Notes: generated by a model from the letters alone, not told the origin. A DNA stretch of 64,000 bases from an uncultured cyanobacterium (GCA_963744145.1 CAVUSO010000001.1:448001-512000), one strand, 5' to 3'; shown: positions 1 through 64,000, counted from the first letter of the stretch. Numbers and translations: made by a program.

Positions 1-228
1 ATCAACAAGGTGAGTTGAGTTTTGAATCAAACTTAGCCATCTGACTTTTTGATCATCAGTTAATTTTAGTTTTCTTCTAGCTAATACCTCCCGATACTCT
101 GCTAAAATCTCTTCTGAAACTCCCCATTCATAGTTAGATTGAGCAATAATACAAGCAATAATAGCTTTTGGTTTTCTACCAGCGATCGCCGCATATACTA
201 GAATATTAGTATCTATCAATACTCTCAT
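1..228 (-). CDS. PIN-domain (VapC-like) toxin, runs off the window's left edge
   Basis: Manual translation from ATG 228: MRVLIDTNILVYAAIAGRKPKAII...VSEEILAEYREVLARRK, open to base 1. The N-terminal 'IDTNI' motif is typical of PIN domains. Not in the ORF track. Confidence 0.8.
   Translation of the reverse strand, partial: MRVLIDTNILVYAAIAGRKPKAIIACIIAQSNYEWGVSEEILAEYREVLARRKLKLTDDQKVRWLSLIQNSTHLVD
182..189. repeat. HIP1 octamer GCGATCGC (one example of many across the window)
   Basis: GCGATCGC recurs throughout, e.g. 182, 3033, 6730; hallmark of many cyanobacterial genomes. Confidence 0.95.
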
Positions 229-389
229 TCTCCTCTCCGATAAGCATCAATTTCTTCAGCAATTTCTGCTTCATTTAAACAATTATCAAAGTGTAAAGCT
301 TGCGTTTCTTCACACAAGTCAATAAACTTTCTAGCTAAAGTTTGTCTGTCTAGATCTGAGCGATCATTATTTTTAATTTCCTGCATCAT
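225..389 (-). CDS. Small putative antitoxin (54 aa) coupled to the PIN toxin
   Basis: MMQEIKNNDRSDLDRQTLARKFIDLCEETQALHFDNCLNEAEIAEEIDAYRRGE*. Its TGA overlaps the toxin ATG (ATGA) and the C-terminus is acidic. Confidence 0.65.
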   Translation of the reverse strand: MMQEIKNNDRSDLDRQTLARKFIDLCEETQALHFDNCLNEAEIAEEIDAYRRGE

Positions 390-466
390 TTTAACTTTCC
401 TATCTAGTAAGCTTTTTACTTGGATTGAGAATAATTCGGATCATAAATTGCTGCTCTTTTTGTTAA

Positions 467-706
467 TTACTCCTCACTCAGAATCTGACGCAAAACCCCC
501 TCTGTTAGTGATTCTAATGCCAAAATATCTGCCGTTATTTCCTCCAAACTCCGTAATAGCTTAAACCGATAAAAATACTTAGTAAATGAAATTTCATAAC
601 CCCTGACTGTCTTATCATAATCGATCCAAGCATCCGGAACATGGGGCAAAACTTCACGGGTAAAATAGTCATCAATATTTTCTTTAATGGGACACTTTCT
701 GTCTCT
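467..706 (-). pseudogene. Orphan C-terminal fragment of a type I R-M methyltransferase (HsdM)
   Basis: IKENIDDYFTREVLPHVPDAWIDYDKTVRGYEISFTKYFY...RSLEEITADILALE resembles the conserved tail of long HsdM proteins. No upstream MTase body is present. Confidence 0.7.
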
Positions 707-709
707 ACT

Positions 710-1464
710 GGAAGAAATTTATAAGTCTGTTCAGGTGTTGTAATAAAGTCAACCCAAACGCTTAGGTGAAGTGGAACTGATTTCTTATCCTCTTTTGAGA
801 GATTAAATTCATCTTCTAATTGAATGGCTGATATATTACCCTTTTCTGTAAAGTCTTGTTAGTGGTCGAGCAAGTCGAAGAACGCAACAAACATCTGGGA
901 CTGGAGTTAAATGAACCCCAACCGCGTTTCTTTTAAAGAACTTACTCAATAAAGAGCGAAACTTTGTCCAAGATATCAGTCGAAAAACCCTGTTCAAGTG
1001 TAGTATCTTCTCCCCGAACCTCTCTAGTGTTTCTATTGCGATAGAAAAATTCTATTGCACCAGTTGCAAAGATTTCGCACTCTAAGTAGTATTCAGATTT
1101 TGACCATGTGTACATGAAATTATCTAGTGAATCAAGATATAATCGAAGCCCCTGGTATCGTTGTCGTTGATGATTGATAGCCTATCAAACCAATATCTAG
1201 CTGTCTTAGAGGATAAAGCTGATAATATTTGCTACCTTCAGCATTTCCAAAATTAGCCGATATCTGTGCTGGTGAACGAATTGGTTTAACCATTCTGACA
1301 GAAGTAGCAGGATTCTTTTTTTTCAGATCGGTCAGTGAGGTTGTTAAGAGAGTTTCTTGATATTCTCGTTCTTGTTTTTCCAATGGAGATCTAGTCATAA
1401 TGTCTTTCACCTTCTTGTAGAGGATACTGTTCGCAAATATCACAGACAAGATCAGACGACTCAA
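710..1464 (-). pseudogene. Degenerate hypothetical gene(s), frameshifted
   Basis: The 110-aa ORF continues in another frame as YLDSLDNFMYTWSKSEYYLECEIFATGAIEFFYRNRNTREV...LFIE*. A second broken frame follows (...EFNLSKEDKKSVPLHLSVWVDFITTPEQTYKFLP). Confidence 0.4.
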
Positions 1465-1520
1465 GAACGTAAAAAGACTCCCTCTCTAGCTTACCTTCAT
1501 CTCGACATTCCTTCGATCAA

Positions 1521-1620
1521 GTAAAAAGCTCTAATCAGCAAGATCCAACTCTATTTGCTGATCTAAAACTTGATTTTTGAGTAAATGATTTTATTAGGCA
1601 GTAAATGACTTTATTGTTTC
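1521..1620 (-). mobile_element. Tn7-like transposon end (array of putative TnsB sites) at the glmS attachment site
   Basis: Four to five imperfect repeats with an exact 20-bp period; cores AGCTCTAAT, AACTCTATT, AACTTGATT, GATTTTATT, GACTTTATT. The minus strand reads ACAATAAAGTC..., as in Tn7 ends, about 25 bp past the glmS stop. The terminal TGT is not seen. Confidence 0.6.
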
Positions 1621-1642
1621 TATGTTATCCATTATCTATTTC

Positions 1643-3517
1643 CTACTCCACTGTCACAGACTTGGCCAAATTTCGAGGCTGATCTACATCTAAACCACGT
1701 AATGCTGCAATATGATAAGCTAAAAGCTGTAAAGGAATCAAAGTTAATACTGGAGAAAGTAACTCATCTACGGCTGGTACTGATAACAAATCATTAAATA
1801 TTTCCGCCGCATCAGGGTTATCTTTAGGAGTAACTCCAATTAAACGTGCATCCCGCGCTTTAGCTTCTTGAGCATTAGAAAGAGATTTTTCATAAACACT
1901 ACCGGGCATCGCGATCGTCACTACGGGAACTTTTTGATCTAACAAGGCGATCGGACCATGTTTTAACTCACCCGCTGGATAACCTTCGGCATGAATATAA
2001 CTAATTTCCTTTAACTTTAAAGCCCCTTCCAACGCGATCGGATAATTAATCCCACGTCCCACAAAAATAAAATCCTTCGTCTCGGCAAACTGATGAGCTA
2101 ACTCGGCAATATGATGTTCTTGACTTGCTAAAACTTGTTCAATTTGCTCGGGTAATTTCCGCAACCCGACCATAATTTCTTCTATCTGTTGAGCTGAAAT
2201 AGCATGATCACGATAGCCTAAATCCAAAGCCAAAGCATAAAAAGCAATTAACTGAGCTACAAAAGATTTAGTCGCAGCTACACCAATTTCAATCCCAGCA
2301 TAAGTATTAATAATCTGAGGTACTAATCGAGCCAAAGAACTATCAGGACGATTAGTAATTCCTAGTAACCGGGATTTATATTTAGAACCTTGAGCAGCAC
2401 AGCGATGTTCTTCCATGGCTAAAGCAGCTAAAGTATCAGCAGTCTCTCCTGATTGAGTAATGCCGATCGTCAAAGTATTAGATCTCAAAGGTGGGGGTGC
2501 ATAACGAAACTCAGAGGCATAATGTACAGTTGTGGGAATTCCAGCTAACTGTTCGAGTAGGTATTTACCGACCAAACCAGCGTGCCAACTAGTGCCACAA
2601 GCAACTATTTGGATTTGGGCTAAATCTTGATAAAACTCATCTGGTAAATTAAACTTAATCGGCATTTCCGGCGATTCAGGGTGCCAGTTACTATTCAGAT
2701 AAGCCTCTAAACAAACCCGAACTACACCCGGTTGCTCATAGATTTCCTTGAGCATGAAATGTTTAAACCCTTGTTTTTCTACCAGAATGGGATTCCATCC
2801 TAAGAGCTGAGGATTTTTCTTTAACCGATGACCATCAAAGTCATAAACTTCCACACCCAGAGGAGTAAGACGAGCCATTTCCCGATTTTCTAACGGTAAA
2901 ACCGCTCGAGTATAGGACACTAAAGCAGGTGTATCGGAAGCACAGAAAAATTCACCTTGACCAAATCCAATCACTAGGGGTGCTTGTTGTCTAACAGCAA
3001 TCAACTCATCTGGATAATCCGCAGCTAAAACTGCGATCGCAAAAGCTCCTTGTAATTCAGCTACCGTTAACCGGACCGCATCTAAAAAAGAAGTATCAGG
3101 TTTAGCCAAATATTCAGCAATTAAATGGGGAATAACTTCTGTATCAGTTTCAGAGACAAATTTATGTCCGCGACTTTTCAGACCATCCCGCAATTCTCGA
3201 TAATTTTCAATAATGCCATTTTGCACTACCGCTACCCGTTGCGCTGTATCAAGATGGGGATGAGCATTATGTTCTTCCGGTTTACCGTGTGTGGCCCAAC
3301 GAGTATGACCAATACCGATCTGAGCCGGAGTTTGAATATTAAATAATTTTTCTCGCAGATTATTAAGTTTACCTTTAGCCCGAATACAATGAATTTTATC
3401 TTCCCAAATGGTCGCCAGACCCGCAGAATCATAGCCCCGATATTCTAACTTTTCTAAACCTGCTAGTAAAATTTCACTGGCCGCTTGAGTGCCGATATAG
3501 CCAACAATTCCACACAT
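1643..3517 (-). CDS. glmS: Glutamine--fructose-6-phosphate transaminase (isomerizing)
   Basis: MCGIVG N-terminus, GHTRWATHG, and C-terminal PRNLAKSVTVE; 624 aa. Confidence 0.99.
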   Translation of the reverse strand: MCGIVGYIGTQAASEILLAGLEKLEYRGYDSAGLATIWEDKIHCIRAKGKLNNLREKLFNIQTPAQIGIGHTRWATHGKPEEHNAHPHLDTAQRVAVVQNGIIENYRELRDGLKSRGHKFVSETDTEVIPHLIAEYLAKPDTSFLDAVRLTVAELQGAFAIAVLAADYPDELIAVRQQAPLVIGFGQGEFFCASDTPALVSYTRAVLPLENREMARLTPLGVEVYDFDGHRLKKNPQLLGWNPILVEKQGFKHFMLKEIYEQPGVVRVCLEAYLNSNWHPESPEMPIKFNLPDEFYQDLAQIQIVACGTSWHAGLVGKYLLEQLAGIPTTVHYASEFRYAPPPLRSNTLTIGITQSGETADTLAALAMEEHRCAAQGSKYKSRLLGITNRPDSSLARLVPQIINTYAGIEIGVAATKSFVAQLIAFYALALDLGYRDHAISAQQIEEIMVGLRKLPEQIEQVLASQEHHIAELAHQFAETKDFIFVGRGINYPIALEGALKLKEISYIHAEGYPAGELKHGPIALLDQKVPVVTIAMPGSVYEKSLSNAQEAKARDARLIGVTPKDNPDAAEIFNDLLSVPAVDELLSPVLTLIPLQLLAYHIAALRGLDVDQPRNLAKSVTVE

Positions 3518-3691
3518 TTAACCTAAACTCCTAGTTAATTCTGGATTTGGTTAGTCAAAGCCTGATCAAATTAAAATAGATTTACCCTAGCGTAAATCTG
3601 ACAATTTATATAACTAACTTGCTTTGATATTCTGTTAACTGCAATTATATTCCGGAATATTGACATTGGCCAATTAATCAACAGTTTTGAC

Positions 3692-3718
3692 AAAACAGGG
3701 GAGCAATTTGCTCCCCTG
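3692..3718 (-). terminator. Stem-loop downstream of psaC
   Basis: CAGGGGAGCAA/TTGCTCCCCTG inverted repeat followed by TTTT on the minus strand. Confidence 0.65.
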
Positions 3719-3774
3719 AAATCTGAAAAATTTGCAGATGGATATGAGTGGACTTGAGTCTGTAGTAAATCTAC

Positions 3775-4047
<273 letters not shown>

Positions 4048-4206
4048 CTACCACCACAACTGAGAATCATCGCTTAGTTTACCGTAGCAATCTTAATAAT
4101 TCATGCAAAAGGTAACAGAACTTAAAAATTCGCAATCCCTTATACAATAAAAGGTTAGAGTCTCGCTGCGCCAAACTTAAATGTAAAGAAAGATTGCGTT
4201 ATATTT

Positions 4207-5121
4207 TCAGGTGTTTGAGATCCCGAGTTTTTCTAATAAAGGCTGAGTAGAAACAACATGGCGATCTAGGCCCAGGGTTTGGGGCGAAATACCTAGAGCT
4301 AAAGCCACTAATTGAGGTAAATGCAGAACTGGGAGAGCTAATTTATGTCCAATTAACTTTTCCACCTCGGGTTGTCGGGAATCTAACTGGAGGTGACAAA
4401 GAGGACAAGGAGTTACCAAACAATCAGCCCCATGGTCAAGTGCTTCCTGAATATGATTAGCTGCCATTTGAAAAGCTTGATTAGGAGCATAACTCGAAAT
4501 CGGCCAACCACAACATTGAGTACGTCCTTGATAATAAATCGGCGTCGCCCCAATTGCCCGAAAAACATTTTCCATCGATTCCGGTTGATGGGGGTCATCA
4601 CCCGGCAAATTTGTTTGGCCCCGAAGCAGATAACAGCCATAAAATGCAGCGCAGTTAAGACCAGTAAGTTGACGAGTGACTCGACTTTGGATCTCGGCTA
4701 AACCATAATCAGCAACTAAAGCCCAAAGCAGATGCTTTACTTCTGTATTACCTTGATAAGGTGAACAACCCTCTTTTTGCAGTAAGCTATTAACTTGGCT
4801 AAGATAAGTTGGATCTGTATGCTGAAATTCCTTAAGTCGCTCATCTACATGGCCAATAACGCCTTGACAGGTGCTACAATGGGTCAGCAACGGCAGATTT
4901 AATTTCTCAGCTAAAGCAATATTACGACCATTGATCGTATCTTCTAAGAGTTGAGAATCCTCTTTAAAGGTGCCAGACCCACAGCAAGATGCTTGTTTGA
5001 GTTCTATCAGTTCAATCCCTAGCGCTTGAGTCAGCGCTTCGGTAGACTGGTAAAGTTCGCGACAAGCTCCTTGGGCAACACAACCAGGGAAATAAGCATA
5101 TCTAAGTTTCTTGGATAACAT
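4207..5121 (-). CDS. Heterodisulfide reductase subunit B-like (CCG-domain) Fe-S protein
   Basis: YFPGC, CCG (twice), CSTC, YGC and CPLC motifs. Confidence 0.88.
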   Translation of the reverse strand: MLSKKLRYAYFPGCVAQGACRELYQSTEALTQALGIELIELKQASCCGSGTFKEDSQLLEDTINGRNIALAEKLNLPLLTHCSTCQGVIGHVDERLKEFQHTDPTYLSQVNSLLQKEGCSPYQGNTEVKHLLWALVADYGLAEIQSRVTRQLTGLNCAAFYGCYLLRGQTNLPGDDPHQPESMENVFRAIGATPIYYQGRTQCCGWPISSYAPNQAFQMAANHIQEALDHGADCLVTPCPLCHLQLDSRQPEVEKLIGHKLALPVLHLPQLVALALGISPQTLGLDRHVVSTQPLLEKLGISNT

Positions 5122-5341
5122 AGCTTTGGGTAAATTTTGAATACTCGCACTAAAAATGAAGGAGAAAATGACCCGATAATAAATATCATGCCTTGTCCGT
5201 AGTTATTGCACTCATTTAAATTTGAGTGGCAAAATTACCTAGTGTCACTTATAAAAAAGGCTATTCATAGATAAAACTCGATCGCCTTTCAGATAAGATG
5301 AGAAAACGCTAAACAGTAAGTCTACCCAAAAAAAATCCATT

Positions 5342-5587
5342 ATGAGCCAAACCGATGTTTTTGAGAAAGTGAAAAAGATAGTAGCCGAACAGTTATCAGT
5401 GGAGCCAGAAAAAATTACGCCTGAGTCCAATTTTGCCAATGATCTGGGAGCTGATTCCCTTGATACAGTAGAATTGGTAATGGCATTAGAAGAAGATTTT
5501 GACATCGAAATTCCTGACGAAGCCGCAGAAAAAATAACCACAGTCCAAGATGCTGTGGATTATATCAAAAACCAAACAGCAGCCTAA
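5342..5587 (+). CDS. acpP: Acyl carrier protein
   Basis: [18 protein letters not shown] motif; lies directly upstream of fabF. Confidence 0.98.
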
Positions 5588-5651
5588 GTGCGGCATCTTT
5601 AATCTAACTGGGTTCTGCGTTCTTGGAGCTTAAACCCTCGAAACTGACATC

Positions 5652-6906
5652 ATGGCATATTTTCAAAGTAAACGGGTTGTTGTCACGGGTCTCGGCGCGA
5701 TTACACCGATCGGCAATACCCTAGCTAATTATTGGGAAGGGTTATTGAGTGGGCGCAATGGTATTGGCCCAATATCTTTGTTTGATGCTCGTCGGCACGA
5801 CTGTAGGATCGCTGGTGAAGTGAAGGATTTCGATCCTCACATTTATATGGATCGCAAAGAAGCCAAGCGCATGGACCGCTTTGCCCAATTTGCTGTTTCT
5901 GCCAGCAAGCAAGCGATTCAAGACGCACAGTTTGTGATCAATGACCTGAACGCAGAACAAGTAGGCGTCATCATTGGCACGGGAATTGGAGGTCTGAAGG
6001 TGTTAGAAGATCAGCAAGAAGTCTATCTCACCCGCGGCCCAGATCGTTGTAGCCCCTTTATGATTCCCACCATGATTGCTAATATGGCAGCAGGATTAAC
6101 CGCGATCCATACTGGCGCAAAAGGACCAAATTCTTGTCCAGTCACGGCGTCTGTGCTGCGGGTTCAAATGCTGTGGGCGATGCCTTTCGTCTAATTCAAA
6201 GAGGCTATGCCCAAGCTATGATTTGTGGTGGCACCGAAGCTGCAGTCACACCCCTATCATTTGCTGGATTCGCTGCGGCTAGAGCCCTATCTACGCGCAA
6301 TGATGATCCCAGTCATGCCTGTCGCCCGTTTGATCTCCATCGCGATGGTTTTGTGATGGGTGAAGGAGTGGGAATTCTGATCATTGAAGAACTTGAACAT
6401 GCCCTGAGTCGTGGGGCGAAAATCTATGCGGAAATAATTGGTTATGGGATGACTTGTGATGCTTATCACATCACATCACCGGTGCCAGGAGGAATCGGCG
6501 CAGCTACGGCAATTCAATTGGCCATAAAAGACGCAGGTTTAAAACCAGAAGAAGTGAGCTACATTAACGCTCACGGACCAGTACCCCCGCCAATGATTCG
6601 ACAGAAACAGCTGCCATTAAAAAAGCATTAGGAGCCCATGCTCACCAAGTAGCAATTAGCTCCACCAAATCAATGACAGGTCATTTGTTAGGTGGATCAG
6701 GTGGGATTGAAGCTGTAGCTACGGTCATGGCGATCGCCCATGATCAAATTCCACCCACGATCAATCTGAAAAATCCAGATCCAGCCTGTGATCTGGACTA
6801 CGTTCCCAATCAGAGTCGTGCCCAAAAAGTAGAGGTGGCCTTATCCAACTCCTTTGGATTTGGTGGTCACAATGTTACTCTGGCGTTTAGAAAATTCCAT
6901 TACTAA
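5652..6906 (+). CDS. fabF: Beta-ketoacyl-ACP synthase II, split by two frameshifts (probably sequencing errors)
   Basis: Three consecutive ORF pieces: RVVVTGLG...GPNSCPVTA | CAAGSNA...YINAHG | TSTPAND...[10 protein letters not shown]. There is a +2 nt shift at ~6150 and a -1 nt shift at ~6576. Confidence 0.93.
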
Positions 6907-7133
6907 TTGCTCAGTCGCAATTGTGACAGCCGGACTGAGGGATAACAGCCCACATTTCACCGCATCGATTTTCAATTAGAAATGAGAAATTCTTGCCCAT
7001 AAATCCCCATGATGGGATTATGGGTAATAACGTCTTGGGGGTGATCCGAAAACACCCAAACCATGAGACGCGATAACCTTATATATTTCTCTCAACCTCG
7101 CTCATCACAGTTAGACACTCACTCATAAAAATC

Positions 7134-9140
7134 ATGCCTGTTGCAACCCAATCCCTCGAAGCACTCTGTATCAATTCCATCCGCTTTCTGGCAATTGATG
7201 CCGTTGAAAAAGCCAAATCTGGACACCCAGGGCTGCCTATGGGCGCAGCACCAATGGCCTTTGTCCTCTGGGATCGCTTTATGCGGTTTAACCCCAAAAA
7301 TCCTCAATGGTTTAATCGCGATCGCTTTGTCCTCTCCGCTGGCCACGGCTGTATGTTGCAGTATGCCCTGATGTATCTGACTGGCTACGACAGTGTTACT
7401 CTCGATGACATTAAGCAATTCCGTCAGTGGGAATCTAAAACCCCCGGTCACCCGGAAAACTTTATGACGGAAGGGGTAGAAGTAACAACTGGCCCCCTCG
7501 GACAAGGTATTGCGAATGGGGTCGGATTAGCGATCGCAGAAGCCCACCTAGCCGCTAAATTCAATCAGCCAGATCACAAAATCGTAGACCACTACACCTA
7601 CGTGATCTTAGGTGACGGTTGCAACATGGAAGGTGTTTCTGGTGAAGCTTGTTCCCTAGCTGGACATTTGGGTCTGGGTAAGCTAATTGCTCTCTACGAT
7701 GACAATCACATTTCCATTGACGGTTCTACGGACATTTCTTTTACCGAAGATGTGGGTAAGCGTTTTGAAGCTTATGGTTGGCACGTCATCCATGTGGCCG
7801 ATGGTAATACCGATCTTAACGCAATTGAACAAGCGATCGCTGCTGCCAAAGCGGTTACGGATAAACCATCTCTCCTAAAAATTACCACCACCATTGGTTA
7901 TGGCTCGCCCAATAAAGGCAATAGTGCTGATGCTCACGGTGCAGCGTTGGGTCCAGATGAAGTAAAAGCTACTCGCGAAAGCCTCCAGTGGGAATATCCA
8001 CCCTTTGAATTACCAGCAGACGCGCTGAAGCACTTCCGTCAAGCAATCGATCGAGGCGCTCAAGCGGAATCAGAATGGAATAAAACCTTTGCTGATTACA
8101 AAGCTAAATATCCTGAAGCTGCGGCAGAATTTGAGCGTCTGGTCAGCCATAAGCTCCCGGATGGTTGGGAAAAAGCCTTACCTACCTATACTCCTGCAGA
8201 TAAAGCTGTTGCTACCCGCAAACACTCGGAAATTTGCCTGAATGCTCTAGCAAAAGTTTTACCAGAACTAATTGGTGGTTCGGCGGACTTAACCCACTCT
8301 AACTACACTGAATTAAAAGGTTTTGGTAACTTCCAAAAAGGACAATACGCGAATCGGAACCTCCGGTTTGGAGTTCGGGAACATGGAATGGGCGCAATTT
8401 GTAACGGAATTGCCCTCCACGGCTCCGGTTTAATTCCTTATGGTGCCACTTTCCTAGTCTTTACCGACTATATGCGTGCGGCGATCCGGATTTCTGCCCT
8501 ATCCCGTGCTGGTTCAATTTGGGTAATGACTCACGACTCGATCGCTTTGGGTGAAGATGGTCCAACTCACCAACCAATTGAAACTATTCCATCTTTACGA
8601 GCCATCCCCGATTTATTAGTAATTCGTCCTGCGGATGGTAATGAAACTTCTGGAGCTTATAAAATCGCCATTGAAAATCGTCAACGTCCGACTTTATTAG
8701 CCCTATCTCGTCAAAATCTGACTAACTTAGCTGGTAGTTCGATCGAACAAGTGGCTAAGGGGGCTTATATTCTTTCTGACAGCGAAGGGACTCCAGACAT
8801 TATTCTAATTGGTACTGGTGGTGAAACTGAGCTAGTAGTTAAAGCCGCAGAACAGTTACGTGCTGTAGGTAAAAAAGTTCGTGTAGTCTCTTTCCCATGC
8901 TGGGAATTATTTGAAGAACAAGATGAAGCTTATCGGGAATCTGTATTCCCTAAAGCTGTGACTAAGCGTCTAGCTGTGGAAGCTGGTTCTAGTTTTGGTT
9001 GGCACCGTTATTTAGGTAATGAAGGTGCTATAATCAGCATTGATCGTTTTGGCGCTTCGGCTCCTGGTAATGTAGTTTTGGAAAAGTTTGGTTTTACCGT
9101 TGATAATGTGGTTGCTCAAGCTAAGGAATTGTTAGGATAA
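7134..9140 (+). CDS. tkt: Transketolase
   Basis: [21 protein letters not shown] (TPP motif) and GEDGPTHQP motifs. Confidence 0.98.
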
Positions 9141-9170
9141 ATTCTTTACGAAAAATACCCCATTCAAAAG

Positions 9171-9196
9171 GCTCTCTATTACTAGAGAGCTTTTTT
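9171..9196 (+). terminator. Intrinsic terminator after tkt
   Basis: GCTCTCTA/TAGAGAGC stem followed by T6. Confidence 0.8.
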
Positions 9197-9203
9197 ATAT
9201 CCT

Positions 9204-9337
9204 CATCCGGTTCAGTTAAGGATATTTTTGAGAATCTCGGCGCAGAAGAGGGTGAAGCATTCGGGTATAATGTTACTGGCTTGATTGTTCAATTGTCGCC
9301 CGAATGCTTCACCCCTACACTTAACTGAACGGGATTG
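9204..9337. mobile_element. MITE-like element (GTTCAGTTAAG...CTTAACTGAAC ends) with an internal REP-like palindrome
   Basis: Degenerate terminal inverted repeats of the same family as 14654 and 40252. Internal 16-bp inverted repeat GGGTGAAGCATTCGGG (9250) / CCCGAATGCTTCACCC (9299). Confidence 0.7.
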
Positions 9338-9386
9338 AAACTACCCCCACAACAGGTCTATCTTATATTTAATGGATCTGACCGAG

Positions 9387-10175
9387 TTAATTGGTATAAC
9401 CAGTTTTGGTCAAAAATTGTTGCAAATTATTAAAAAAATCATCGCGATCGTCAAAGGTATAAATTGATCTTACTTTTTGCCAACCAAGCGCACCTTGACC
9501 TAATAGATATTGATCCGCTAAATAAGCTGCTAAAGGTGCTTTGATCTTTTCTAGTGCTAAGTTGGCTTTATCGTTCTGAGCTATGTTCCAGAACCGATCA
9601 GCATTTTCTTGGATCGATTTGGGATATTCACGAGTAACATCGATTAACTGACCTTGCTGATATTGCCAAATTTGTGGGGGATAACAAGAACCAGCATAAG
9701 CTGCAAATTGATAAGCAAAACGATCATCCCTACTGTAAAATGTTAGATTATTGTTCTGGTTATAGTCTAAAACATAGTATGCTCCTCCATTACCCCAATA
9801 ATGTTTAAGAAAAATATATTGATTATTTTGGAACCTACCAATTAAAGAAATTTCACAGCAATGTGCACCACCAGTACGAAAATCTACGATTATTTCTGGT
9901 TCTCCACTTTTGTCTAAATCGATGATGAGAAGACCTGTTTTATTTAATCCCTTTTCATTCCCAACATAAACGGGATTACCTAATTCTTTGTAAGGAATAT
10001 CATAGTTATATGTCTGTCCCTGACGAGTAATTTTTAAGATACTATTTTGTCCTCTAGTATAGGAAAGTTCTGCTGATATTTGTCCAGATTGGCTCGATTT
10101 CACTTCCGCGATCGCTGGATTGGCAATTAGGACAATTCCTGGTATGGTAGCTAGTAAGAGACTTAAATTTCGCAT
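9387..10175 (-). CDS. Secreted hypothetical protein (TGGAHCC motif)
   Basis: Signal-peptide-like N-terminus ending PAIA; 262-aa ORF. Confidence 0.8.
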   Translation of the reverse strand: MRNLSLLLATIPGIVLIANPAIAEVKSSQSGQISAELSYTRGQNSILKITRQGQTYNYDIPYKELGNPVYVGNEKGLNKTGLLIIDLDKSGEPEIIVDFRTGGAHCCEISLIGRFQNNQYIFLKHYWGNGGAYYVLDYNQNNNLTFYSRDDRFAYQFAAYAGSCYPPQIWQYQQGQLIDVTREYPKSIQENADRFWNIAQNDKANLALEKIKAPLAAYLADQYLLGQGALGWQKVRSIYTFDDRDDFFNNLQQFLTKTGYTN

Positions 10176-10383
10176 AATTGAAACCCCACACTTACTTATT
10201 GATGATCTAATGATATAACAAAATATCTGCCGGTTCAGAACGAACTGATCCTGAACATTATTATTTAGCGATCGGAGGATTGATAATTTTGACTTGATCT
10301 AAAAACTGCTTAATCTGGTCAGAACATCCCCAGCAAAAGTATACTTAGAAGTTAAAATCTAGTTAAATCTATACTTTACTTCC

Positions 10384-12369
10384 ATGACAACTGACGTAGT
10401 TTTAGACGTTCGGAACCTACAAGTTCAATTTCCCACTGATGAAAGACTAATTAAAGCTGTTGATCAGATATCCTTTCAAGTCCAACGAGGACAAACCTTG
10501 GGAATTGTAGGAGAATCGGGTTCAGGTAAATCTGTCACCTCCTTAGCTATTATGGGACTGATTTCCACCCCCGGAAAAATAACCGGGGAAATTTGGTTTC
10601 AAAAAATATCTTCTGATCAGGAAAATCCAGAACCAGTTAATTTAGTGGAATTGTCCCCAGAAAAAATGCAGAAATATCGTGGGGGACAGATTTCGATGAT
10701 TTTCCAAGAACCCATGAGTTCCCTCAACCCTGTATATACGATCGGTTTTCAACTCATTGAAGCTATTCGTCAACACCAAAATATTTCCGAACCAGAAGCA
10801 AGAAGACAAGCGATCGCACGTCTTCAAGAAGTAAAACTACTACCCAGTGATGAGCAACTTCGACAACAATACCTAGAAGAAAACCCAAATCTTCTATCTG
10901 AAGCTGAAATTAATCAAAAAATCAACCAACAGAAACTAGAGATTTTAAAACGCTATCCCCACCAATTATCAGGTGGACAAATGCAACGGATTATGATTGC
11001 AATGGCGATTTCTTGTAATCCTTCTTTATTAATAGCAGATGAACCAACTACAGCTTTAGATGTAACCGTACAAGCTACGATTCTGCAATTATTAAGAGAA
11101 TTGAGAGATCGAAGACAAATGTCGCTCGTTTTTATTAGTCATGATTTAGGAGTAATTGGAGAAATTGCTGATACCGTCGCAGTTATGTATCAAGGTAAAA
11201 TAGTTGAATATGGTGCCATTTTAGATATCTTCACTAATCCCCAACATCCCTATACTAAAGGATTATTAGCTTGTCGTCCCCGGGTAGATCGACGAGTACA
11301 ATTTTTACCAACTGTCTCGGATTTTATGGAAGTGAAGACTACTGTAAATGGGACAATTGAAATTCAAGAAAAATCAAGAGATAACTCGAAAAATCTGAGT
11401 GAAGAAATTAGTGAAGATACTCACCATCAACGCTTAATTAAATTACAAGAAAAATCTCCGATTTTAGTAGTTAAGGATTTTCAAGTTTTCTTTCCGATTC
11501 GGGGAATATTTGGTGAAACTCAACGCTATTTTAAAGCAGTCAATCAGGTTTCTTTTAACGTTTATCCAGGAGAAACCCTGGGATTAGTAGGGGAATCTGG
11601 ATGTGGAAAAACTACCTTAGCTAGAGCTTTACTACAACTAATTTCCCCTTCGGGAGGTAGCGTATTTTTTGAAGATCAAGAAGTCACCTCTCCTTTCTTA
11701 CAGCCAAATCACTCACATCCTCATCCAATTGCATATTTTAATCTGAAAAATTTAACCGCAAATTATCGCACTCAGACGCTCTATAATCGCAAATTGCGCT
11801 GGTTAAGAAGAGATATGCAAATTATTTTTCAAAACCCTTTTAGTTCCCTTAATCCTCGGATTAATATTGGTGATGCTGTGATGGAACCTCTGCAAATTCA
11901 TCAAGTTATCAAAAAAAGAAAGGAACAACACGATCGCGCAGCTTATCTGTTAGAAAGAGTTGGTTTAGATCCGGATTTAATGAATCGTTATCCTCACGAA
12001 TTTTCCGGAGGACAACGTCAACGTATTTGTATAGCTCGTGCGCTAGCTTTAAATCCCAAATTTATTATCTGTGATGAATCAGTTTCAGCTCTTGATGTCT
12101 CAGTTCAAGCTCAAGTGTTAAACTTATTAAAAGAATTACAAGCAGAATTTGGGCTAACTTATATTTTCATTTCCCACGACTTAAGTGTAGTTAAATTTAT
12201 GAGCGATCGGATTATGGTGATGAACCAAGGAAAAATTGAAGAAATTGGTCCTTCAGAAACTATCTATCGACAACCACAACAAGAATATACCCGATCGCTG
12301 ATTGCTTCTATTCCCCTTGGTAGTATTGAAAGAATCCAGGAATGTCAGCGCTCACGAATCACGAATTAG
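10384..12369 (+). CDS. Peptide/nickel-type ABC transporter ATP-binding protein with two ATPase domains
   Basis: GESGSGKS and GESGCGKT Walker A motifs; YPHQLSGG and YPHEFSGG signatures. Confidence 0.93.
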   Translation: MTTDVVLDVRNLQVQFPTDERLIKAVDQISFQVQRGQTLGIVGESGSGKSVTSLAIMGLISTPGKITGEIWFQKISSDQENPEPVNLVELSPEKMQKYRGGQISMIFQEPMSSLNPVYTIGFQLIEAIRQHQNISEPEARRQAIARLQEVKLLPSDEQLRQQYLEENPNLLSEAEINQKINQQKLEILKRYPHQLSGGQMQRIMIAMAISCNPSLLIADEPTTALDVTVQATILQLLRELRDRRQMSLVFISHDLGVIGEIADTVAVMYQGKIVEYGAILDIFTNPQHPYTKGLLACRPRVDRRVQFLPTVSDFMEVKTTVNGTIEIQEKSRDNSKNLSEEISEDTHHQRLIKLQEKSPILVVKDFQVFFPIRGIFGETQRYFKAVNQVSFNVYPGETLGLVGESGCGKTTLARALLQLISPSGGSVFFEDQEVTSPFLQPNHSHPHPIAYFNLKNLTANYRTQTLYNRKLRWLRRDMQIIFQNPFSSLNPRINIGDAVMEPLQIHQVIKKRKEQHDRAAYLLERVGLDPDLMNRYPHEFSGGQRQRICIARALALNPKFIICDESVSALDVSVQAQVLNLLKELQAEFGLTYIFISHDLSVVKFMSDRIMVMNQGKIEEIGPSETIYRQPQQEYTRSLIASIPLGSIERIQECQRSRITN

Positions 12370-12378
12370 AGGGACAAG

Positions 12379-13485
12379 ATGAAAAGAATTATTTCTCAAT
12401 GTAAAAAAGAATTATCCCAGTTTAAACGCGATCGCTTAACCTTAGCTTTAGCATTTATCCTTCCTCTAGTAGCTTTGTTAATTTTTGGTTTTGCTATTCG
12501 TCTGGAAGCTAAAGATATTCCCCTCGCAATTCAAGATTTTGATCGGAGTCAACTGAGTGAACGCTATGCAGAAAGATTATTCGCGACTAATCAATTTACT
12601 GCTGTACCTTGGAGTCTAAATAAACCGATCGAGGTAGCTATTGATCAATCGATCGCTAAAGCAGGAGTAATTATTCCTCCTGATTTTAGTCGTCGGATTA
12701 ATTCAGGTAAAGTGGCTGATGTCCAGGTATTAGTAGATGGAACTGATACCAATAATGCGCGGGTAATTAAAAACAGCATTAAAGCGACAACTAATGATTT
12801 TTTGATTGCGGAAGCATTAATTCCTAATAATAATGCGGTTACCACTAGCTCTCGTCTCTGGTTTAATCCTGGTAGACAAGAATCACTCTATATTGTACCA
12901 GGAGTTTATGCGGTAATATTGTGGATTTTTCCTTCTCTATTATCAGCGATCGCCATGGTGAGAGAAAAGGAAAAACAAACGATTTTACAAGTTTATGCTT
13001 CTAGTATTAGTTCGACGGAATTAATCTTAGGTAAAGGATTAGCCTATTTAATTATTGGTTTGGGAATGGCAATCACTATCATGGGTTTAGGTGCGTTAAT
13101 TTTTAGCTTAAAATTAGCTGGAGATCCGACTCCTTTATTGCTTGGTACTCTGCTATATTTATGGGCAAGTGTCATGTTTGGAATCATGTTAGGAACCCGT
13201 ACTAGCAATCAAAATTCTGCGGTCCAGGGAGTTTCCCTCGTGGGATTTTTAACAGCTTTACTACTTTCAGGTTTTATCTATCCTTTGAGTAATATTCCCT
13301 TTCCCTTATCGCTTTTACCTAATGTAATTCCCGCTCGTTATTTTATCGAAATTACTCGTGATGCTTATGTCCGAGGGATTGGTTGGAGCAGTGTCTGGTT
13401 TGCGATCATCATGATTTTCGCGATCGGAATGATGCTTTTTAATGTCGCTAGAAAAGTTCTCAGTCGAATGCAATTATCGGATTAA
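12379..13485 (+). CDS. ABC-2 type exporter permease (YbhS-like)
   Basis: KKELSQFKRD N-terminus, VDGTD, WFNP, VREKE motifs and several transmembrane segments. Confidence 0.9.
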   Translation: MKRIISQCKKELSQFKRDRLTLALAFILPLVALLIFGFAIRLEAKDIPLAIQDFDRSQLSERYAERLFATNQFTAVPWSLNKPIEVAIDQSIAKAGVIIPPDFSRRINSGKVADVQVLVDGTDTNNARVIKNSIKATTNDFLIAEALIPNNNAVTTSSRLWFNPGRQESLYIVPGVYAVILWIFPSLLSAIAMVREKEKQTILQVYASSISSTELILGKGLAYLIIGLGMAITIMGLGALIFSLKLAGDPTPLLLGTLLYLWASVMFGIMLGTRTSNQNSAVQGVSLVGFLTALLLSGFIYPLSNIPFPLSLLPNVIPARYFIEITRDAYVRGIGWSSVWFAIIMIFAIGMMLFNVARKVLSRMQLSD

Positions 13486-13494
13486 GGTAAATTT

Positions 13495-14613
13495 ATGTTT
13501 CAGTGGTTATTTGGTAGTCGATTATGGGCATTAGTTCGCAAGGAAATTAATCAAATTCTCCGCAATAAACAATTAATTGTTTTGTTGATTATTCCCCCAA
13601 CAGTTCAATTACTGATTTATGGATATGCACTTAATCCAGAGATTCATTATCTCAAAATGGGAGTTGTCGATTATGCTCAATCCCATAACAGTCGAGAATT
13701 AATTTCTGCTTTTAAGGAAAATCGGATTTTTACCTTAGAATCAGTTTTATCAAGTGAAAAAGAATTAGAACAACAGGTGGAGCAGGGAAAAATCACTACA
13801 GGAATTGTGATTCCTCCAGAATTTAACCGAAATATTACTAAAGGAACACCAGCTGAAATCCAAGTTTTTATTGATGGAGTAGATGCTAATACTGCGGGTA
13901 TTGCTAATGGTTATATTAGCCAAATTGTTGGTCAATATAATCTCAATCTGATGGGACAATCGATTACACCACCGATCAATACTAATGTGGTATTTCTCTA
14001 TAATCCTGGATTAACCAGTAGCTGGTTTTTTGTTCCTGGTGTCATTGGGTTAGTTTTAACTCTGATTGGTTCCATTGTTTCTTCCGTTACCGTTGTGCGC
14101 GAAAAAGATACAGGTACATTGGAACAATTATTGATGACACCTGCTGAACCTTGGGAAATTTTGCTATCGAAAATTATCCCCTTATTTATGCTATTAATGG
14201 GTGATGTTTTTCTCGCTTTAACGTTGGGAACCTTGATTTTTCATCTACCTTTTAATGGTAATTTTTTACTGTTTGTCTTATTATCTGCCCTCTATTTATT
14301 TGTAGGAATTGGGATTGGGATTATGCTAGCAACAGTCTGTCAATCTCAACAGCAAGTAGTCTTAACTACCTTTTTTATTAATTTACCAATGGTACAACTT
14401 TCAGGTGCGATCGCTCCGATTGAGACTATGCCAGATTTTTTTCGCTATATCTCTTGGTTGAATCCTTTACGTCATTATGTAGCGATTATTCGTGGAATTT
14501 TACTCAAAGGTGTAGGTTTAGAAGCTTTGTGGATGCACGCTCTCTGTCTAGCTATTTTTGCGATCGTCTTACTTACCATTAGTATTCGTCAATTCCGTAA
14601 TCAACTTAGTTAG
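13495..14613 (+). CDS. ABC-2 type exporter permease (YbhR-like)
   Basis: VRKEINQILR, IDGVDAN, YNP and VREKDTGTLEQLLMTP motifs. Confidence 0.9.
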   Translation: MFQWLFGSRLWALVRKEINQILRNKQLIVLLIIPPTVQLLIYGYALNPEIHYLKMGVVDYAQSHNSRELISAFKENRIFTLESVLSSEKELEQQVEQGKITTGIVIPPEFNRNITKGTPAEIQVFIDGVDANTAGIANGYISQIVGQYNLNLMGQSITPPINTNVVFLYNPGLTSSWFFVPGVIGLVLTLIGSIVSSVTVVREKDTGTLEQLLMTPAEPWEILLSKIIPLFMLLMGDVFLALTLGTLIFHLPFNGNFLLFVLLSALYLFVGIGIGIMLATVCQSQQQVVLTTFFINLPMVQLSGAIAPIETMPDFFRYISWLNPLRHYVAIIRGILLKGVGLEALWMHALCLAIFAIVLLTISIRQFRNQLS

Positions 14614-14653
14614 AGTTGGCTAATTTTTTCTTCTCCATAGTTTTGTTACGTTG

Positions 14654-14683
14654 CAATACGGTTCACTTAACTGAACTGTATTG
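14654..14683. mobile_element. 30-bp minimal MITE (fused TIRs) with a perfect 10-bp target-site duplication
   Basis: TGTTACGTTG (14644-14653) + CAATACGGTTCACTTAACTGAACTGTATTG + TGTTACGTTG (14684-14693). Confidence 0.8.
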
Positions 14684-14715
14684 TGTTACGTTGGAAATAA
14701 ATTTTTGTCATAAAT

Positions 14716-17178
14716 TTATATACCGTTACATTTAAAGGGTTTAAGCCAAGCTGAACCACCAGTTAAATTTGGGATATAAGTAACTAATTTAATTTTCCCA
14801 ACTGGATCGATTATCCAACCTGTTGCTTCCACCAATTGATGTCGCTCTTGCTGCACCCCAACCCGCGAATTTTGACTCAGTTTTTGATCAGGAGGGTTTT
14901 CCGATCTCGAAAAATCTTGCCAATCGCGCCAAATAGTTTGACCTCGGATCGTTGTGGTGGGATCTTCTGGTAAACCACCCAGTCCAGTCACAGTTAAAGA
15001 GTTACCTTGATTAGCTGCACATCCTACAGCTACTTGATGAGTAGGATCTTCTACTTGAGCTGGTAATATGACTAATCCAGAACTAGGGTTGACGGCTGGA
15101 TTGTTAATATTGATTGTACCAGAAAGTCCATACTGAGAACTGGCTGTAACATCGCTATCGGCAGACGTAAATAGTCCTTGAGTAGTGATCTCAATATTAC
15201 CACCTTGACCTTTAATAGCATTAGCCGTAATGTTACTACTTTCCAGGAGAACCAAGTTATCGGTATTAATATTGATATTACCCCCATTCCCAGCACCACC
15301 CGCGGTAGTAGTAATATGACTATTATGGCGCAATTCGAGATTCTTTCCTTGTAAGACAATATTACCACCTTCACCATTAGCAGTAGTAGCTGTAATCGCG
15401 ACCTTATTATCCAAAAAAAGTGATCCAGTATTGATACTAAGTGCCCCGGCCATGCCATTGCCCTGATTTTGGACACTGACTAAACCTCCATTCAGAATAC
15501 TTAATTTCGGAGTGTTAATTGTCACCTTTCCCGACGTTCCACTGGGAATTGAAGCTAAGTTTAATGTTTTTTGTGTATATTGATCAATTGTAGTAAAGGC
15601 ATTTATCTCAGATGGAGTCAATGCTCCTGGTGTTTGACCATTTACTTCAATCGATTGAAGAGCATTAATCGTAATATTTCCTGCTTTACCAGTCGAGTAA
15701 GATGCATCTGAAACCTCTCCTGAATTTTTGATCATTAACGTTGAGGTATTAATGGCTACACTACCACTATCTCCTGGGCCATAAGTTGCTGCTCCTAGTG
15801 TACTATTATTAGCTGCAGTTTGTACTCCGGCTTGTAAGCTGCCTATGATTTCTATGTTGGTTGCAGAAACTGTTAATTTGCCGCCGGTTCCAGAACCCAA
15901 TGTACCAGTCAGGATCTCTCCTCCTTGCAAAGCTATTAAATTTCTTGTTGATATATTTATGTTGCCCCCATTAGCCAGACCAAAATTATAATTACCAATG
16001 TTACTGGGATTGGTAAGTAGTTGAATTGAATCGGAAGCATTTATATTAATATTGCCACCTTGGCCAAGACCATAATTTAGCTGATTTATGAAGCCGCCAT
16101 TTTGGATCAAAAAGTCTTTAGTTGAAATATTGATGTTTCCGCTATTACCACCTGCGAATGTTTGGTTAAATATGCTACTAGGAATTGTGCCATCAGCAGA
16201 AAATCCATTTAATTGAAAAGATTCAGATGCGTTAACATTGATATCTCCGGTTGGTTGAGTCCCATCGTTTTCCATCAAAAATACTGAACCACCATTCAGA
16301 ATTACGTTTCGACCTTGCACAGAAATCGCCCCACCACCATTGCTGCTGCTAACATTAACTAATGCTAGTTGAGATAAATTTATATCATTCCAACTTTGGA
16401 CACCTTGATAGTTAAACATCCAGCCCGTTGCTGAGGAATTAAAATTCACCTTACCAGCGCTAACACTTCCTAATTCAATCCGTCCTGCTGGTGCCATTAA
16501 TATACCTCCTTGTAAATTAATTGCACCTCCAATTAATGCTAAAGATTGTCCAGATGCTACTTGCAAACTATCCGGGTTATTGCCAATAGTCAAACGAGAA
16601 ACAAGTGTATCAGTAGTGATATTAGCACCAGGACCATTCACATTAATTGCGCCTGGATTTGACCCAAACTGTAATCCAATTGGTACACTAATTGTTAACA
16701 ATGGTGAAATTGATGGATTAGTAGCACTAAAAATAGTGCCATCTGCAAAAGTAATCTGATTAGCTGTACTCCCTAAAAATGAACCACCGAGATTTAAACC
16801 CGCATTAGTTCCAAAATTAATTCCATTAGGATTAAGGAAAATTAAATTAGCAGTACCATTAGCTTTCAGGGTTCCATCAATATTAGAACTTAACCCACCC
16901 GTAACACGAGTAATAATATTTTGGGTATCTAATGTATTATTAAAAAATGCTGTACTTCCCGTGGGCACAGAAAACTCTTTAAAACTATGAAATAAATTCC
17001 CTCCCACTTTAGTGCCACCATTGATAGTAATATTATTACTATTATTCGTAACCAGAGAATTTCCTGATAAAGTCGCATCGGGAACAATTTGACCGATCGC
17101 CCCACTCCCAGAAAACAAGTTGGTCACCAATAGACTAATCGCAATCCCATTCCCAAAATTTGCTCTTAGCATATTCAA
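14716..17178 (-). CDS. Filamentous haemagglutinin-family (TpsA-like) exoprotein
   Basis: QIVPD...NLFHSF...NIITRVTGG...NPNGI secretion domain, Gly/Asn-rich beta-helix repeats, and a cyanobacterial C-terminal GGLP...EATGW segment. Confidence 0.92.
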   Translation of the reverse strand: MNMLRANFGNGIAISLLVTNLFSGSGAIGQIVPDATLSGNSLVTNNSNNITINGGTKVGGNLFHSFKEFSVPTGSTAFFNNTLDTQNIITRVTGGLSSNIDGTLKANGTANLIFLNPNGINFGTNAGLNLGGSFLGSTANQITFADGTIFSATNPSISPLLTISVPIGLQFGSNPGAINVNGPGANITTDTLVSRLTIGNNPDSLQVASGQSLALIGGAINLQGGILMAPAGRIELGSVSAGKVNFNSSATGWMFNYQGVQSWNDINLSQLALVNVSSSNGGGAISVQGRNVILNGGSVFLMENDGTQPTGDINVNASESFQLNGFSADGTIPSSIFNQTFAGGNSGNINISTKDFLIQNGGFINQLNYGLGQGGNININASDSIQLLTNPSNIGNYNFGLANGGNINISTRNLIALQGGEILTGTLGSGTGGKLTVSATNIEIIGSLQAGVQTAANNSTLGAATYGPGDSGSVAINTSTLMIKNSGEVSDASYSTGKAGNITINALQSIEVNGQTPGALTPSEINAFTTIDQYTQKTLNLASIPSGTSGKVTINTPKLSILNGGLVSVQNQGNGMAGALSINTGSLFLDNKVAITATTANGEGGNIVLQGKNLELRHNSHITTTAGGAGNGGNININTDNLVLLESSNITANAIKGQGGNIEITTQGLFTSADSDVTASSQYGLSGTININNPAVNPSSGLVILPAQVEDPTHQVAVGCAANQGNSLTVTGLGGLPEDPTTTIRGQTIWRDWQDFSRSENPPDQKLSQNSRVGVQQERHQLVEATGWIIDPVGKIKLVTYIPNLTGGSAWLKPFKCNGI

Positions 17179-17206
17179 AACTTACCAATCAATTCTTAAA
17201 TATAGC

Positions 17207-18337
17207 CTAATAATTAATAGTCTGATTGTCAAGGAGATGATTTAACCACTGTAACCATTGTTGAGCGCGAAATGACCAATTACCTAAACGGTTAGTTTGG
17301 GCAACTTGATGTTGGAGATAATTTTCAAGTATCCTAGCATCACCAGCAAGAAATTGGTGCAGTAAATTGATCGTTTCTTGGAGAAACCAGGTTTGATAAT
17401 CGGTGATATTTTTAGTGAGGGGGATTAAGCTGGCAAAATTAGCTGTAGTTTCTGGTAAAGCAGCTAAATGACTAGTCACCACTAAACAACCACTCGCGAT
17501 CGCTTCCATGACAGCAATACAGGAGGTTTCTCGACAGGTACTAGGATAAGTTAGTATACTCACCGAACGTAGTTCTTGAGCTAATTGAGGTTGAGCGATC
17601 GATCCCAGATATTCAATTCCTTCAGTTTCACGACATTGACGATAAAGAACTCCATAATTTTGTTCATCTTCATCGTCAGAAAATTGATAAATTTTGATAC
17701 TAGAAAATACTTTTAACCTTGTACCTGGTATGGCTTGACGAATTTGGGGGAAAATATCAATTAAAATCTGAAGACCACGGTCAGGTGGACTGGTATAAGC
17801 AAGAATAGGAGGTCGCGATTTAGTAGTTAAAATTGACTGATTGGTCGCAAACATATTTGTGAAAGCAGGAGCGATCGCATTCCGGATCACACAACTACGC
17901 TCTAAGTTAATCCCAAAATAGTGATAAAATTCTTCTTGTTGCCAATTACTCACAAATACCATCCCATCATAGATATTTCTTTCGGCTGGATTTTTTAAAG
18001 CACTGGCAAATTCAGTGAGATGATATTCGTGCATCCAATAAATCAATAGAGTATCTGGATTTAAAAGTCGTTTGATTTCTAAACCAAAACCTGCTAGAGT
18101 TACAATTATCACTACATCCAGGGGTATAGATTGGATTTGATATTCCCATTTTAGACAATTTACTCCTCGATACAATCCGGTCCTAGAGGTATGATTAAAT
18201 AAAAATATTTGATGACCAAGTTTAGCTAAGGTTTCTGCTAGATAGCAAAGAGCGGATTGTGTACCTCCTAAAGGACGTTGATAGGGAGTTTCTGTGGTAT
18301 AATCCATTTCTCTTAAATCCAAGAAGGCAATTCTCAT
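17207..18337 (-). CDS. Glycosyltransferase family 4 (paralogue 2)
   Basis: PLGGTQSA, YTSPPDRGL and ETSCIAVMEA (EX7E) motifs. Confidence 0.88.
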   Translation of the reverse strand: MRIAFLDLREMDYTTETPYQRPLGGTQSALCYLAETLAKLGHQIFLFNHTSRTGLYRGVNCLKWEYQIQSIPLDVVIIVTLAGFGLEIKRLLNPDTLLIYWMHEYHLTEFASALKNPAERNIYDGMVFVSNWQQEEFYHYFGINLERSCVIRNAIAPAFTNMFATNQSILTTKSRPPILAYTSPPDRGLQILIDIFPQIRQAIPGTRLKVFSSIKIYQFSDDEDEQNYGVLYRQCRETEGIEYLGSIAQPQLAQELRSVSILTYPSTCRETSCIAVMEAIASGCLVVTSHLAALPETTANFASLIPLTKNITDYQTWFLQETINLLHQFLAGDARILENYLQHQVAQTNRLGNWSFRAQQWLQWLNHLLDNQTINY

Positions 18338-18382
18338 ATTTGATCAAAATAAATAAACTATTCTAGTTAACTAGAATAACAG

Positions 18383-19528
18383 CTACTTGATTGAAAAAAT
18401 CGATGATCTTTTAGTGCGAAGATGATTTAACCATTGTAACCATTGTTGAGCGCGAAATGACCAATTACCTAAACGGTTAATTTGGGCAACTTGACGTTGA
18501 AGATGATTTTCCATTATCCTATTATCACCCTCAAGAAATTGGTGTAGTATCTTGATCGTTTCCTGCACAAAACAAATTTTATATTCGGTCGGATTTTTAG
18601 TAATCGGAATTAACTGAGCAAAATTAGCTGTAGTCTCTGGTAAAGCAGCTAAATGACTGGTAATCACTAAACAACCACTCGCGATTGCTTCCATCACTGC
18701 AATACAAGAAGTTTCTTTATATATATTAGGATAAGTTAATACATTCACCGCACGTAGTTCCTGTGCTAATTGAGGTTGGGAGACAGACCCCATATACTCA
18801 ATTCCGACGGTTTCACGACATTTATGGTAAAGCTTTCCAAATTCTTGTTCATCTTCGCGATCGCGATCGGTAATGCGATAAACTTTTTTACTGGAAAATA
18901 CTTTTAAAATTGTCCCTGGAATCGCTTGACGAATTTGGGGAAAAATCTCAATTAAAATCCCCAGACCTCGATGTGGTGTACTAGTATAAGCAAGAATGGG
19001 AGGTTGAGACTTATGTGCTAAAATTGACTGATGTGGGGGAAAAAGATGACAGAAACTAGGTGCGATCGCATTCCGGATCACACAACTACGCTCTAAATTA
19101 ATCCCAAACTGATGATAAAATTTTTCTTGTTGCCAATTACTCACAAAGACTATCCCATCATATACATTCCTTTCTTCTGGATCTTGCAATGCTTTGGTTA
19201 GTTCTGCGGTATGAGATTCCTGTACCCAAAAAATTAATTGAGTATTTTTATTTAATTGTGTTTTGATATTTAACCCGAACCCTGCTGTATTTAAAATTAT
19301 CACAGTATCTAGTACCAGAGACTGTAACTGAGATTCCCACTTTAGACAAGTTACTCCTCGGTAAATTCCTGGTGTGGAAGTCCGATTTAATAAAAATACC
19401 TCATGTCCAAGCTTTGCTAAATGTTCTGATAAATAACAAAGAGCAGATTGGGAACCTCCTAAGGGTTTAAAATAGGGAGTTTCCGTGGTATAGTTTATAT
19501 ATTTCAAATCCACAAAGGCAATTTTCAT
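18383..19528 (-). CDS. Glycosyltransferase family 4 (paralogue 1)
   Basis: PLGGSQSA, YTSTPHRGL and ETSCIAVMEA motifs; colinear with 17207-18337. Confidence 0.88.
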   Translation of the reverse strand: MKIAFVDLKYINYTTETPYFKPLGGSQSALCYLSEHLAKLGHEVFLLNRTSTPGIYRGVTCLKWESQLQSLVLDTVIILNTAGFGLNIKTQLNKNTQLIFWVQESHTAELTKALQDPEERNVYDGIVFVSNWQQEKFYHQFGINLERSCVIRNAIAPSFCHLFPPHQSILAHKSQPPILAYTSTPHRGLGILIEIFPQIRQAIPGTILKVFSSKKVYRITDRDREDEQEFGKLYHKCRETVGIEYMGSVSQPQLAQELRAVNVLTYPNIYKETSCIAVMEAIASGCLVITSHLAALPETTANFAQLIPITKNPTEYKICFVQETIKILHQFLEGDNRIMENHLQRQVAQINRLGNWSFRAQQWLQWLNHLRTKRSSIFSIK

Positions 19529-19630
19529 CAGTAAAAATTAACAGTTCCACTGAAACAATAGTTACCACTAACTGATTTAATTATAATTGCACCTTGGTCT
19601 TAGTAATTAGTTAAGGAATTTGGCAAAATT

Positions 19631-20341
19631 ATGGTAGCAGCAGATCCCGCACAATTGATGAAACAAGAAGTTGGAAAAGCCGCCGCTGCTCTGGTAACAT
19701 CTGGAATGATTGTGGGCTTAGGTACTGGCTCAACTACAGCATACACGATCCAGTTTCTAGGCGATCGACTCAAATCTGGAGAGCTCCAAAATATTAAAGG
19801 AATCCCGACTTCCTTTCAAGCATCTGTCTTAGCTAAACAGTATGGTATCCCCTTAACTACCTTAGATGAAGTGGATCACATTGATATTGCCATTGATGGT
19901 GCTGATGAAGTTGATCCTCAGAAAAATTTAATTAAAGGGGGTGGTGCTGCCCATACCCGTGAGAAAATTGTCGATAGTCTAGCAAAACAGTTTATTGTTG
20001 TTGTCGATAGCTCGAAACTAGTAGAGCAATTGGGTTCTACTTTTTTACTACCAGTTGAAGTATTACCTCTTGCTTATACACCCGTAATGCGTACAATTGA
20101 AAAGCTGGGTGGTAAACCTCAGTTACGCATGGGAGTCAAAAAAGCTGGACCTGTAATTACTGATCAAGGTAATTTTGTTATTGATGTTAAGTTTGATTCA
20201 ATTGAAAACCCAGCAGAATTAGAAAAAACCTTAAATAATATCCCTGGGGTTTTAGAAAATGGTTTATTTGTTGGTGTAACTACTTTAGTCTTAGTCGGTG
20301 AGATTAAAGATGGTAAACCTTATGTCCGGGAAATTTCTTAA
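19631..20341 (+). CDS. rpiA: Ribose-5-phosphate isomerase A
   Basis: GLGTGST, DGADEVD and KGGGAA motifs. Confidence 0.98.
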
Positions 20342-20388
20342 CCCAATCGAGTGGTATTTTTTTTCGCTCATAAATAGATAACCCGATT

Positions 20389-20419
20389 AAAAAAACCCTC
20401 TAGTATTGCTACTAGAGGG
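20389..20419 (-). terminator. Intrinsic terminator oriented for a minus-strand transcript
   Basis: CCCTCTAGTA/TACTAGAGGG stem with A7 on its left, i.e. U7 on the minus strand. Confidence 0.75.
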
Positions 20420-20649
20420 GAAACTTTTCTATAGGACCCAAGAGGAAAGGTAATTTTTTACCCTTTTGCGGAGAAACATCTTTTAATTATCTCATTTATA
20501 ATCATATTTGGTGTTCCTGATCTGAAAAATTTTATCACTCTGAATGGAAAGTGAGGATTTTTTGGCTTGATTTTCTGCTTCAATCCAACTTAAGCTCCTC
20601 ATTGCTGACAAAATTGTCTGAATTTGTTGGCATTTCCTAATTATTAATA

Positions 20650-20663
20650 GTAACAATAACTAC
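20650..20663. promoter_or_regulatory. Putative NtcA box
   Basis: GTAACAATAACTAC fits GTA-N8-TAC with A/T-rich flanks; no -10 at the canonical ~22-nt spacing. Confidence 0.4.
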
Positions 20664-20795
20664 ATTTTGACTAATATTAATTTTCTTTTAATATCGCTGA
20701 TTTTGCTAGTTACTATTTTTTTTAAGATCAGCAAGCGAATAACAGCAATATTTCCGAATCAGATCAGATGGGTAAGATTTGTAACGATCGACTGC

Positions 20796-21437
20796 TTATT
20801 TGAGAGTATCTTTCAGAACAGTTCTAGCAGCTAAATGATTACGAGTATCCGTCAAGATTTTCGCTTCACGCTCTAGTCTGAGAAAAGTATCTTCCATTTC
20901 TAACAGATATTGTTGTTCTGTCGGTACACCATAAAGATTACTTGCTACCCAGTAAGATAACTCAATCGGTAAAGAAGGTATATCTTCTGGGAGTTCAATC
21001 GTCTGATCAGTTAATTTAGCCGAGAGACGTACCACATCTTCCAACAATTGCTTAACCTCTGTAGCTAGAGGTCGGAGGTTTTGAGGGGAAGATTGGTCAG
21101 AAATCCATTCTACCAAACCAACTAGATAGGGCTTTTCTCGGACTGGTTCGAGCAAGCGAAATCGCTGTTGTCCTAAAGTTAACATCTTCATCCGGTCATC
21201 GGGTAACCGTTGACAGTGAACTATTTCTGCACAACAACCAACTGTTGCGGGCTTACCTTGCATCGGGTCCCACATTAACACCCCAAAACGGCGATCGCTT
21301 TCCAGGATCGTGTTCATCATGATCCGGTAACGAAATTCAAAAATATGTAGCGGTAGCGGTCTACCTGGAAACAACACAACTTCCGGGAGTGGAAATAAGG
21401 GAAGTTCTTGAACAGCGACGGAAGAAGAGGATGCCAT
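20796..21437 (-). CDS. Lon peptidase N-terminal (substrate-binding) domain protein
   Basis: ELPLFPLPEVVLFPGRPLPLHIFEFRYR motif. Confidence 0.93.
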   Translation of the reverse strand: MASSSSVAVQELPLFPLPEVVLFPGRPLPLHIFEFRYRIMMNTILESDRRFGVLMWDPMQGKPATVGCCAEIVHCQRLPDDRMKMLTLGQQRFRLLEPVREKPYLVGLVEWISDQSSPQNLRPLATEVKQLLEDVVRLSAKLTDQTIELPEDIPSLPIELSYWVASNLYGVPTEQQYLLEMEDTFLRLEREAKILTDTRNHLAARTVLKDTLK

Positions 21438-21532
21438 CGTCCCCCAATTAAAGATAAGTGGGCTTCTATACCTACTTTAACCTGATTTTGACACAACTCC
21501 AACATCAGTCAAGATAACTTTTGCTTATTTAT

Positions 21533-22462
21533 TTATTTATTTGGCGATAATTGCCAAATTTTCAGAGTATTATCTTTGCTGCCACTAGCAAGCAGTTGAC
21601 TATCGGGGCTGAAAGCCACACTGCTGACATAGTCGGAATGTCCTTCTAGAGTCCTCAGTAGTTCACCTGTGTGTAAATTCCACAATTTAATAGTCTTGTC
21701 CCAACTGCAACTAGCCAGAATTTGGCCATCTGGGCTAATTTTGACTTCAGGAATATTATCTAAATGTCCTTCTAGGGTATTTAGAAGTTCTCCTGTCTGG
21801 ACATTCCAAATTTTCACCGTTTGATCCGCACTACTACTAGCAATCATTTCCCCATCGGGACTGATCGCGATCGAGGTAATGCCCGAGGAATGTCCAGTTA
21901 GGGTATGTAAAGCCGTACCTGTTTGTAAGTTCCATAACTTAATCGTTTCATCTTTACTCCCACTCGCGAGCATTTCCCCATCGGGACTAATCGCCACCGT
22001 TACACCCCAACGGGAATGACCATCAAAAGTCCGCACTAAATCCCCTGTGTTTAAGTCCCACAGCTTAATCCGATTTTGATGACCACTACTGGCTAATAGG
22101 GGCGATCGCGGTGCTAGGGCCACCGAAAAAATGCCTCGGGAACGAGCATCAATGGTCTGACGTACCTGACCATTCTGGAGGTTCCAGATTTGGATTTTAT
22201 TATCTAACCCACCACTGGCTAAAGTTTGGCCATCATCGCTCATGGCGATTGTCCAAATTTCGGCTGAATGACCTTTAATGGTACGAATCAATTCACCGTT
22301 GGGTAGACTCCAAAACATGATGGTTCCACCAACACTACCCACAAACGTTTGACCATCTGGGCTGATGGCAACGGATCTGACCCAGGATGGAAAACTTAAG
22401 TCCCCTGGAATGCTATGTAGTAGTTGAGCATTTTGCCAAGAATCGGGAAACGGTACGCTCAT
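21533..22462 (-). CDS. WD40-repeat protein
   Basis: About seven repeats of GH...VAISPDG..LASGS.D.TIKLW. Confidence 0.95.
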   Translation of the reverse strand: MSVPFPDSWQNAQLLHSIPGDLSFPSWVRSVAISPDGQTFVGSVGGTIMFWSLPNGELIRTIKGHSAEIWTIAMSDDGQTLASGGLDNKIQIWNLQNGQVRQTIDARSRGIFSVALAPRSPLLASSGHQNRIKLWDLNTGDLVRTFDGHSRWGVTVAISPDGEMLASGSKDETIKLWNLQTGTALHTLTGHSSGITSIAISPDGEMIASSSADQTVKIWNVQTGELLNTLEGHLDNIPEVKISPDGQILASCSWDKTIKLWNLHTGELLRTLEGHSDYVSSVAFSPDSQLLASGSKDNTLKIWQLSPNK

Positions 22463-22856
22463 ATATTGGTCAATTTATTGGCGAAACTTCTGCTATCTTC
22501 ACCGGATTTAGACTAACGTTCCTACTTTCCTGGCGATCGGCCAAGTTTTGAGGTAGTTTTGGCGCTAGTAATAAGTATAATTGCGCTCTAGACCGATTTG
22601 ACTATCTAATCCCGCTAGTTATTCTATAATAAGCTGATCATGATTTAATTTAGATATTGGGTAAATTTAGTCAGACTTGCCCCACTGTTCTCTGCATGAC
22701 TGAGCGCCATTCCAGTCTGTCCCCTGGTAATTAGGGACTCAAGTGAGTTTAAAGTTTAACTCCAAAACTAAAAAAGTGAAAAAGTGAAAAGTAAAAACAA
22801 AATAAAATCTTGCTGATTGACTTTTCACTATTTCTAATTTTATGAGCTAATTACTT

Positions 22857-23975
22857 TTAGCCAATTCCATCAATCAACGGATGAAAGAAAAATGCTAACC
22901 CCAAAACCATATAAGCTGCTAACAATAAAATCCCTTCGAGCCAATCAGAACGACCATCAGAACTAACCGAATTAGCAATTAATACAGCAACTGCTACACC
23001 TACTAATTCAAAGGGATTAAAATCAAGATTCATCGGTTGCCCAATGACCCAACCAATTAAAACTAAAACTGGGGCAACAAATAAAGCTATTTGCAAACTA
23101 GAACCAACCGAGACCGAAACAGACAGATCCATTTTATTTTTCATTGCTACTGTCACTGCTGTTGCGTGTTCAGCTGCATTGCCAATAATTGGTACTAGAA
23201 TCACCCCTGTAAATAGGGTGGTCAGCCCCAAATTAGCCGTCGCGACTTCTAGACTATCTACTAATAACTCAGATTCAAATGCTACAGCAATTGTGGCAAC
23301 TAATAACACCGTCAGCCAAAGTGGTAGATTAACTTTAGTTTCATGCTGTTCTGCGATCGGAGTAGTTTGATCTGATTCCTCGGAGTTGTTTTCTGCCACC
23401 CCCACATCATAAAGATAGCTGTGAGTCTTCATCGAGAATAGCAGAGTCAATCCATAAACAATGATTAATACCACTGCTACTGCACTAGATAGAGTTTGCA
23501 TCGTGGCCGAAGTAATCCCCTTTGATGTTACATCGACAGCGGTAGGGATTAACATAGCAATTACTGCTAAATTCATCGAGGAAGCATTGGTTCGGGCGAT
23601 GATTGATTGGAATGTTTGTTCTTTGTAACGCAATCCCCCCAAAAACATTGACAAGCCCATCACTAGCAGTAAATTACCGATAATTGAACCAGTGATACTA
23701 GCTTTTACCACATCAACTAAACCATTTTGCAAAGCGATAATACCGATAATTAGTTCAGTCGCATTCCCAAAAGTCGCATTCAACAGACCTCCGAAAGAAG
23801 GACCAAGGACAACCGCAATTTCTTCCGTTGCCGTGCCCATCCAAGCGGCAAGGGGAACGATCGCTAAAGCAGATGTAATAAAGATCACTGACGATCCCCA
23901 CTCCAAAAAGTGGGCGGCAATGGAGATCGGGATAAACACTAATAAGGTTGATAAGATGTTTTTTGTGTTGAGCAT
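22857..23975 (-). CDS. cax: Ca2+/H+ antiporter
   Basis: GGLLNATFGNATE and GNAAEH alpha-repeat motifs. Confidence 0.95.
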   Translation of the reverse strand: MLNTKNILSTLLVFIPISIAAHFLEWGSSVIFITSALAIVPLAAWMGTATEEIAVVLGPSFGGLLNATFGNATELIIGIIALQNGLVDVVKASITGSIIGNLLLVMGLSMFLGGLRYKEQTFQSIIARTNASSMNLAVIAMLIPTAVDVTSKGITSATMQTLSSAVAVVLIIVYGLTLLFSMKTHSYLYDVGVAENNSEESDQTTPIAEQHETKVNLPLWLTVLLVATIAVAFESELLVDSLEVATANLGLTTLFTGVILVPIIGNAAEHATAVTVAMKNKMDLSVSVSVGSSLQIALFVAPVLVLIGWVIGQPMNLDFNPFELVGVAVAVLIANSVSSDGRSDWLEGILLLAAYMVLGLAFFFHPLIDGIG

Positions 23976-24276
23976 CTAGGTCAAAAATCTGTTCCTTCAG
24001 ATCAGGTGGCCGGCATAAAGTTAATTTTAGCTCATTTTTGTCAGACCAGATCTTCTTGATCAATATCGGTTTCATCATCAATTATTGATTGGTAGGAGCT
24101 AATTTTTAGTTGACTTGAATTAAATTTGGCGATCGCGTGCTATTTTAGTCTAGGATTGCTCACATTATGATCGAGAATAAATAGTTAACCGATGTTGATC
24201 ATTTGATAAGATGCAAAGAAGATTTTAATCATGTCATCGATCTGGCTAATTTTGGAAGATTTTTGGATGTAATTGC

Positions 24277-27018
24277 ATGGCTTCTCCTCTTGATTCCCAG
24301 TCTTCAGAATCTGCCAATCTGGCAGGATTTTCTCATCAGAATGAAAGTAATAACGCTCACCTAGACCAAAATAATTTCAACCGGGAAAACGATCCTCGGT
24401 TCAAAGCCAGTGGCGTTTATATTACAGTTCATGGACATTTCTATCAACCACCCAGAGAAAATCCTTATCTTGATGCAATTGAACGTCAGCCCAGTGCGGC
24501 TCCTTTTCATGACTGGAATGAACGGATTCATCATGAGTGTTATCGTCCCAATGCTTTTGCCCGGGTGTTCAATGACCAAGGTGAAATAGTCGGGATTGTA
24601 AATAATTATGAATATTTGAGTTTTAATATCGGTCCGACTCTGATGTCTTGGCTAGAACGTCACGATCGCGAAACTTATGACAGAATTTTGGCAGGAGATC
24701 GTTCCAGTGGCGATCGCCTCAATGGTCATGGTAATGCGATCGCTCAGGTTTATAATCATACCATCATGCCTCTGGCCAATGAGCGCGATAAATATACTCA
24801 AATTCGCTGGGGAGTGGCAGACTTTCGCTCCCGTTTTGGTCGGGAACCAGAAGGAATGTGGTTAGCAGAAACGGCTGTAGATTATGCCACTCTAGCCGTA
24901 TTAATTAAGGAAGGGATTAAGTTTATTATCCTGGCACCCTCTCAAGCCCAACGCTGTAGAACTCGATCTCATCTAGAAGTGACTCAATGGCACGAAGTTG
25001 GTGGTGGTCAAATTGATCCAACTCGTCCTTACCGCTGTTTTTTAAAGCCCAATTTGAACGTTTTAGGTGGTGGGGAAATCTTACCAGCTAGTAGTGACCC
25101 TCCTGCATCCCAGACTCCCTACATCGATATCTTTTTTTATGATGGACCGATATCAAGGGATATGGGCTTCAACGATGTGCTGCAAAGTTCCTATAATTTG
25201 AGCAGACGCTTAGGTTTGGCAATTCATGGAGATCATCGTCCTAGTCAACTCCTGTCTGTCGCTACTGATGGAGAAACCTTTGGACACCATAAAAATGGTA
25301 CAGAAAAATGTCTCGCTTATGCTTTTACCCAGGAATTTCCTCACCAGGGTTGGACGGTAACTAATTATGCCCATTATCTCAGCCTATGTCCACCCACTTG
25401 GGAAGTCGAACTAAAACCAGTCACAGCTTGGAGTTGTAGTCATGGAGTCGATCGCTGGCAAGATGATTGTGGTTGTGCTAGTGGTGGTGGTTGGCACCAA
25501 AAATGGCGTCGTCCCTTACGTGATGCCCTAAATTGGTTGCGCGATCGGTTGATTTTGGTGTATGAAGACTTCGGGCAACGCTGTTTTCACGATCCTTGGG
25601 CTGCCAGAGATGGGTATATTCAAGTGATTCGCGATCGCCGACCTGAGCAGGTAGAGCATTTTTTCCAAGAGTATCAAAACCATGAACTCACCCCAGCCGA
25701 AAAAGTTGATGCTTTGCTTTTGCTAGAAATGCAGCGTCATGCGCTCTTGATGTTCACCAGTTGTGGGTGGTTTTTTGAAGAAATTTCTCGTCCCGAAGGA
25801 GTCCAAATTCTCCGTTATGCAGCCCATGCTTTGGAATTAGCTAGAGAGCTTGCTGGGGTTGATTTAGAAGCAGAATTTATCAAACTGCTAGCTCTAGCTC
25901 CGAGTAATCTAGACTCTTTCAAAACTGGGGATGAAGTATATCGACAAATGGTGGTGACTGCTCAGATTAATTTCCTCCAAGTAGCAGCTCACTACGCCAT
26001 TAGTTCTCTGTTTACTAGCTACACAGAAATTTACCGCGTCTATTGTTATGAAGTCCAGCAATTAGATTACCAATTACAACGAATGGGATCTTTAACTTTA
26101 GCCGTTGGTCAATTAAATCTGATTTCAGAAATTACGCGGGAAAAAAGACATTTTGTATTTGCTGTTCTCCATTTAGGAGGTTGGGATTTTCACTGTTGTA
26201 TTAAGCCCTTTGCTGGCGATATTACTTATGTAGAAATGAAAAAATATTTATTTTCTGCTCTGCAAGAAGCTAGTGCGGCTGCGGCGATTTTGAGGATGGT
26301 AAATTTGTTCGGAGACCAGTCTTTTAGTTTACGGGATTTGTTTGCCGAAGAACGTCATCGAATTATGCGTTTGCTTAGTGGTGAAACCTTGACTCGATTA
26401 GATCAATTATATACCCAGGTTTATCGAGATAATTATGGAGTAATCATGGCATTCCATCGCGATGAATTACCAGTACCACAAGAGTTACAAGTAGCTGTAG
26501 AAGTAGCTCTCCAACATCGCTGTCTTACTACAGTCCGCACCTTAGCCCAGGAAATTAATGATGGTGGTTTAGGTTTGAGTCAGATCGGTGAATTAGAAGC
26601 GATCGGGACGGAAGCTAAACATCTGCGCTGTCAATTAAATATTCCTGAAGCTAAACAAATTCTAGCCGAGCTAATTGTGCGATCGCTTGATGCTTTGCTG
26701 CATCGTAGCACTGCGGCTACTTTCACGGCTAATTTTCACCAGATCGAACGGATGATTAGCATTGGTAATCAATTAAATCTCGCGCTAATTTTAGATCGAG
26801 CCCAAGAACTTTATTGGTATTATTTGACTGAGAAAATTTGGCCTTTATTATGCCAAAATCATGGTAAATCTTGGTTGGAAGTTAATCATTCTCCCTTAGG
26901 GCAATTAGCTCCTAAGTTATGGACTTATGATGAATTACGTCTGCTTTTGCAATTAGGTAAGCAACTGAGTGTCCAGGTCAATCAATATCTCGAAAAATTA
27001 ACAGAAGAAAACATCTAA
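24277..27018 (+). CDS. Glycoside hydrolase family 57 / DUF3536 protein
   Basis: HGHFYQPPRENP, GMWLAETA, ATDGETFGHH, WSCSHGVDRW and FTSCGWFF motifs. Confidence 0.92.
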   Translation: MASPLDSQSSESANLAGFSHQNESNNAHLDQNNFNRENDPRFKASGVYITVHGHFYQPPRENPYLDAIERQPSAAPFHDWNERIHHECYRPNAFARVFNDQGEIVGIVNNYEYLSFNIGPTLMSWLERHDRETYDRILAGDRSSGDRLNGHGNAIAQVYNHTIMPLANERDKYTQIRWGVADFRSRFGREPEGMWLAETAVDYATLAVLIKEGIKFIILAPSQAQRCRTRSHLEVTQWHEVGGGQIDPTRPYRCFLKPNLNVLGGGEILPASSDPPASQTPYIDIFFYDGPISRDMGFNDVLQSSYNLSRRLGLAIHGDHRPSQLLSVATDGETFGHHKNGTEKCLAYAFTQEFPHQGWTVTNYAHYLSLCPPTWEVELKPVTAWSCSHGVDRWQDDCGCASGGGWHQKWRRPLRDALNWLRDRLILVYEDFGQRCFHDPWAARDGYIQVIRDRRPEQVEHFFQEYQNHELTPAEKVDALLLLEMQRHALLMFTSCGWFFEEISRPEGVQILRYAAHALELARELAGVDLEAEFIKLLALAPSNLDSFKTGDEVYRQMVVTAQINFLQVAAHYAISSLFTSYTEIYRVYCYEVQQLDYQLQRMGSLTLAVGQLNLISEITREKRHFVFAVLHLGGWDFHCCIKPFAGDITYVEMKKYLFSALQEASAAAAILRMVNLFGDQSFSLRDLFAEERHRIMRLLSGETLTRLDQLYTQVYRDNYGVIMAFHRDELPVPQELQVAVEVALQHRCLTTVRTLAQEINDGGLGLSQIGELEAIGTEAKHLRCQLNIPEAKQILAELIVRSLDALLHRSTAATFTANFHQIERMISIGNQLNLALILDRAQELYWYYLTEKIWPLLCQNHGKSWLEVNHSPLGQLAPKLWTYDELRLLLQLGKQLSVQVNQYLEKLTEENI

Positions 27019-27056
27019 ATCTCAGGGGCGTGATGGCGATCCGCCCCGCAGTTAAT

Positions 27057-27692
27057 TTAACTATTCATGGGATCAAAAATGATTTCTTGATGGGAGAATC
27101 TGTGGATATTGCTACTGCGGCTTTGCCCATTTTCAGCGATCGATTCAGCTGGGATAAAACTCAATTCTAAATCTAATCTCATTTCTGCGTGTTTCCACTC
27201 TTTACCAGGTTCAAGAAATTCCACTTGGGGAAAACCTAAACGACTGGGTTGAATTAAATCAGTAGTTTCACTACAAGCAGATTGCAGTTCTTCTTTGAGT
27301 TCACGAATTAAAGAGCCAACTTGACGAGGTTCGCGACAGATGAGATTAAGATCAGATTGAATGACGGCAGCATCAGGTAAAACATAATTGGGAGATTGCC
27401 AAGTTAAGCAATCGAGTTGGATCGGTCGGTCTTCAGAACGGATTTTAAATCCAATGATTGGTAATAAGCGGAGAGTACCGTAAGTCCATCCCCCATTAGG
27501 TTGAATTGCTCTACCTTTCGTGCCATCGATTAAACATTTAACATCGTAAGAAATTCTCGTCACCGACCACAGAAGAATTGACAACAACTCTTCAAGTAAA
27601 AAAGTCTGTCGCCAAAATTTGTGGCTAGGTAGCTTAATTAATGTGTCACTGGTGAGGAAAGAAGTCTGGGTAATCCCTGTAGATTCGGCCAT
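27057..27692 (-). CDS. Hypothetical protein with two KGK-like segments
   Basis: AIQPNGGWTYGTLRL and FLEPGKEWKHAEMRLDLELSFIP resemble the cyanobacterial KGK motif. Confidence 0.5.
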   Translation of the reverse strand: MAESTGITQTSFLTSDTLIKLPSHKFWRQTFLLEELLSILLWSVTRISYDVKCLIDGTKGRAIQPNGGWTYGTLRLLPIIGFKIRSEDRPIQLDCLTWQSPNYVLPDAAVIQSDLNLICREPRQVGSLIRELKEELQSACSETTDLIQPSRLGFPQVEFLEPGKEWKHAEMRLDLELSFIPAESIAENGQSRSSNIHRFSHQEIIFDPMNS

Positions 27693-27753
27693 TGGTAAAA
27701 CTAATAGTGTTTATCCTCTAAGATATCTCTGAAATGGAGATTTAATCAAGTTT

Positions 27754-27843
27754 TTTTGTGGGACAGACATCTTGTCTGTCTAATTTTGTGGGACAGACAT
27801 CTTGTCTGTCTAATTTTGTGGGACAGACATCTTGTCTGTCTAA
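27754..27843. repeat. 3 x 30-bp perfect tandem repeat of a palindromic REP-like unit
   Basis: Unit TTTTGTGGGACAGACATCTTGTCTGTCTAA with internal inverted repeat GACAGACA/TGTCTGTC; no spacers. Confidence 0.95.
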
Positions 27844-28469
27844 TCTCGACACCAGATATATTCAGGGACAAAGCCCCCCTGATGTCCATGTTGCCAACCA
27901 TACCAGTCGCAGGTCAGATCATCATATTTGTTTTTATATTCATTAAAAAAACGAATTCGTTCTAGACGCAACTCCAAAAACTGCTCCTGACGGTATTCTT
28001 GCAGCCAGGAGCGTCGATCTCCGATGGGTTCGGTGAGAGATTTCCTCATCAAAAAAATCACGCCTTTAGCCGCATATTTATAAGCCATTTTCACAAATAA
28101 GTGAATAATCGATTTTCGGCTTTTTTTACCTGGAACCAGATATTGATAGCAAGGTGGATAGCTGATGACCCAATCAAAACCTCCCGTGGCGTATTCGAGC
28201 CATTGCCAAGATGCTTCCAGGGTCATATCGAAATGAAAGTCTGAGCATTGGTGGGGATCAATATCATTTGTAAAAACGTAGATTTGGTTAGAAAAATCTT
28301 GGATCACTTTAGCGATCGCATTATTACCACTAGCCGGATCTAAAATCACATCCCCTAATTCCAAAGGTAATCTGGGCAACAGTTCTGCCGTCGCCCATTC
28401 CGGACTGGGATAAGAATTGAACCATCGATAGGGCTGGCGCAGGTGTAATTGTTGGATTAATTGTGTCAT
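27840..28469 (-). CDS. Small phage-type DNA amino-methyltransferase-like protein with an altered catalytic motif
   Basis: SYPSPEWAT (YPTP-like), ILDPASG (motif I), NDID, and DWVISYPPC where NPPY/F is expected. Confidence 0.65.
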   Translation of the reverse strand: MTQLIQQLHLRQPYRWFNSYPSPEWATAELLPRLPLELGDVILDPASGNNAIAKVIQDFSNQIYVFTNDIDPHQCSDFHFDMTLEASWQWLEYATGGFDWVISYPPCYQYLVPGKKSRKSIIHLFVKMAYKYAAKGVIFLMRKSLTEPIGDRRSWLQEYRQEQFLELRLERIRFFNEYKNKYDDLTCDWYGWQHGHQGGFVPEYIWCRD

Positions 28470-28619
28470 AAATTTTTGTCTGCTTGAGAAAATATATGTT
28501 AACCGAATTAGTTTATGACCCCTAGGGAGGGGGTCACTTCCCTCTACCAGTATCGACCGACATATTTAAAAATCAAGCTGGAGTGAATCGGGAGTTTTTT
28601 TTCCGGATTTGCGTCAAAA

Positions 28620-28886
28620 ATGTTGAACAATATAAAGAGGGTGCATTGCGTCATGATTACAGGTCTGCTTTTAGAGAGTCTTACCCCTCCGCCTGCCCTA
28701 ATTCAGCTAGCCCCTAACCCTACTCAGCTTACAGCTCCAGGGTTACTTCTGGCCAAGCAATGTAAGGAAGTCAGTCGGTGGTATGCCTGGACACAATGCG
28801 GAACAAGCACATGTTGCAAGCTATACATTGCATGCTCGGACGGAACGGTAGTTACCCAATCAGTAGAAGCCTCCAACTGCAGTTAG
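28620..28886 (+). CDS. Small putative secreted cysteine-rich peptide
   Basis: Basic/hydrophobic N-terminus, Pro-rich linker, and a C-terminal 42 aa with six Cys. Confidence 0.55.
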   Translation: MLNNIKRVHCVMITGLLLESLTPPPALIQLAPNPTQLTAPGLLLAKQCKEVSRWYAWTQCGTSTCCKLYIACSDGTVVTQSVEASNCS

Positions 28887-28948
28887 AGGAACATCTACGC
28901 CAAGCTACCATCAAACTGATATCATCAGTAATACTGCTGGTAATTTTT

Positions 28949-29422
28949 ATGCCCAAAGATCAATCGCCCCAAACTCGGCTGACTGCTATATTGCAGGAAC
29001 AGCAGAGATTAGTGCTTGAACTAAAAGATGCCTCTCCCGGAAGGCAACTGCAAATTCAAGCTGAAATTGTCGCGCTCACCGAGGAGCAGTCAAAATTACT
29101 CCAGGAGGCTGGGCAAGTTACCTGTTTTATCTTTTCGAGTTCTAGTACCAGAGGAACTGGTTGGATTGAGGAAGAGCGTAACTATGATGGTGCGATTCGA
29201 CAATATCGTTATGGTTTCTATCGCAACGGTAAAAGTAATCGTCGCTATCTATCAAAGTTCCTTGTCCCTGATGTGCAACGGATGATTGCTGCCAAAGCTT
29301 CACCAGATGCCATTATAGAATTCCTAGATAAAGCAAAAATGCGGGATACCGCCACAACTTCTTTAGCTGGAGCTAATCTTTCTAAGCGTGATTCTAGAAA
29401 AGAGATTATTCGCGGAGTGTGA
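28949..29422 (+). CDS. Hypothetical protein (N-terminal coiled coil, basic C-terminal domain)
   Basis: Probable start ATG 28949 (MPKDQ...), which avoids overlap with 28620-28886. Contains GWIEE...YRYGFYRNGKSNRRYL. Confidence 0.6.
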   Translation: MPKDQSPQTRLTAILQEQQRLVLELKDASPGRQLQIQAEIVALTEEQSKLLQEAGQVTCFIFSSSSTRGTGWIEEERNYDGAIRQYRYGFYRNGKSNRRYLSKFLVPDVQRMIAAKASPDAIIEFLDKAKMRDTATTSLAGANLSKRDSRKEIIRGV

Positions 29423-29732
29423 ATAGCTTAAATATGACTTACTGAAGGTGAATAGTAGCGTATGGTTCGCACCGTCCATTTTTCTTGACCAAAGTAAGTT
29501 TTATGTCGCTATTTCAATCTCAAAGTGGCGCCTCAATCTGGCGTCTACTTTGTTGTGTCTAGGTTGATTATTGATTCAGCAAAAAGTTGATAGATTACTG
29601 ATGTTATTGGTGGCACAAATATCTTGTCCTGGTTCAGAGATTCTGAGTTCATCAGAGAATCATTACCAAACAGCAGAATTAATCAGCTTTCTCCCATTGA
29701 CTTTGCTGTTTTTCACTAAAAACTTTACTCAA

Positions 29733-31034
29733 TTACCTCACCTTTTGTCGAAAATTACGAGCTTTTTCAATACATTTACGAACAGATTGTTTTGATAGCT
29801 GTGATGAGTGTAGCTTCTCTTGTTGTTCACATCTACGTTGTAACTCTTGAAGCAATGGTGTTAGTTTTATTGGAGGAGGTGTTAGTTTTATTGGAGGACT
29901 TGAGTCATTAATGAAAATGGGAATTGCCTCATGAATATGAGCAATAAGTAACCAAGCCATTACAACTCTATCAGGTTTTTTACCCCAATCATCAAACAAG
30001 GGTTTATAAAGATGATAGTCAAGCCAATCAATTATTTGAGGATCTTTAAAAGAAACTGAATGAGTATTTAGAAAGTATTGCAAGTCTTTGAATAATAATT
30101 CCTCAATTGAATTTATTCGCTCACTCCAACGATCATCGGGTATCTTATAAGTTTCTTGGAAAGCCTCTATCTTTTCACCAAGAGATAAACCTGCTATTGG
30201 CTTAAGTTGTCCTAACTTTCCTGAGTAACAATGCTTACTAAGCAAAATTTCCAGAGAAGTCTGTTTTCCCAATCCAGGCTCCCGTTCCCAGTAAGGCATA
30301 AAAATATCCTCTACTCTGCGCCGAGTATCCTGAGTATTACGAGTAAGAGGGTCTTGTCCTTTTTTAATTCTCTGGTTACAAAAAAGACAATTTGGGACTA
30401 AGTTATATGGATGGCAGGCCAGATGTGGATATTTACTTTTAGGAAGATAATGATCTATATCTACATTTTCTATTTGACCGATCGGATTGATATCACACGC
30501 AGGACAGATAGACAGATCCTTATTTTCATCTTTGAATGCAGTCAAAAATTCTTTTGCTCCAAAGTAAGAAGGATTATTTCCTGAAAAAATATAAAGGGGA
30601 AAGCCAACATTTTTCTGCCTGGGTGTAGGGGTTTGTCGAAAAACTTCTTCATAAAAATTAATTAAGAACTTTTTGGCTGCTTTCTGCCAGGGTTCTCTGA
30701 TTTCGACAGGTTTAAATTCACTAATATTTTGCTTCAGTAGCCTGAATACTTCATAAGCTAGCTGTTTAAACCATTTTCGTTTCTTTGTACTAGAAGTAGG
30801 ATCTGTTGCAATTTCTTGGAGCAGTTTGAGCCTACCGTCAGGTGCTTGCCACACCCACTTAGCAATCTTTTCCCCTCTTCCTCGAAATCTAGGACATCGA
30901 TTGAGACGATTAGCACAGTCAGCTTGGTCTAGAGTCTGTCTAGAAACTGCATAAAATAACAGCCAAATCTGCAAAACTACCACATCTGTGAGCCGCTTAA
31001 GGGTTAGCTCTGGAAGACAAACTTTATGAATCAT
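29733..31034 (-). CDS. HNH endonuclease (PtuB-like zinc/HNH motif)
   Basis: CPACD...DIDHYLPKSKYPHLACHPYNLVPNCLFCNQRIK. Probable start ATG 31034 overlaps the ATPase TGA (ATGA). Confidence 0.85.
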   Translation of the reverse strand: MIHKVCLPELTLKRLTDVVVLQIWLLFYAVSRQTLDQADCANRLNRCPRFRGRGEKIAKWVWQAPDGRLKLLQEIATDPTSSTKKRKWFKQLAYEVFRLLKQNISEFKPVEIREPWQKAAKKFLINFYEEVFRQTPTPRQKNVGFPLYIFSGNNPSYFGAKEFLTAFKDENKDLSICPACDINPIGQIENVDIDHYLPKSKYPHLACHPYNLVPNCLFCNQRIKKGQDPLTRNTQDTRRRVEDIFMPYWEREPGLGKQTSLEILLSKHCYSGKLGQLKPIAGLSLGEKIEAFQETYKIPDDRWSERINSIEELLFKDLQYFLNTHSVSFKDPQIIDWLDYHLYKPLFDDWGKKPDRVVMAWLLIAHIHEAIPIFINDSSPPIKLTPPPIKLTPLLQELQRRCEQQEKLHSSQLSKQSVRKCIEKARNFRQKVR

Positions 31035-32602
31035 TCTGGCTCTATTTCTAGTAATTCTCGACGGATTCGGTAACTCCAATAGCCCTGACCAACTACGGAG
31101 AGAAGATTGTCAAGCACTTGCCGTCGTTCGTCAAGGTTGACAATAGGTTCTGATAGTATGCGTTGAATATACGCAACACTATGTTGTCCGGCAGGGTGAG
31201 GTGCAGCGAAGACATGAACCATCACATCGCTCGGATCGGCAGCAAAGGTTTTGAAAGGGGGGCTGATAGCACGTTTAGTGTAATTAGAATTACGCTCTAG
31301 TATACGTATGTTCTCTTCCAAAACATCTGTTAAGGTGATGCTGGAATGGGTAGTAATCAAAACATGGCTCTGTCTTCCCTCCAGAGTTTTATCTAGTAAA
31401 GAAACAATTTGACGTTTCCAAAAGTCGTTAAAGTGAACCTCTGGTTCATCCAGTAAAATTAAAGCTTCAGTTTTACCTAAGAGGGTAAAAAGGCACATCC
31501 GACCCAAAAAACTACGCTCACCATCACTTAGCCAATCGAGCAAATGTAAGGGTGGAGTTTCCTGTTCTTCACTTTCAGGATGAGCGGAAACTGAACGTTC
31601 TAGGAAAATATTGACTTCTCTCAACACAGATTGACCGTTGTCATCCACCTTGCCTAATTGAGCTAACTCTTTGAAAAGCTGTAAACCACTGGAAAATTCT
31701 TTGATAATTGCTTGAGCAACAGAGTTTTCTGAATTTGTTAGGTCAAATACTAGCAAGTAATCGCTTCCCAGGCAAAGGTGACGAGTTGCGATTGACGCCA
31801 AACGCTTTACCTGTTCTCGATCTGTGAGGCTGGCAGTGGCTTCGGTCATGCGGAACTTGAGAGAGAAACCAGCGATCGCCCTAATCTTCGCGCCTTCTAA
31901 CACATCTCCTAAGCGACGGCGATCGCACTCTTCTGCTAAATCTGTAAGTAATCCACAGAGAGTGACCAGAGAAATTTGATTAGCCTCGATCAGCAAACAT
32001 CGACTATCTGTTTCTGGATAGGAATTTTCTAAGCTTTCTGAATGAGGTGGTCTACCAGGTAGTTCTCGAATAGCCCGTTCTAGGAGGGATAACTCTTGGA
32101 TAACCTCTGAGTCACTGTTGTCGAGAGGTTTCTTTTTATCTAGGTTTTTCCAAGCGGTTTCGCTACCCGTAGTGAAAGCAACCACCATTTCTGGTAACAA
32201 ACTGTGGCTAAATTGAACTGGTTGTTCCTGAAGTATTTCATTATCCGTCTGAATCTCCCAGGCATTTACATCTCCTAAGAGGGCAAATTGTTCAACATCA
32301 GAATCCTCTGACTCTTCTGATTGTGGAATGTTCGATAACTTTACTCTGCGTTTTTGGTTGCCCTCTCCTAACTCATATTCTAGTTCAAAACCATAATCGA
32401 CAGGATTGTAACTCTCTAAAGTTCGTATTATATCAAACAGTGCTATTAGTACCGTTGACTTTCCAGTACCGTTGACACCTACCAGAAAATCAAGACTGTA
32501 GGAAGAAGCATGAGTAAGGATATGTTCTGTTTTAGGACTGAAGTTAATCTCTAAGTCGCGCAGAACTCGATACTTTTCTAGGTAGAGCCTCTGTAACTTC
32601 AT
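31031..32602 (-). CDS. ABC/AAA ATPase, restriction-system-associated / PtuA-like (C-terminal part of the 1198-aa ORF)
   Basis: MKLQRLYLEKYRVLRDLEINF start with GGAG upstream; Walker A GVNGTGKST, signature LSDGE, Walker B LILLDEPEVHFN, H-loop ITTHS. Confidence 0.88.
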   Translation of the reverse strand: MKLQRLYLEKYRVLRDLEINFSPKTEHILTHASSYSLDFLVGVNGTGKSTVLIALFDIIRTLESYNPVDYGFELEYELGEGNQKRRVKLSNIPQSEESEDSDVEQFALLGDVNAWEIQTDNEILQEQPVQFSHSLLPEMVVAFTTGSETAWKNLDKKKPLDNSDSEVIQELSLLERAIRELPGRPPHSESLENSYPETDSRCLLIEANQISLVTLCGLLTDLAEECDRRRLGDVLEGAKIRAIAGFSLKFRMTEATASLTDREQVKRLASIATRHLCLGSDYLLVFDLTNSENSVAQAIIKEFSSGLQLFKELAQLGKVDDNGQSVLREVNIFLERSVSAHPESEEQETPPLHLLDWLSDGERSFLGRMCLFTLLGKTEALILLDEPEVHFNDFWKRQIVSLLDKTLEGRQSHVLITTHSSITLTDVLEENIRILERNSNYTKRAISPPFKTFAADPSDVMVHVFAAPHPAGQHSVAYIQRILSEPIVNLDERRQVLDNLLSVVGQGYWSYRIRRELLEIEPE

Positions 32603-34627
32603 CTGCTCTTCTCCCCTAAATTTGAACCACCTGAGTCGAACTGCCATAGAATCTCGCTCCGTGACGCGACGGTAGAAGAAGATAGGATCGTTTGTCTTTG
32701 GATCTGCAATAGTCACAGGTACAATGACTCCCATACGTTCTAAGAGGTCAATGGTCTGGCGAGTAGCATCTGCTACATCCTCAGTATTAGCAGCATTCAA
32801 GTCCTCCAAGGTGAAGTGTGCTGCTGTTTCATAATTATCTCTCTCATTGTCAGTAATTTGCTCAGTTTTTTCACGTACTTTATTCCAGATTTTGGTTTGT
32901 TCTGGATTCAGCTTTTCTAGTAATTTGAATTCCGGTTCAAAAATTGGAGAAGGTAGTTTCTGAGTTGCAACAGGAGGTAATTCCAGACGACCAAAGAGGC
33001 TATCAATCCGTTGAGCTAGTAGCTGCTGGTTGCGGTGGATTCTGGCTAGGATCGTGGAAGGAGATTGAAGAGAGCTTGATTCGATCTGAGTTCCGACATA
33101 GCGTTCTGGACGTAAATCATAGGCTTGATTTTGGATGGTAGTGCTTGGAACAGCTACCCCTAGCAATCTGGGCTTGTCTATCCCTATGGTTTGGTGATGA
33201 TTGGGAAAAGCGATCGCCACTGCACTAACTGAACATGAAAGTAATGGTATTACTGGATTAATTTCTTGTTCTGATCCTTCTTTTGGTAATTGTTCTGAAT
33301 CAATATCTTGTTCTGTCTCCTCTTCTGCTGATTGGCCCTCATTAGTAGAGGTTTGCTCAGTCTCTAGGGGAATCTGGACAGTAATTCGTTTCTCTGAGGA
33401 AGTTGCTGCCAATTCCACCATTAAGAAACGAGACCTTTGACCAGTCTGAGGGTCTGGAAGCATAAATTTAATGTTTGTTAGGCTACTAGCTATGCCCTGA
33501 CAAATTATTCCCATTTGACTATTGCTGGGGCTTGTAATCCATTTGACCCCAATTTGCGGATTGGTGTCGTCATTAGGAAATCGCTCATCAAATTCAGAGT
33601 TATACTTCGCCCATACCTGTTCTACAAAAGGCAGGTCGCTATGTAGAGAAGGATCTTGTGTCAGATCGCGACCGCGACCAGTTGGATAGCCATCCTGTTC
33701 AACCTGGAAGAACCAACTTAGATGTCCTTCAACAGGGTTACTTTTGCTAAACAGCAGTAGATTGGTTTGAAGAGGGCTGTAGGGTTGAAAGGCATCTCTG
33801 GGCAGAGCGATTACTGCTTCCAGTTTATTTCCATCTACCAACTGAGTTCGCAAATCCTGATCAGCCTTACTGTTACTAAATAGCAACCCTGATGGCACTA
33901 GAAGCGCCGCTTTTCCATCTGGGGCTAGTTTTTGCAATGCCAAGGCGGTTAGTACCGTTTCGCTGCGACTACTGATTTTCTTTTTAAAGATTCTTGCTGC
34001 CAGTTCTATATCAATTTTTTCGCCAAAGGGAAGATTCATCAGAATCCGTTCAAAAGTTTTGAAAGCAAAAGCTTCTTCTCCCAAAACTTTGAGAGCGTTA
34101 CCATTCTCAATTTGAGCAGAGGGAATTTTATGAAGCCGGAGATTTGCTGTTGCTAACCACGCCCACTCAGGGGAAATGTCGATCCCAAAAGTCTGCCCAG
34201 GCTGATTGGGATCTGTAGCTTTACGATACACAAGCAAACCACCACTGCCACAAGTAAAGTCTGCCATGCTATGGATTGATTCAACTTGGGCAAGTTCTAG
34301 CATGAATTTGGCAATATACCGGGGAGTGGGATAGCGTCCACCGGGAAGCATAGTAGGGAGACGAAAAAGTATGTGGCGATCGAACAGCACAGCTAACCCA
34401 CCTACTTGATTAGCTGCTATCCTCAACTGCTCCTTGATAATTTTAATATTTTCTTTGTTTAGGTAGTCAGGAGGTAATCTAGGCATTGCTTCATCTTTTG
34501 GTAGTTCCAGTCTGCTTTCTGCCAAAAGAAGTCTAGCGATATGCTCAATAATAGTTAAGTCATCCGCAATCCCAGCACTGCGGAAAGTTGACCAAACTTG
34601 ATTAAGCCAATCGCGAACTGTTTCCAT
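32599..34627 (-). CDS. Second, divergent HsdM-like N6-methyltransferase-fold protein (N-terminal part of the 1198-aa ORF)
   Basis: GRYPTPRYI, DFTCGSGGLL (motif I), ILMNLPFG (motif IV, NPPF changed to NLPF), LVPSGLLFS, LPRDAFQPY, YDLRPERY, plus an extra C-terminal domain. In frame with the ATPase as sequenced. Confidence 0.8.
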
Positions 34628-34630
34628 GCC

Positions 34631-35929
34631 TTACAATTCTCCTCGAAAAGCCCGTTCTAAAATAGATTGCTCAAGCATATCAAGCGATTTAGCATCTTGT
34701 TCCAACATTTTTAGCACTGCTTCAGCAGCATACTGAATATTGTCAAGATATGCAACGGCTAGGCGTTGTTGCTGTATTGGTGGTTTCGGTACTGGAATTT
34801 CTACAACATTCTTAGGATATATGTGTGTTTGCCCCCGCTTATCTGCAAAGGCAATTCCTGTTCTCCTAGAAAGAATCTCTTGATGACCTTGTTCAGACCA
34901 AAGATAATAGTAGAGCCATTTGCCTAATAATTCTTCCTCATCTTTAGAGCGCAAAATCATTATTTGTGTATCAACTGTCCAGAAATCTTCACACTCTTTC
35001 ACATAACTAACACGCCCAAGAGTTCCTTCGGCAATGTTTGCCATCAGAACATCTCCAGGTTTTAAATATCTATCTTGAGGCAGTTTTTGCACTTGTTCTT
35101 CTTTCATATAGGAAGGATTATTGAATCGCAAATAGTGAGGATAAACGTGCTTGGTTTTGAAAACTCTAACGTCGGAATCACCTTCACCACTTGCCCGACC
35201 ATTAAAGGCTGTAGCAACTTCTGATAGAGGTACAATATCAATTACTGATTCAAGTTTTGTAAATACTTCATTTAGTGAGACAGTTAATAATCGCTCCGTA
35301 TCTCGTCGCACTTCGTCAAGCATACTGCGAGACTCTCTAATTTCAGTTAGTAGTGCTTCTATACGTGCAACAATTTGGTTTTGAACATTAAGAGAATAAG
35401 TAGTTTCCTTATAATGAGGAATAGGTACAGAAAGTTCGAGGAACTCTTTAACTTTCAGATTGCGTAATCCAGAAGTTGTAGCCTGTGCATATAAGTATAC
35501 GCTCCGTGCAGAGGATGAATGCAGATAATAAAGGAGATATTGGGGAATAACTGTTCCTTTAGAACGCAGCCTCAGCATAAAATTTGAAAACAAGTAGGTT
35601 CGACCATCATTAGGATCATCAAACAAGCAAGGCCACCCTACAAGCCTTGTGCTACCACTAGATTTATTAACTAAAATATCTCCATTTTTTAGTGAATATT
35701 TATCAATTATTTTTACATCTACAACTCTCATTTCTGCACTTTCAGACTTTAAAACGTAACCAGAGATTTCTGTAGATTTAATGGTAGGAAAAGCAATTGT
35801 ATAATTGTCCGCAGGTGTGCCCCAGATACCTGTCTGATGGCTAACTAAATCCGAGAGCTTAACCCATTTCCAATCTTTAGGCAAGTTCCATAGTTTTCTG
35901 ACCGATATTTCTGTGGCCATATTTACCAT
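34631..35929 (-). CDS. hsdS: Type I R-M specificity subunit
   Basis: LPKDWKWVKLSDL start, two TRDs (GDILV; GDVLM), helical spacers (QNQIVARIE; PPIQQQ) and C-terminal SILERAFRGEL. Confidence 0.95.
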   Translation of the reverse strand: MVNMATEISVRKLWNLPKDWKWVKLSDLVSHQTGIWGTPADNYTIAFPTIKSTEISGYVLKSESAEMRVVDVKIIDKYSLKNGDILVNKSSGSTRLVGWPCLFDDPNDGRTYLFSNFMLRLRSKGTVIPQYLLYYLHSSSARSVYLYAQATTSGLRNLKVKEFLELSVPIPHYKETTYSLNVQNQIVARIEALLTEIRESRSMLDEVRRDTERLLTVSLNEVFTKLESVIDIVPLSEVATAFNGRASGEGDSDVRVFKTKHVYPHYLRFNNPSYMKEEQVQKLPQDRYLKPGDVLMANIAEGTLGRVSYVKECEDFWTVDTQIMILRSKDEEELLGKWLYYYLWSEQGHQEILSRRTGIAFADKRGQTHIYPKNVVEIPVPKPPIQQQRLAVAYLDNIQYAAEAVLKMLEQDAKSLDMLEQSILERAFRGEL

Positions 35930-37452
35930 TAAGTCTCCTCCATATTACTAACAAGCTTATGAAGACGCTCTACAATAATTTGAAATTTTTGCTGATTTTC
36001 AAGAATTCTAGCAGTTAATTCCGAGGGATGTGGTAATTTTTCCTCTTCAGGACGATGAGGATTTCTAGCTGATAAATCATACCCCCGCTCGACCAGTATC
36101 TTTTCATCTACAAACCAACTTGTTTCAGTAAAATCTTTGTGAGATACTTTTCCTTGACAATATTTACGCCACTGCTGTACCACTTCCTTTGCTTGGTTAA
36201 AATGCTCATCAGAAATAGAATTTCCCTTACTAAATTTCTTCAAATTTTCAGGCAAAGGCATCTCGTAATAGAGAACTTCTTTGGTAGCACCTGATCGCTC
36301 AAAAAATAACAATGCAGTCTTCACATCCGAATAGGGAGCAAACGCACCAGGAGGCAGACTAACTACTAAAAATAGATTAAAATCATTGAGCAACATTTGC
36401 TTAACTGTAGCAAATGCACCACCTCGAAATAATGTTCCTTCCGGCACTACCATCCCACAACGAGCTTTATTTGATGGTTTCAGCTTTTTGATAATATGTT
36501 CAACCGCTAATAATTCTGTAGCGTTACTCTTAACAGGAAAATTCTGTTTAATTTGGGCGTTTTCTGTTCCACCAAAAGGAGGATTAGTTAGTACGATATC
36601 GAATCGCTCAGATACATTACGGACATTTTCTTCTAAGGTATTCTTCCGCCGAATATTTGGCACTAAAACCCCATGTAGTACCATATTCATTGTACCTAAG
36701 AGAGCAGGTAAAGCCTTTTTCTCCTGCCCAACAAAGGTTTTACGTTGAAGAATATGGCGGTCTTTAATAGTTTTCTCTTGCTTCTGCATCTGCTCATAAG
36801 CTTCCACCAAAAACCCACAGGAACCGCAGAAGGGGTCATAAACCGTTTCGCCAATTTGCGGGTCAATTACCTCCACTATAAATCGAATTATTGGACGAGG
36901 AGTATAAAACTCACCTGCCATTTTATTTTCATTTCCCAATCGCTTGAGCAAGTCTTCATAGACATGGGAAACTGTATGAATATCATCAGGATTTTTAAAA
37001 TCGATGCTATCAACAATCTCCAACACATCCTTGAGGTTATAAGGAGAATCACAAACAACTACATTCCGATCATTAAATATACCAGCAATCACTTCTCGTT
37101 CTGGGGAACCAGAGAGATTAGCAAGGTAGGGAATCAATTCCCCACGAATAAACCTCATCAGAGGCTCACCATCCCACTTTGGCGTAGCGCGACGACCATT
37201 TTCACCTACTTTTTTATCTAATGCTAAAAGTATCCAATTCGACCAAGAATAGTCACGATCAATTACTGGATTATGGCTTCCTCCTGCTAATTCAGCTTCC
37301 AATTCAAAGATTTTTTCTTGCTCGTCAAGAAACTTTAAAAACAACAACCAAGAGATATGTTCGACATACTCCATTATGCCGCCACAGTTATTGTCTCGAC
37401 GCAAAATTTCGCAAGCTCTCCAGATGTCGTTCGTTAATTGTTCTCGACTCAT
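35929..37452 (-). CDS. hsdM: Type I R-M DNA methyltransferase subunit
   Basis: IWRACEILRRD, GEFYTPR, YDPFCGSCGFL, intact NPPFGG and YDLSARNP motifs. Confidence 0.96.
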   Translation of the reverse strand: MSREQLTNDIWRACEILRRDNNCGGIMEYVEHISWLLFLKFLDEQEKIFELEAELAGGSHNPVIDRDYSWSNWILLALDKKVGENGRRATPKWDGEPLMRFIRGELIPYLANLSGSPEREVIAGIFNDRNVVVCDSPYNLKDVLEIVDSIDFKNPDDIHTVSHVYEDLLKRLGNENKMAGEFYTPRPIIRFIVEVIDPQIGETVYDPFCGSCGFLVEAYEQMQKQEKTIKDRHILQRKTFVGQEKKALPALLGTMNMVLHGVLVPNIRRKNTLEENVRNVSERFDIVLTNPPFGGTENAQIKQNFPVKSNATELLAVEHIIKKLKPSNKARCGMVVPEGTLFRGGAFATVKQMLLNDFNLFLVVSLPPGAFAPYSDVKTALLFFERSGATKEVLYYEMPLPENLKKFSKGNSISDEHFNQAKEVVQQWRKYCQGKVSHKDFTETSWFVDEKILVERGYDLSARNPHRPEEEKLPHPSELTARILENQQKFQIIVERLHKLVSNMEET

Positions 37453-37500
37453 GCAGTTTTCTCTCGGTATAGGCGCTGCTGCACCTCATTCAATGTTTGA

Positions 37501-37584
37501 CGCAAATTTTTGCTATTACCAAATCTTTCGCAAATTTTTGCTATTACCAAATCTTTCGCAAATTTTTGCTATTACCAAATCTTT
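37501..37584. repeat. 3 x 28-bp perfect direct repeat upstream of hsdM
   Basis: Unit CGCAAATTTTTGCTATTACCAAATCTTT at 37501, 37529 and 37557. Confidence 0.95.
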
Positions 37585-37774
37585 GTACTACCCCCTGTGC
37601 TTGTCCCTGATGTAGTTTTTATAATGATATGATGATCACGTCGAACTATCACCCAAATATTTGGTGATGTGGACGATTTTTGTACATATTTTGAGCGCTA
37701 TTGGCAAACACAAACCGAACTTCTGGCCATTTCTGGCGAGCAGCCCAGCAGTTCGCGGATGCTCTAAACTAGGG

Positions 37775-37803
37775 GTAGGGGCGCAAAAGCAATACGCCCG
37801 TAC
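37775..37803. repeat. REP-like palindrome (GTAG class)
   Basis: GTAGGGGCG...CGCCCGTAC; same family as 62152. Confidence 0.65.
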
Positions 37804-38096
37804 AATCCATCCTTACCAGCTCTACCTCCTACCATCTTTTAACTTCGTCAAACTGACGTTCCTAAAGCTATTGTAAGCGGAGTAGAGGTTTTAAGATAAA
37901 AAAAAGAAAATAAGTAACAATAATAACAGAAATTCAATTACATGAATTGGAAATTACGTCTAATGATGGTCAGAGGACAGTGACCATTGTTCAAAAAATC
38001 GAAAAATTTTTAGATATTTACTGCCAAAGTTGTAGACTGATGGCAGTTTTTCAAGATCCTGTCATCTGATGGCTTTAAGTCTAGTTCATCAAGCTT

Positions 38097-38594
38097 ATGT
38101 TCAAATATCTGCCTCCACTCAATGATCACAACTTACCCTATCCCGACACAATTCATCCGATCGTGGTGCATTTTGTGATTGCTATGGTCCTATTTGCCGT
38201 ATTCTGTGATTTACTAAGCTATTTCACCCGCAATCCGCGCTTGTATGAAGTGAGTTGGTGGAATTTATTCTTCGCTACAATTTCCATTTTTATTGCGATC
38301 ATTTTTGGTCAGATTGAAGCGGGACTAGCAGAACCCTACTCAAATGTAGAATCAACACTAAATATACACACATTTCTGGGTTGGTCGATGTCTGGTGTGA
38401 TTGCCGCGGTAACAGCATGGCGATATGTGCTACGTTTTCGTAATCCCCAAGAATTACCCATACCATTTTTAGGAGTAGGTGTAGTATTAGTCGGGCTAGT
38501 TTGTATTCAAGTCTATCTGGGAGATGTGTTGGTATGGGTCTACGGGCTACATACTATTCCAGTAGTTGAAGCAACGAGGGAAGGCATTTTATGA
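38097..38594 (+). CDS. DUF2231-type membrane protein
   Basis: NLPYPDTIHPIVVHFVIA motif and four hydrophobic segments; heads the ARTO operon. Confidence 0.85.
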   Translation: MFKYLPPLNDHNLPYPDTIHPIVVHFVIAMVLFAVFCDLLSYFTRNPRLYEVSWWNLFFATISIFIAIIFGQIEAGLAEPYSNVESTLNIHTFLGWSMSGVIAAVTAWRYVLRFRNPQELPIPFLGVGVVLVGLVCIQVYLGDVLVWVYGLHTIPVVEATREGIL

Positions 38595-39196
38595 ATTTAG
38601 ACTTAATCGATCAGCTCAAAGATCAAATAGGTGTCAATGGCTTACCCTATCCGATTCCGATTCATCCCAATCTAGTACATTTGACCTTGGGATTATTTAT
38701 TGTTGCGATTAGCTTTGATATTGTGGGGGTGCTATTTCCCTTAGAAAAACCTGTTTTCAAATTTCTCGCCATTCCAGCAACGCGCTCAAATTTCTTTGAT
38801 GTCGGCTGGTACAATATGGTTGGAGCCGCTGTGATTACCTTCTTTACCGTGGCCGCAGGTTTTTATGAAATTATGTTGGCAGAACCAGCAGCAGATGTCA
38901 AAAGTGCCTGGGGATTGCTCGCAATGGAAACTATGCTCTGGCACGGAGTTGGTGGTGTACTCCTGTTATTCTTGATTGTGGTAATGACAGTGTGGAGAGG
39001 GTTTCAAAGATTTTTCTGGCGCAAAGACCGCGCTCAACAAGTAGACTGGAGTTACTTAATCGCTGGCTTAGGCATTTTTGCACTGATGTTTGTTCATGGT
39101 ACATTAGGGGCACAATTAGCCGCCGAATTTGGTGTACATATCAGTGCCGATCGCTTATTACGCATGGGTGAAGATCTGAATTTGCGATTGAAGTGA
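38591..39196 (+). CDS. DUF2231-type membrane protein
   Basis: GLPYPIPIHPNLVHLTLG motif; ATGA overlap with the previous gene. Confidence 0.85.
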   Translation: MNLDLIDQLKDQIGVNGLPYPIPIHPNLVHLTLGLFIVAISFDIVGVLFPLEKPVFKFLAIPATRSNFFDVGWYNMVGAAVITFFTVAAGFYEIMLAEPAADVKSAWGLLAMETMLWHGVGGVLLLFLIVVMTVWRGFQRFFWRKDRAQQVDWSYLIAGLGIFALMFVHGTLGAQLAAEFGVHISADRLLRMGEDLNLRLK

Positions 39197-40140
39197 TGGT
39201 AAGCATGAAAATTTCCACAATTTTAACTTTAGGCATCATTGCGATCGCCCTAGGGCTGATTAGTTTATGGATGGGGCAACAATCCTATTCCTGGTTTCCA
39301 CCCCAAGCTTCAGCCGAATCGGTTTTGGTTGATCAGTTATTTAGTTTCCTGGTTACTTTAGGAACATTCATTTTTTGCGGAGTAGTCGGTACAATCACTT
39401 ACTCATTGCTGTTCCATCGAGCGGGTAAATATGATGCTAGTGATGGTCCCCATATCGAAGGAAATCTTACTTTAGAAGTAGTTTGGACAGCAATTCCCAT
39501 CGTTTTAGTCATTTGGATTGCTGGCTATAGTTACCAAGTTTACGACCAAATGGGGATTCTCGGTGCAATGGAACATATTCATGCCCAACCCATCAGCTTG
39601 GATATACCCAGAGCCGAAGCAGCGACCATTGAAGATCGGGCGATCGCGAAAACTCTACCAACCGAACAAATAGATGTTTATGCGCGTCAGTGGTCCTGGG
39701 AATTCCGTTATCCCCAACAACACATCAGCACTACTGAATTGCATATCCCCAACCAGCGACGGATCAAACTAGCACTACATTCAGAAGATGTCCTACATGG
39801 ATTCTTCGTCCCAGCTTTCCGGATTAAGCAAGATCTAATTCCTGGTCGGGTAATTAACTTTGAATTTACACCGATCCAAACAGGTCGTTATCGCTTACGA
39901 GATTCAGAATACAGTGGCACCTATTTTGCGGCTATGGAAACAGATGTGGTCGTAGAATCGCCAGATGCCTATCAACAATGGCTAACCACAACCGCTAATC
40001 AAACCCCTGTTCCCGCATATAACCAAGCATTTGATGAATATCATCGTGTTCATACTCCGATTAGCACGGGTTGGCCAATCGTTGAACCTGCTCCTCCACC
40101 TGTGGTTAATTATCCCAGTTCTCCAGCAAATAACCTATGA
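39193..40140 (+). CDS. ctaC: Heme-copper oxidase subunit II, ARTO type (no CuA ligands)
   Basis: LEVVWTAIP, QWSW and DVLHGF motifs. The CuA CxExCGxxHxxM motif is replaced by DSEYSGTYFAAM. Confidence 0.92.
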   Translation: MMVSMKISTILTLGIIAIALGLISLWMGQQSYSWFPPQASAESVLVDQLFSFLVTLGTFIFCGVVGTITYSLLFHRAGKYDASDGPHIEGNLTLEVVWTAIPIVLVIWIAGYSYQVYDQMGILGAMEHIHAQPISLDIPRAEAATIEDRAIAKTLPTEQIDVYARQWSWEFRYPQQHISTTELHIPNQRRIKLALHSEDVLHGFFVPAFRIKQDLIPGRVINFEFTPIQTGRYRLRDSEYSGTYFAAMETDVVVESPDAYQQWLTTTANQTPVPAYNQAFDEYHRVHTPISTGWPIVEPAPPPVVNYPSSPANNL

Positions 40141-40251
40141 GTAGCCTAAAAACGTAGTAATACCAATTAGGGAGATTCTGACTACAGATCATCTATAAGT
40201 CAATCAATTTGATTCATCAATAGCCTAGGGCAAAGCAGTTCGGTTATAGCT

Positions 40252-40374
40252 CAATACGGTTCAGTTAAACGTAGGGGAAAAGGGGTGGGGCGACAATTGA
40301 GCGAATTTTCGTTCGTAATTCGTAATTTGTAATTCGTAATTCACCACGATTTTCTCCTTAACTGAACCGTATTG
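40252..40374. mobile_element. MITE with CAATACGGTTCAGTTAA terminal inverted repeats and internal TTCGTAA heptamer repeats
   Basis: CAATACGGTTCAGTTAA (40252) / TTAACTGAACCGTATTG (ends 40374). Shares GGGCGACAATTGA, inverted, with the 9204 element. Confidence 0.8.
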
Positions 40375-40536
40375 TATTATATATTATCAATCCTAGTCTG
40401 AGAATAACCCCCAGTAAATTTCAGACCGGACAGAGTGTGCGGTGAGTCAGCCCTAGTTAGGTTCGGTTTCCTCCCACTTATGACCCAAAACAACAAGGCT
40501 GATTACCCTGGGAAATAAAAAATCACGATTGACTAC

Positions 40537-40564
40537 TTGCACAGTTATCTGATTGTGATAAAAT
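40537..40564 (+). promoter_or_regulatory. Sigma70-type promoter candidate for the NRPS
   Basis: TTGCAC-N16-TAAAAT with an extended -10 TG at 40556-40557. Confidence 0.5.
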
Positions 40565-40580
40565 AAATAACTAAAGAGCT

Positions 40581-40627
40581 CAAGCCTTATCCAATGCTAA
40601 GCATTGGATAAGGCTTGGCTTTTTTTT
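40581..40627 (+). terminator. Terminator-like hairpin in the NRPS leader
   Basis: 17-bp perfect stem CAAGCCTTATCCAATGC/GCATTGGATAAGGCTTG followed by T8, 27 nt before the ATG. Confidence 0.7.
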
Positions 40628-40654
40628 AAGAATTTTTGGTGATGAGAGTTTTTT

Positions 40655-43600
40655 ATGCTAATACTACCAAATAACCAAGCAATTACATTTATATTAGAAA
40701 TCCTGGAGCTAAGAGCGCAAACTCAGTCTGAGCAGCGATGCTATACTTTTCTGAGCAATGGGGAAACTGAGTCAGGGAGTCTGACCTATAGAGAATTAGT
40801 GAGACAAGCTAGAGCGATCGCCTCCCAGCTCCAATCTGACCGAGGAGAACGAGCATTACTATTATACCATTCTGAATTAGAGTTTATCACAGCGTTTTTT
40901 GGCTGTTTATATGCGGGAGTGGTGGCAGTACCAGTATATCCTCCCAGACGTAATCAGAAATTGTCTCGTTTACTGTCAATCATCAATAATGCCCAAGCCA
41001 AGTTAGCATTGACGACAACAGCAATATTGCCCGACTTGGAGCAGAAGTCAGAAGCACAAACAGAATTAGCTCAGTTAAGGTTAATCGCTACAGATGCGAT
41101 CGCTGCTAATAGTGAAGAATTTGTATTGCCATCAGTCACACCAGAAACTTTGGCGTTTTTGCAATACACTTCGGGTTCTACGGGAACACCCAAAGGAGTG
41201 ATGGTAACACATGGCAATATCATTCATAATCAGCAGTTAATTCAGCAAGCTTTTGGTCATAGTGAGAAGACCATATTTGCGGGTTGGTTGCCATTGTTTC
41301 ATGATATGGGACTAATTGGTAATGTATTGCAACCAATGTATCTGGGAATTCCCTGTATTTTGATGCCCCCAGTAGCATTTCTGCAAAAGCCGATTCGTTG
41401 GTTGCAGATGATTTCTAAATATCAAGCGACTACCAGTGGTGGACCGAATTTCGCTTATGATTTATGTGTAAAAAAAATTCCAGACGAACAATTAGGGGAA
41501 CTAGACTTGAGGAGTTGGGATGTAGCTTTTAATGGAGCTGAACCAGTCCGAGCAGAAACCCTGGAGCAATTTAGTCAAAAATTTGCCGAATGTGGTTTTA
41601 ATTATAATGCTTTTTATCCTTGTTATGGCATGGCGGAGACAACGCTATTAACAACAGGTGGGGAGAAGACTCAAAGTCCAGTAGTTCAAAGAGTTAAGGC
41701 TGAGGAACTAGAGCAAAATTTGGTAGTAGATAGTGAGAGCGAAACAGCAGAAAGTCGTACATTTATAGGATGTGGTCATCCCTACCAAGACACCACAGTA
41801 GTAATAGTTAACCCGGAGTTATTAACTCCCTGTGCAGAAAGACAAGTCGGAGAAATTTGGGTATCAGGTGGGAGTGTAGCGGCGGGATATTGGCAGAGTC
41901 CTGAAGCAACAGCAGAAACATTTCAAGCAGCTCTAAGGGATAGCGGTGCAGGTCCTTTTCTTCGCACAGGAGACTTAGGGTTTTTCCTGAATGGAGAGTT
42001 GTTTGTGACAGGGAGAAGAAAAGATTTAATTATTATTAAAGGCAGAAATCATTATCCCCAAGACCTAGAAGTAACAGTAGAAAAAAGTCATCCTGCCCTC
42101 CGAGAGAATTGTAGTGCAGCATTTTCAGTAGAAAGGCAAGGAGAGGAAAAGCTGATAGTTGCTTGTGAGGTAGAAAGAACTGAACTCAGGAAACTGAAGC
42201 TAGATGAGATTGTCAGAGAAATCCAAATTGCAGTAGCCACAGAACATGAGTTAGAAGTTGATGGAGTTGTCTTGTTGAAGACCGGAAGTATTCCGAAAAC
42301 TTCGAGTGGAAAAATTCAACGTCGAGCTGGTCAATTAGGATTTTTAGAGAATAGTTTAGAGAGCGTAGGCAGGTGGGAAAAACCTCTCTCAAATGAACGG
42401 GAAATATATGTAGAACCTCTCTCAAATGAACGGGAAATATATGTAGCACCAAGGACTGGCAATGAAGAACTCATTGCTAACATTTTCGCCCAAGTCCTAG
42501 GGATAGAAGCAGTAGGAATTCATGACAACTTCTTTGGCTTGGGAGGACATTCTCTCTTAGCCACCCAATTAATTTCCCGACTCCAACTTACCTTTGGTGT
42601 AGAAATCCCCCTAAGAACAATCTTTGCATCTCCAACAGTAACTCAATTAGAGCAAACATTAACCCAGTTATGTAAGACGGGAAGTGGATTAAGTCTACCT
42701 CCAATTCAACCCAGAAAAGAGGGAGAAGAATTACCCCTATCATGGGCACAAGAACGACTGTGGTTCCTGAATCAACTAGAAGGGGCAAGTGCGACTTATA
42801 ACCTAGCAGGAGCGTTTCGGATCACTGGGGACTTAGATATTAATGCACTGCAACAAGCATTAGCCGAGATAGTCCGCTTCGTCACGAGGTACTACGCACA
42901 AGCTTCGCTACAGTAAATGGTCAACCAGTTCAGGTAATTGACTCAGCAGCCACCATCAACATGAATGTGGTGGATTTACCACAAATACCAGATCCAGAAC
43001 GCGAACAGCATTTACAGCAGTTAATACAACAAGAAGCAATTACCCCCTTTGACTTAGAAATAGCACCTTTAATCCGAGCCAGTTTGTTCCAGTTATCAGC
43101 CCGAGAATATGTGTTATTAATCACCATGCACCACATTGTTTCGGATGGTTGGTCAATCGGAGTATTCAGCTCGGAACTATCGGTTTTATATCAAGCTTTT
43201 AGTAGAGGAGAAGTATCACCCTTACCAGCATTAGCGATTCAGTATGCCGACTTTACCTGGTGGCAAAGAGAATGGTTGAGTGGTCGAAAGTTGGAAAATC
43301 AACTTAATTATTGGAACCAGCAACTTATGGGTGCTAATCCTATACTGGAATTACCTACAGATTATCTACGCCCTCCAGTTCAGACATTTTCTGGTGCTAA
43401 CCAATCTTTGCTGCTCAATCAGGAGCTAATAACAGCGATCAAAACCTTGTCTTATCAGCAAGGAGTGACCTTATTTATGATCTTATTAGCGGCATTCCAG
43501 GTATTACTGTATCGTTATAGTGGGCAAGAAGATATTATTGTTGGTTTTCCCGTTGCTGGTCGTAATCGGGCTGAGGTGGAGAACATGATTGGATTTTTCA

Positions 43601-46600
43601 TTAATACGCTTGTCCTGAGAACTAAATTAGTCGGTAATCCCAGTTTTTTAGAATTATTAAAACAAGTTTACCAAGCGGCATTAGATGCTTATCTTTATCA
43701 AGATATGCCTTTTGAGAAAATAGTGCAATCACTCAAACTCAAACCAGACTTGAGTCGTAACCCCCTATTTCAAGTGTGTTTCAATATGCTCAATTTAGAA
43801 GATATAAAACTGGAATTACCAAGTATGGCTGTGGCAACAATAAATATGCCAAAGACTAATACCAAATTTGACATCGATCTATATCTTCAAGAGCAAAATG
43901 ATGGAGTTAAACTAGATTTAACGTATAATTCTGATCTATTTAAACCAGAGCGAATGAAAGAAATGCTCCATCAATTTCAGCATTTGCTTGAGCAAATAGT
44001 TGTTAATCCTGAAGTTAAAATTGCTGAAATTTCTTTAGTCACTCAGAGAGCAGAATTATTGTTGCCAAATCCACGACAGCTATTGTCTAAAAACTTGACG
44101 CTACCTGGTCATATCGGTTTTTGGCAACAAGCTCAAAAGCTGCCAGATCAAATAGCGATAGTTGATGCACAAGTCAGATGGACTTACGCTGAACTAGAAG
44201 AACGTAGTAACTTACTGGCTGATTATTTGCTCGTAAATCAAATAAAATCCCAAGATATTGTAGCTATCTATGGTCATCGCAGTGCTGGCTTAGTTTGGGC
44301 AATACTAGGTATTCTCAAAGCTGGTGCAGCTTTTGTGATCCTCGATCCAGCTTATCCCTCATTCCGTTTAATCGATTGTCTAGAAGTTGCTCAACCTCGC
44401 GCTTGGTTGCAAATCAGTATAGCCGGAGCAATTACAGATTCTTTGCAAGATTATCTAGAAACTTTAGCTTTAAAGTGTAATTTACAACTTCCTCAAGGCT
44501 CAATCGCTGAAATTCGCCACTTATTTTCGGATTATGTACCTAGCAATCCAGAAATAGTAGTGGAGCCAGACCAATTAGCCTACATCGCTTTTACTTCTGG
44601 TTCGAGCGGAAAACCTAAAGGAATTCTCGGTACTCACAGACCTCTATCCCATTTTATCCAATGGCATTGTCAGACCTTTGGACTGAAGGAGTCAGACCGA
44701 TTTAGTATGCTCTCTGGACTATCTCACGATCCCTTACTACGGGATATATTCACACCATTATCGCTAGGTGCAACTTTATGTATTCCTCAGTCATTAGATA
44801 TTGAGACACCTGAGCAACTAGCTAATTGGCTCAAAGAACAGCAAATAACTATTACTCATCTAACGCCAGCGCTCGCCCAATTATTATTAATAGGAAATCC
44901 GATAGAGCCAACCCTATACTTACGTTATATATTTTTTGGTGGGGATGTTTTAAAAATGCCGGATGTCCTAAACATCAAGGATTTTGCGCCTCATGCCACC
45001 TGTATTAATTTCTATGGAGCTACAGAAACGCCACAAGTAATGAGTTATTTTATCATCCCCGACTCAAGTAATCAGGTAGATTTGAATAGGAAAAATATAC
45101 CTCTGGGTCGAGGGATTGAAAATGTGCAACTTTTAATACTAAATAATCAACAAAATTTAGCTGGAATTGGAGAATTAGGAGAAATTTATGTACGTACCCC
45201 TTATTTAAGTAAGGGGTATATTGGCAGTAATGAACTTAACGAAGAGAGATTCATCATCAATCCAATCACTGAAATACCAGATGACAAACTGTACAAAACG
45301 GGTGACCTTGCCCGTTACTTAGCAGATGGAAACATCGAATACTTTGGTCGCATAGATAACCAAGTGAAGATTCGTGGTTTCCGCATCGAATTAGGCGAAA
45401 TCGAAGCAGTCCTCAACACCCATGCTCAAATCCAACAAGCTGTGGTAATGCCGCGAGAAGATGTTCCTGGAGACAAACGCTTGGTTGCATATATAGTCAC
45501 CTCAGATGAATCACTGACCAGCCATCAATTGCGGGAATTTCTCAAGCAAAAGCTCCCAGAATACATGGTGCCCAGTGCTTGGGTGATGTTAGACAAGTTA
45601 CCGTTAACACCCAACGGGAAAATCGATCGCCAAGCATTACCAGCACCTGATGGGGAAATAACTAGAACAGATCAGTATGTAGCCCCAAGAACACCAAGGG
45701 AAGAAATCATTGCTAATATTTTCGCTCAAGTTCTCAATGTGCAGAATGTAGGAATTGATCACAATTTCTTTGAATTAGGCGGACATTCTCTCTTAGCGAC
45801 CCAATTAGTTTCTCGACTCCGACGGGCTTTTGGGGTCGAAATTCCCTTGCGAGCCATCTTTGCAGCGCCGACAGTAGTTGAATTAAACCAAACCTTAACC
45901 CAGTTAAGTAATCAGGGAAGTGGATTAGGTCTGCCACCCATTCAACCAAGAGAAGAGCGAGAAGAATTACCCCTATCATGGGCGCAAGAAGGACTGTGGT
46001 TCCTGAATCAACTCGAAGGTGCAAGTGCTACATATAATATGCCAGGAGCAGTTCGCATCACTGGTGATTTAGATATTAATGTACTGCAACAAGCATTAGC
46101 CGAGATCGTCCGCCGTCACGAGGTACTACGCACAAGCTTCGCCACAGTAAATGGTCAACCAGTTCAGGTAATTGACTCAGCAGCGACCATCAACATCAAG
46201 GTGGTGGATTTACCACAACTACCAGATGCAGAAGGTGAACAGCATTTACAGCAGTTAATACAACAAGAAGCACATACCCCCTTTGACTTAGAAATAGCAC
46301 CTTTAATCCGCTCTAGTTTGTTAAGGTTATCAGCAACAGAATATGTGTTATTGCTGACCATGTATCATATTGTTTCAGATGGTTGGTCAATTGGTATATT
46401 CAGTTCAGAACTATCGTCTTTATATCAAGCTTTTAGTCGAGGAGAAGCATCACCCTTACCAGCATTAGCGATTCAGTATGCCGACTTTACAGTTTGGCAA
46501 AGAGAATGGTTAAGTGGGGAAATATTAGCAACTCAACTTAATTACTGGCGATCGCAATTAAAAGATGCTCCATCACTATTACAATTACCAACAGATCGCC

Positions 46601-49600
46601 CTCGTCCCAGTGTCCAAACTTACCGAGGCAGTACCCAAACTTTTAGCTTAAATCCTGATTTAACCAAGCAGTTACAAACTCGATCGCGAGCATCGGGGAC
46701 GACCTTATTTATGACCCTGGTGGCAACATTTGCGACATTATTACATCGCTACAGTGGTGAATCAGATATTTTAATCGGTACTCCCATTGCGAATCGTAAT
46801 CGGGAAGAAATTGAAGGGCTGATTGGCTTTTTTGTGAATACATTAGTGTTGAGAACCCAGGTAGAAAATAATCCGAGTTTTGAGGAGCTACTGACACAAG
46901 TAAGGGAAACCACACTCCAAGCTTATCAGCATCAGGATGTACCTTTTGAACAAGTAGTAGAAGCCTTACAACCAGAACGTTCTTTAAGTCATTCACCGCT
47001 GTTCCAGGTGACGTTTGTCTTCCAAAATACACCCATGAGGGACTTAGAATTACCGGGTGTAGTCGTGGCTCAGTTATCGACAGAAAGCACAATTGCCAAG
47101 TTTGATTTAACCTTGTCAATGACGGAAAGTGAGTCGGGATTAGTCGGAGAATGGGAGTACAATACAGATTTATTTGATGACACAACTATTGAGCGGATGG
47201 CGACTCATTTTCAGAATTTATTGTTAGCGATCGCCGAAAATCCGCACCAAAGGGTGGGTGAAATCCCTCTGTTGAGTGCCGCCGAACGACATCAGTTGTT
47301 AGTCGAGTGGAATGATACCGCCACCGAATATCCCAGGGATAAATGTATTCATCAGTTGTTTGAGGAACAAGTAGAAAAAACGCCTTTAGCCGTAGCAGTA
47401 GTATTTGAGAACCAGCAGTTAACCTATCAAGAATTAAATCAAAAATCTAACCAATTGGCACATTACCTCCAAGGTTTAGGAGTAGGACTAGAAGTGTTGG
47501 TGGGGATTTGTGTAGAGCGATCGCCCTCAATGGTGGTAGGACTATTGGGGATTCTCAAAGCGGGTGGAGCTTATGTGCCTCTTGACCCCAATTATCCTCA
47601 AGAAAGGCTGAGTTATATGTTAGCAGATTCCGGTGTAGGAGTGTTGTTAACTCAACAGTCTTTATTGGCATCTTTACCATCACATAGCGCACAGATAGTT
47701 GGTTTAGATACGGATTGGGAAGCGATCGCTCAAGCGAGTCAGGAGAATCTTGATGCTGGGGTAGGTGCAGAGAATTTAGCTTATGTAATCTACACATCAG
47801 GTTCGACGGGACTACCCAAGGGAGTAGCGATTGAACATCAAAGTCCGGTAGCTTTAGGTTATTGGGCTAGACAAACATTTACGACGGCACAGCTGAGTGG
47901 GGTTTTGGCGTCAACTTCTATTTGTTTTGATTTATCGGTGTTTGAGTTATTTGTCACCCTATTTATGGGCGGGAAAATAATTCTGGTCCGATCATGCTCT
48001 GGATCTAATCAATCTGAAAGCAGCAGCAGAAATAACTTTAATTAATACTGTGCCTTCGGCGATCGCTGAATTGTTAAGAATCGAGGGCATACCAGCACAA
48101 GTCCAAACTGTAAATTTGGCGGGGGAATCGCTGCCAAATCAAATAGTAGAGCAGTTGTACAAACAGGAAAATATTGAGAGAGTATATAATTTGTATGGGC
48201 CATCAGAAGATACCACCTACTCGACCTTTGCTTTGATCGAAAAGGGCACAAACACCGCACCTACCATTGGTCGCCCCATCAGCAATAGCCAAATTTATAT
48301 CCTCGACCAATATCTGCAACCAGTACCGATCGATGTAGCTGGAGAAATCTACTTAGGTGGTGATGGTCTGGCTCGAGGCTACTTGAATCGCCCAGAACTA
48401 ACCACGGAAAAATTTATTCCTCATCCCTTTAGTAATCAACCAAATGCTCGTCTCTATAAAACCGGAGACTTAGCCCGTTATCTCCCAGATGGCAATATTG
48501 AGTATATAGGACGCATCGATCATCAGGTGAAGATTCGTGGTTTCCGGATCGAGTTAGGGGAAATTGAAGCAGTCCTCAATGCTCATCCTCAAATCCAGCA
48601 AGCTCTAGTAATGCCGCGAGAAGAGGTTCCTGGTAATAAACGCTTAGTTGCATATATAGTCAGCGCGGATGAATCACTGACTAGCCATCAATTGCGGGAA
48701 TTTCTCCAGCAAAAGCTCCCAGAATACATGGTGCCTAGTGCTTGGGTGATGTTAGACCAATTCCCGTTAACAGCCAACGGGAAAATCGATCGCCAAGCAC
48801 TACCAGCACCCGATGGGGAAATCACTAGAGCAGATGAGTATGTAGCACCAAGAACGCCAAGTGAAGAAATCATCGCCAACATCTTCGCTCAAGTTCTAGG
48901 GGTGCAAAAGGTCGGAATTCATGATAACTTCTTTGAATTAGGCGGACATTCTCTCTTAGCGACCCAATTAGTTTCTCGGCTCCGACGAGCTTTTGGCGTC
49001 GAAATTCCCCTGCGAGCCATCTTTGCAGCACCAACAGTAGTTGAATTAAACCAAACCTTAACCCAGTTAAGTCATCAGGGCAGTCAAGTCAGTCTGCCAC
49101 CCATTCAACCCAGAAAAGAGGGAGAAGAATTACTCCTATCATGGGCGCAAGAACGACTGTGGTTTCTGAATCAATTAGAAGGGGCAAGTGCTACTTACAA
49201 TATCCCAGGAGCATTTCGCTTGACTGGGGATTTAGATATTAAAGCACTACAACAAGCATTAGCAGAGATCGTCCGCCGCCATGAAGTCCTACGCACGAGC
49301 TTCACTACAGTAAATGGTCAACCAGTTCAGGTAATTGACTCAATTGCCACCATCAACATCAAGGTGGTGGATTTACCACAATTACCTGATGCAGAAGGTG
49401 AACAGCATTTACAGCAGTTAGTACAACAAGAAGCACATACCCCCTTTGACTTAGAAATAGCACCCTTAATCCGCTCTAGTTTGTTAAGGTTATCAGCGAC
49501 AGAATATGTGTTATTAATCACTATGCACCACATTGTTTCAGATGGGTGGTCAATTGGTGTATTCAGTTCAGAACTATCGGCTTTATATCAAGCTTTTAGT

Positions 49601-52600
49601 CGAGGAGAAGCATCACCCTTACCAGCATTAGCGATTCAGTATGCCGACTTTACAGTTTGGCAAAGAGAATGGTTAAGTGGGGAAATATTAGCAACTCAAC
49701 TGAATTATTGGCAAGCGCAATTAGCCGGGATTCCATCCTTATTACAATTACCAACGGATCGCCCTCGTCCCAGTATCCAAACTTATCGAGGAAATACCCA
49801 AACTTTTAGCTTAAATTCTGATTTAACCAAGCAGTTGCAAACTCTGTCGCGGACATCGGGGACGACCTTATTTATGACCCTGGTGGCAGCGTTTGCCACA
49901 TTACTACATCGCTACAGTGGTGAATCAGATATTTTAATCGGTACTCCCATTGCCAATCGTACTAGGGGAGAAATTGAAGGGCTGATCGGATTTTTTGTGA
50001 ATACATTGGTGTTGAGAACCCAGGTAGAAAATAATCCGAGTTTTGAGGAGCTACTGACACAAGTAAGGGAAACCACCCTGCAAGCCTATCAACATCAGGA
50101 TCTGCCGTTTGAACAAGTAGTAGAAGCCTTACAACCAGAACGTTCCTTAAGTCATTCGCCGCTGTTCCAGGTGATGTTTGCCTTCCAAAATACACCCATG
50201 AGGGACTTAGAATTACCGGGTGTAGTCGTGGCTCAGTTATCGACAGAAAGCACAATTGCCAAGTTTGATTTAACCTTGTCAATGACGGAAAGTGAGTCGG
50301 GATTAGTCGGAGCATGGGAGTACAATACGGACTTATTTGATGGCACAACCATTGAGCGGATGGCGACTCATTTTCAGAATTTGTTGTCCGCAATTGAGGA
50401 AAATCCTCAACAAAAGGTGAGTGAAATTCCTCTGTTGAGTGCAGCAGAACGACATCAGTTGTTAGTAGAGTGGAATGATACCGCTACCGAATATCCGAGG
50501 GATAAATGTATTCATCAGTTGTTTGAAGAACAAGTAGAAAAAACACCTTTAGCCGTAGCAGTAGTATTTGAAAACCAGCAGTTAACCTATCAAGAATTAA
50601 ATCAAAAATCTAACCAACTGGCACATTACCTCCAAGGTTTAGGAGTAGGACCAGAGGTGTTGGTGGGGATTTGTGTAGAGCGATCGCTCTCGATGGTGAT
50701 CGGACTATTAGGGATTCTCAAAGCGGGTGGAGCTTATGTACCAATTGATCCTAATTATCCCCAGGAACGGGTTAATTTCATCTTAGCGGATACTCAAGTA
50801 TCAGTATTGTTGACGCAAGAGCAGTGGGCATCAGATTTACGGCAACAGGATGTTACTATCCTATGTCTAGACAAGAATTGGCATGAGATCGCCCAGCATG
50901 ATCAACAAAACCTAATCACTGAGGTGAGTTCTAGCAACCTAGCCTACACCATTTTCACTTCTGGGTCTACAGGTAAGCCGAAAGCTGTGCAAATTGGACA
51001 TAGGGCTGTAGTCAATTTCTTAGGTACTATGCGCCAGCACATCGGGATGACAGCAGATGATGTGCTGCTTGGGGTGACAACTTTTACCTTTGACATTGCG
51101 GGATTAGAAATTTTCTTGCCGCTGATTGTGGGTGCTTACGTGGTAGTAGCCAAGCGTGAAGTCACCGTTGATGGCCAACAGTTATTAGACTTACTGGTAA
51201 ACTCTTGCATCACTGTGATGCAAGCTACTCCAGCCACCTGGCAGTTACTGCTCGAAGCTGGATGGCCGAATTCGGCTCAATTAAAAATCCTTTGTGGTGG
51301 TGAAGCCTTACCCAGAAAACTAGCCCAGGAATTACAAGCCAGGAGTAGTTGTTTGTGGAACCTCTATGGACCAACAGAGACTACCATCTGGTCACTGATT
51401 GCTCAGGTAGATGCTCAATCCGGATTAATTTCTATTGGTAAACCAATTGCTAATACGGAAGTTTATATCCTAGACCATTATCTCCAACCAGTGCCGATCG
51501 GTGTGTCTGGGGAATTACATATTGGTGGTGCAGGATTAGCCCGATGCTACCTCAACCGTCCAGAACTAACAGCAGAAAAATTTATTCAAAATCCATTCTC
51601 AGATAATAAATCAAAACGCCTTTACCAAACAGGTGATCTAGCCCGATACTTAAACGATGGTAAGATCGAATACTTAGGGCGGATGGATAACCAAGTGAAG
51701 ATTCGTGGTTTCCGCATCGAATTAGGCGAAATCGAAGCAGTCCTTAATCATCATCATCAAATCCAACAGGCTGTAGTAATGTCGCGAGAAGATGTTTCTG
51801 GGAACAAACGCTTAGTTGCATATATAGTCAGCACGGATGAATCATTGACCAGCCATCAATTGCGGGAATTTCTCAAGCAAAAGCTCCCAGAATATATGGT
51901 GCCTAGTGCTTGGGTGATGTTAGACAAGTTACCGTTAACAGCCAACAGGAAAATCGATCGCCAAGCCTTACCAGCACCCGATGGGGAAATTAGTAGAAGT
52001 AAGGAATACATCGCACCAAGGACAGCGATCGAGCAAATCATCGCTAACATTTTCGCTCAAGTTCTCAATGTGCAAAAGGTCGGAATTCATGACAATTTCT
52101 TTGAACTGGGCGGACATTCTCTCTTAGCCACCCAATTAGTTTCCCGACTCAGACTTGCCTTTGATGTAGAAATACCCATAAGAACTATTTTCACATCACC
52201 CACAGTAGCTCAACTAGACCAAACATTAACCCAGTTACGTACTAGTGAAAGTGGCTTAAGTCTTCCTCCCATTCAACGTGTAACAGACAGCGCACAAGAA
52301 CTAGCGATTCAGCCGGAACAATCTTTCAGCAGTGCATTATCTGAGAGTAAAATTTCTCTTTCCCATGCCATAAGAAAAAACTCACGCATACCACTATCTG
52401 AAGCACAACAGTATATCTGGTATGTTCAGCAATTAAGTCCTGAGAGTTGCGTTTGCAACTCTGGTGTTTTTTTACGGTTAGCTTTCGAGCCTTCAGAAGA
52501 ATTATTGGAAAGGAGCATTAACGAAATTATCCGTCGTTATCAAATTTTGCGAACTACCTTTCCTCTCGTAAATGGTCAACCTGTACAGTCTATCTCTCCA

Positions 52601-53722
52601 GAGCTAACCATATTTCTAAATCTAGTAAATCTGAAAGACTTACATCTAGAAAAGCGACGCGATGTTGCTCTAAAAGTTTTCCATCAAGAGTATAGGCAAC
52701 ACTTTGACTTAGCTTCTGGTCCTTTAATTAAAATAACTTTATTACAGTTGGCTTCAGAAGAGAATTGGCTGTTAATACCCATGCACCACATCATTACAGA
52801 TGGCTGGTCAATTAATATATTTGTTGAAGAATTGCAAATACTTTATCAGGCTTTCTCGAATGGCTTACCTTCCCCCTTACCTGAAGTAGTATTGCAGTAT
52901 GCCGACTTTGCTTTTTGGCAGCAGCAACAGTTTAAAAAGGTATTGCAACAGCAGCTTGATTATTGGCTGCAAAAACTAGTTACTCCTCTGCAAAAATTTA
53001 AGGGAATACCAGCAAAAAAACGCTCAACAAATCTCAAAAAATGCAGCCGCCACGCATCTTTTTACTCTCTAGTTTTGAAAGAAGATATGGTCGCATCACT
53101 TGAATATTTAAGCTCTTCTCAAGAGGTTACTAAATCTACTATATTGATTGCAGCCCTGGTGCTTCTTTTGTTCAAGTGGAATGAGCAACGCGAAATTCTT
53201 ATGGCATTAACCATTGGCAATCGCACAACTCGAGAAATTGAAAAAACTCTCGGTTGCTTTATAAATGATGTAATTTTGCATTTGCAGCTTAATGAAGAAC
53301 AAACAGGAGTTGATCTTTTAAAACAGATTAGAGAAACACTTAATGATATGATCGACAATAAGGATATTGCTTTACAAAAAGTCATGGAATCTGTCAAAAG
53401 GAAAAGAGAAATAAACCTCTTGGCAAGTGTAACTATAAATTTTCCTATAAGAGGTTTAGACCTACTAATGCCTGGGTGGGACTTCCTAGAAGTTCCACCT
53501 ATTGGCAAACAACTGTGGCTCGCAGAAATTCCTCTAGAACTTTATATTGGTTCGAGATCTAAAAATTCTAATATCATTGAAATTGAAGTTTTTTATAGCA
53601 CGGATTTATTCGACCAAGAAACTATTGAGAATTTGTTTAGTTACTATCAGGAAATTTTGCACAAGCTCGCTGAGTTACCTGAAGGGAGTATTGTCAACTT
53701 AAAAAAGCTGGAGAAAAAATAA
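40655..53722 (+). CDS. FAAL-initiated NRPS: FAAL-T-C-A-T-C-A-T-C-A-T-C (about 4354 aa if two frameshifts are corrected)
   Basis: FAAL motifs WLPLFHDMGLIG and YPCYGMAE; four GGHSLLA carrier domains; C motifs HHIVSDG, YHIVSDG, HHIVSDG, HHIITDG; three A domains; no TE. The three ORF pieces join via +2 nt at ~42878 and +1 nt at ~47988. Confidence 0.92.
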
Positions 53723-53844
53723 GCACTTATTATCTCTCTAAAACTACTACTAGGTAAGCACTTCGGCAAAATAAATTGCCGATTTTGCTGTAATGGTGTA
53801 AAACAGAGGAAAACCGTAACCGTTCAGGGGGGTAGAAGAGAAAG

Positions 53845-54277
53845 CAATACGGTTCGTTTAAGCTAAAAACCAGATAAAATGAAAGTGTGACCTAAATGGA
53901 CTGAATCGGAATGCAGCTCAAAGAATTTACATTAATATCACCTGTGGTCGAATCAGGGATGATCCTCAAAGCTTTAGAAACAGCGATTCCGTCAGCAGCT
54001 ATTGAAAAAGCCATTGAGTATCCCTATCGAATCATAGGAACGACAGAGGGCTTTACCAACACATTTGGTCATCTGTCTGATCATTAGTATGAGTCTATGG
54101 TCATCCGTGGCAATGAGAACTGTGTTGAAAAATCTGGTGGGGCTTAAGCGAAGTATGGGTGAAAGTAGGTTATTATGGGCAGATCCCATGTAAATCATCG
54201 ATTACAGAAGCGAGACAACGAGTTGGTGCAGGGGTAATGAGTCGTCTGTGACCTTTAGTAGTTCGACCACAGGCTAC
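53845..54277 (+). mobile_element. IS4-family remnant (left TIR plus degenerate transposase 5' part)
   Basis: TIR CAATACGGTTCGTTTAAG. Broken frame ERQRALPTHLVICLIISMSLWSS...KSSITEARQRVG with stops and frameshifts. Confidence 0.75.
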
Positions 54278-54281
54278 TAGC

Positions 54282-54434
54282 AGGAAGACCCGTGCGATCT
54301 TACCAGAATGCGTGAACCCAAGTGGTTACGGGGTTAGAGTCGTAGGTATGGTAGCACTGCTGAGTGGAGTAGATCGTAATAGTCAAAGAATGGTACAAAG
54401 TGCCATGCAAGAAGTGTTTGGGCTTGACCTATCC
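54282..54434 (+). mobile_element. IS66-family transposase fragment
   Basis: TRAILPECVNPSGYGVRVVGMVALLSG..NSQRMVQSAMQEVFGLDLS. Confidence 0.65.
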
Positions 54435-54581
54435 TGGCCCATCTACGACGGGAATTTATCAAAATATCGGAACGTTCGGGAGTCTGTCTGGGAGTCCCTG
54501 CTAAATTGTGTAGGTATGGTTTTTCAGCTATGATTAGGTATCTTCTTTACCTCTGACACAAATTATTTGACAATCCCGTCA

Positions 54582-54720
54582 AAATAGGAGAGCATAGGTC
54601 TGCACATCTTCTTTTTACCCAAATATTGCTCGGAAATGAATCCGATTGAATTGGAATGACAACATCTAAAAAAAGATGAACTATTCAGATAATTGTTTGA
54701 TGATGAATTAGACATATCCA
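54582..54720 (+). mobile_element. IS630-family transposase C-terminal fragment
   Basis: GLHIFFLPKYCSEMNPIELE*QHLKKDEL with in-frame stops. Confidence 0.75.
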
Positions 54721-54737
54721 TTAATTAGCAAAATTAA

Positions 54738-56054
54738 ATGCTCAAACTATTCAAAATTGAAGGTATATCTATCTTTATTTTCGTCTGGTTAGGTCAACTA
54801 GTTTCCGTCTTAGGCTCGCACCTCAGCAGGTTTGCTCTTGCTATTGGGGTTTATCAGCAGACTGGTTCAGTTACTTACCTCTCCCTGCTGTTGCTATTTA
54901 GCACCCTCCCCTTCGTCCTCATTTCTCCATTGGCTGGTGTCTTAGTCAATCGCTGGAATCGTCGTTGGAGCATGATTCTCTGCGATGTTGGTGCCACTTT
55001 AAGTACCCTAGCGATGGCTTTACTATTTGTCAATGGACAAATACCTTCCCATATATATTTATTATATTTAGCAACGGCACTGAGTTCTAGTTTCAGCGTC
55101 GTTCAAGCCTCTGCTTATAGCGCTGCTACCACCTTGCTTGTGCCCACAGAACAATTAGGTCGAGCTAGTGGCATGATTCAATTCAATCAAGCTCTAGGAC
55201 AAATTCTTGCTCCCTTACTAGGTGCTGTACTCCTGGAAGTTATACAGATATCAGGAATCATTATTCTCGATTGTAGTAGTTTTCTATTTTCCTTAATTAC
55301 CTTACTCCTAGTTCGGTTTCCCCATCATCAAGTAAACGAAAGCCAGGAAAACCATCAGACCTCATTCTACCAAGAAGCACTTGACAGTTTCGATTATCTG
55401 AGAAATCGTTCTGGATTACTAGCTTTAGTATTTTTTTTTGCTAGTAGTAATTTCTTCATTGGCATAGTCGAAGCCCTGTCTTATCCTCTCATCCTCTCCT
55501 TCGCTTCTCCCACACAACTGGGCATGATCTTTTTCATTGGCGGTGTCGGAATGTTATTAGGTAGCCTCTTGATGATTACTTGGGGAACTGGAAGGCAAAA
55601 CTATATTAATTTATTATTCGGCTTTATGCTGGTCAGTGGATTTGCCATTATAGTGGCGGGGCTTTATCCTTCGATTTGGTTCTTTTCCATCGCTATTTTT
55701 TTATTTTTTCTGGGAATTGCCTTTATTAATGGTTCAGCTGAAGTAATTTTGCAAAAACAAGTTGCTCCCGAATTCCAGGGCAGAGTTTTCTCCTTTAATA
55801 ATGCGATCTGTGCCTCTTGTTTACCTCTAGCCTATCTGGTTGCTGGACCCCTAGCCAACCAAATATTTGAACCCTTAATGACAGTGGATGGTCTATTAGA
55901 AGAAACGATCGGACAGCTGATCGGTACTGGGCCTGGTCGAGGGATTGCTCTCATATTTATAATCTCGGGCATATTAAATATGCTAGTCACGGCGATCGCT
56001 TATCAATATGCTCCCTTAAGGTTAATAGAACGCGAGGTAAAATCAATAGGTTGA
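54738..56054 (+). CDS. MFS efflux transporter, probably NRPS-associated
   Basis: WLGQLVSVLGS, AGVLVNRWNRR and FQGRVFS motifs; about 12 hydrophobic segments. Confidence 0.9.
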   Translation: MLKLFKIEGISIFIFVWLGQLVSVLGSHLSRFALAIGVYQQTGSVTYLSLLLLFSTLPFVLISPLAGVLVNRWNRRWSMILCDVGATLSTLAMALLFVNGQIPSHIYLLYLATALSSSFSVVQASAYSAATTLLVPTEQLGRASGMIQFNQALGQILAPLLGAVLLEVIQISGIIILDCSSFLFSLITLLLVRFPHHQVNESQENHQTSFYQEALDSFDYLRNRSGLLALVFFFASSNFFIGIVEALSYPLILSFASPTQLGMIFFIGGVGMLLGSLLMITWGTGRQNYINLLFGFMLVSGFAIIVAGLYPSIWFFSIAIFLFFLGIAFINGSAEVILQKQVAPEFQGRVFSFNNAICASCLPLAYLVAGPLANQIFEPLMTVDGLLEETIGQLIGTGPGRGIALIFIISGILNMLVTAIAYQYAPLRLIEREVKSIG

Positions 56055-56152
56055 GATTGAGCTTGGGGGTTTAGCGGCGATCGCCATCACCGAATAGAGT
56101 AAAATTAGACACTTTCAACCTAGAGCAGTTTCCAGTAAACATCAATTTCCCT

Positions 56153-56768
56153 ATGACGCGATTTATTCACGACCAATTTGCTTGCGGATTATCTCGAAGA
56201 ATTATTAAGAACCTTGGGCCGAGTCCAAGCACCCCGTAGCGTTAGCACCGAAGTGAGGGAAATCGATGTTTGGTTTGAGCCAACATCAAGCAGCACCGGA
56301 AATCCCGAACTGTTAGGATTATTAGGCAGATTAGCAGCAACACCCTGTATTTTAGAACCATTTCGTAATCCAGTCACACCCCAAGAAATTTGTGATTGTC
56401 TCTGCAAAGAATTAGAAATTAGACGCAGATTCTACCGAGAAACGATTCGTAATGCTCAAGAACTAGCTGACTTACCCAGATTGTGGATACTCACACCCAC
56501 CGCATCGCCAGCAATATTGTCAGGATTTCGTGCTATAGTAGAATCAGAATGGTTACCGGGAGTTCATTTGATGGCACCGGAACTCGCCAACAGCAATTAT
56601 CGTGATTCACCAATTACCCCAAACCCCAGAAACATGTTAGGTTGAGGATTATGGGGAAAGGTAAAGTGCAACAACAGGCAAGTTCGGAAATAGCAGCACT
56701 GCCGCCAGTCCCATCCCTTCCGTACTAATGCTTTAACCATGCTCAATCGGTTAAGATCAGATTGCTAA
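56153..56768 (+). pseudogene. Frameshifted, truncated member of a repetitive cyanobacterial hypothetical family (MTRFIHDQFA..YLEELL)
   Basis: ATG 56153 MTRFIHDQFA shifts into DYLEELL...EIDVWF...LEPFRN...LPRLWILTPTAS; further shifts occur after ~56590. Confidence 0.7.
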
Positions 56769-56855
56769 TCTTTTGGAGTGATATCCATATTTTTCGCATA
56801 CTTCATTTCACTACGCTTTACTCCTTTATCCTACGATTTTTCGCGATCTGATGCT

Positions 56856-58526
56856 ATGACAAATCTTTCCTTGGAAGCCATTTCACCAATAGAACCACCT
56901 TCAAATAACTGGAAGCGGTACTTTAGCTTCAGCACTGACCATAAGGTAATTGGGATTCAATATTTAGTTACCTCCTTCTTCTTTTTTCTCGTCGGTGGGA
57001 TTTTAGCCATGATCATGCGGGGCGAACTAATCACCCCGGAAGCCGATCTAGTCGATCGCGCTCTTTACAATGCCATGTTCACCATGCACGGTACGATCAT
57101 GCTGTTCCTGTGGACTTTCCCCTCCCTAGTGGGACTATCCAATTATCTAGTACCCTTGATGATTGGGGCTAAGGATATGGCATTTCCCCGCTTAAATGCA
57201 GCCGCATTCTGGATGGTGCCTGTACTTGGGGTAATTATGATGGCTAGCTTTTTTGTACCGGGCGGACCATCTCAATCCGGTTGGTGGGCTTATCCTCCAG
57301 TTAGTCTCCAGAATCCCACAGGGAATTTGATCAACGGACAGGTACTATGGATTTTAGCTGTAGCCATTTCCGGTGTGTCCTCAATTATGGGTGCTGTCAA
57401 TTTTGTGACGACCATCTTCAAAATGCGGGCACCAGGAATGACATGGTTTCGGATGCCCGTATTTGTCTGGACTGTATTAGCAGCACAAATTATTCAGTTA
57501 TTTGGCTTACCTGCACTCACCGCAGGTGCTGTCATGTTATTACTTGATCTTACCTGTGGCACTAGCTTTTTCGATCCGGCTAAAGGTGGAGATCCAGTTT
57601 TATTTCAGCACTTCTTTTGGTTTTACTCCCATCCGGCAGTTTATGTGATTATTTTGCCAATTTTTGGAGTATTTTCCGAAGTCTTCCCAGTTTATGCTCG
57701 TAAACCTTTATTTGGCTATAAAGTAGTCGCGATTTCTTCACTGGTGATTACTAGCTTAAGTGGGATTGTCTGGGTGCATCACATGTTTGCTAGTGGAACA
57801 CCAGGCTGGATGCGGGTACTATTTATGGCAACAACCATGTTGATCTCAGTTCCCACAGGAATCAAAGTTTTTGCCTGGGTAGCAACCATTTGGGGTGGTA
57901 AATTACATCTGAATACACCCATGCTTTTTGCCCTCGGGGGGCTAGTGATGTTTGTATTTGCTGGGATTACAGGCATTATGTTGGCATCTGTACCCATCGA
58001 TATTCACGTCAATAACACCTATTTTGTTGTTGGTCACTTCCATTATGTGATTTATGGGGCAGTGGTAATGGGAATGTATGCAGCCCTATATCATTGGTTC
58101 CCGAAAATGACTGGCAGAATGTACTCGGAAGGATTAGGTAAACTACATTTCTTGCTCACCTTCATTGGTACAAATATCAGTTTTTTCCCCATGCACCCGT
58201 TAGGATTAGAAGGAATGCCTCGTCGGGTAGCTTCCTATGATCCTGAATTTGCCTTTTGGAATGTAGTTGCTAGTCTAGGATCATTCTTCTTAGGGATGTC
58301 TACTCTGCCATTTATTTTAAATATGATTGGTTCCTGGGTACAGGGCGAAAAAGCTCCCAAGAATCCTTGGCGGGCGATCGGACTAGAATGGTTACTATCT
58401 TCACCTCCTACTGTGGAAAATTTTGAAGAATTGCCAATTGTGATTGCTAAACCTTATGGTTATGGCAAATCAGAACCATTGGTTGCGAATCTGGATCAAC
58501 TGGAGGTAGTCCATGAATCCCACTAA
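56856..58526 (+). CDS. ctaD: Heme-copper oxidase subunit I (ARTO)
   Basis: STDHKVIGIQY, MHGTIM, WFYSHPAVY, VWVHHMF and GHFHYV motifs. Probable start ATG 56856. Confidence 0.96.
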   Translation: MTNLSLEAISPIEPPSNNWKRYFSFSTDHKVIGIQYLVTSFFFFLVGGILAMIMRGELITPEADLVDRALYNAMFTMHGTIMLFLWTFPSLVGLSNYLVPLMIGAKDMAFPRLNAAAFWMVPVLGVIMMASFFVPGGPSQSGWWAYPPVSLQNPTGNLINGQVLWILAVAISGVSSIMGAVNFVTTIFKMRAPGMTWFRMPVFVWTVLAAQIIQLFGLPALTAGAVMLLLDLTCGTSFFDPAKGGDPVLFQHFFWFYSHPAVYVIILPIFGVFSEVFPVYARKPLFGYKVVAISSLVITSLSGIVWVHHMFASGTPGWMRVLFMATTMLISVPTGIKVFAWVATIWGGKLHLNTPMLFALGGLVMFVFAGITGIMLASVPIDIHVNNTYFVVGHFHYVIYGAVVMGMYAALYHWFPKMTGRMYSEGLGKLHFLLTFIGTNISFFPMHPLGLEGMPRRVASYDPEFAFWNVVASLGSFFLGMSTLPFILNMIGSWVQGEKAPKNPWRAIGLEWLLSSPPTVENFEELPIVIAKPYGYGKSEPLVANLDQLEVVHESH

Positions 58527-59133
58527 TGTCAATGTTTCCCTTGATGCTGCACCTAGTCAGACCCATGAAACCACCACACATACTCATGATGCAGCGGGCA
58601 ATAGTATGTTCGGTTTCATTGTGTTTCTATTGTCTGAAAGCGTCATTTTCCTCAGCTTTTTTACTGGATACATTGTTTATAAAACAACTGTTCCAGACTG
58701 GTTACCTCCTGGTGTCACAGGATTAGAAGTCTCTGGACCGGCTGTAAATACAGTGGTGCTTGTTTCTAGTAGTTTTGTAATCTATGTGGCTGAACGCTAC
58801 CTCCATCGCCAAAATCTCTGGGGATTTCGAGCATTTTGGCTACTGACTATGGTAATGGGTAGCTATTTCCTCTATGGACAAGCAGTAGAATGGCGCAGTC
58901 TGGCTTTTGGGTTTACAGATGGGGTGTTTGGTGGTACATTCTATCTCCTGACTGGGTTTCATGGATTGCACGTTTTGACCGGGATTCTGTTGCAATTAAT
59001 TATGCTAGTGCGATCGCTAATTCCTGGTAACTACGATCGCGGTGAATTTGGTGTATTTGCCACCTCTTTATTCTGGCATTTTGTTGATGTCATTTGGATT
59101 ATTTTGTTTGTCCTGATCTATGTCTGGCAATAA
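58513..59133 (+). CDS. ctaE: Heme-copper oxidase subunit III (ARTO)
   Basis: FLLSESVIF, TGFHGLHV and FWHFVDVIW motifs. Confidence 0.95.
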   Translation: MNPTNVNVSLDAAPSQTHETTTHTHDAAGNSMFGFIVFLLSESVIFLSFFTGYIVYKTTVPDWLPPGVTGLEVSGPAVNTVVLVSSSFVIYVAERYLHRQNLWGFRAFWLLTMVMGSYFLYGQAVEWRSLAFGFTDGVFGGTFYLLTGFHGLHVLTGILLQLIMLVRSLIPGNYDRGEFGVFATSLFWHFVDVIWIILFVLIYVWQ

Positions 59134-59145
59134 TGAGGCAGTGAC

Positions 59146-60657
59146 ATGATTATTGATGATCAATCCTACGATCTGATTATTGTGGGGACAGGTGCAGGTG
59201 GTGGGACACTAGCTCGGAAAGTCGCTCCCACTGGTAAAAAAATCCTGATTTTGGAACGTGGAGATTTTATGTCTCCAGAAGAGCAACACCGCAGTAATGT
59301 CGATATCTTTAAGCGGGAACGCTATCATGCTCCGGAACAATGGTACGACAGCAACGGTGAACCATTTTCACCCCAAATGAATTATGCGATCGGTGGTAAT
59401 ACGAAAATTTATAACTCCGTTCTACTAAGATTCCGTGAACGTGATTTTGAAGCAGTTAAGCATCAATCAGGTACATCACCAAAATGGTGTCTGCAATATG
59501 CTGATTTTGAACCTTACTACACCGAAGCTGAACAACTTTATCAGGTTCATGGTCTAGTAAATGGTGAACCGACTGAACCTTTCCATAGTAGTGAATATCC
59601 CTTTGCTCCTCTAGCTCACGATCCCCAGATTGACGAAATTATCGGTGCGATCGCTGATCAAGGGTTACATCCCGCTCCTTTACCTGTAGGATTAGCTGAC
59701 TCACCAGATCATCCCCCTAATGATGCGGAGGTGATTGGTATAGCTCCAATTTTAAACCATCCCCAGATCACGATCAAAACAGGAGCAAAAGTAATTTGTT
59801 TACACACTAATCCATCTGGTCAAGTGGTTAAAGGTGTGGAAGCAGAAATTGCTGGACAATCCTACTTGTTTCTCGGTGATATTGTAGTGTTAGCTTGTGG
59901 AGCAGTTAATTCAGCCGCATTATTATTACGTTCTGTTAGTGATCGACATCCTCATGGTTTAGCCAATAGTTCTAATTTAGTCGGTCACAATTTGATGAAA
60001 AGTCTGATGACAGCAGTAGTGCAACTTAGCACGAAACCTAATTCTGGTACTTTTCCCAAAAGCATTTATGTAAACGATTTTTATTGGGGTGATGCTGATT
60101 TTGCTTACCCCATGGGACATATTCACAACGCTGGTGGGTTGTTAACGGATATAATCTTTGCTGAAGCTCCCCCGATGTTTTCCCTGTTTGCTAAATTTAT
60201 GCCCGGTTTTGGATTGAAACAGTTAGCAACCCATTCAATTGGGTGGTGGGCACAAACTGAAGATTTACCAGATCCTAATAATCGAGTCCGAGTGGAAGGT
60301 AATAAATTGTATGTTGATTACACTCCCAACAATATAGAAGCTCACGATCGCCTAGTTTATCGTTGGACAGAAATCCTCAAAGCGATCGAAAAAGAATTAG
60401 ATGGTTTTCAAAGTGGATTATTGCACCCTCGGGGTCAAATTCCCATTCAAGTTATGGCTAATCAATGTGGGACTTGTCGTTTTGGGGAAGATCCTGCGAC
60501 TTCAGTTTTAAATCCCGATTGTAGTACCCATGATGTGGATAATCTCTATGTCGTCGATAGTAGTTTCTTTCCCTCTAATCCCAGCATAAGTCCAGCCTTA
60601 ACAATTATAGCTAATGCGCTCCGAGTAGGTGATCATTTGATTAAACGATTGCAGTAA
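59146..60657 (+). CDS. GMC-family FAD oxidoreductase
   Basis: IIVGTGAGGG, GGNTK, CGTCRFG and NLYVVDSSFFPS motifs. Confidence 0.92.
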   Translation: MIIDDQSYDLIIVGTGAGGGTLARKVAPTGKKILILERGDFMSPEEQHRSNVDIFKRERYHAPEQWYDSNGEPFSPQMNYAIGGNTKIYNSVLLRFRERDFEAVKHQSGTSPKWCLQYADFEPYYTEAEQLYQVHGLVNGEPTEPFHSSEYPFAPLAHDPQIDEIIGAIADQGLHPAPLPVGLADSPDHPPNDAEVIGIAPILNHPQITIKTGAKVICLHTNPSGQVVKGVEAEIAGQSYLFLGDIVVLACGAVNSAALLLRSVSDRHPHGLANSSNLVGHNLMKSLMTAVVQLSTKPNSGTFPKSIYVNDFYWGDADFAYPMGHIHNAGGLLTDIIFAEAPPMFSLFAKFMPGFGLKQLATHSIGWWAQTEDLPDPNNRVRVEGNKLYVDYTPNNIEAHDRLVYRWTEILKAIEKELDGFQSGLLHPRGQIPIQVMANQCGTCRFGEDPATSVLNPDCSTHDVDNLYVVDSSFFPSNPSISPALTIIANALRVGDHLIKRLQ

Positions 60658-60698
60658 TTCATTAGAAATTGATGATCTTTGGATTGAATGTATAGCTA

Positions 60699-60866
60699 AT
60701 ACCAATTCTTGATCAAACTGCCTAGAATTGATCCCCCCAGCCCCCTTAAAAAGGGGGAGCCGGAATTAAAGTCCCCCTTAAAAAGGGGGAGCCGGAATTA
60801 AAGTCCCCCTTTTTAAGGGGGATTTAGGGGGATTTAAATTTGTGCAACTTCACATTAAATTGGTAT
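60699..60866. mobile_element. MITE-like element with ATACCAATT/AATTGGTAT ends and internal CCCCCTTAAAAAGGGGG hairpins
   Basis: Terminal inverted repeat; 32-bp direct duplication at 60741-60804. Confidence 0.7.
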
Positions 60867-60912
60867 GAGAAATCTCAGCTTTTTTTCAGAAGATGTTAAA
60901 AGGATACCAATT

Positions 60913-61656
60913 ATGACTATTCCAGAAATTTCCACACCACCAGAAACAAGTGGGCAATCACGGAGCGGGATTAGATATCACATCTTGGGTAATATTCAGC
61001 AAATCCTATCTGTAGAACTAAATCCCGGTCAGGTTATCTATTCTGATACTGGAGCCATGTCATGGATGACCAGTTCAATTAAGATGAATACCAAAGCCGG
61101 GGGTGGACTAGGTGGGATGATTAAAAGAATGGCATCAGGTGCTACAGCATTCATTCTTGATTTTGAAGCTGATAGACACTCTGGACAGGTATCATTTACC
61201 ACAGATTTTCCTGGTAAGATTCTGCCGATCGAACTGAATTCGGGTGAGTCAATTGTGATGCACAAACACGCATTTTTATGTGCAGAAAAAACAGTACAGT
61301 TAGATGTATTTTTCAGTCGGAAACTAGGAGCAGGTTTTTTTGCTGGAGAAGGATTCATTCTCCAAAAATTGACTGGACCAGGGATCTGCTTTGCCGAACT
61401 AGACGGTGACGCTGTAGAATATCATCTTCAAGCTAATCAAATGATGCGAGTAGAACCCGGTCATGTAGCGATGTTTGACAGCAATGTGACCTTTGATATT
61501 GAGATGATTAAGGGAATAACCAACATTTTTCTCGGTGGTGAAGGGCTATTCCTAGCTACATTGAAAGGACCAGGACGGATCTGGCTCCATTCGATCACTG
61601 AAAGTAAAATCGCCCAAAGACTGGCACCTTATCTGCCCGCTCAATCAAAGGGTTGA
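60913..61656 (+). CDS. AIM24/TIGR00266-family protein
   Basis: GAMSWM, AFLCAE, GEGFILQKLTG and GGEGLFLATLKGPGRIWL motifs. Start moved from 60865, which lies in the MITE end. Confidence 0.88.
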   Translation: MTIPEISTPPETSGQSRSGIRYHILGNIQQILSVELNPGQVIYSDTGAMSWMTSSIKMNTKAGGGLGGMIKRMASGATAFILDFEADRHSGQVSFTTDFPGKILPIELNSGESIVMHKHAFLCAEKTVQLDVFFSRKLGAGFFAGEGFILQKLTGPGICFAELDGDAVEYHLQANQMMRVEPGHVAMFDSNVTFDIEMIKGITNIFLGGEGLFLATLKGPGRIWLHSITESKIAQRLAPYLPAQSKG

Positions 61657-61824
61657 TTGATTTGAACAGCTAAAGTGCTAATAATACTCCAATCTTCTTG
61701 ATCGGAGCCAAAAACTGATGTTGGAATAGCAAGGATATTGAAGAAGCCTAGTGGAACGCGATCGCTTCAATCTCTGTCTATATTGACGGACATGAGTTTT
61801 AGCAAATCCCCACTCAACTAAACT

Positions 61825-62127
61825 ATGAAATTTTCTCCTGTATTAATCCTGGTAACTATTTTTGGATTGATTGCTGCTCTCCCTGGATCAGCTTTGGCTC
61901 AACAATCCCAACCATCTGGAAATCAAGGGACACCACTTTGTGGTAAGAATGCTCCTGGTGTGGAAAAACATCCTGAAATGTGCAAAGCGCTGGGAAGTTT
62001 GCGTCGTGCCAAAAAACAATTGGAAAATTCCGCTCATGATTACAATGGATTGAGAGTTAAAGCACTTCAGGAAACTCAACAAGCTATTGATGATGTGATT
62101 CAGGCCATTAAATCAGATCAACAATAA
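61825..62127 (+). CDS. Small secreted helical hypothetical protein
   Basis: Signal peptide ending ALA-QQ; HPEM..AL..L..AK..LE...HDY.G.RVKAL. Confidence 0.75.
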   Translation: MKFSPVLILVTIFGLIAALPGSALAQQSQPSGNQGTPLCGKNAPGVEKHPEMCKALGSLRRAKKQLENSAHDYNGLRVKALQETQQAIDDVIQAIKSDQQ

Positions 62128-62151
62128 TTGTAACTACATCATAGCACATGG

Positions 62152-62179
62152 GTAGGGGCGTATTGCTATACGCCCCTAC
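62152..62179. repeat. REP-like palindrome between convergent genes
   Basis: GTAGGGGCGTAT-TGCT-ATACGCCCCTAC. Confidence 0.75.
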
Positions 62180-64000
62180 TAATTATTGGTAGGCTGAATT
62201 TTCGCTCCCTTGGCTGAACTAGATCGATCACGATTTCCTTGGTAATATCCGTAGGGACTGCTAATTTGCTCTTTCACCCCATTAGCTACTACTCCTAAAA
62301 TATGGGAACCAGAAACTTGCAATTCATCTAATGCTTGTTTCAGTTCATCTCGGTTAGTTTTCTCAATCCCTACTACTAACAAAATTCCATCTGTATTCGC
62401 TGCAAGAATCGTACTATCGGCCAAATCTAATAAAGGCGGTGTATCATAAATAACTAAATCAAAAGCTGCTTGCCACTGTTTCATTAAATTTTGCATTTTC
62501 ATCGATGCTAACAATCGCGGTGGATCGGGCGGAATTGGTCCCCCAGTCAATACGAATAAGTTCTCTTCGATCGCCGATCGCTGGATAATTTCTTCAAAAT
62601 GGATATCGGTAGCGATCGCATTACTTAATCCTTGCTGATTTTTTAACCCCAAAGGAATATGAACTTGGGGCCATCTTAAATCTGCGTCCACCAGTAAGAC
62701 TCTTTGACCCATGGCTGCGGCGGCGATCGCTAAATTAATTGCTACAGTAGATTTACCATCTGTAGAAGTTGCTGATCCAATCACAATGGAACGGATGGGA
62801 TTTTCTGAGTAGAGTAAACGTAACTTAGTATTTAAGTAGCGAAATGATTCTTGAAACGGGGAAGCGATCGCTGCTCGGATCTGGGGATCTTTACATTTAG
62901 GGATTAATCCTAATAAAGGTAATCCAGTGGCATTTTTGATTTCTTTAGCTGTATAAAAGACATGATGCAACCGTTCAGCGATTAACCCCGCACCTACCCC
63001 GAGCAATATTCCCGTAATTCCTCCCCAGAGAAGATGTAAAAGTATATTGGGAGAAATCGGGATTAATCGACCTGATTGAGTGCGGGGAATATCTGGACCG
63101 GACATGATTTGCCAAGGTATTTCTTTAGTCTTAGCTGTGACAAATTGTAGCTCTTTGCGTTTTGCTAATAATTCATTATAGCTATTAGTAACTTCCTGTA
63201 ATTTAGTCATCATTTCATTATATTGACGCTGAATTACGGGAAATTGTTGTCCTTGTTGACTTAAATTACTTTCAACTTGAGCGATCGCTTGACTTCGCAC
63301 TTCGAGAACTTTAATTTTACTAGCAGTATCGACTAACTGTTGAGCAATTCCCACCCGAATTGAATCTTGTAACGTTAAAGTTTGCACCTGAGCAGCAGTA
63401 TTTGCTAGATCCTGACCGACAATTTTTTGAGCTTCTTTACTTAAAAGTGCCAGCACATTTTGTTGTTGTTCTCGGAGGGATTGAATTTGGGGGGTAGCTT
63501 CCGTAAATCTAGTTTTTTCGATCGCAATATTTATTTCGATTTGCTGAAGTCTATTTAACAATTGCTGATAGAGCGGATTTTGGCTCAATGCTGAAGCTGC
63601 GATCGCTTCATCTAAATTCAATCCTAACTGTTTCTCCAACATAGTATAGAGCGATCGCATTTGAGCTAGACTTGTTGTTGTATCAATCTCTTGCTGTTTT
63701 ACAGCGATTATTTGTTCTGCTAATTTTTGCCCTTGCAAAGTAGGATCAATAATGTTATACTGCTGCCTTAAGCGTTGAATTTTCTGTTGAATTTCTTTTC
63801 CTTGAGACTGCAACTTGGTCAATTGATTTTGAATGAAATTAAGCAAACTAAGATTTTGATTTTTAGTATTTTCCTGACTATATTTAATATAGTTTCCGGC
63901 AATTTTTTCAAGAATAAACTGAATTTTTTCTGGATTAGTATCTCGATAACGAACTTGAATAATTTTAGTTTTATTAATACGTTCTATGACTAAACCCTGA
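62179..64000 (-). CDS. Wzc/GumC-family polysaccharide co-polymerase with BY-kinase domain (5' end outside the window)
   Basis: Coiled coil, TM segment, SATSTDGKST, VDADLR, IYDTPP and Tyr-rich tail (PYGYY). The frame is open from 63846 to the window edge. Confidence 0.92.
   Translation of the reverse strand, partial: QGLVIERINKTKIIQVRYRDTNPEKIQFILEKIAGNYIKYSQENTKNQNLSLLNFIQNQLTKLQSQGKEIQQKIQRLRQQYNIIDPTLQGQKLAEQIIAVKQQEIDTTTSLAQMRSLYTMLEKQLGLNLDEAIAASALSQNPLYQQLLNRLQQIEINIAIEKTRFTEATPQIQSLREQQQNVLALLSKEAQKIVGQDLANTAAQVQTLTLQDSIRVGIAQQLVDTASKIKVLEVRSQAIAQVESNLSQQGQQFPVIQRQYNEMMTKLQEVTNSYNELLAKRKELQFVTAKTKEIPWQIMSGPDIPRTQSGRLIPISPNILLHLLWGGITGILLGVGAGLIAERLHHVFYTAKEIKNATGLPLLGLIPKCKDPQIRAAIASPFQESFRYLNTKLRLLYSENPIRSIVIGSATSTDGKSTVAINLAIAAAAMGQRVLLVDADLRWPQVHIPLGLKNQQGLSNAIATDIHFEEIIQRSAIEENLFVLTGGPIPPDPPRLLASMKMQNLMKQWQAAFDLVIYDTPPLLDLADSTILAANTDGILLVVGIEKTNRDELKQALDELQVSGSHILGVVANGVKEQISSPYGYYQGNRDRSSSAKGAKIQPTNN

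Follow-up and report, generated by a model that had tools for sequence, protein, structure and literature searches.

What does a type I methyltransferase operon that lacks a restriction subunit do with a second HsdM-like protein, an ABC ATPase and an HNH nuclease? The operon lies in a 64,000-nucleotide stretch of DNA from an uncultured cyanobacterium, referred to here as the window, and the first-pass annotation had taken it for an HsdR-less module and a candidate new anti-phage system. An ORF scan of the window fills positions 29733-37452 with four long open reading frames, all on the minus strand. The gene hsdM (35929..37452) encodes a type I m6A methyltransferase subunit of 507 aa whose translation reads NPPF and which matches Pfam N6_Mtase (7.5e-60), Pfam HsdM_N (2e-12) and the PADLOC model MTase_I (3.7e-136). 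It is followed by the specificity gene hsdS (34631..35929), whose 432-aa product contains two Methylase_S stretches in Pfam, equivalent to two target recognition domains (TRDs), and matches PADLOC Specificity_I (4.3e-36). Next are the gene for an HsdM paralogue that we call M' (32599..34627; 675 aa when an extra base at 32650 is left out) and the genes for a PtuA-like ABC ATPase of 523 aa (31031..32602) and a PtuB-like HNH nuclease of 433 aa (29733..31034). Coordinates and sequence give a TAATG overlap between hsdM and hsdS and an ATGA overlap between the ATPase and HNH genes, and hsdS is separated from M' by 3 nt in the window and in most related loci. The ORFs, Pfam and PADLOC thus confirm the minus-strand operon with tight junctions, NPPF-bearing hsdM and two-TRD hsdS that had been described from the sequence. 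The junction sequence places the start of the HNH gene at ATG 31034, and a TTG start at 31079 was rejected.

The junction between M' and the ATPase gene, which had been described as either in frame or an ATGA overlap, is most likely an overlap. In the assembly as given, the two form one ORF of 1198 aa, which exists only because of one additional base at 32650. This base is absent from contigs of run X1 (depth 6.18 of 6.18), which otherwise have 0 differing letters over 1484 nt, and from contigs of run X2 (depth 3.7 of 3.7). When the base is dropped, M' acquires a C-terminus that is conserved in the family (...YRRVTERDLWQ...), and the M' stop codon TGA overlaps the ATG of the ATPase. The unfused frame is also that of P0001, a database protein of 675 aa with 100% identity, and of 29 homologues; M' and ptuA are separate in 19 of 19 loci, and the two genes overlap in every relative. 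The apparent fusion is probably a one-base assembly error rather than a real feature, and once the base is discounted all five remaining reading frames of the window are intact.

The lack of hsdR has a different origin from the one first supposed. Of 24 informative loci, the window included, 18 have an EcoAI-type hsdR directly upstream of hsdM, and the HsdR proteins of the relatives contain ResIII, EcoEI_R_C and HSDR_N domains and score 670 bits against NF046051 (EcoAI/FtnUII; cut-off 550). The hsdR-hsdM-hsdS part of the operon is a conventional restriction-modification system of the EcoAI type (type IB). In the window, a 3' remnant of hsdR (37453..37615, minus strand) abuts the start of hsdM: the stretch 37544..37452 matches the HsdR of locus L019 (aa 854-884, 61% identity, E 7.9e-6), leaving about the last 31 codons, and a second HsdR match (G000:C1:485455-485565) corresponds to window positions 37455-37565. 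The upper bound of the remnant at 37615 is a reading of the translated sequence, which shows GQAQGVVQRFGNSKNLR further up than the matched codons, in another frame. Inside the remnant is a perfect 28-bp tandem repeat in three copies (37501-37584). Beyond these codons, no HsdR, helicase or reverse transcriptase occurs among the window ORFs of at least 150 aa, as the first-pass annotation had stated. Remnants of the hsdR 3' end are also present in L020 and L026, and the hsdR-less rows of a quick M' tree sit in three separately supported clades, which means three or more independent losses of hsdR. The absence of hsdR from the window is, on this sequence evidence, decay by deletion, and the operon is not natively HsdR-less; a survey for the gene order without hsdR found that it recurs mostly with it.

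As far as their sequence reaches, 25 genome loci, 7 metagenome loci (L050-L054, L057 and L104) and G228 all retain the order hsdM-hsdS-M'-ptuA-HNH, and the six-gene order hsdR-hsdM-hsdS-M'-ptuA-HNH recurs in four phyla (Cyanobacteria, Chloroflexota, Binatia and Bacillota). This upholds the initial proposal that M' and the ATPase/HNH pair go together with the hsdM-hsdS core. M' was found in no other context, ptuA always being downstream of it where sequence extends. The hsdM products of related loci are 46-81% identical to that of the window, and from locus to locus HsdM, M', PtuA and HNH lose identity to their window counterparts in step, which indicates that the genes of the operon are passed on together. 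One locus, L029, keeps hsdS-M'-ptuA-HNH but lacks both hsdM and hsdR within 22 kb. The 3' arm decays as well, with ptuA interrupted by an IS in G228, lost by deletion from L034 and present only as fragments in L036, so the retention of this arm after loss of hsdR is no proof of a working effector. Some of the operons carry insertions of genes for AbiEi/AbiEii and pentapeptide proteins.

M' consists of a helical N-terminal part, a methyltransferase core (aa 96-322) with the motif IV sequence NLPF, a beta-rich insert (aa ~348-494), an HsdM-like C-terminal helix (aa 523-547) and a winged-helix domain (aa ~568-654). It matches Pfam N6_Mtase at 2.4e-29, and the best Foldseek matches of its AlphaFold model (pLDDT 76.8) are the HsdM chains 5ybb_A (1.6e-16), 3ufb, 7eew_A and 2okc_A; chains 7vs4 and 7vru of PacII M1M2S are also among the matches. 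The C-terminal helix region aligns weakly (E 4.9e-4) to positions 433-487 of 491 of PADLOC MTase_I. In structures of HsdM with HsdS, it is this region that docks HsdM on HsdS. The winged helix has Z scores of 6.2-7.8, below 8, and its matches are generic. As modelled, M' is an old HsdM paralogue that acquired a beta-rich insert and, at its C-terminus, a winged helix, in agreement with the early description of a second HsdM-fold protein with NLPF and an extra C-terminal domain.

At most, part of the wider family would fit the description of M' as a pseudo-HsdM. NPPF is present in 24 of 30 close homologues, and the NLPF of the window reflects replacement of Pro by Leu in this strain, at which the X1 contigs show no difference; the label does not suit the clade of the window. 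Across the family, motif I (SAM-binding) is kept almost throughout, the canonical catalytic motif is present in 78 of 118 full-length members and a motif IV anchor residue is lost in 27. Asn-less members (APSF, in L050 and L051) share the same operon context, and the conserved role of M' therefore cannot be methylation alone.

The ATPase reads GVNGTGKST, LSDGE, DEPEVHFN and THS at its motifs, and its Walker A, signature, Walker B and H-loop are conserved in 20 aligned sequences. It matches PADLOC PtuA (6.6e-36), NCBIfam PtuA (NF041760; 6.7e-18, 64.9 bits against a cut-off of 500), NCBIfam TIGR04435 restrict_AAA_1 (2.6e-32 over residues 1-484, 112.3 bits against a cut-off of 300), PADLOC PDC-M01A (1.5e-14) and AriA of PARIS (4.4e-14). 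Its best solved relative is PtuA 8ee4 (2.5e-10), to which the C-terminal half alone aligns. The HNH protein matches PADLOC PDC-M01B (4.8e-15), PDC-M62B (1.3e-13) and, over ~50 of 433 aa, PtuB (4.6e-7); it has no match in Pfam, NCBIfam or PDB sequences, and its motif CxxC...DH...N...CN is conserved in 15 aligned sequences. The PDC-M01 and PDC-M62 matches span core motifs or part of the protein, and no PADLOC model matches the family-specific parts. Alignment shows the catalytic motifs of both window proteins to be intact. The pair is PtuAB-like, as had been noticed, and the relationship is a distant one.

Like Septu, the pair has an ABC ATPase gene followed by an overlapping HNH nuclease gene. 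Septu is a self-sufficient system of two genes, whereas here the pair follows M' and hsdS, within a type I operon, in every locus read, and the HNH protein, at 433 aa, has N- and C-terminal parts that match nothing. Type I-A retrons also have a PtuAB-type pair with an obligatory third partner gene directly upstream, but that partner is a reverse transcriptase and here it is an HsdM paralogue. MADS (methylation-associated defence system, mad1-8) likewise combines an HsdM-like m6A methyltransferase and an HsdS-like subunit with separate ABC-type ATPase and nuclease modules, not only an HsdR. Its eight genes include kinases and no HsdR, however, its nucleases are Toprim/OLD-like rather than HNH, and the matches here are weak and far below the cut-offs (MAD2, 77.8 against 720 bits; MAD5, 48.3 against 400 bits). 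Further parallels are PDC-M01 and PDC-M62 of PADLOC and TIGR04435 of NCBIfam ('restriction system-associated AAA family ATPase', for which the ATPase here is below the curated cut-off), in which a Septu-like ATPase and an HNH nuclease occur at the end of an hsd operon. Septu-like ATPase/HNH pairs inside type I operons are already catalogued as candidates (PADLOC PDC-M01, NCBIfam TIGR04435), and in this respect the proposed novelty does not stand. M' is described in no paper that we found, and the texts consulted on PDC-M01, PDC-M62 and TIGR04435 mention no dedicated HsdM paralogue encoded between hsdS and the ATPase gene.

We tentatively propose, at a joint probability of roughly 0.45, that this locus is a partly decayed copy of a six-gene operon (hsdR-hsdM-hsdS-M'-ptuA-ptuB(HNH)) that is rare and has spread horizontally, and in which M' docks on HsdS and links the reading of methylation state to a PtuAB-like nuclease as a second restriction arm. 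Like HsdM, M' would sit on the recognition complex that HsdS defines, probe the target adenine and, through a putative contact with PtuAB, pass an 'unmodified' signal to the ATPase/HNH pair. HsdR and PtuAB would then be two restriction arms reading one methylation mark, and in this genome, where hsdR is deleted to ~31 codons, the methyltransferase core and the M'-PtuAB arm remain. Tight synteny in so small a family may reflect common descent only, since Septu in its canonical form acts by itself and type I operons often host unrelated systems, according to excerpts of the preprint by Payne et al. (2024).

It is also conceivable, although we consider it unlikely, that with hsdR and the upstream region gone and M' reading NLPF the remaining genes no longer defend the cell and are at most an orphan methyltransferase. 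The native upstream region was lost together with hsdR, and promoter-like sites are not enriched (16 found against 19 expected in shuffled sequence). The triplication within the hsdR remnant and the support of the X1 contigs for NLPF fit such a relic, as does the presence of every stage of decay in relatives (L021, L031, L034, L036, L043 and G228). The closest other HsdR of this genome is 43% identical and its HsdM 34% identical to window HsdM, making cross-complementation by that system unlikely. Against this reading are the intact frames and catalytic motifs of the five remaining genes and, weakly, RNA-library contigs 95-99% alike that cover parts of the operon of a near relative and in which DNA is possible.

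The chief competing mechanism, a guard arrangement by analogy with PrrC and PARIS, seems to us rather improbable. M' would be an HsdM-like decoy or sensor that keeps PtuAB silent in the methyltransferase complex until a phage DNA mimic (Ocr, ArdA) or peptide (Stp) frees it, leading to abortive infection. In the excerpted literature, PrrC/EcoprrI is an ABC-ATPase-based effector whose gene lies within a type I hsd operon and which is believed to be under the control of the restriction-modification enzyme; the enzyme keeps it inactive until inhibited by T4 Stp, and the PtuAB of retron Eco7 is restrained by its partner RT-msDNA. PrrC is one protein that has its own anticodon-nuclease domain and binds the enzyme directly, whereas the effector here is made up of two proteins, an ATPase and an HNH nuclease, accompanied by a third that is HsdM-like. 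The AriA match of the ATPase speaks for a guard, and the loss of a motif IV anchor residue in some M' members fits a sensor or scaffold, but the canonical catalytic motif kept by most members would be needless in a pure decoy, and L029 has nothing left to guard.

The remaining alternative, that M' is the second methyltransferase subunit of a PacII-type M1M2S enzyme and the ATPase/HNH pair an independent Septu-like system captured once at the 3' end of the operon and co-inherited, can claim precedents in the excerpts of Morgan et al. (2016), which establish type I loci with two HsdM-fold genes, one hsdS and hsdR, and in the embedding reported by Payne et al. (2024), along with the PacII chains among the fold matches and the AbiEi/AbiEii and pentapeptide insertions, but we regard it as quite improbable because M and M' share 25-31% identity over ~200-260 residues rather than the 45-55% given for M1 and M2, both have NPPF-type motifs (NPPF in M, NLPF or NPPF in M') rather than NPPF and NPPY, the order is R-M-S-M' rather than M1-M2-S-R, ptuAB always follows where sequence extends, Asn-less M' members persist in the operon, and M' carries a beta-rich insert and a winged helix that are absent from HsdM.

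The minus-strand interval 29733-37452 is occupied by four long ORFs. The first, hsdM (37452..35929, 507 aa), carries N6_Mtase and HsdM_N domains, an NPPF motif and a PADLOC MTase_I match at 3.7e-136, and is followed by hsdS (35929..34631, 432 aa) with two Methylase_S stretches. As assembled, the third (34627..31031) is a single ORF of 1198 aa: an N6_Mtase domain at residues 96-322, with NLPF as motif IV, belongs to the second HsdM-like protein, M', and the part from Met676 onward is a PtuA-like ABC ATPase with the motifs GVNGTGKST, LSDGE, DEPEVHFN and THS. This ATPase part matches PADLOC PtuA (6.6e-36), PtuA NF041760 (6.7e-18) and NCBIfam TIGR04435, 'restriction system-associated AAA family ATPase' (2.6e-32), the last at 112 bits against a cut-off of 300. 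The fourth ORF, from an ATG at 31034 to 29733, overlaps the ATPase stop by ATGA and encodes an HNH protein that matches PADLOC PDC-M01B (4.8e-15), PDC-M62B (1.3e-13) and PtuB (4.6e-7) and has no match in Pfam, NCBIfam or PDB sequences. No PADLOC match was obtained for the middle insert of the ATPase, the N- and C-terminal parts of the HNH protein or the N-terminus of M'. The catalytic motifs of the ATPase and the HNH protein are intact. The TAATG, 3-nt gap and ATGA junctions listed in the first-pass annotation are all present, and no HsdR, helicase or reverse transcriptase lies within the window, as it had said. The remaining content is housekeeping (GH57, DUF2231, cytochrome oxidase, NRPS, transketolase and others). 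A 913-aa ORF at 24277-27018, considered as the missing HsdR, was rejected as a GH57/DUF3536 protein; between this gene and the operon, at 27057-29422, are three ORFs of 209-214 aa with no Pfam or NCBIfam match. On the other side, the cytochrome oxidase subunit II gene (39193-40140) is parted from the subunit I/III genes (56778-59133), and between them, at 40655-53722, sits an NRPS cluster of about 13 kb, composed of three genes with AMP-binding, PP-binding and Condensation domains, together with an MFS transporter.

The in-frame M'/ATPase junction reported earlier exists in the assembled ORF and is probably not the native arrangement. A database protein of 675 aa, ending ...YRRVTERDLWQFDSGGSNLGEKSR, is 100% identical to the first 660 residues of the fused ORF, and to bring the window into its frame a single T near 32650 has to be removed; M' then becomes a separate gene (34627..32599, minus strand). 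The 29 other close M' homologues are 658-717 aa long and share a YRR.T..D.W tail, except the truncated database homologue P0017, and among the best 150 family representatives the longest has at most 887 aa. The base at 32650 is missing from contigs of two public sequencing runs: in the RNA library X2, from a relative 95-99% alike, at a depth of 3.7 of 3.7, and in the DNA run X1, whose 1484-nt contig is otherwise identical to the window, at 6.18 of 6.18, X1 being not fully independent as it may be the source sample of the window assembly. M' and ptuA are also separate in 19 of 19 related genome loci with both gene ends present, overlapping by 4 nt where coordinates were checked (e.g. L019, L020, L021 and L030). 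Because the two runs lack the base, homologue lengths and tails agree and all 19 loci keep the genes apart, the locus is read as five genes, M' and the ATPase each having its own, and the fusion as the product of an assembly error or of a mutation that arose very recently.

Searching one-genome-per-species contigs with aligned M' homologues gave 25 loci, whose hosts are Cyanobacteria, Chloroflexota (the Herpetosiphon plasmid pHAU02 among them), Binatia and Bacillota, plus a MAG that bears the label Enterobacteriaceae. As far as the sequence of each locus reaches, the genes lie on one strand as hsdM-hsdS-M'-ptuA-HNH, and M' is always positioned between hsdS and the Septu-like pair in the loci read. 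All five genes are present in 15 of the 25; contig ends cut L022, L031, L033, L039 and L040, and rearrangement or erosion has affected L021, L029, L034, L036 and L043. From locus to locus, HsdM, M', PtuA and HNH lose identity to their window counterparts in step with one another, which shows an operon inherited as a unit. A metagenome scan with the M' subclade lacking the motif IV asparagine kept 80 loci, among which the M' family is confined to L050-L053 and to three partial loci, L054, L057 and L104; the other 73 were ordinary HsdM genes caught by a generic motif and were dropped. Contigs 95-99% alike within 30935-36777 were also found in runs X2, X3 and X6, metatranscriptome libraries labelled permafrost. 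They represent the operon of a near relative, in which hsdM, hsdS, M', ptuA and the HNH gene are each partly covered; this cover, coming from RNA libraries, is no proof of transcription, and its gaps carry no meaning.

In 16 of 21 loci with informative upstream sequence, a gene of 880-913 aa with ResIII, EcoEI_R_C and HSDR_N domains adjoins hsdM upstream on the same strand; the copy in L039 is cut by the contig end to its C-terminal 341 aa. The HsdR of L019 scores 670 bits on the NCBIfam EcoAI/FtnUII subunit R model (cut-off 550). Intact six-gene operons include that of L019, from Stigonema, and that of L032, on a Herpetosiphon plasmid. The six-gene order with hsdR is found as well in G228, the sole other match among 401 phylum-sample genomes, and in the metagenome locus L052. 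With the window counted, 18 of 24 informative loci have hsdR, and it is absent from the window, L020, L023, L026, L029 and L031, though in three of these six its 3' end still adjoins the start of hsdM: aa 854-884 in the window (37544..37452, minus strand, where the stop codon of hsdR overlaps the ATG of hsdM), aa 821-884 in L020 and aa 705-882 in L026. In a quick maximum-likelihood tree of M' with a midpoint root, the HsdR-less rows occupy three separately supported places, the window with L025 and L028 (SH-aLRT 98), L020 with L026, and a Coleofasciculus clade (SH-aLRT 100), and hsdR has thus been lost at least three times. The proposal that the module is HsdR-less by nature fails on this distribution and on the remnants, the first-pass annotation having itself named the near-constant presence of hsdR in homologous loci as an outcome that would refute it. 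The nearest other HsdR in the genome of the window is 43% identical, and the HsdM beside it is 34% identical to the window HsdM; judged by known type I families, cross-complementation by this HsdR is unlikely. For annotation, the locus is a caution that 'HsdR-less' cassettes or gene fusions seen in a single assembly can reflect decay or a one-base error.

The hsdR remnant of the window contains a perfect 28-bp tandem repeat in three copies (37501-37584), just upstream of hsdM, which duplicates codons for ...RFGNSKNLR... with shifting frames. All 16 operon HsdRs examined, including that of L019 (L019:4564-7218), carry a CarboxypepD_reg-like beta-sandwich (PF13620) at about aa 605-690, between the helicase and the EcoEI_R_C domain, and the paralogous EcoAI-like HsdR of the window genome aligns on either side of this insert and not across it.

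The window is a decayed copy of this operon family, and other members are decayed in different ways. In G228 the ptuA gene is interrupted by an IS with a DDE_Tnp_4 transposase (L130:5960-6952) and hsdR is intact. A deletion in L034 (10867-12816) removes ptuA and leaves an N-terminal portion of M' running into the C-terminal portion of the HNH gene; hsdS is deleted in L021 (3124-5830), joining hsdM to M'; hsdM is split in L031 (7249-8773), and ptuA is fragmented in L036. The window copy may be silent, a reading favoured by the loss of the native upstream region together with hsdR; the promoter and terminator scan, in which sites were no commoner than in shuffled sequence, is uninformative either way.

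The AlphaFold model of M' (mean pLDDT 76.8) has an N-terminal helical part followed by a Rossmann methyltransferase core, a beta-rich insert at about 348-494 of partly low confidence, a long helix at 523-547 and a winged helix at about 568-654. Its best Foldseek matches are HsdM subunits (5ybb_A at 1.6e-16, 3ufb, 7eew_A, 2okc_A and EcoKI 2y7c_B), with both PacII M1M2S chains also among them. The final 55 positions of the PADLOC type I MTase model align (E 4.9e-4) to the long helix and the stretch around YDLRPERY; judging by HsdM-HsdS structures, this is where HsdM packs against HsdS. The winged helix resembles those of Fur/PerR, ORC2, TFE and the kleisins on SMC heads at Z 6.2-7.8, a generic range. 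In a VIA-wide structure search the winged helix alone was matched and the beta-rich insert had no match, and a profile-profile comparison of the C-terminal part of M' with HsdS, considering the insert as a TRD, found nothing (probability 1%). M and M' are only 25-31% identical across about 200-260 residues, so their duplication is old.

Motif IV among the 30 closest homologues reads NPPF in 24, NSPF in three, and NLPF (the window), SPPF and NPSF in one each; none of the 30 has lost motif I (D-F/L/I-x-C-G-S/T-G/A-G). Across the NLPF codons the X1 contigs agree with the window, which makes the Pro-to-Leu change a real feature of the window strain. A profile specific to the M' C-terminus recovered 187 cluster representatives at E <=0.001 among 1.84 billion, 159 of them at 1e-10 or better; the M' family is small but real. 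Motif IV was classified in 118 full-length members, the 30 and a further 88 of at least 580 aa: it is canonical ([NDS]PP[FYW]) in 78, has lost the first residue (APPF, APSF, AAPF and similar) in 20, is changed at the middle position in 11, has lost the aromatic residue in seven and is gapped in two, and motif I is almost always kept. The name pseudo-HsdM given to M' therefore does not suit the clade of the window, where 24 of 30 have NPPF, and applies in part to the wider family. Both Asn-less members with readable context lie in the same operon type, as hsdM-hsdS-M'[APSF]-ptuA (L050) and M'[APSF]-ptuA-HNH (L051), and NPPF-to-APPA mutants of type I M subunits are described as losing methylation (Morgan et al.); judged from these sequences, methylation cannot be the sole conserved role of M'.

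Septu-type ATPase/nuclease pairs are widespread, and to our knowledge their aiming at foreign DNA is understood only with a retron partner. In this operon family the pair has an obligatory partner that is paralogous to the methylase subunit of type I enzymes, itself their methylation-state sensor, and that is encoded right after the specificity subunit. M' would dock on HsdS in the manner of HsdM, probe the target adenine and couple this reading to PtuAB, and we infer that such coupling of HsdS-bound methylation reading to a second nuclease arm beside HsdR is the most likely function. It is favoured because L029, with hsdM and hsdR missing, retains hsdS-M'-ptuA-HNH, and because five further loci including the window retain the 3' genes after loss of hsdR; this persistence is weak evidence, since the 3' arm also decays (G228, L034, L036). 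Our more specific model, to which we give a probability of roughly 0.3, is that M' descends from HsdM and reads methylation state while docked on HsdS, having ceased to methylate in part of the family, and that it passes an 'unmodified site' signal to the Septu nuclease. HsdR and PtuAB would then be interchangeable nuclease arms on one specificity subunit, and HsdR-less derivatives such as the window would be natural type I-like restriction-modification systems in which PtuAB replaces HsdR. If true, this would give a Septu effector a concrete way to distinguish self from foreign DNA. The chief competing explanation is a guard in the manner of PrrC/PARIS, set off by anti-restriction proteins that attack the methylase complex. 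Low M/M' identity, the motifs, the gene order and the existence of Asn-less M' members make it less likely that M' is a PacII-like second methylase next to an unrelated Septu. What was first observed and proposed stands in part: the gene set and the constant association of M' with a PtuAB-like pair are kept, and an originally HsdR-less module is not. If M' bridges HsdS and PtuAB, it offers a simple genetic handle on the coupling of restriction-modification to a second effector, and natural controls exist in loci without hsdR, a locus without hsdM, M' proteins predicted to be catalytically dead and the IS in ptuA.

Existing catalogues list ATPase/HNH pairs of type I operons as candidates (PADLOC PDC-M01 and PDC-M62; NCBIfam TIGR04435), and defence genes embedded in type I, BREX and DISARM loci have been described (Payne et al. 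2024). The window operon falls outside MADS and PacII-type two-methylase systems as these are defined, and it departs from Septu type II/retron I-A, to whose PtuA and PtuB its pair is distantly related, in having an HsdM paralogue and not a reverse transcriptase as the partner. A search of published text found no description of an hsdR-hsdM-hsdS-M'-ptuAB operon or of a winged-helix HsdM paralogue. The dedicated HsdM paralogue with its winged-helix tail and the six-gene architecture thus appear to be new, and may be listed in supplementary tables.

Further genes accompany some copies. Between hsdR and hsdM lie an AbiEi gene in L037 (5377-6219), AbiEi and AbiEii genes in L039 (1081-2790) and a gene for a pentapeptide-repeat protein in L042 (6642-7229). 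Large pentapeptide-repeat proteins are encoded upstream of the operon in L020 (3700-5196) and L026 (4462-6654), the latter with an Mrr_cat nuclease domain. Elsewhere in the genome of the window (G000:C1, near 4.53 Mb; L001 4436-4819), a different type I hsdR has next to it a stretch that resembles an ABC ATPase, with 27% identity to PtuA residues 375-505.
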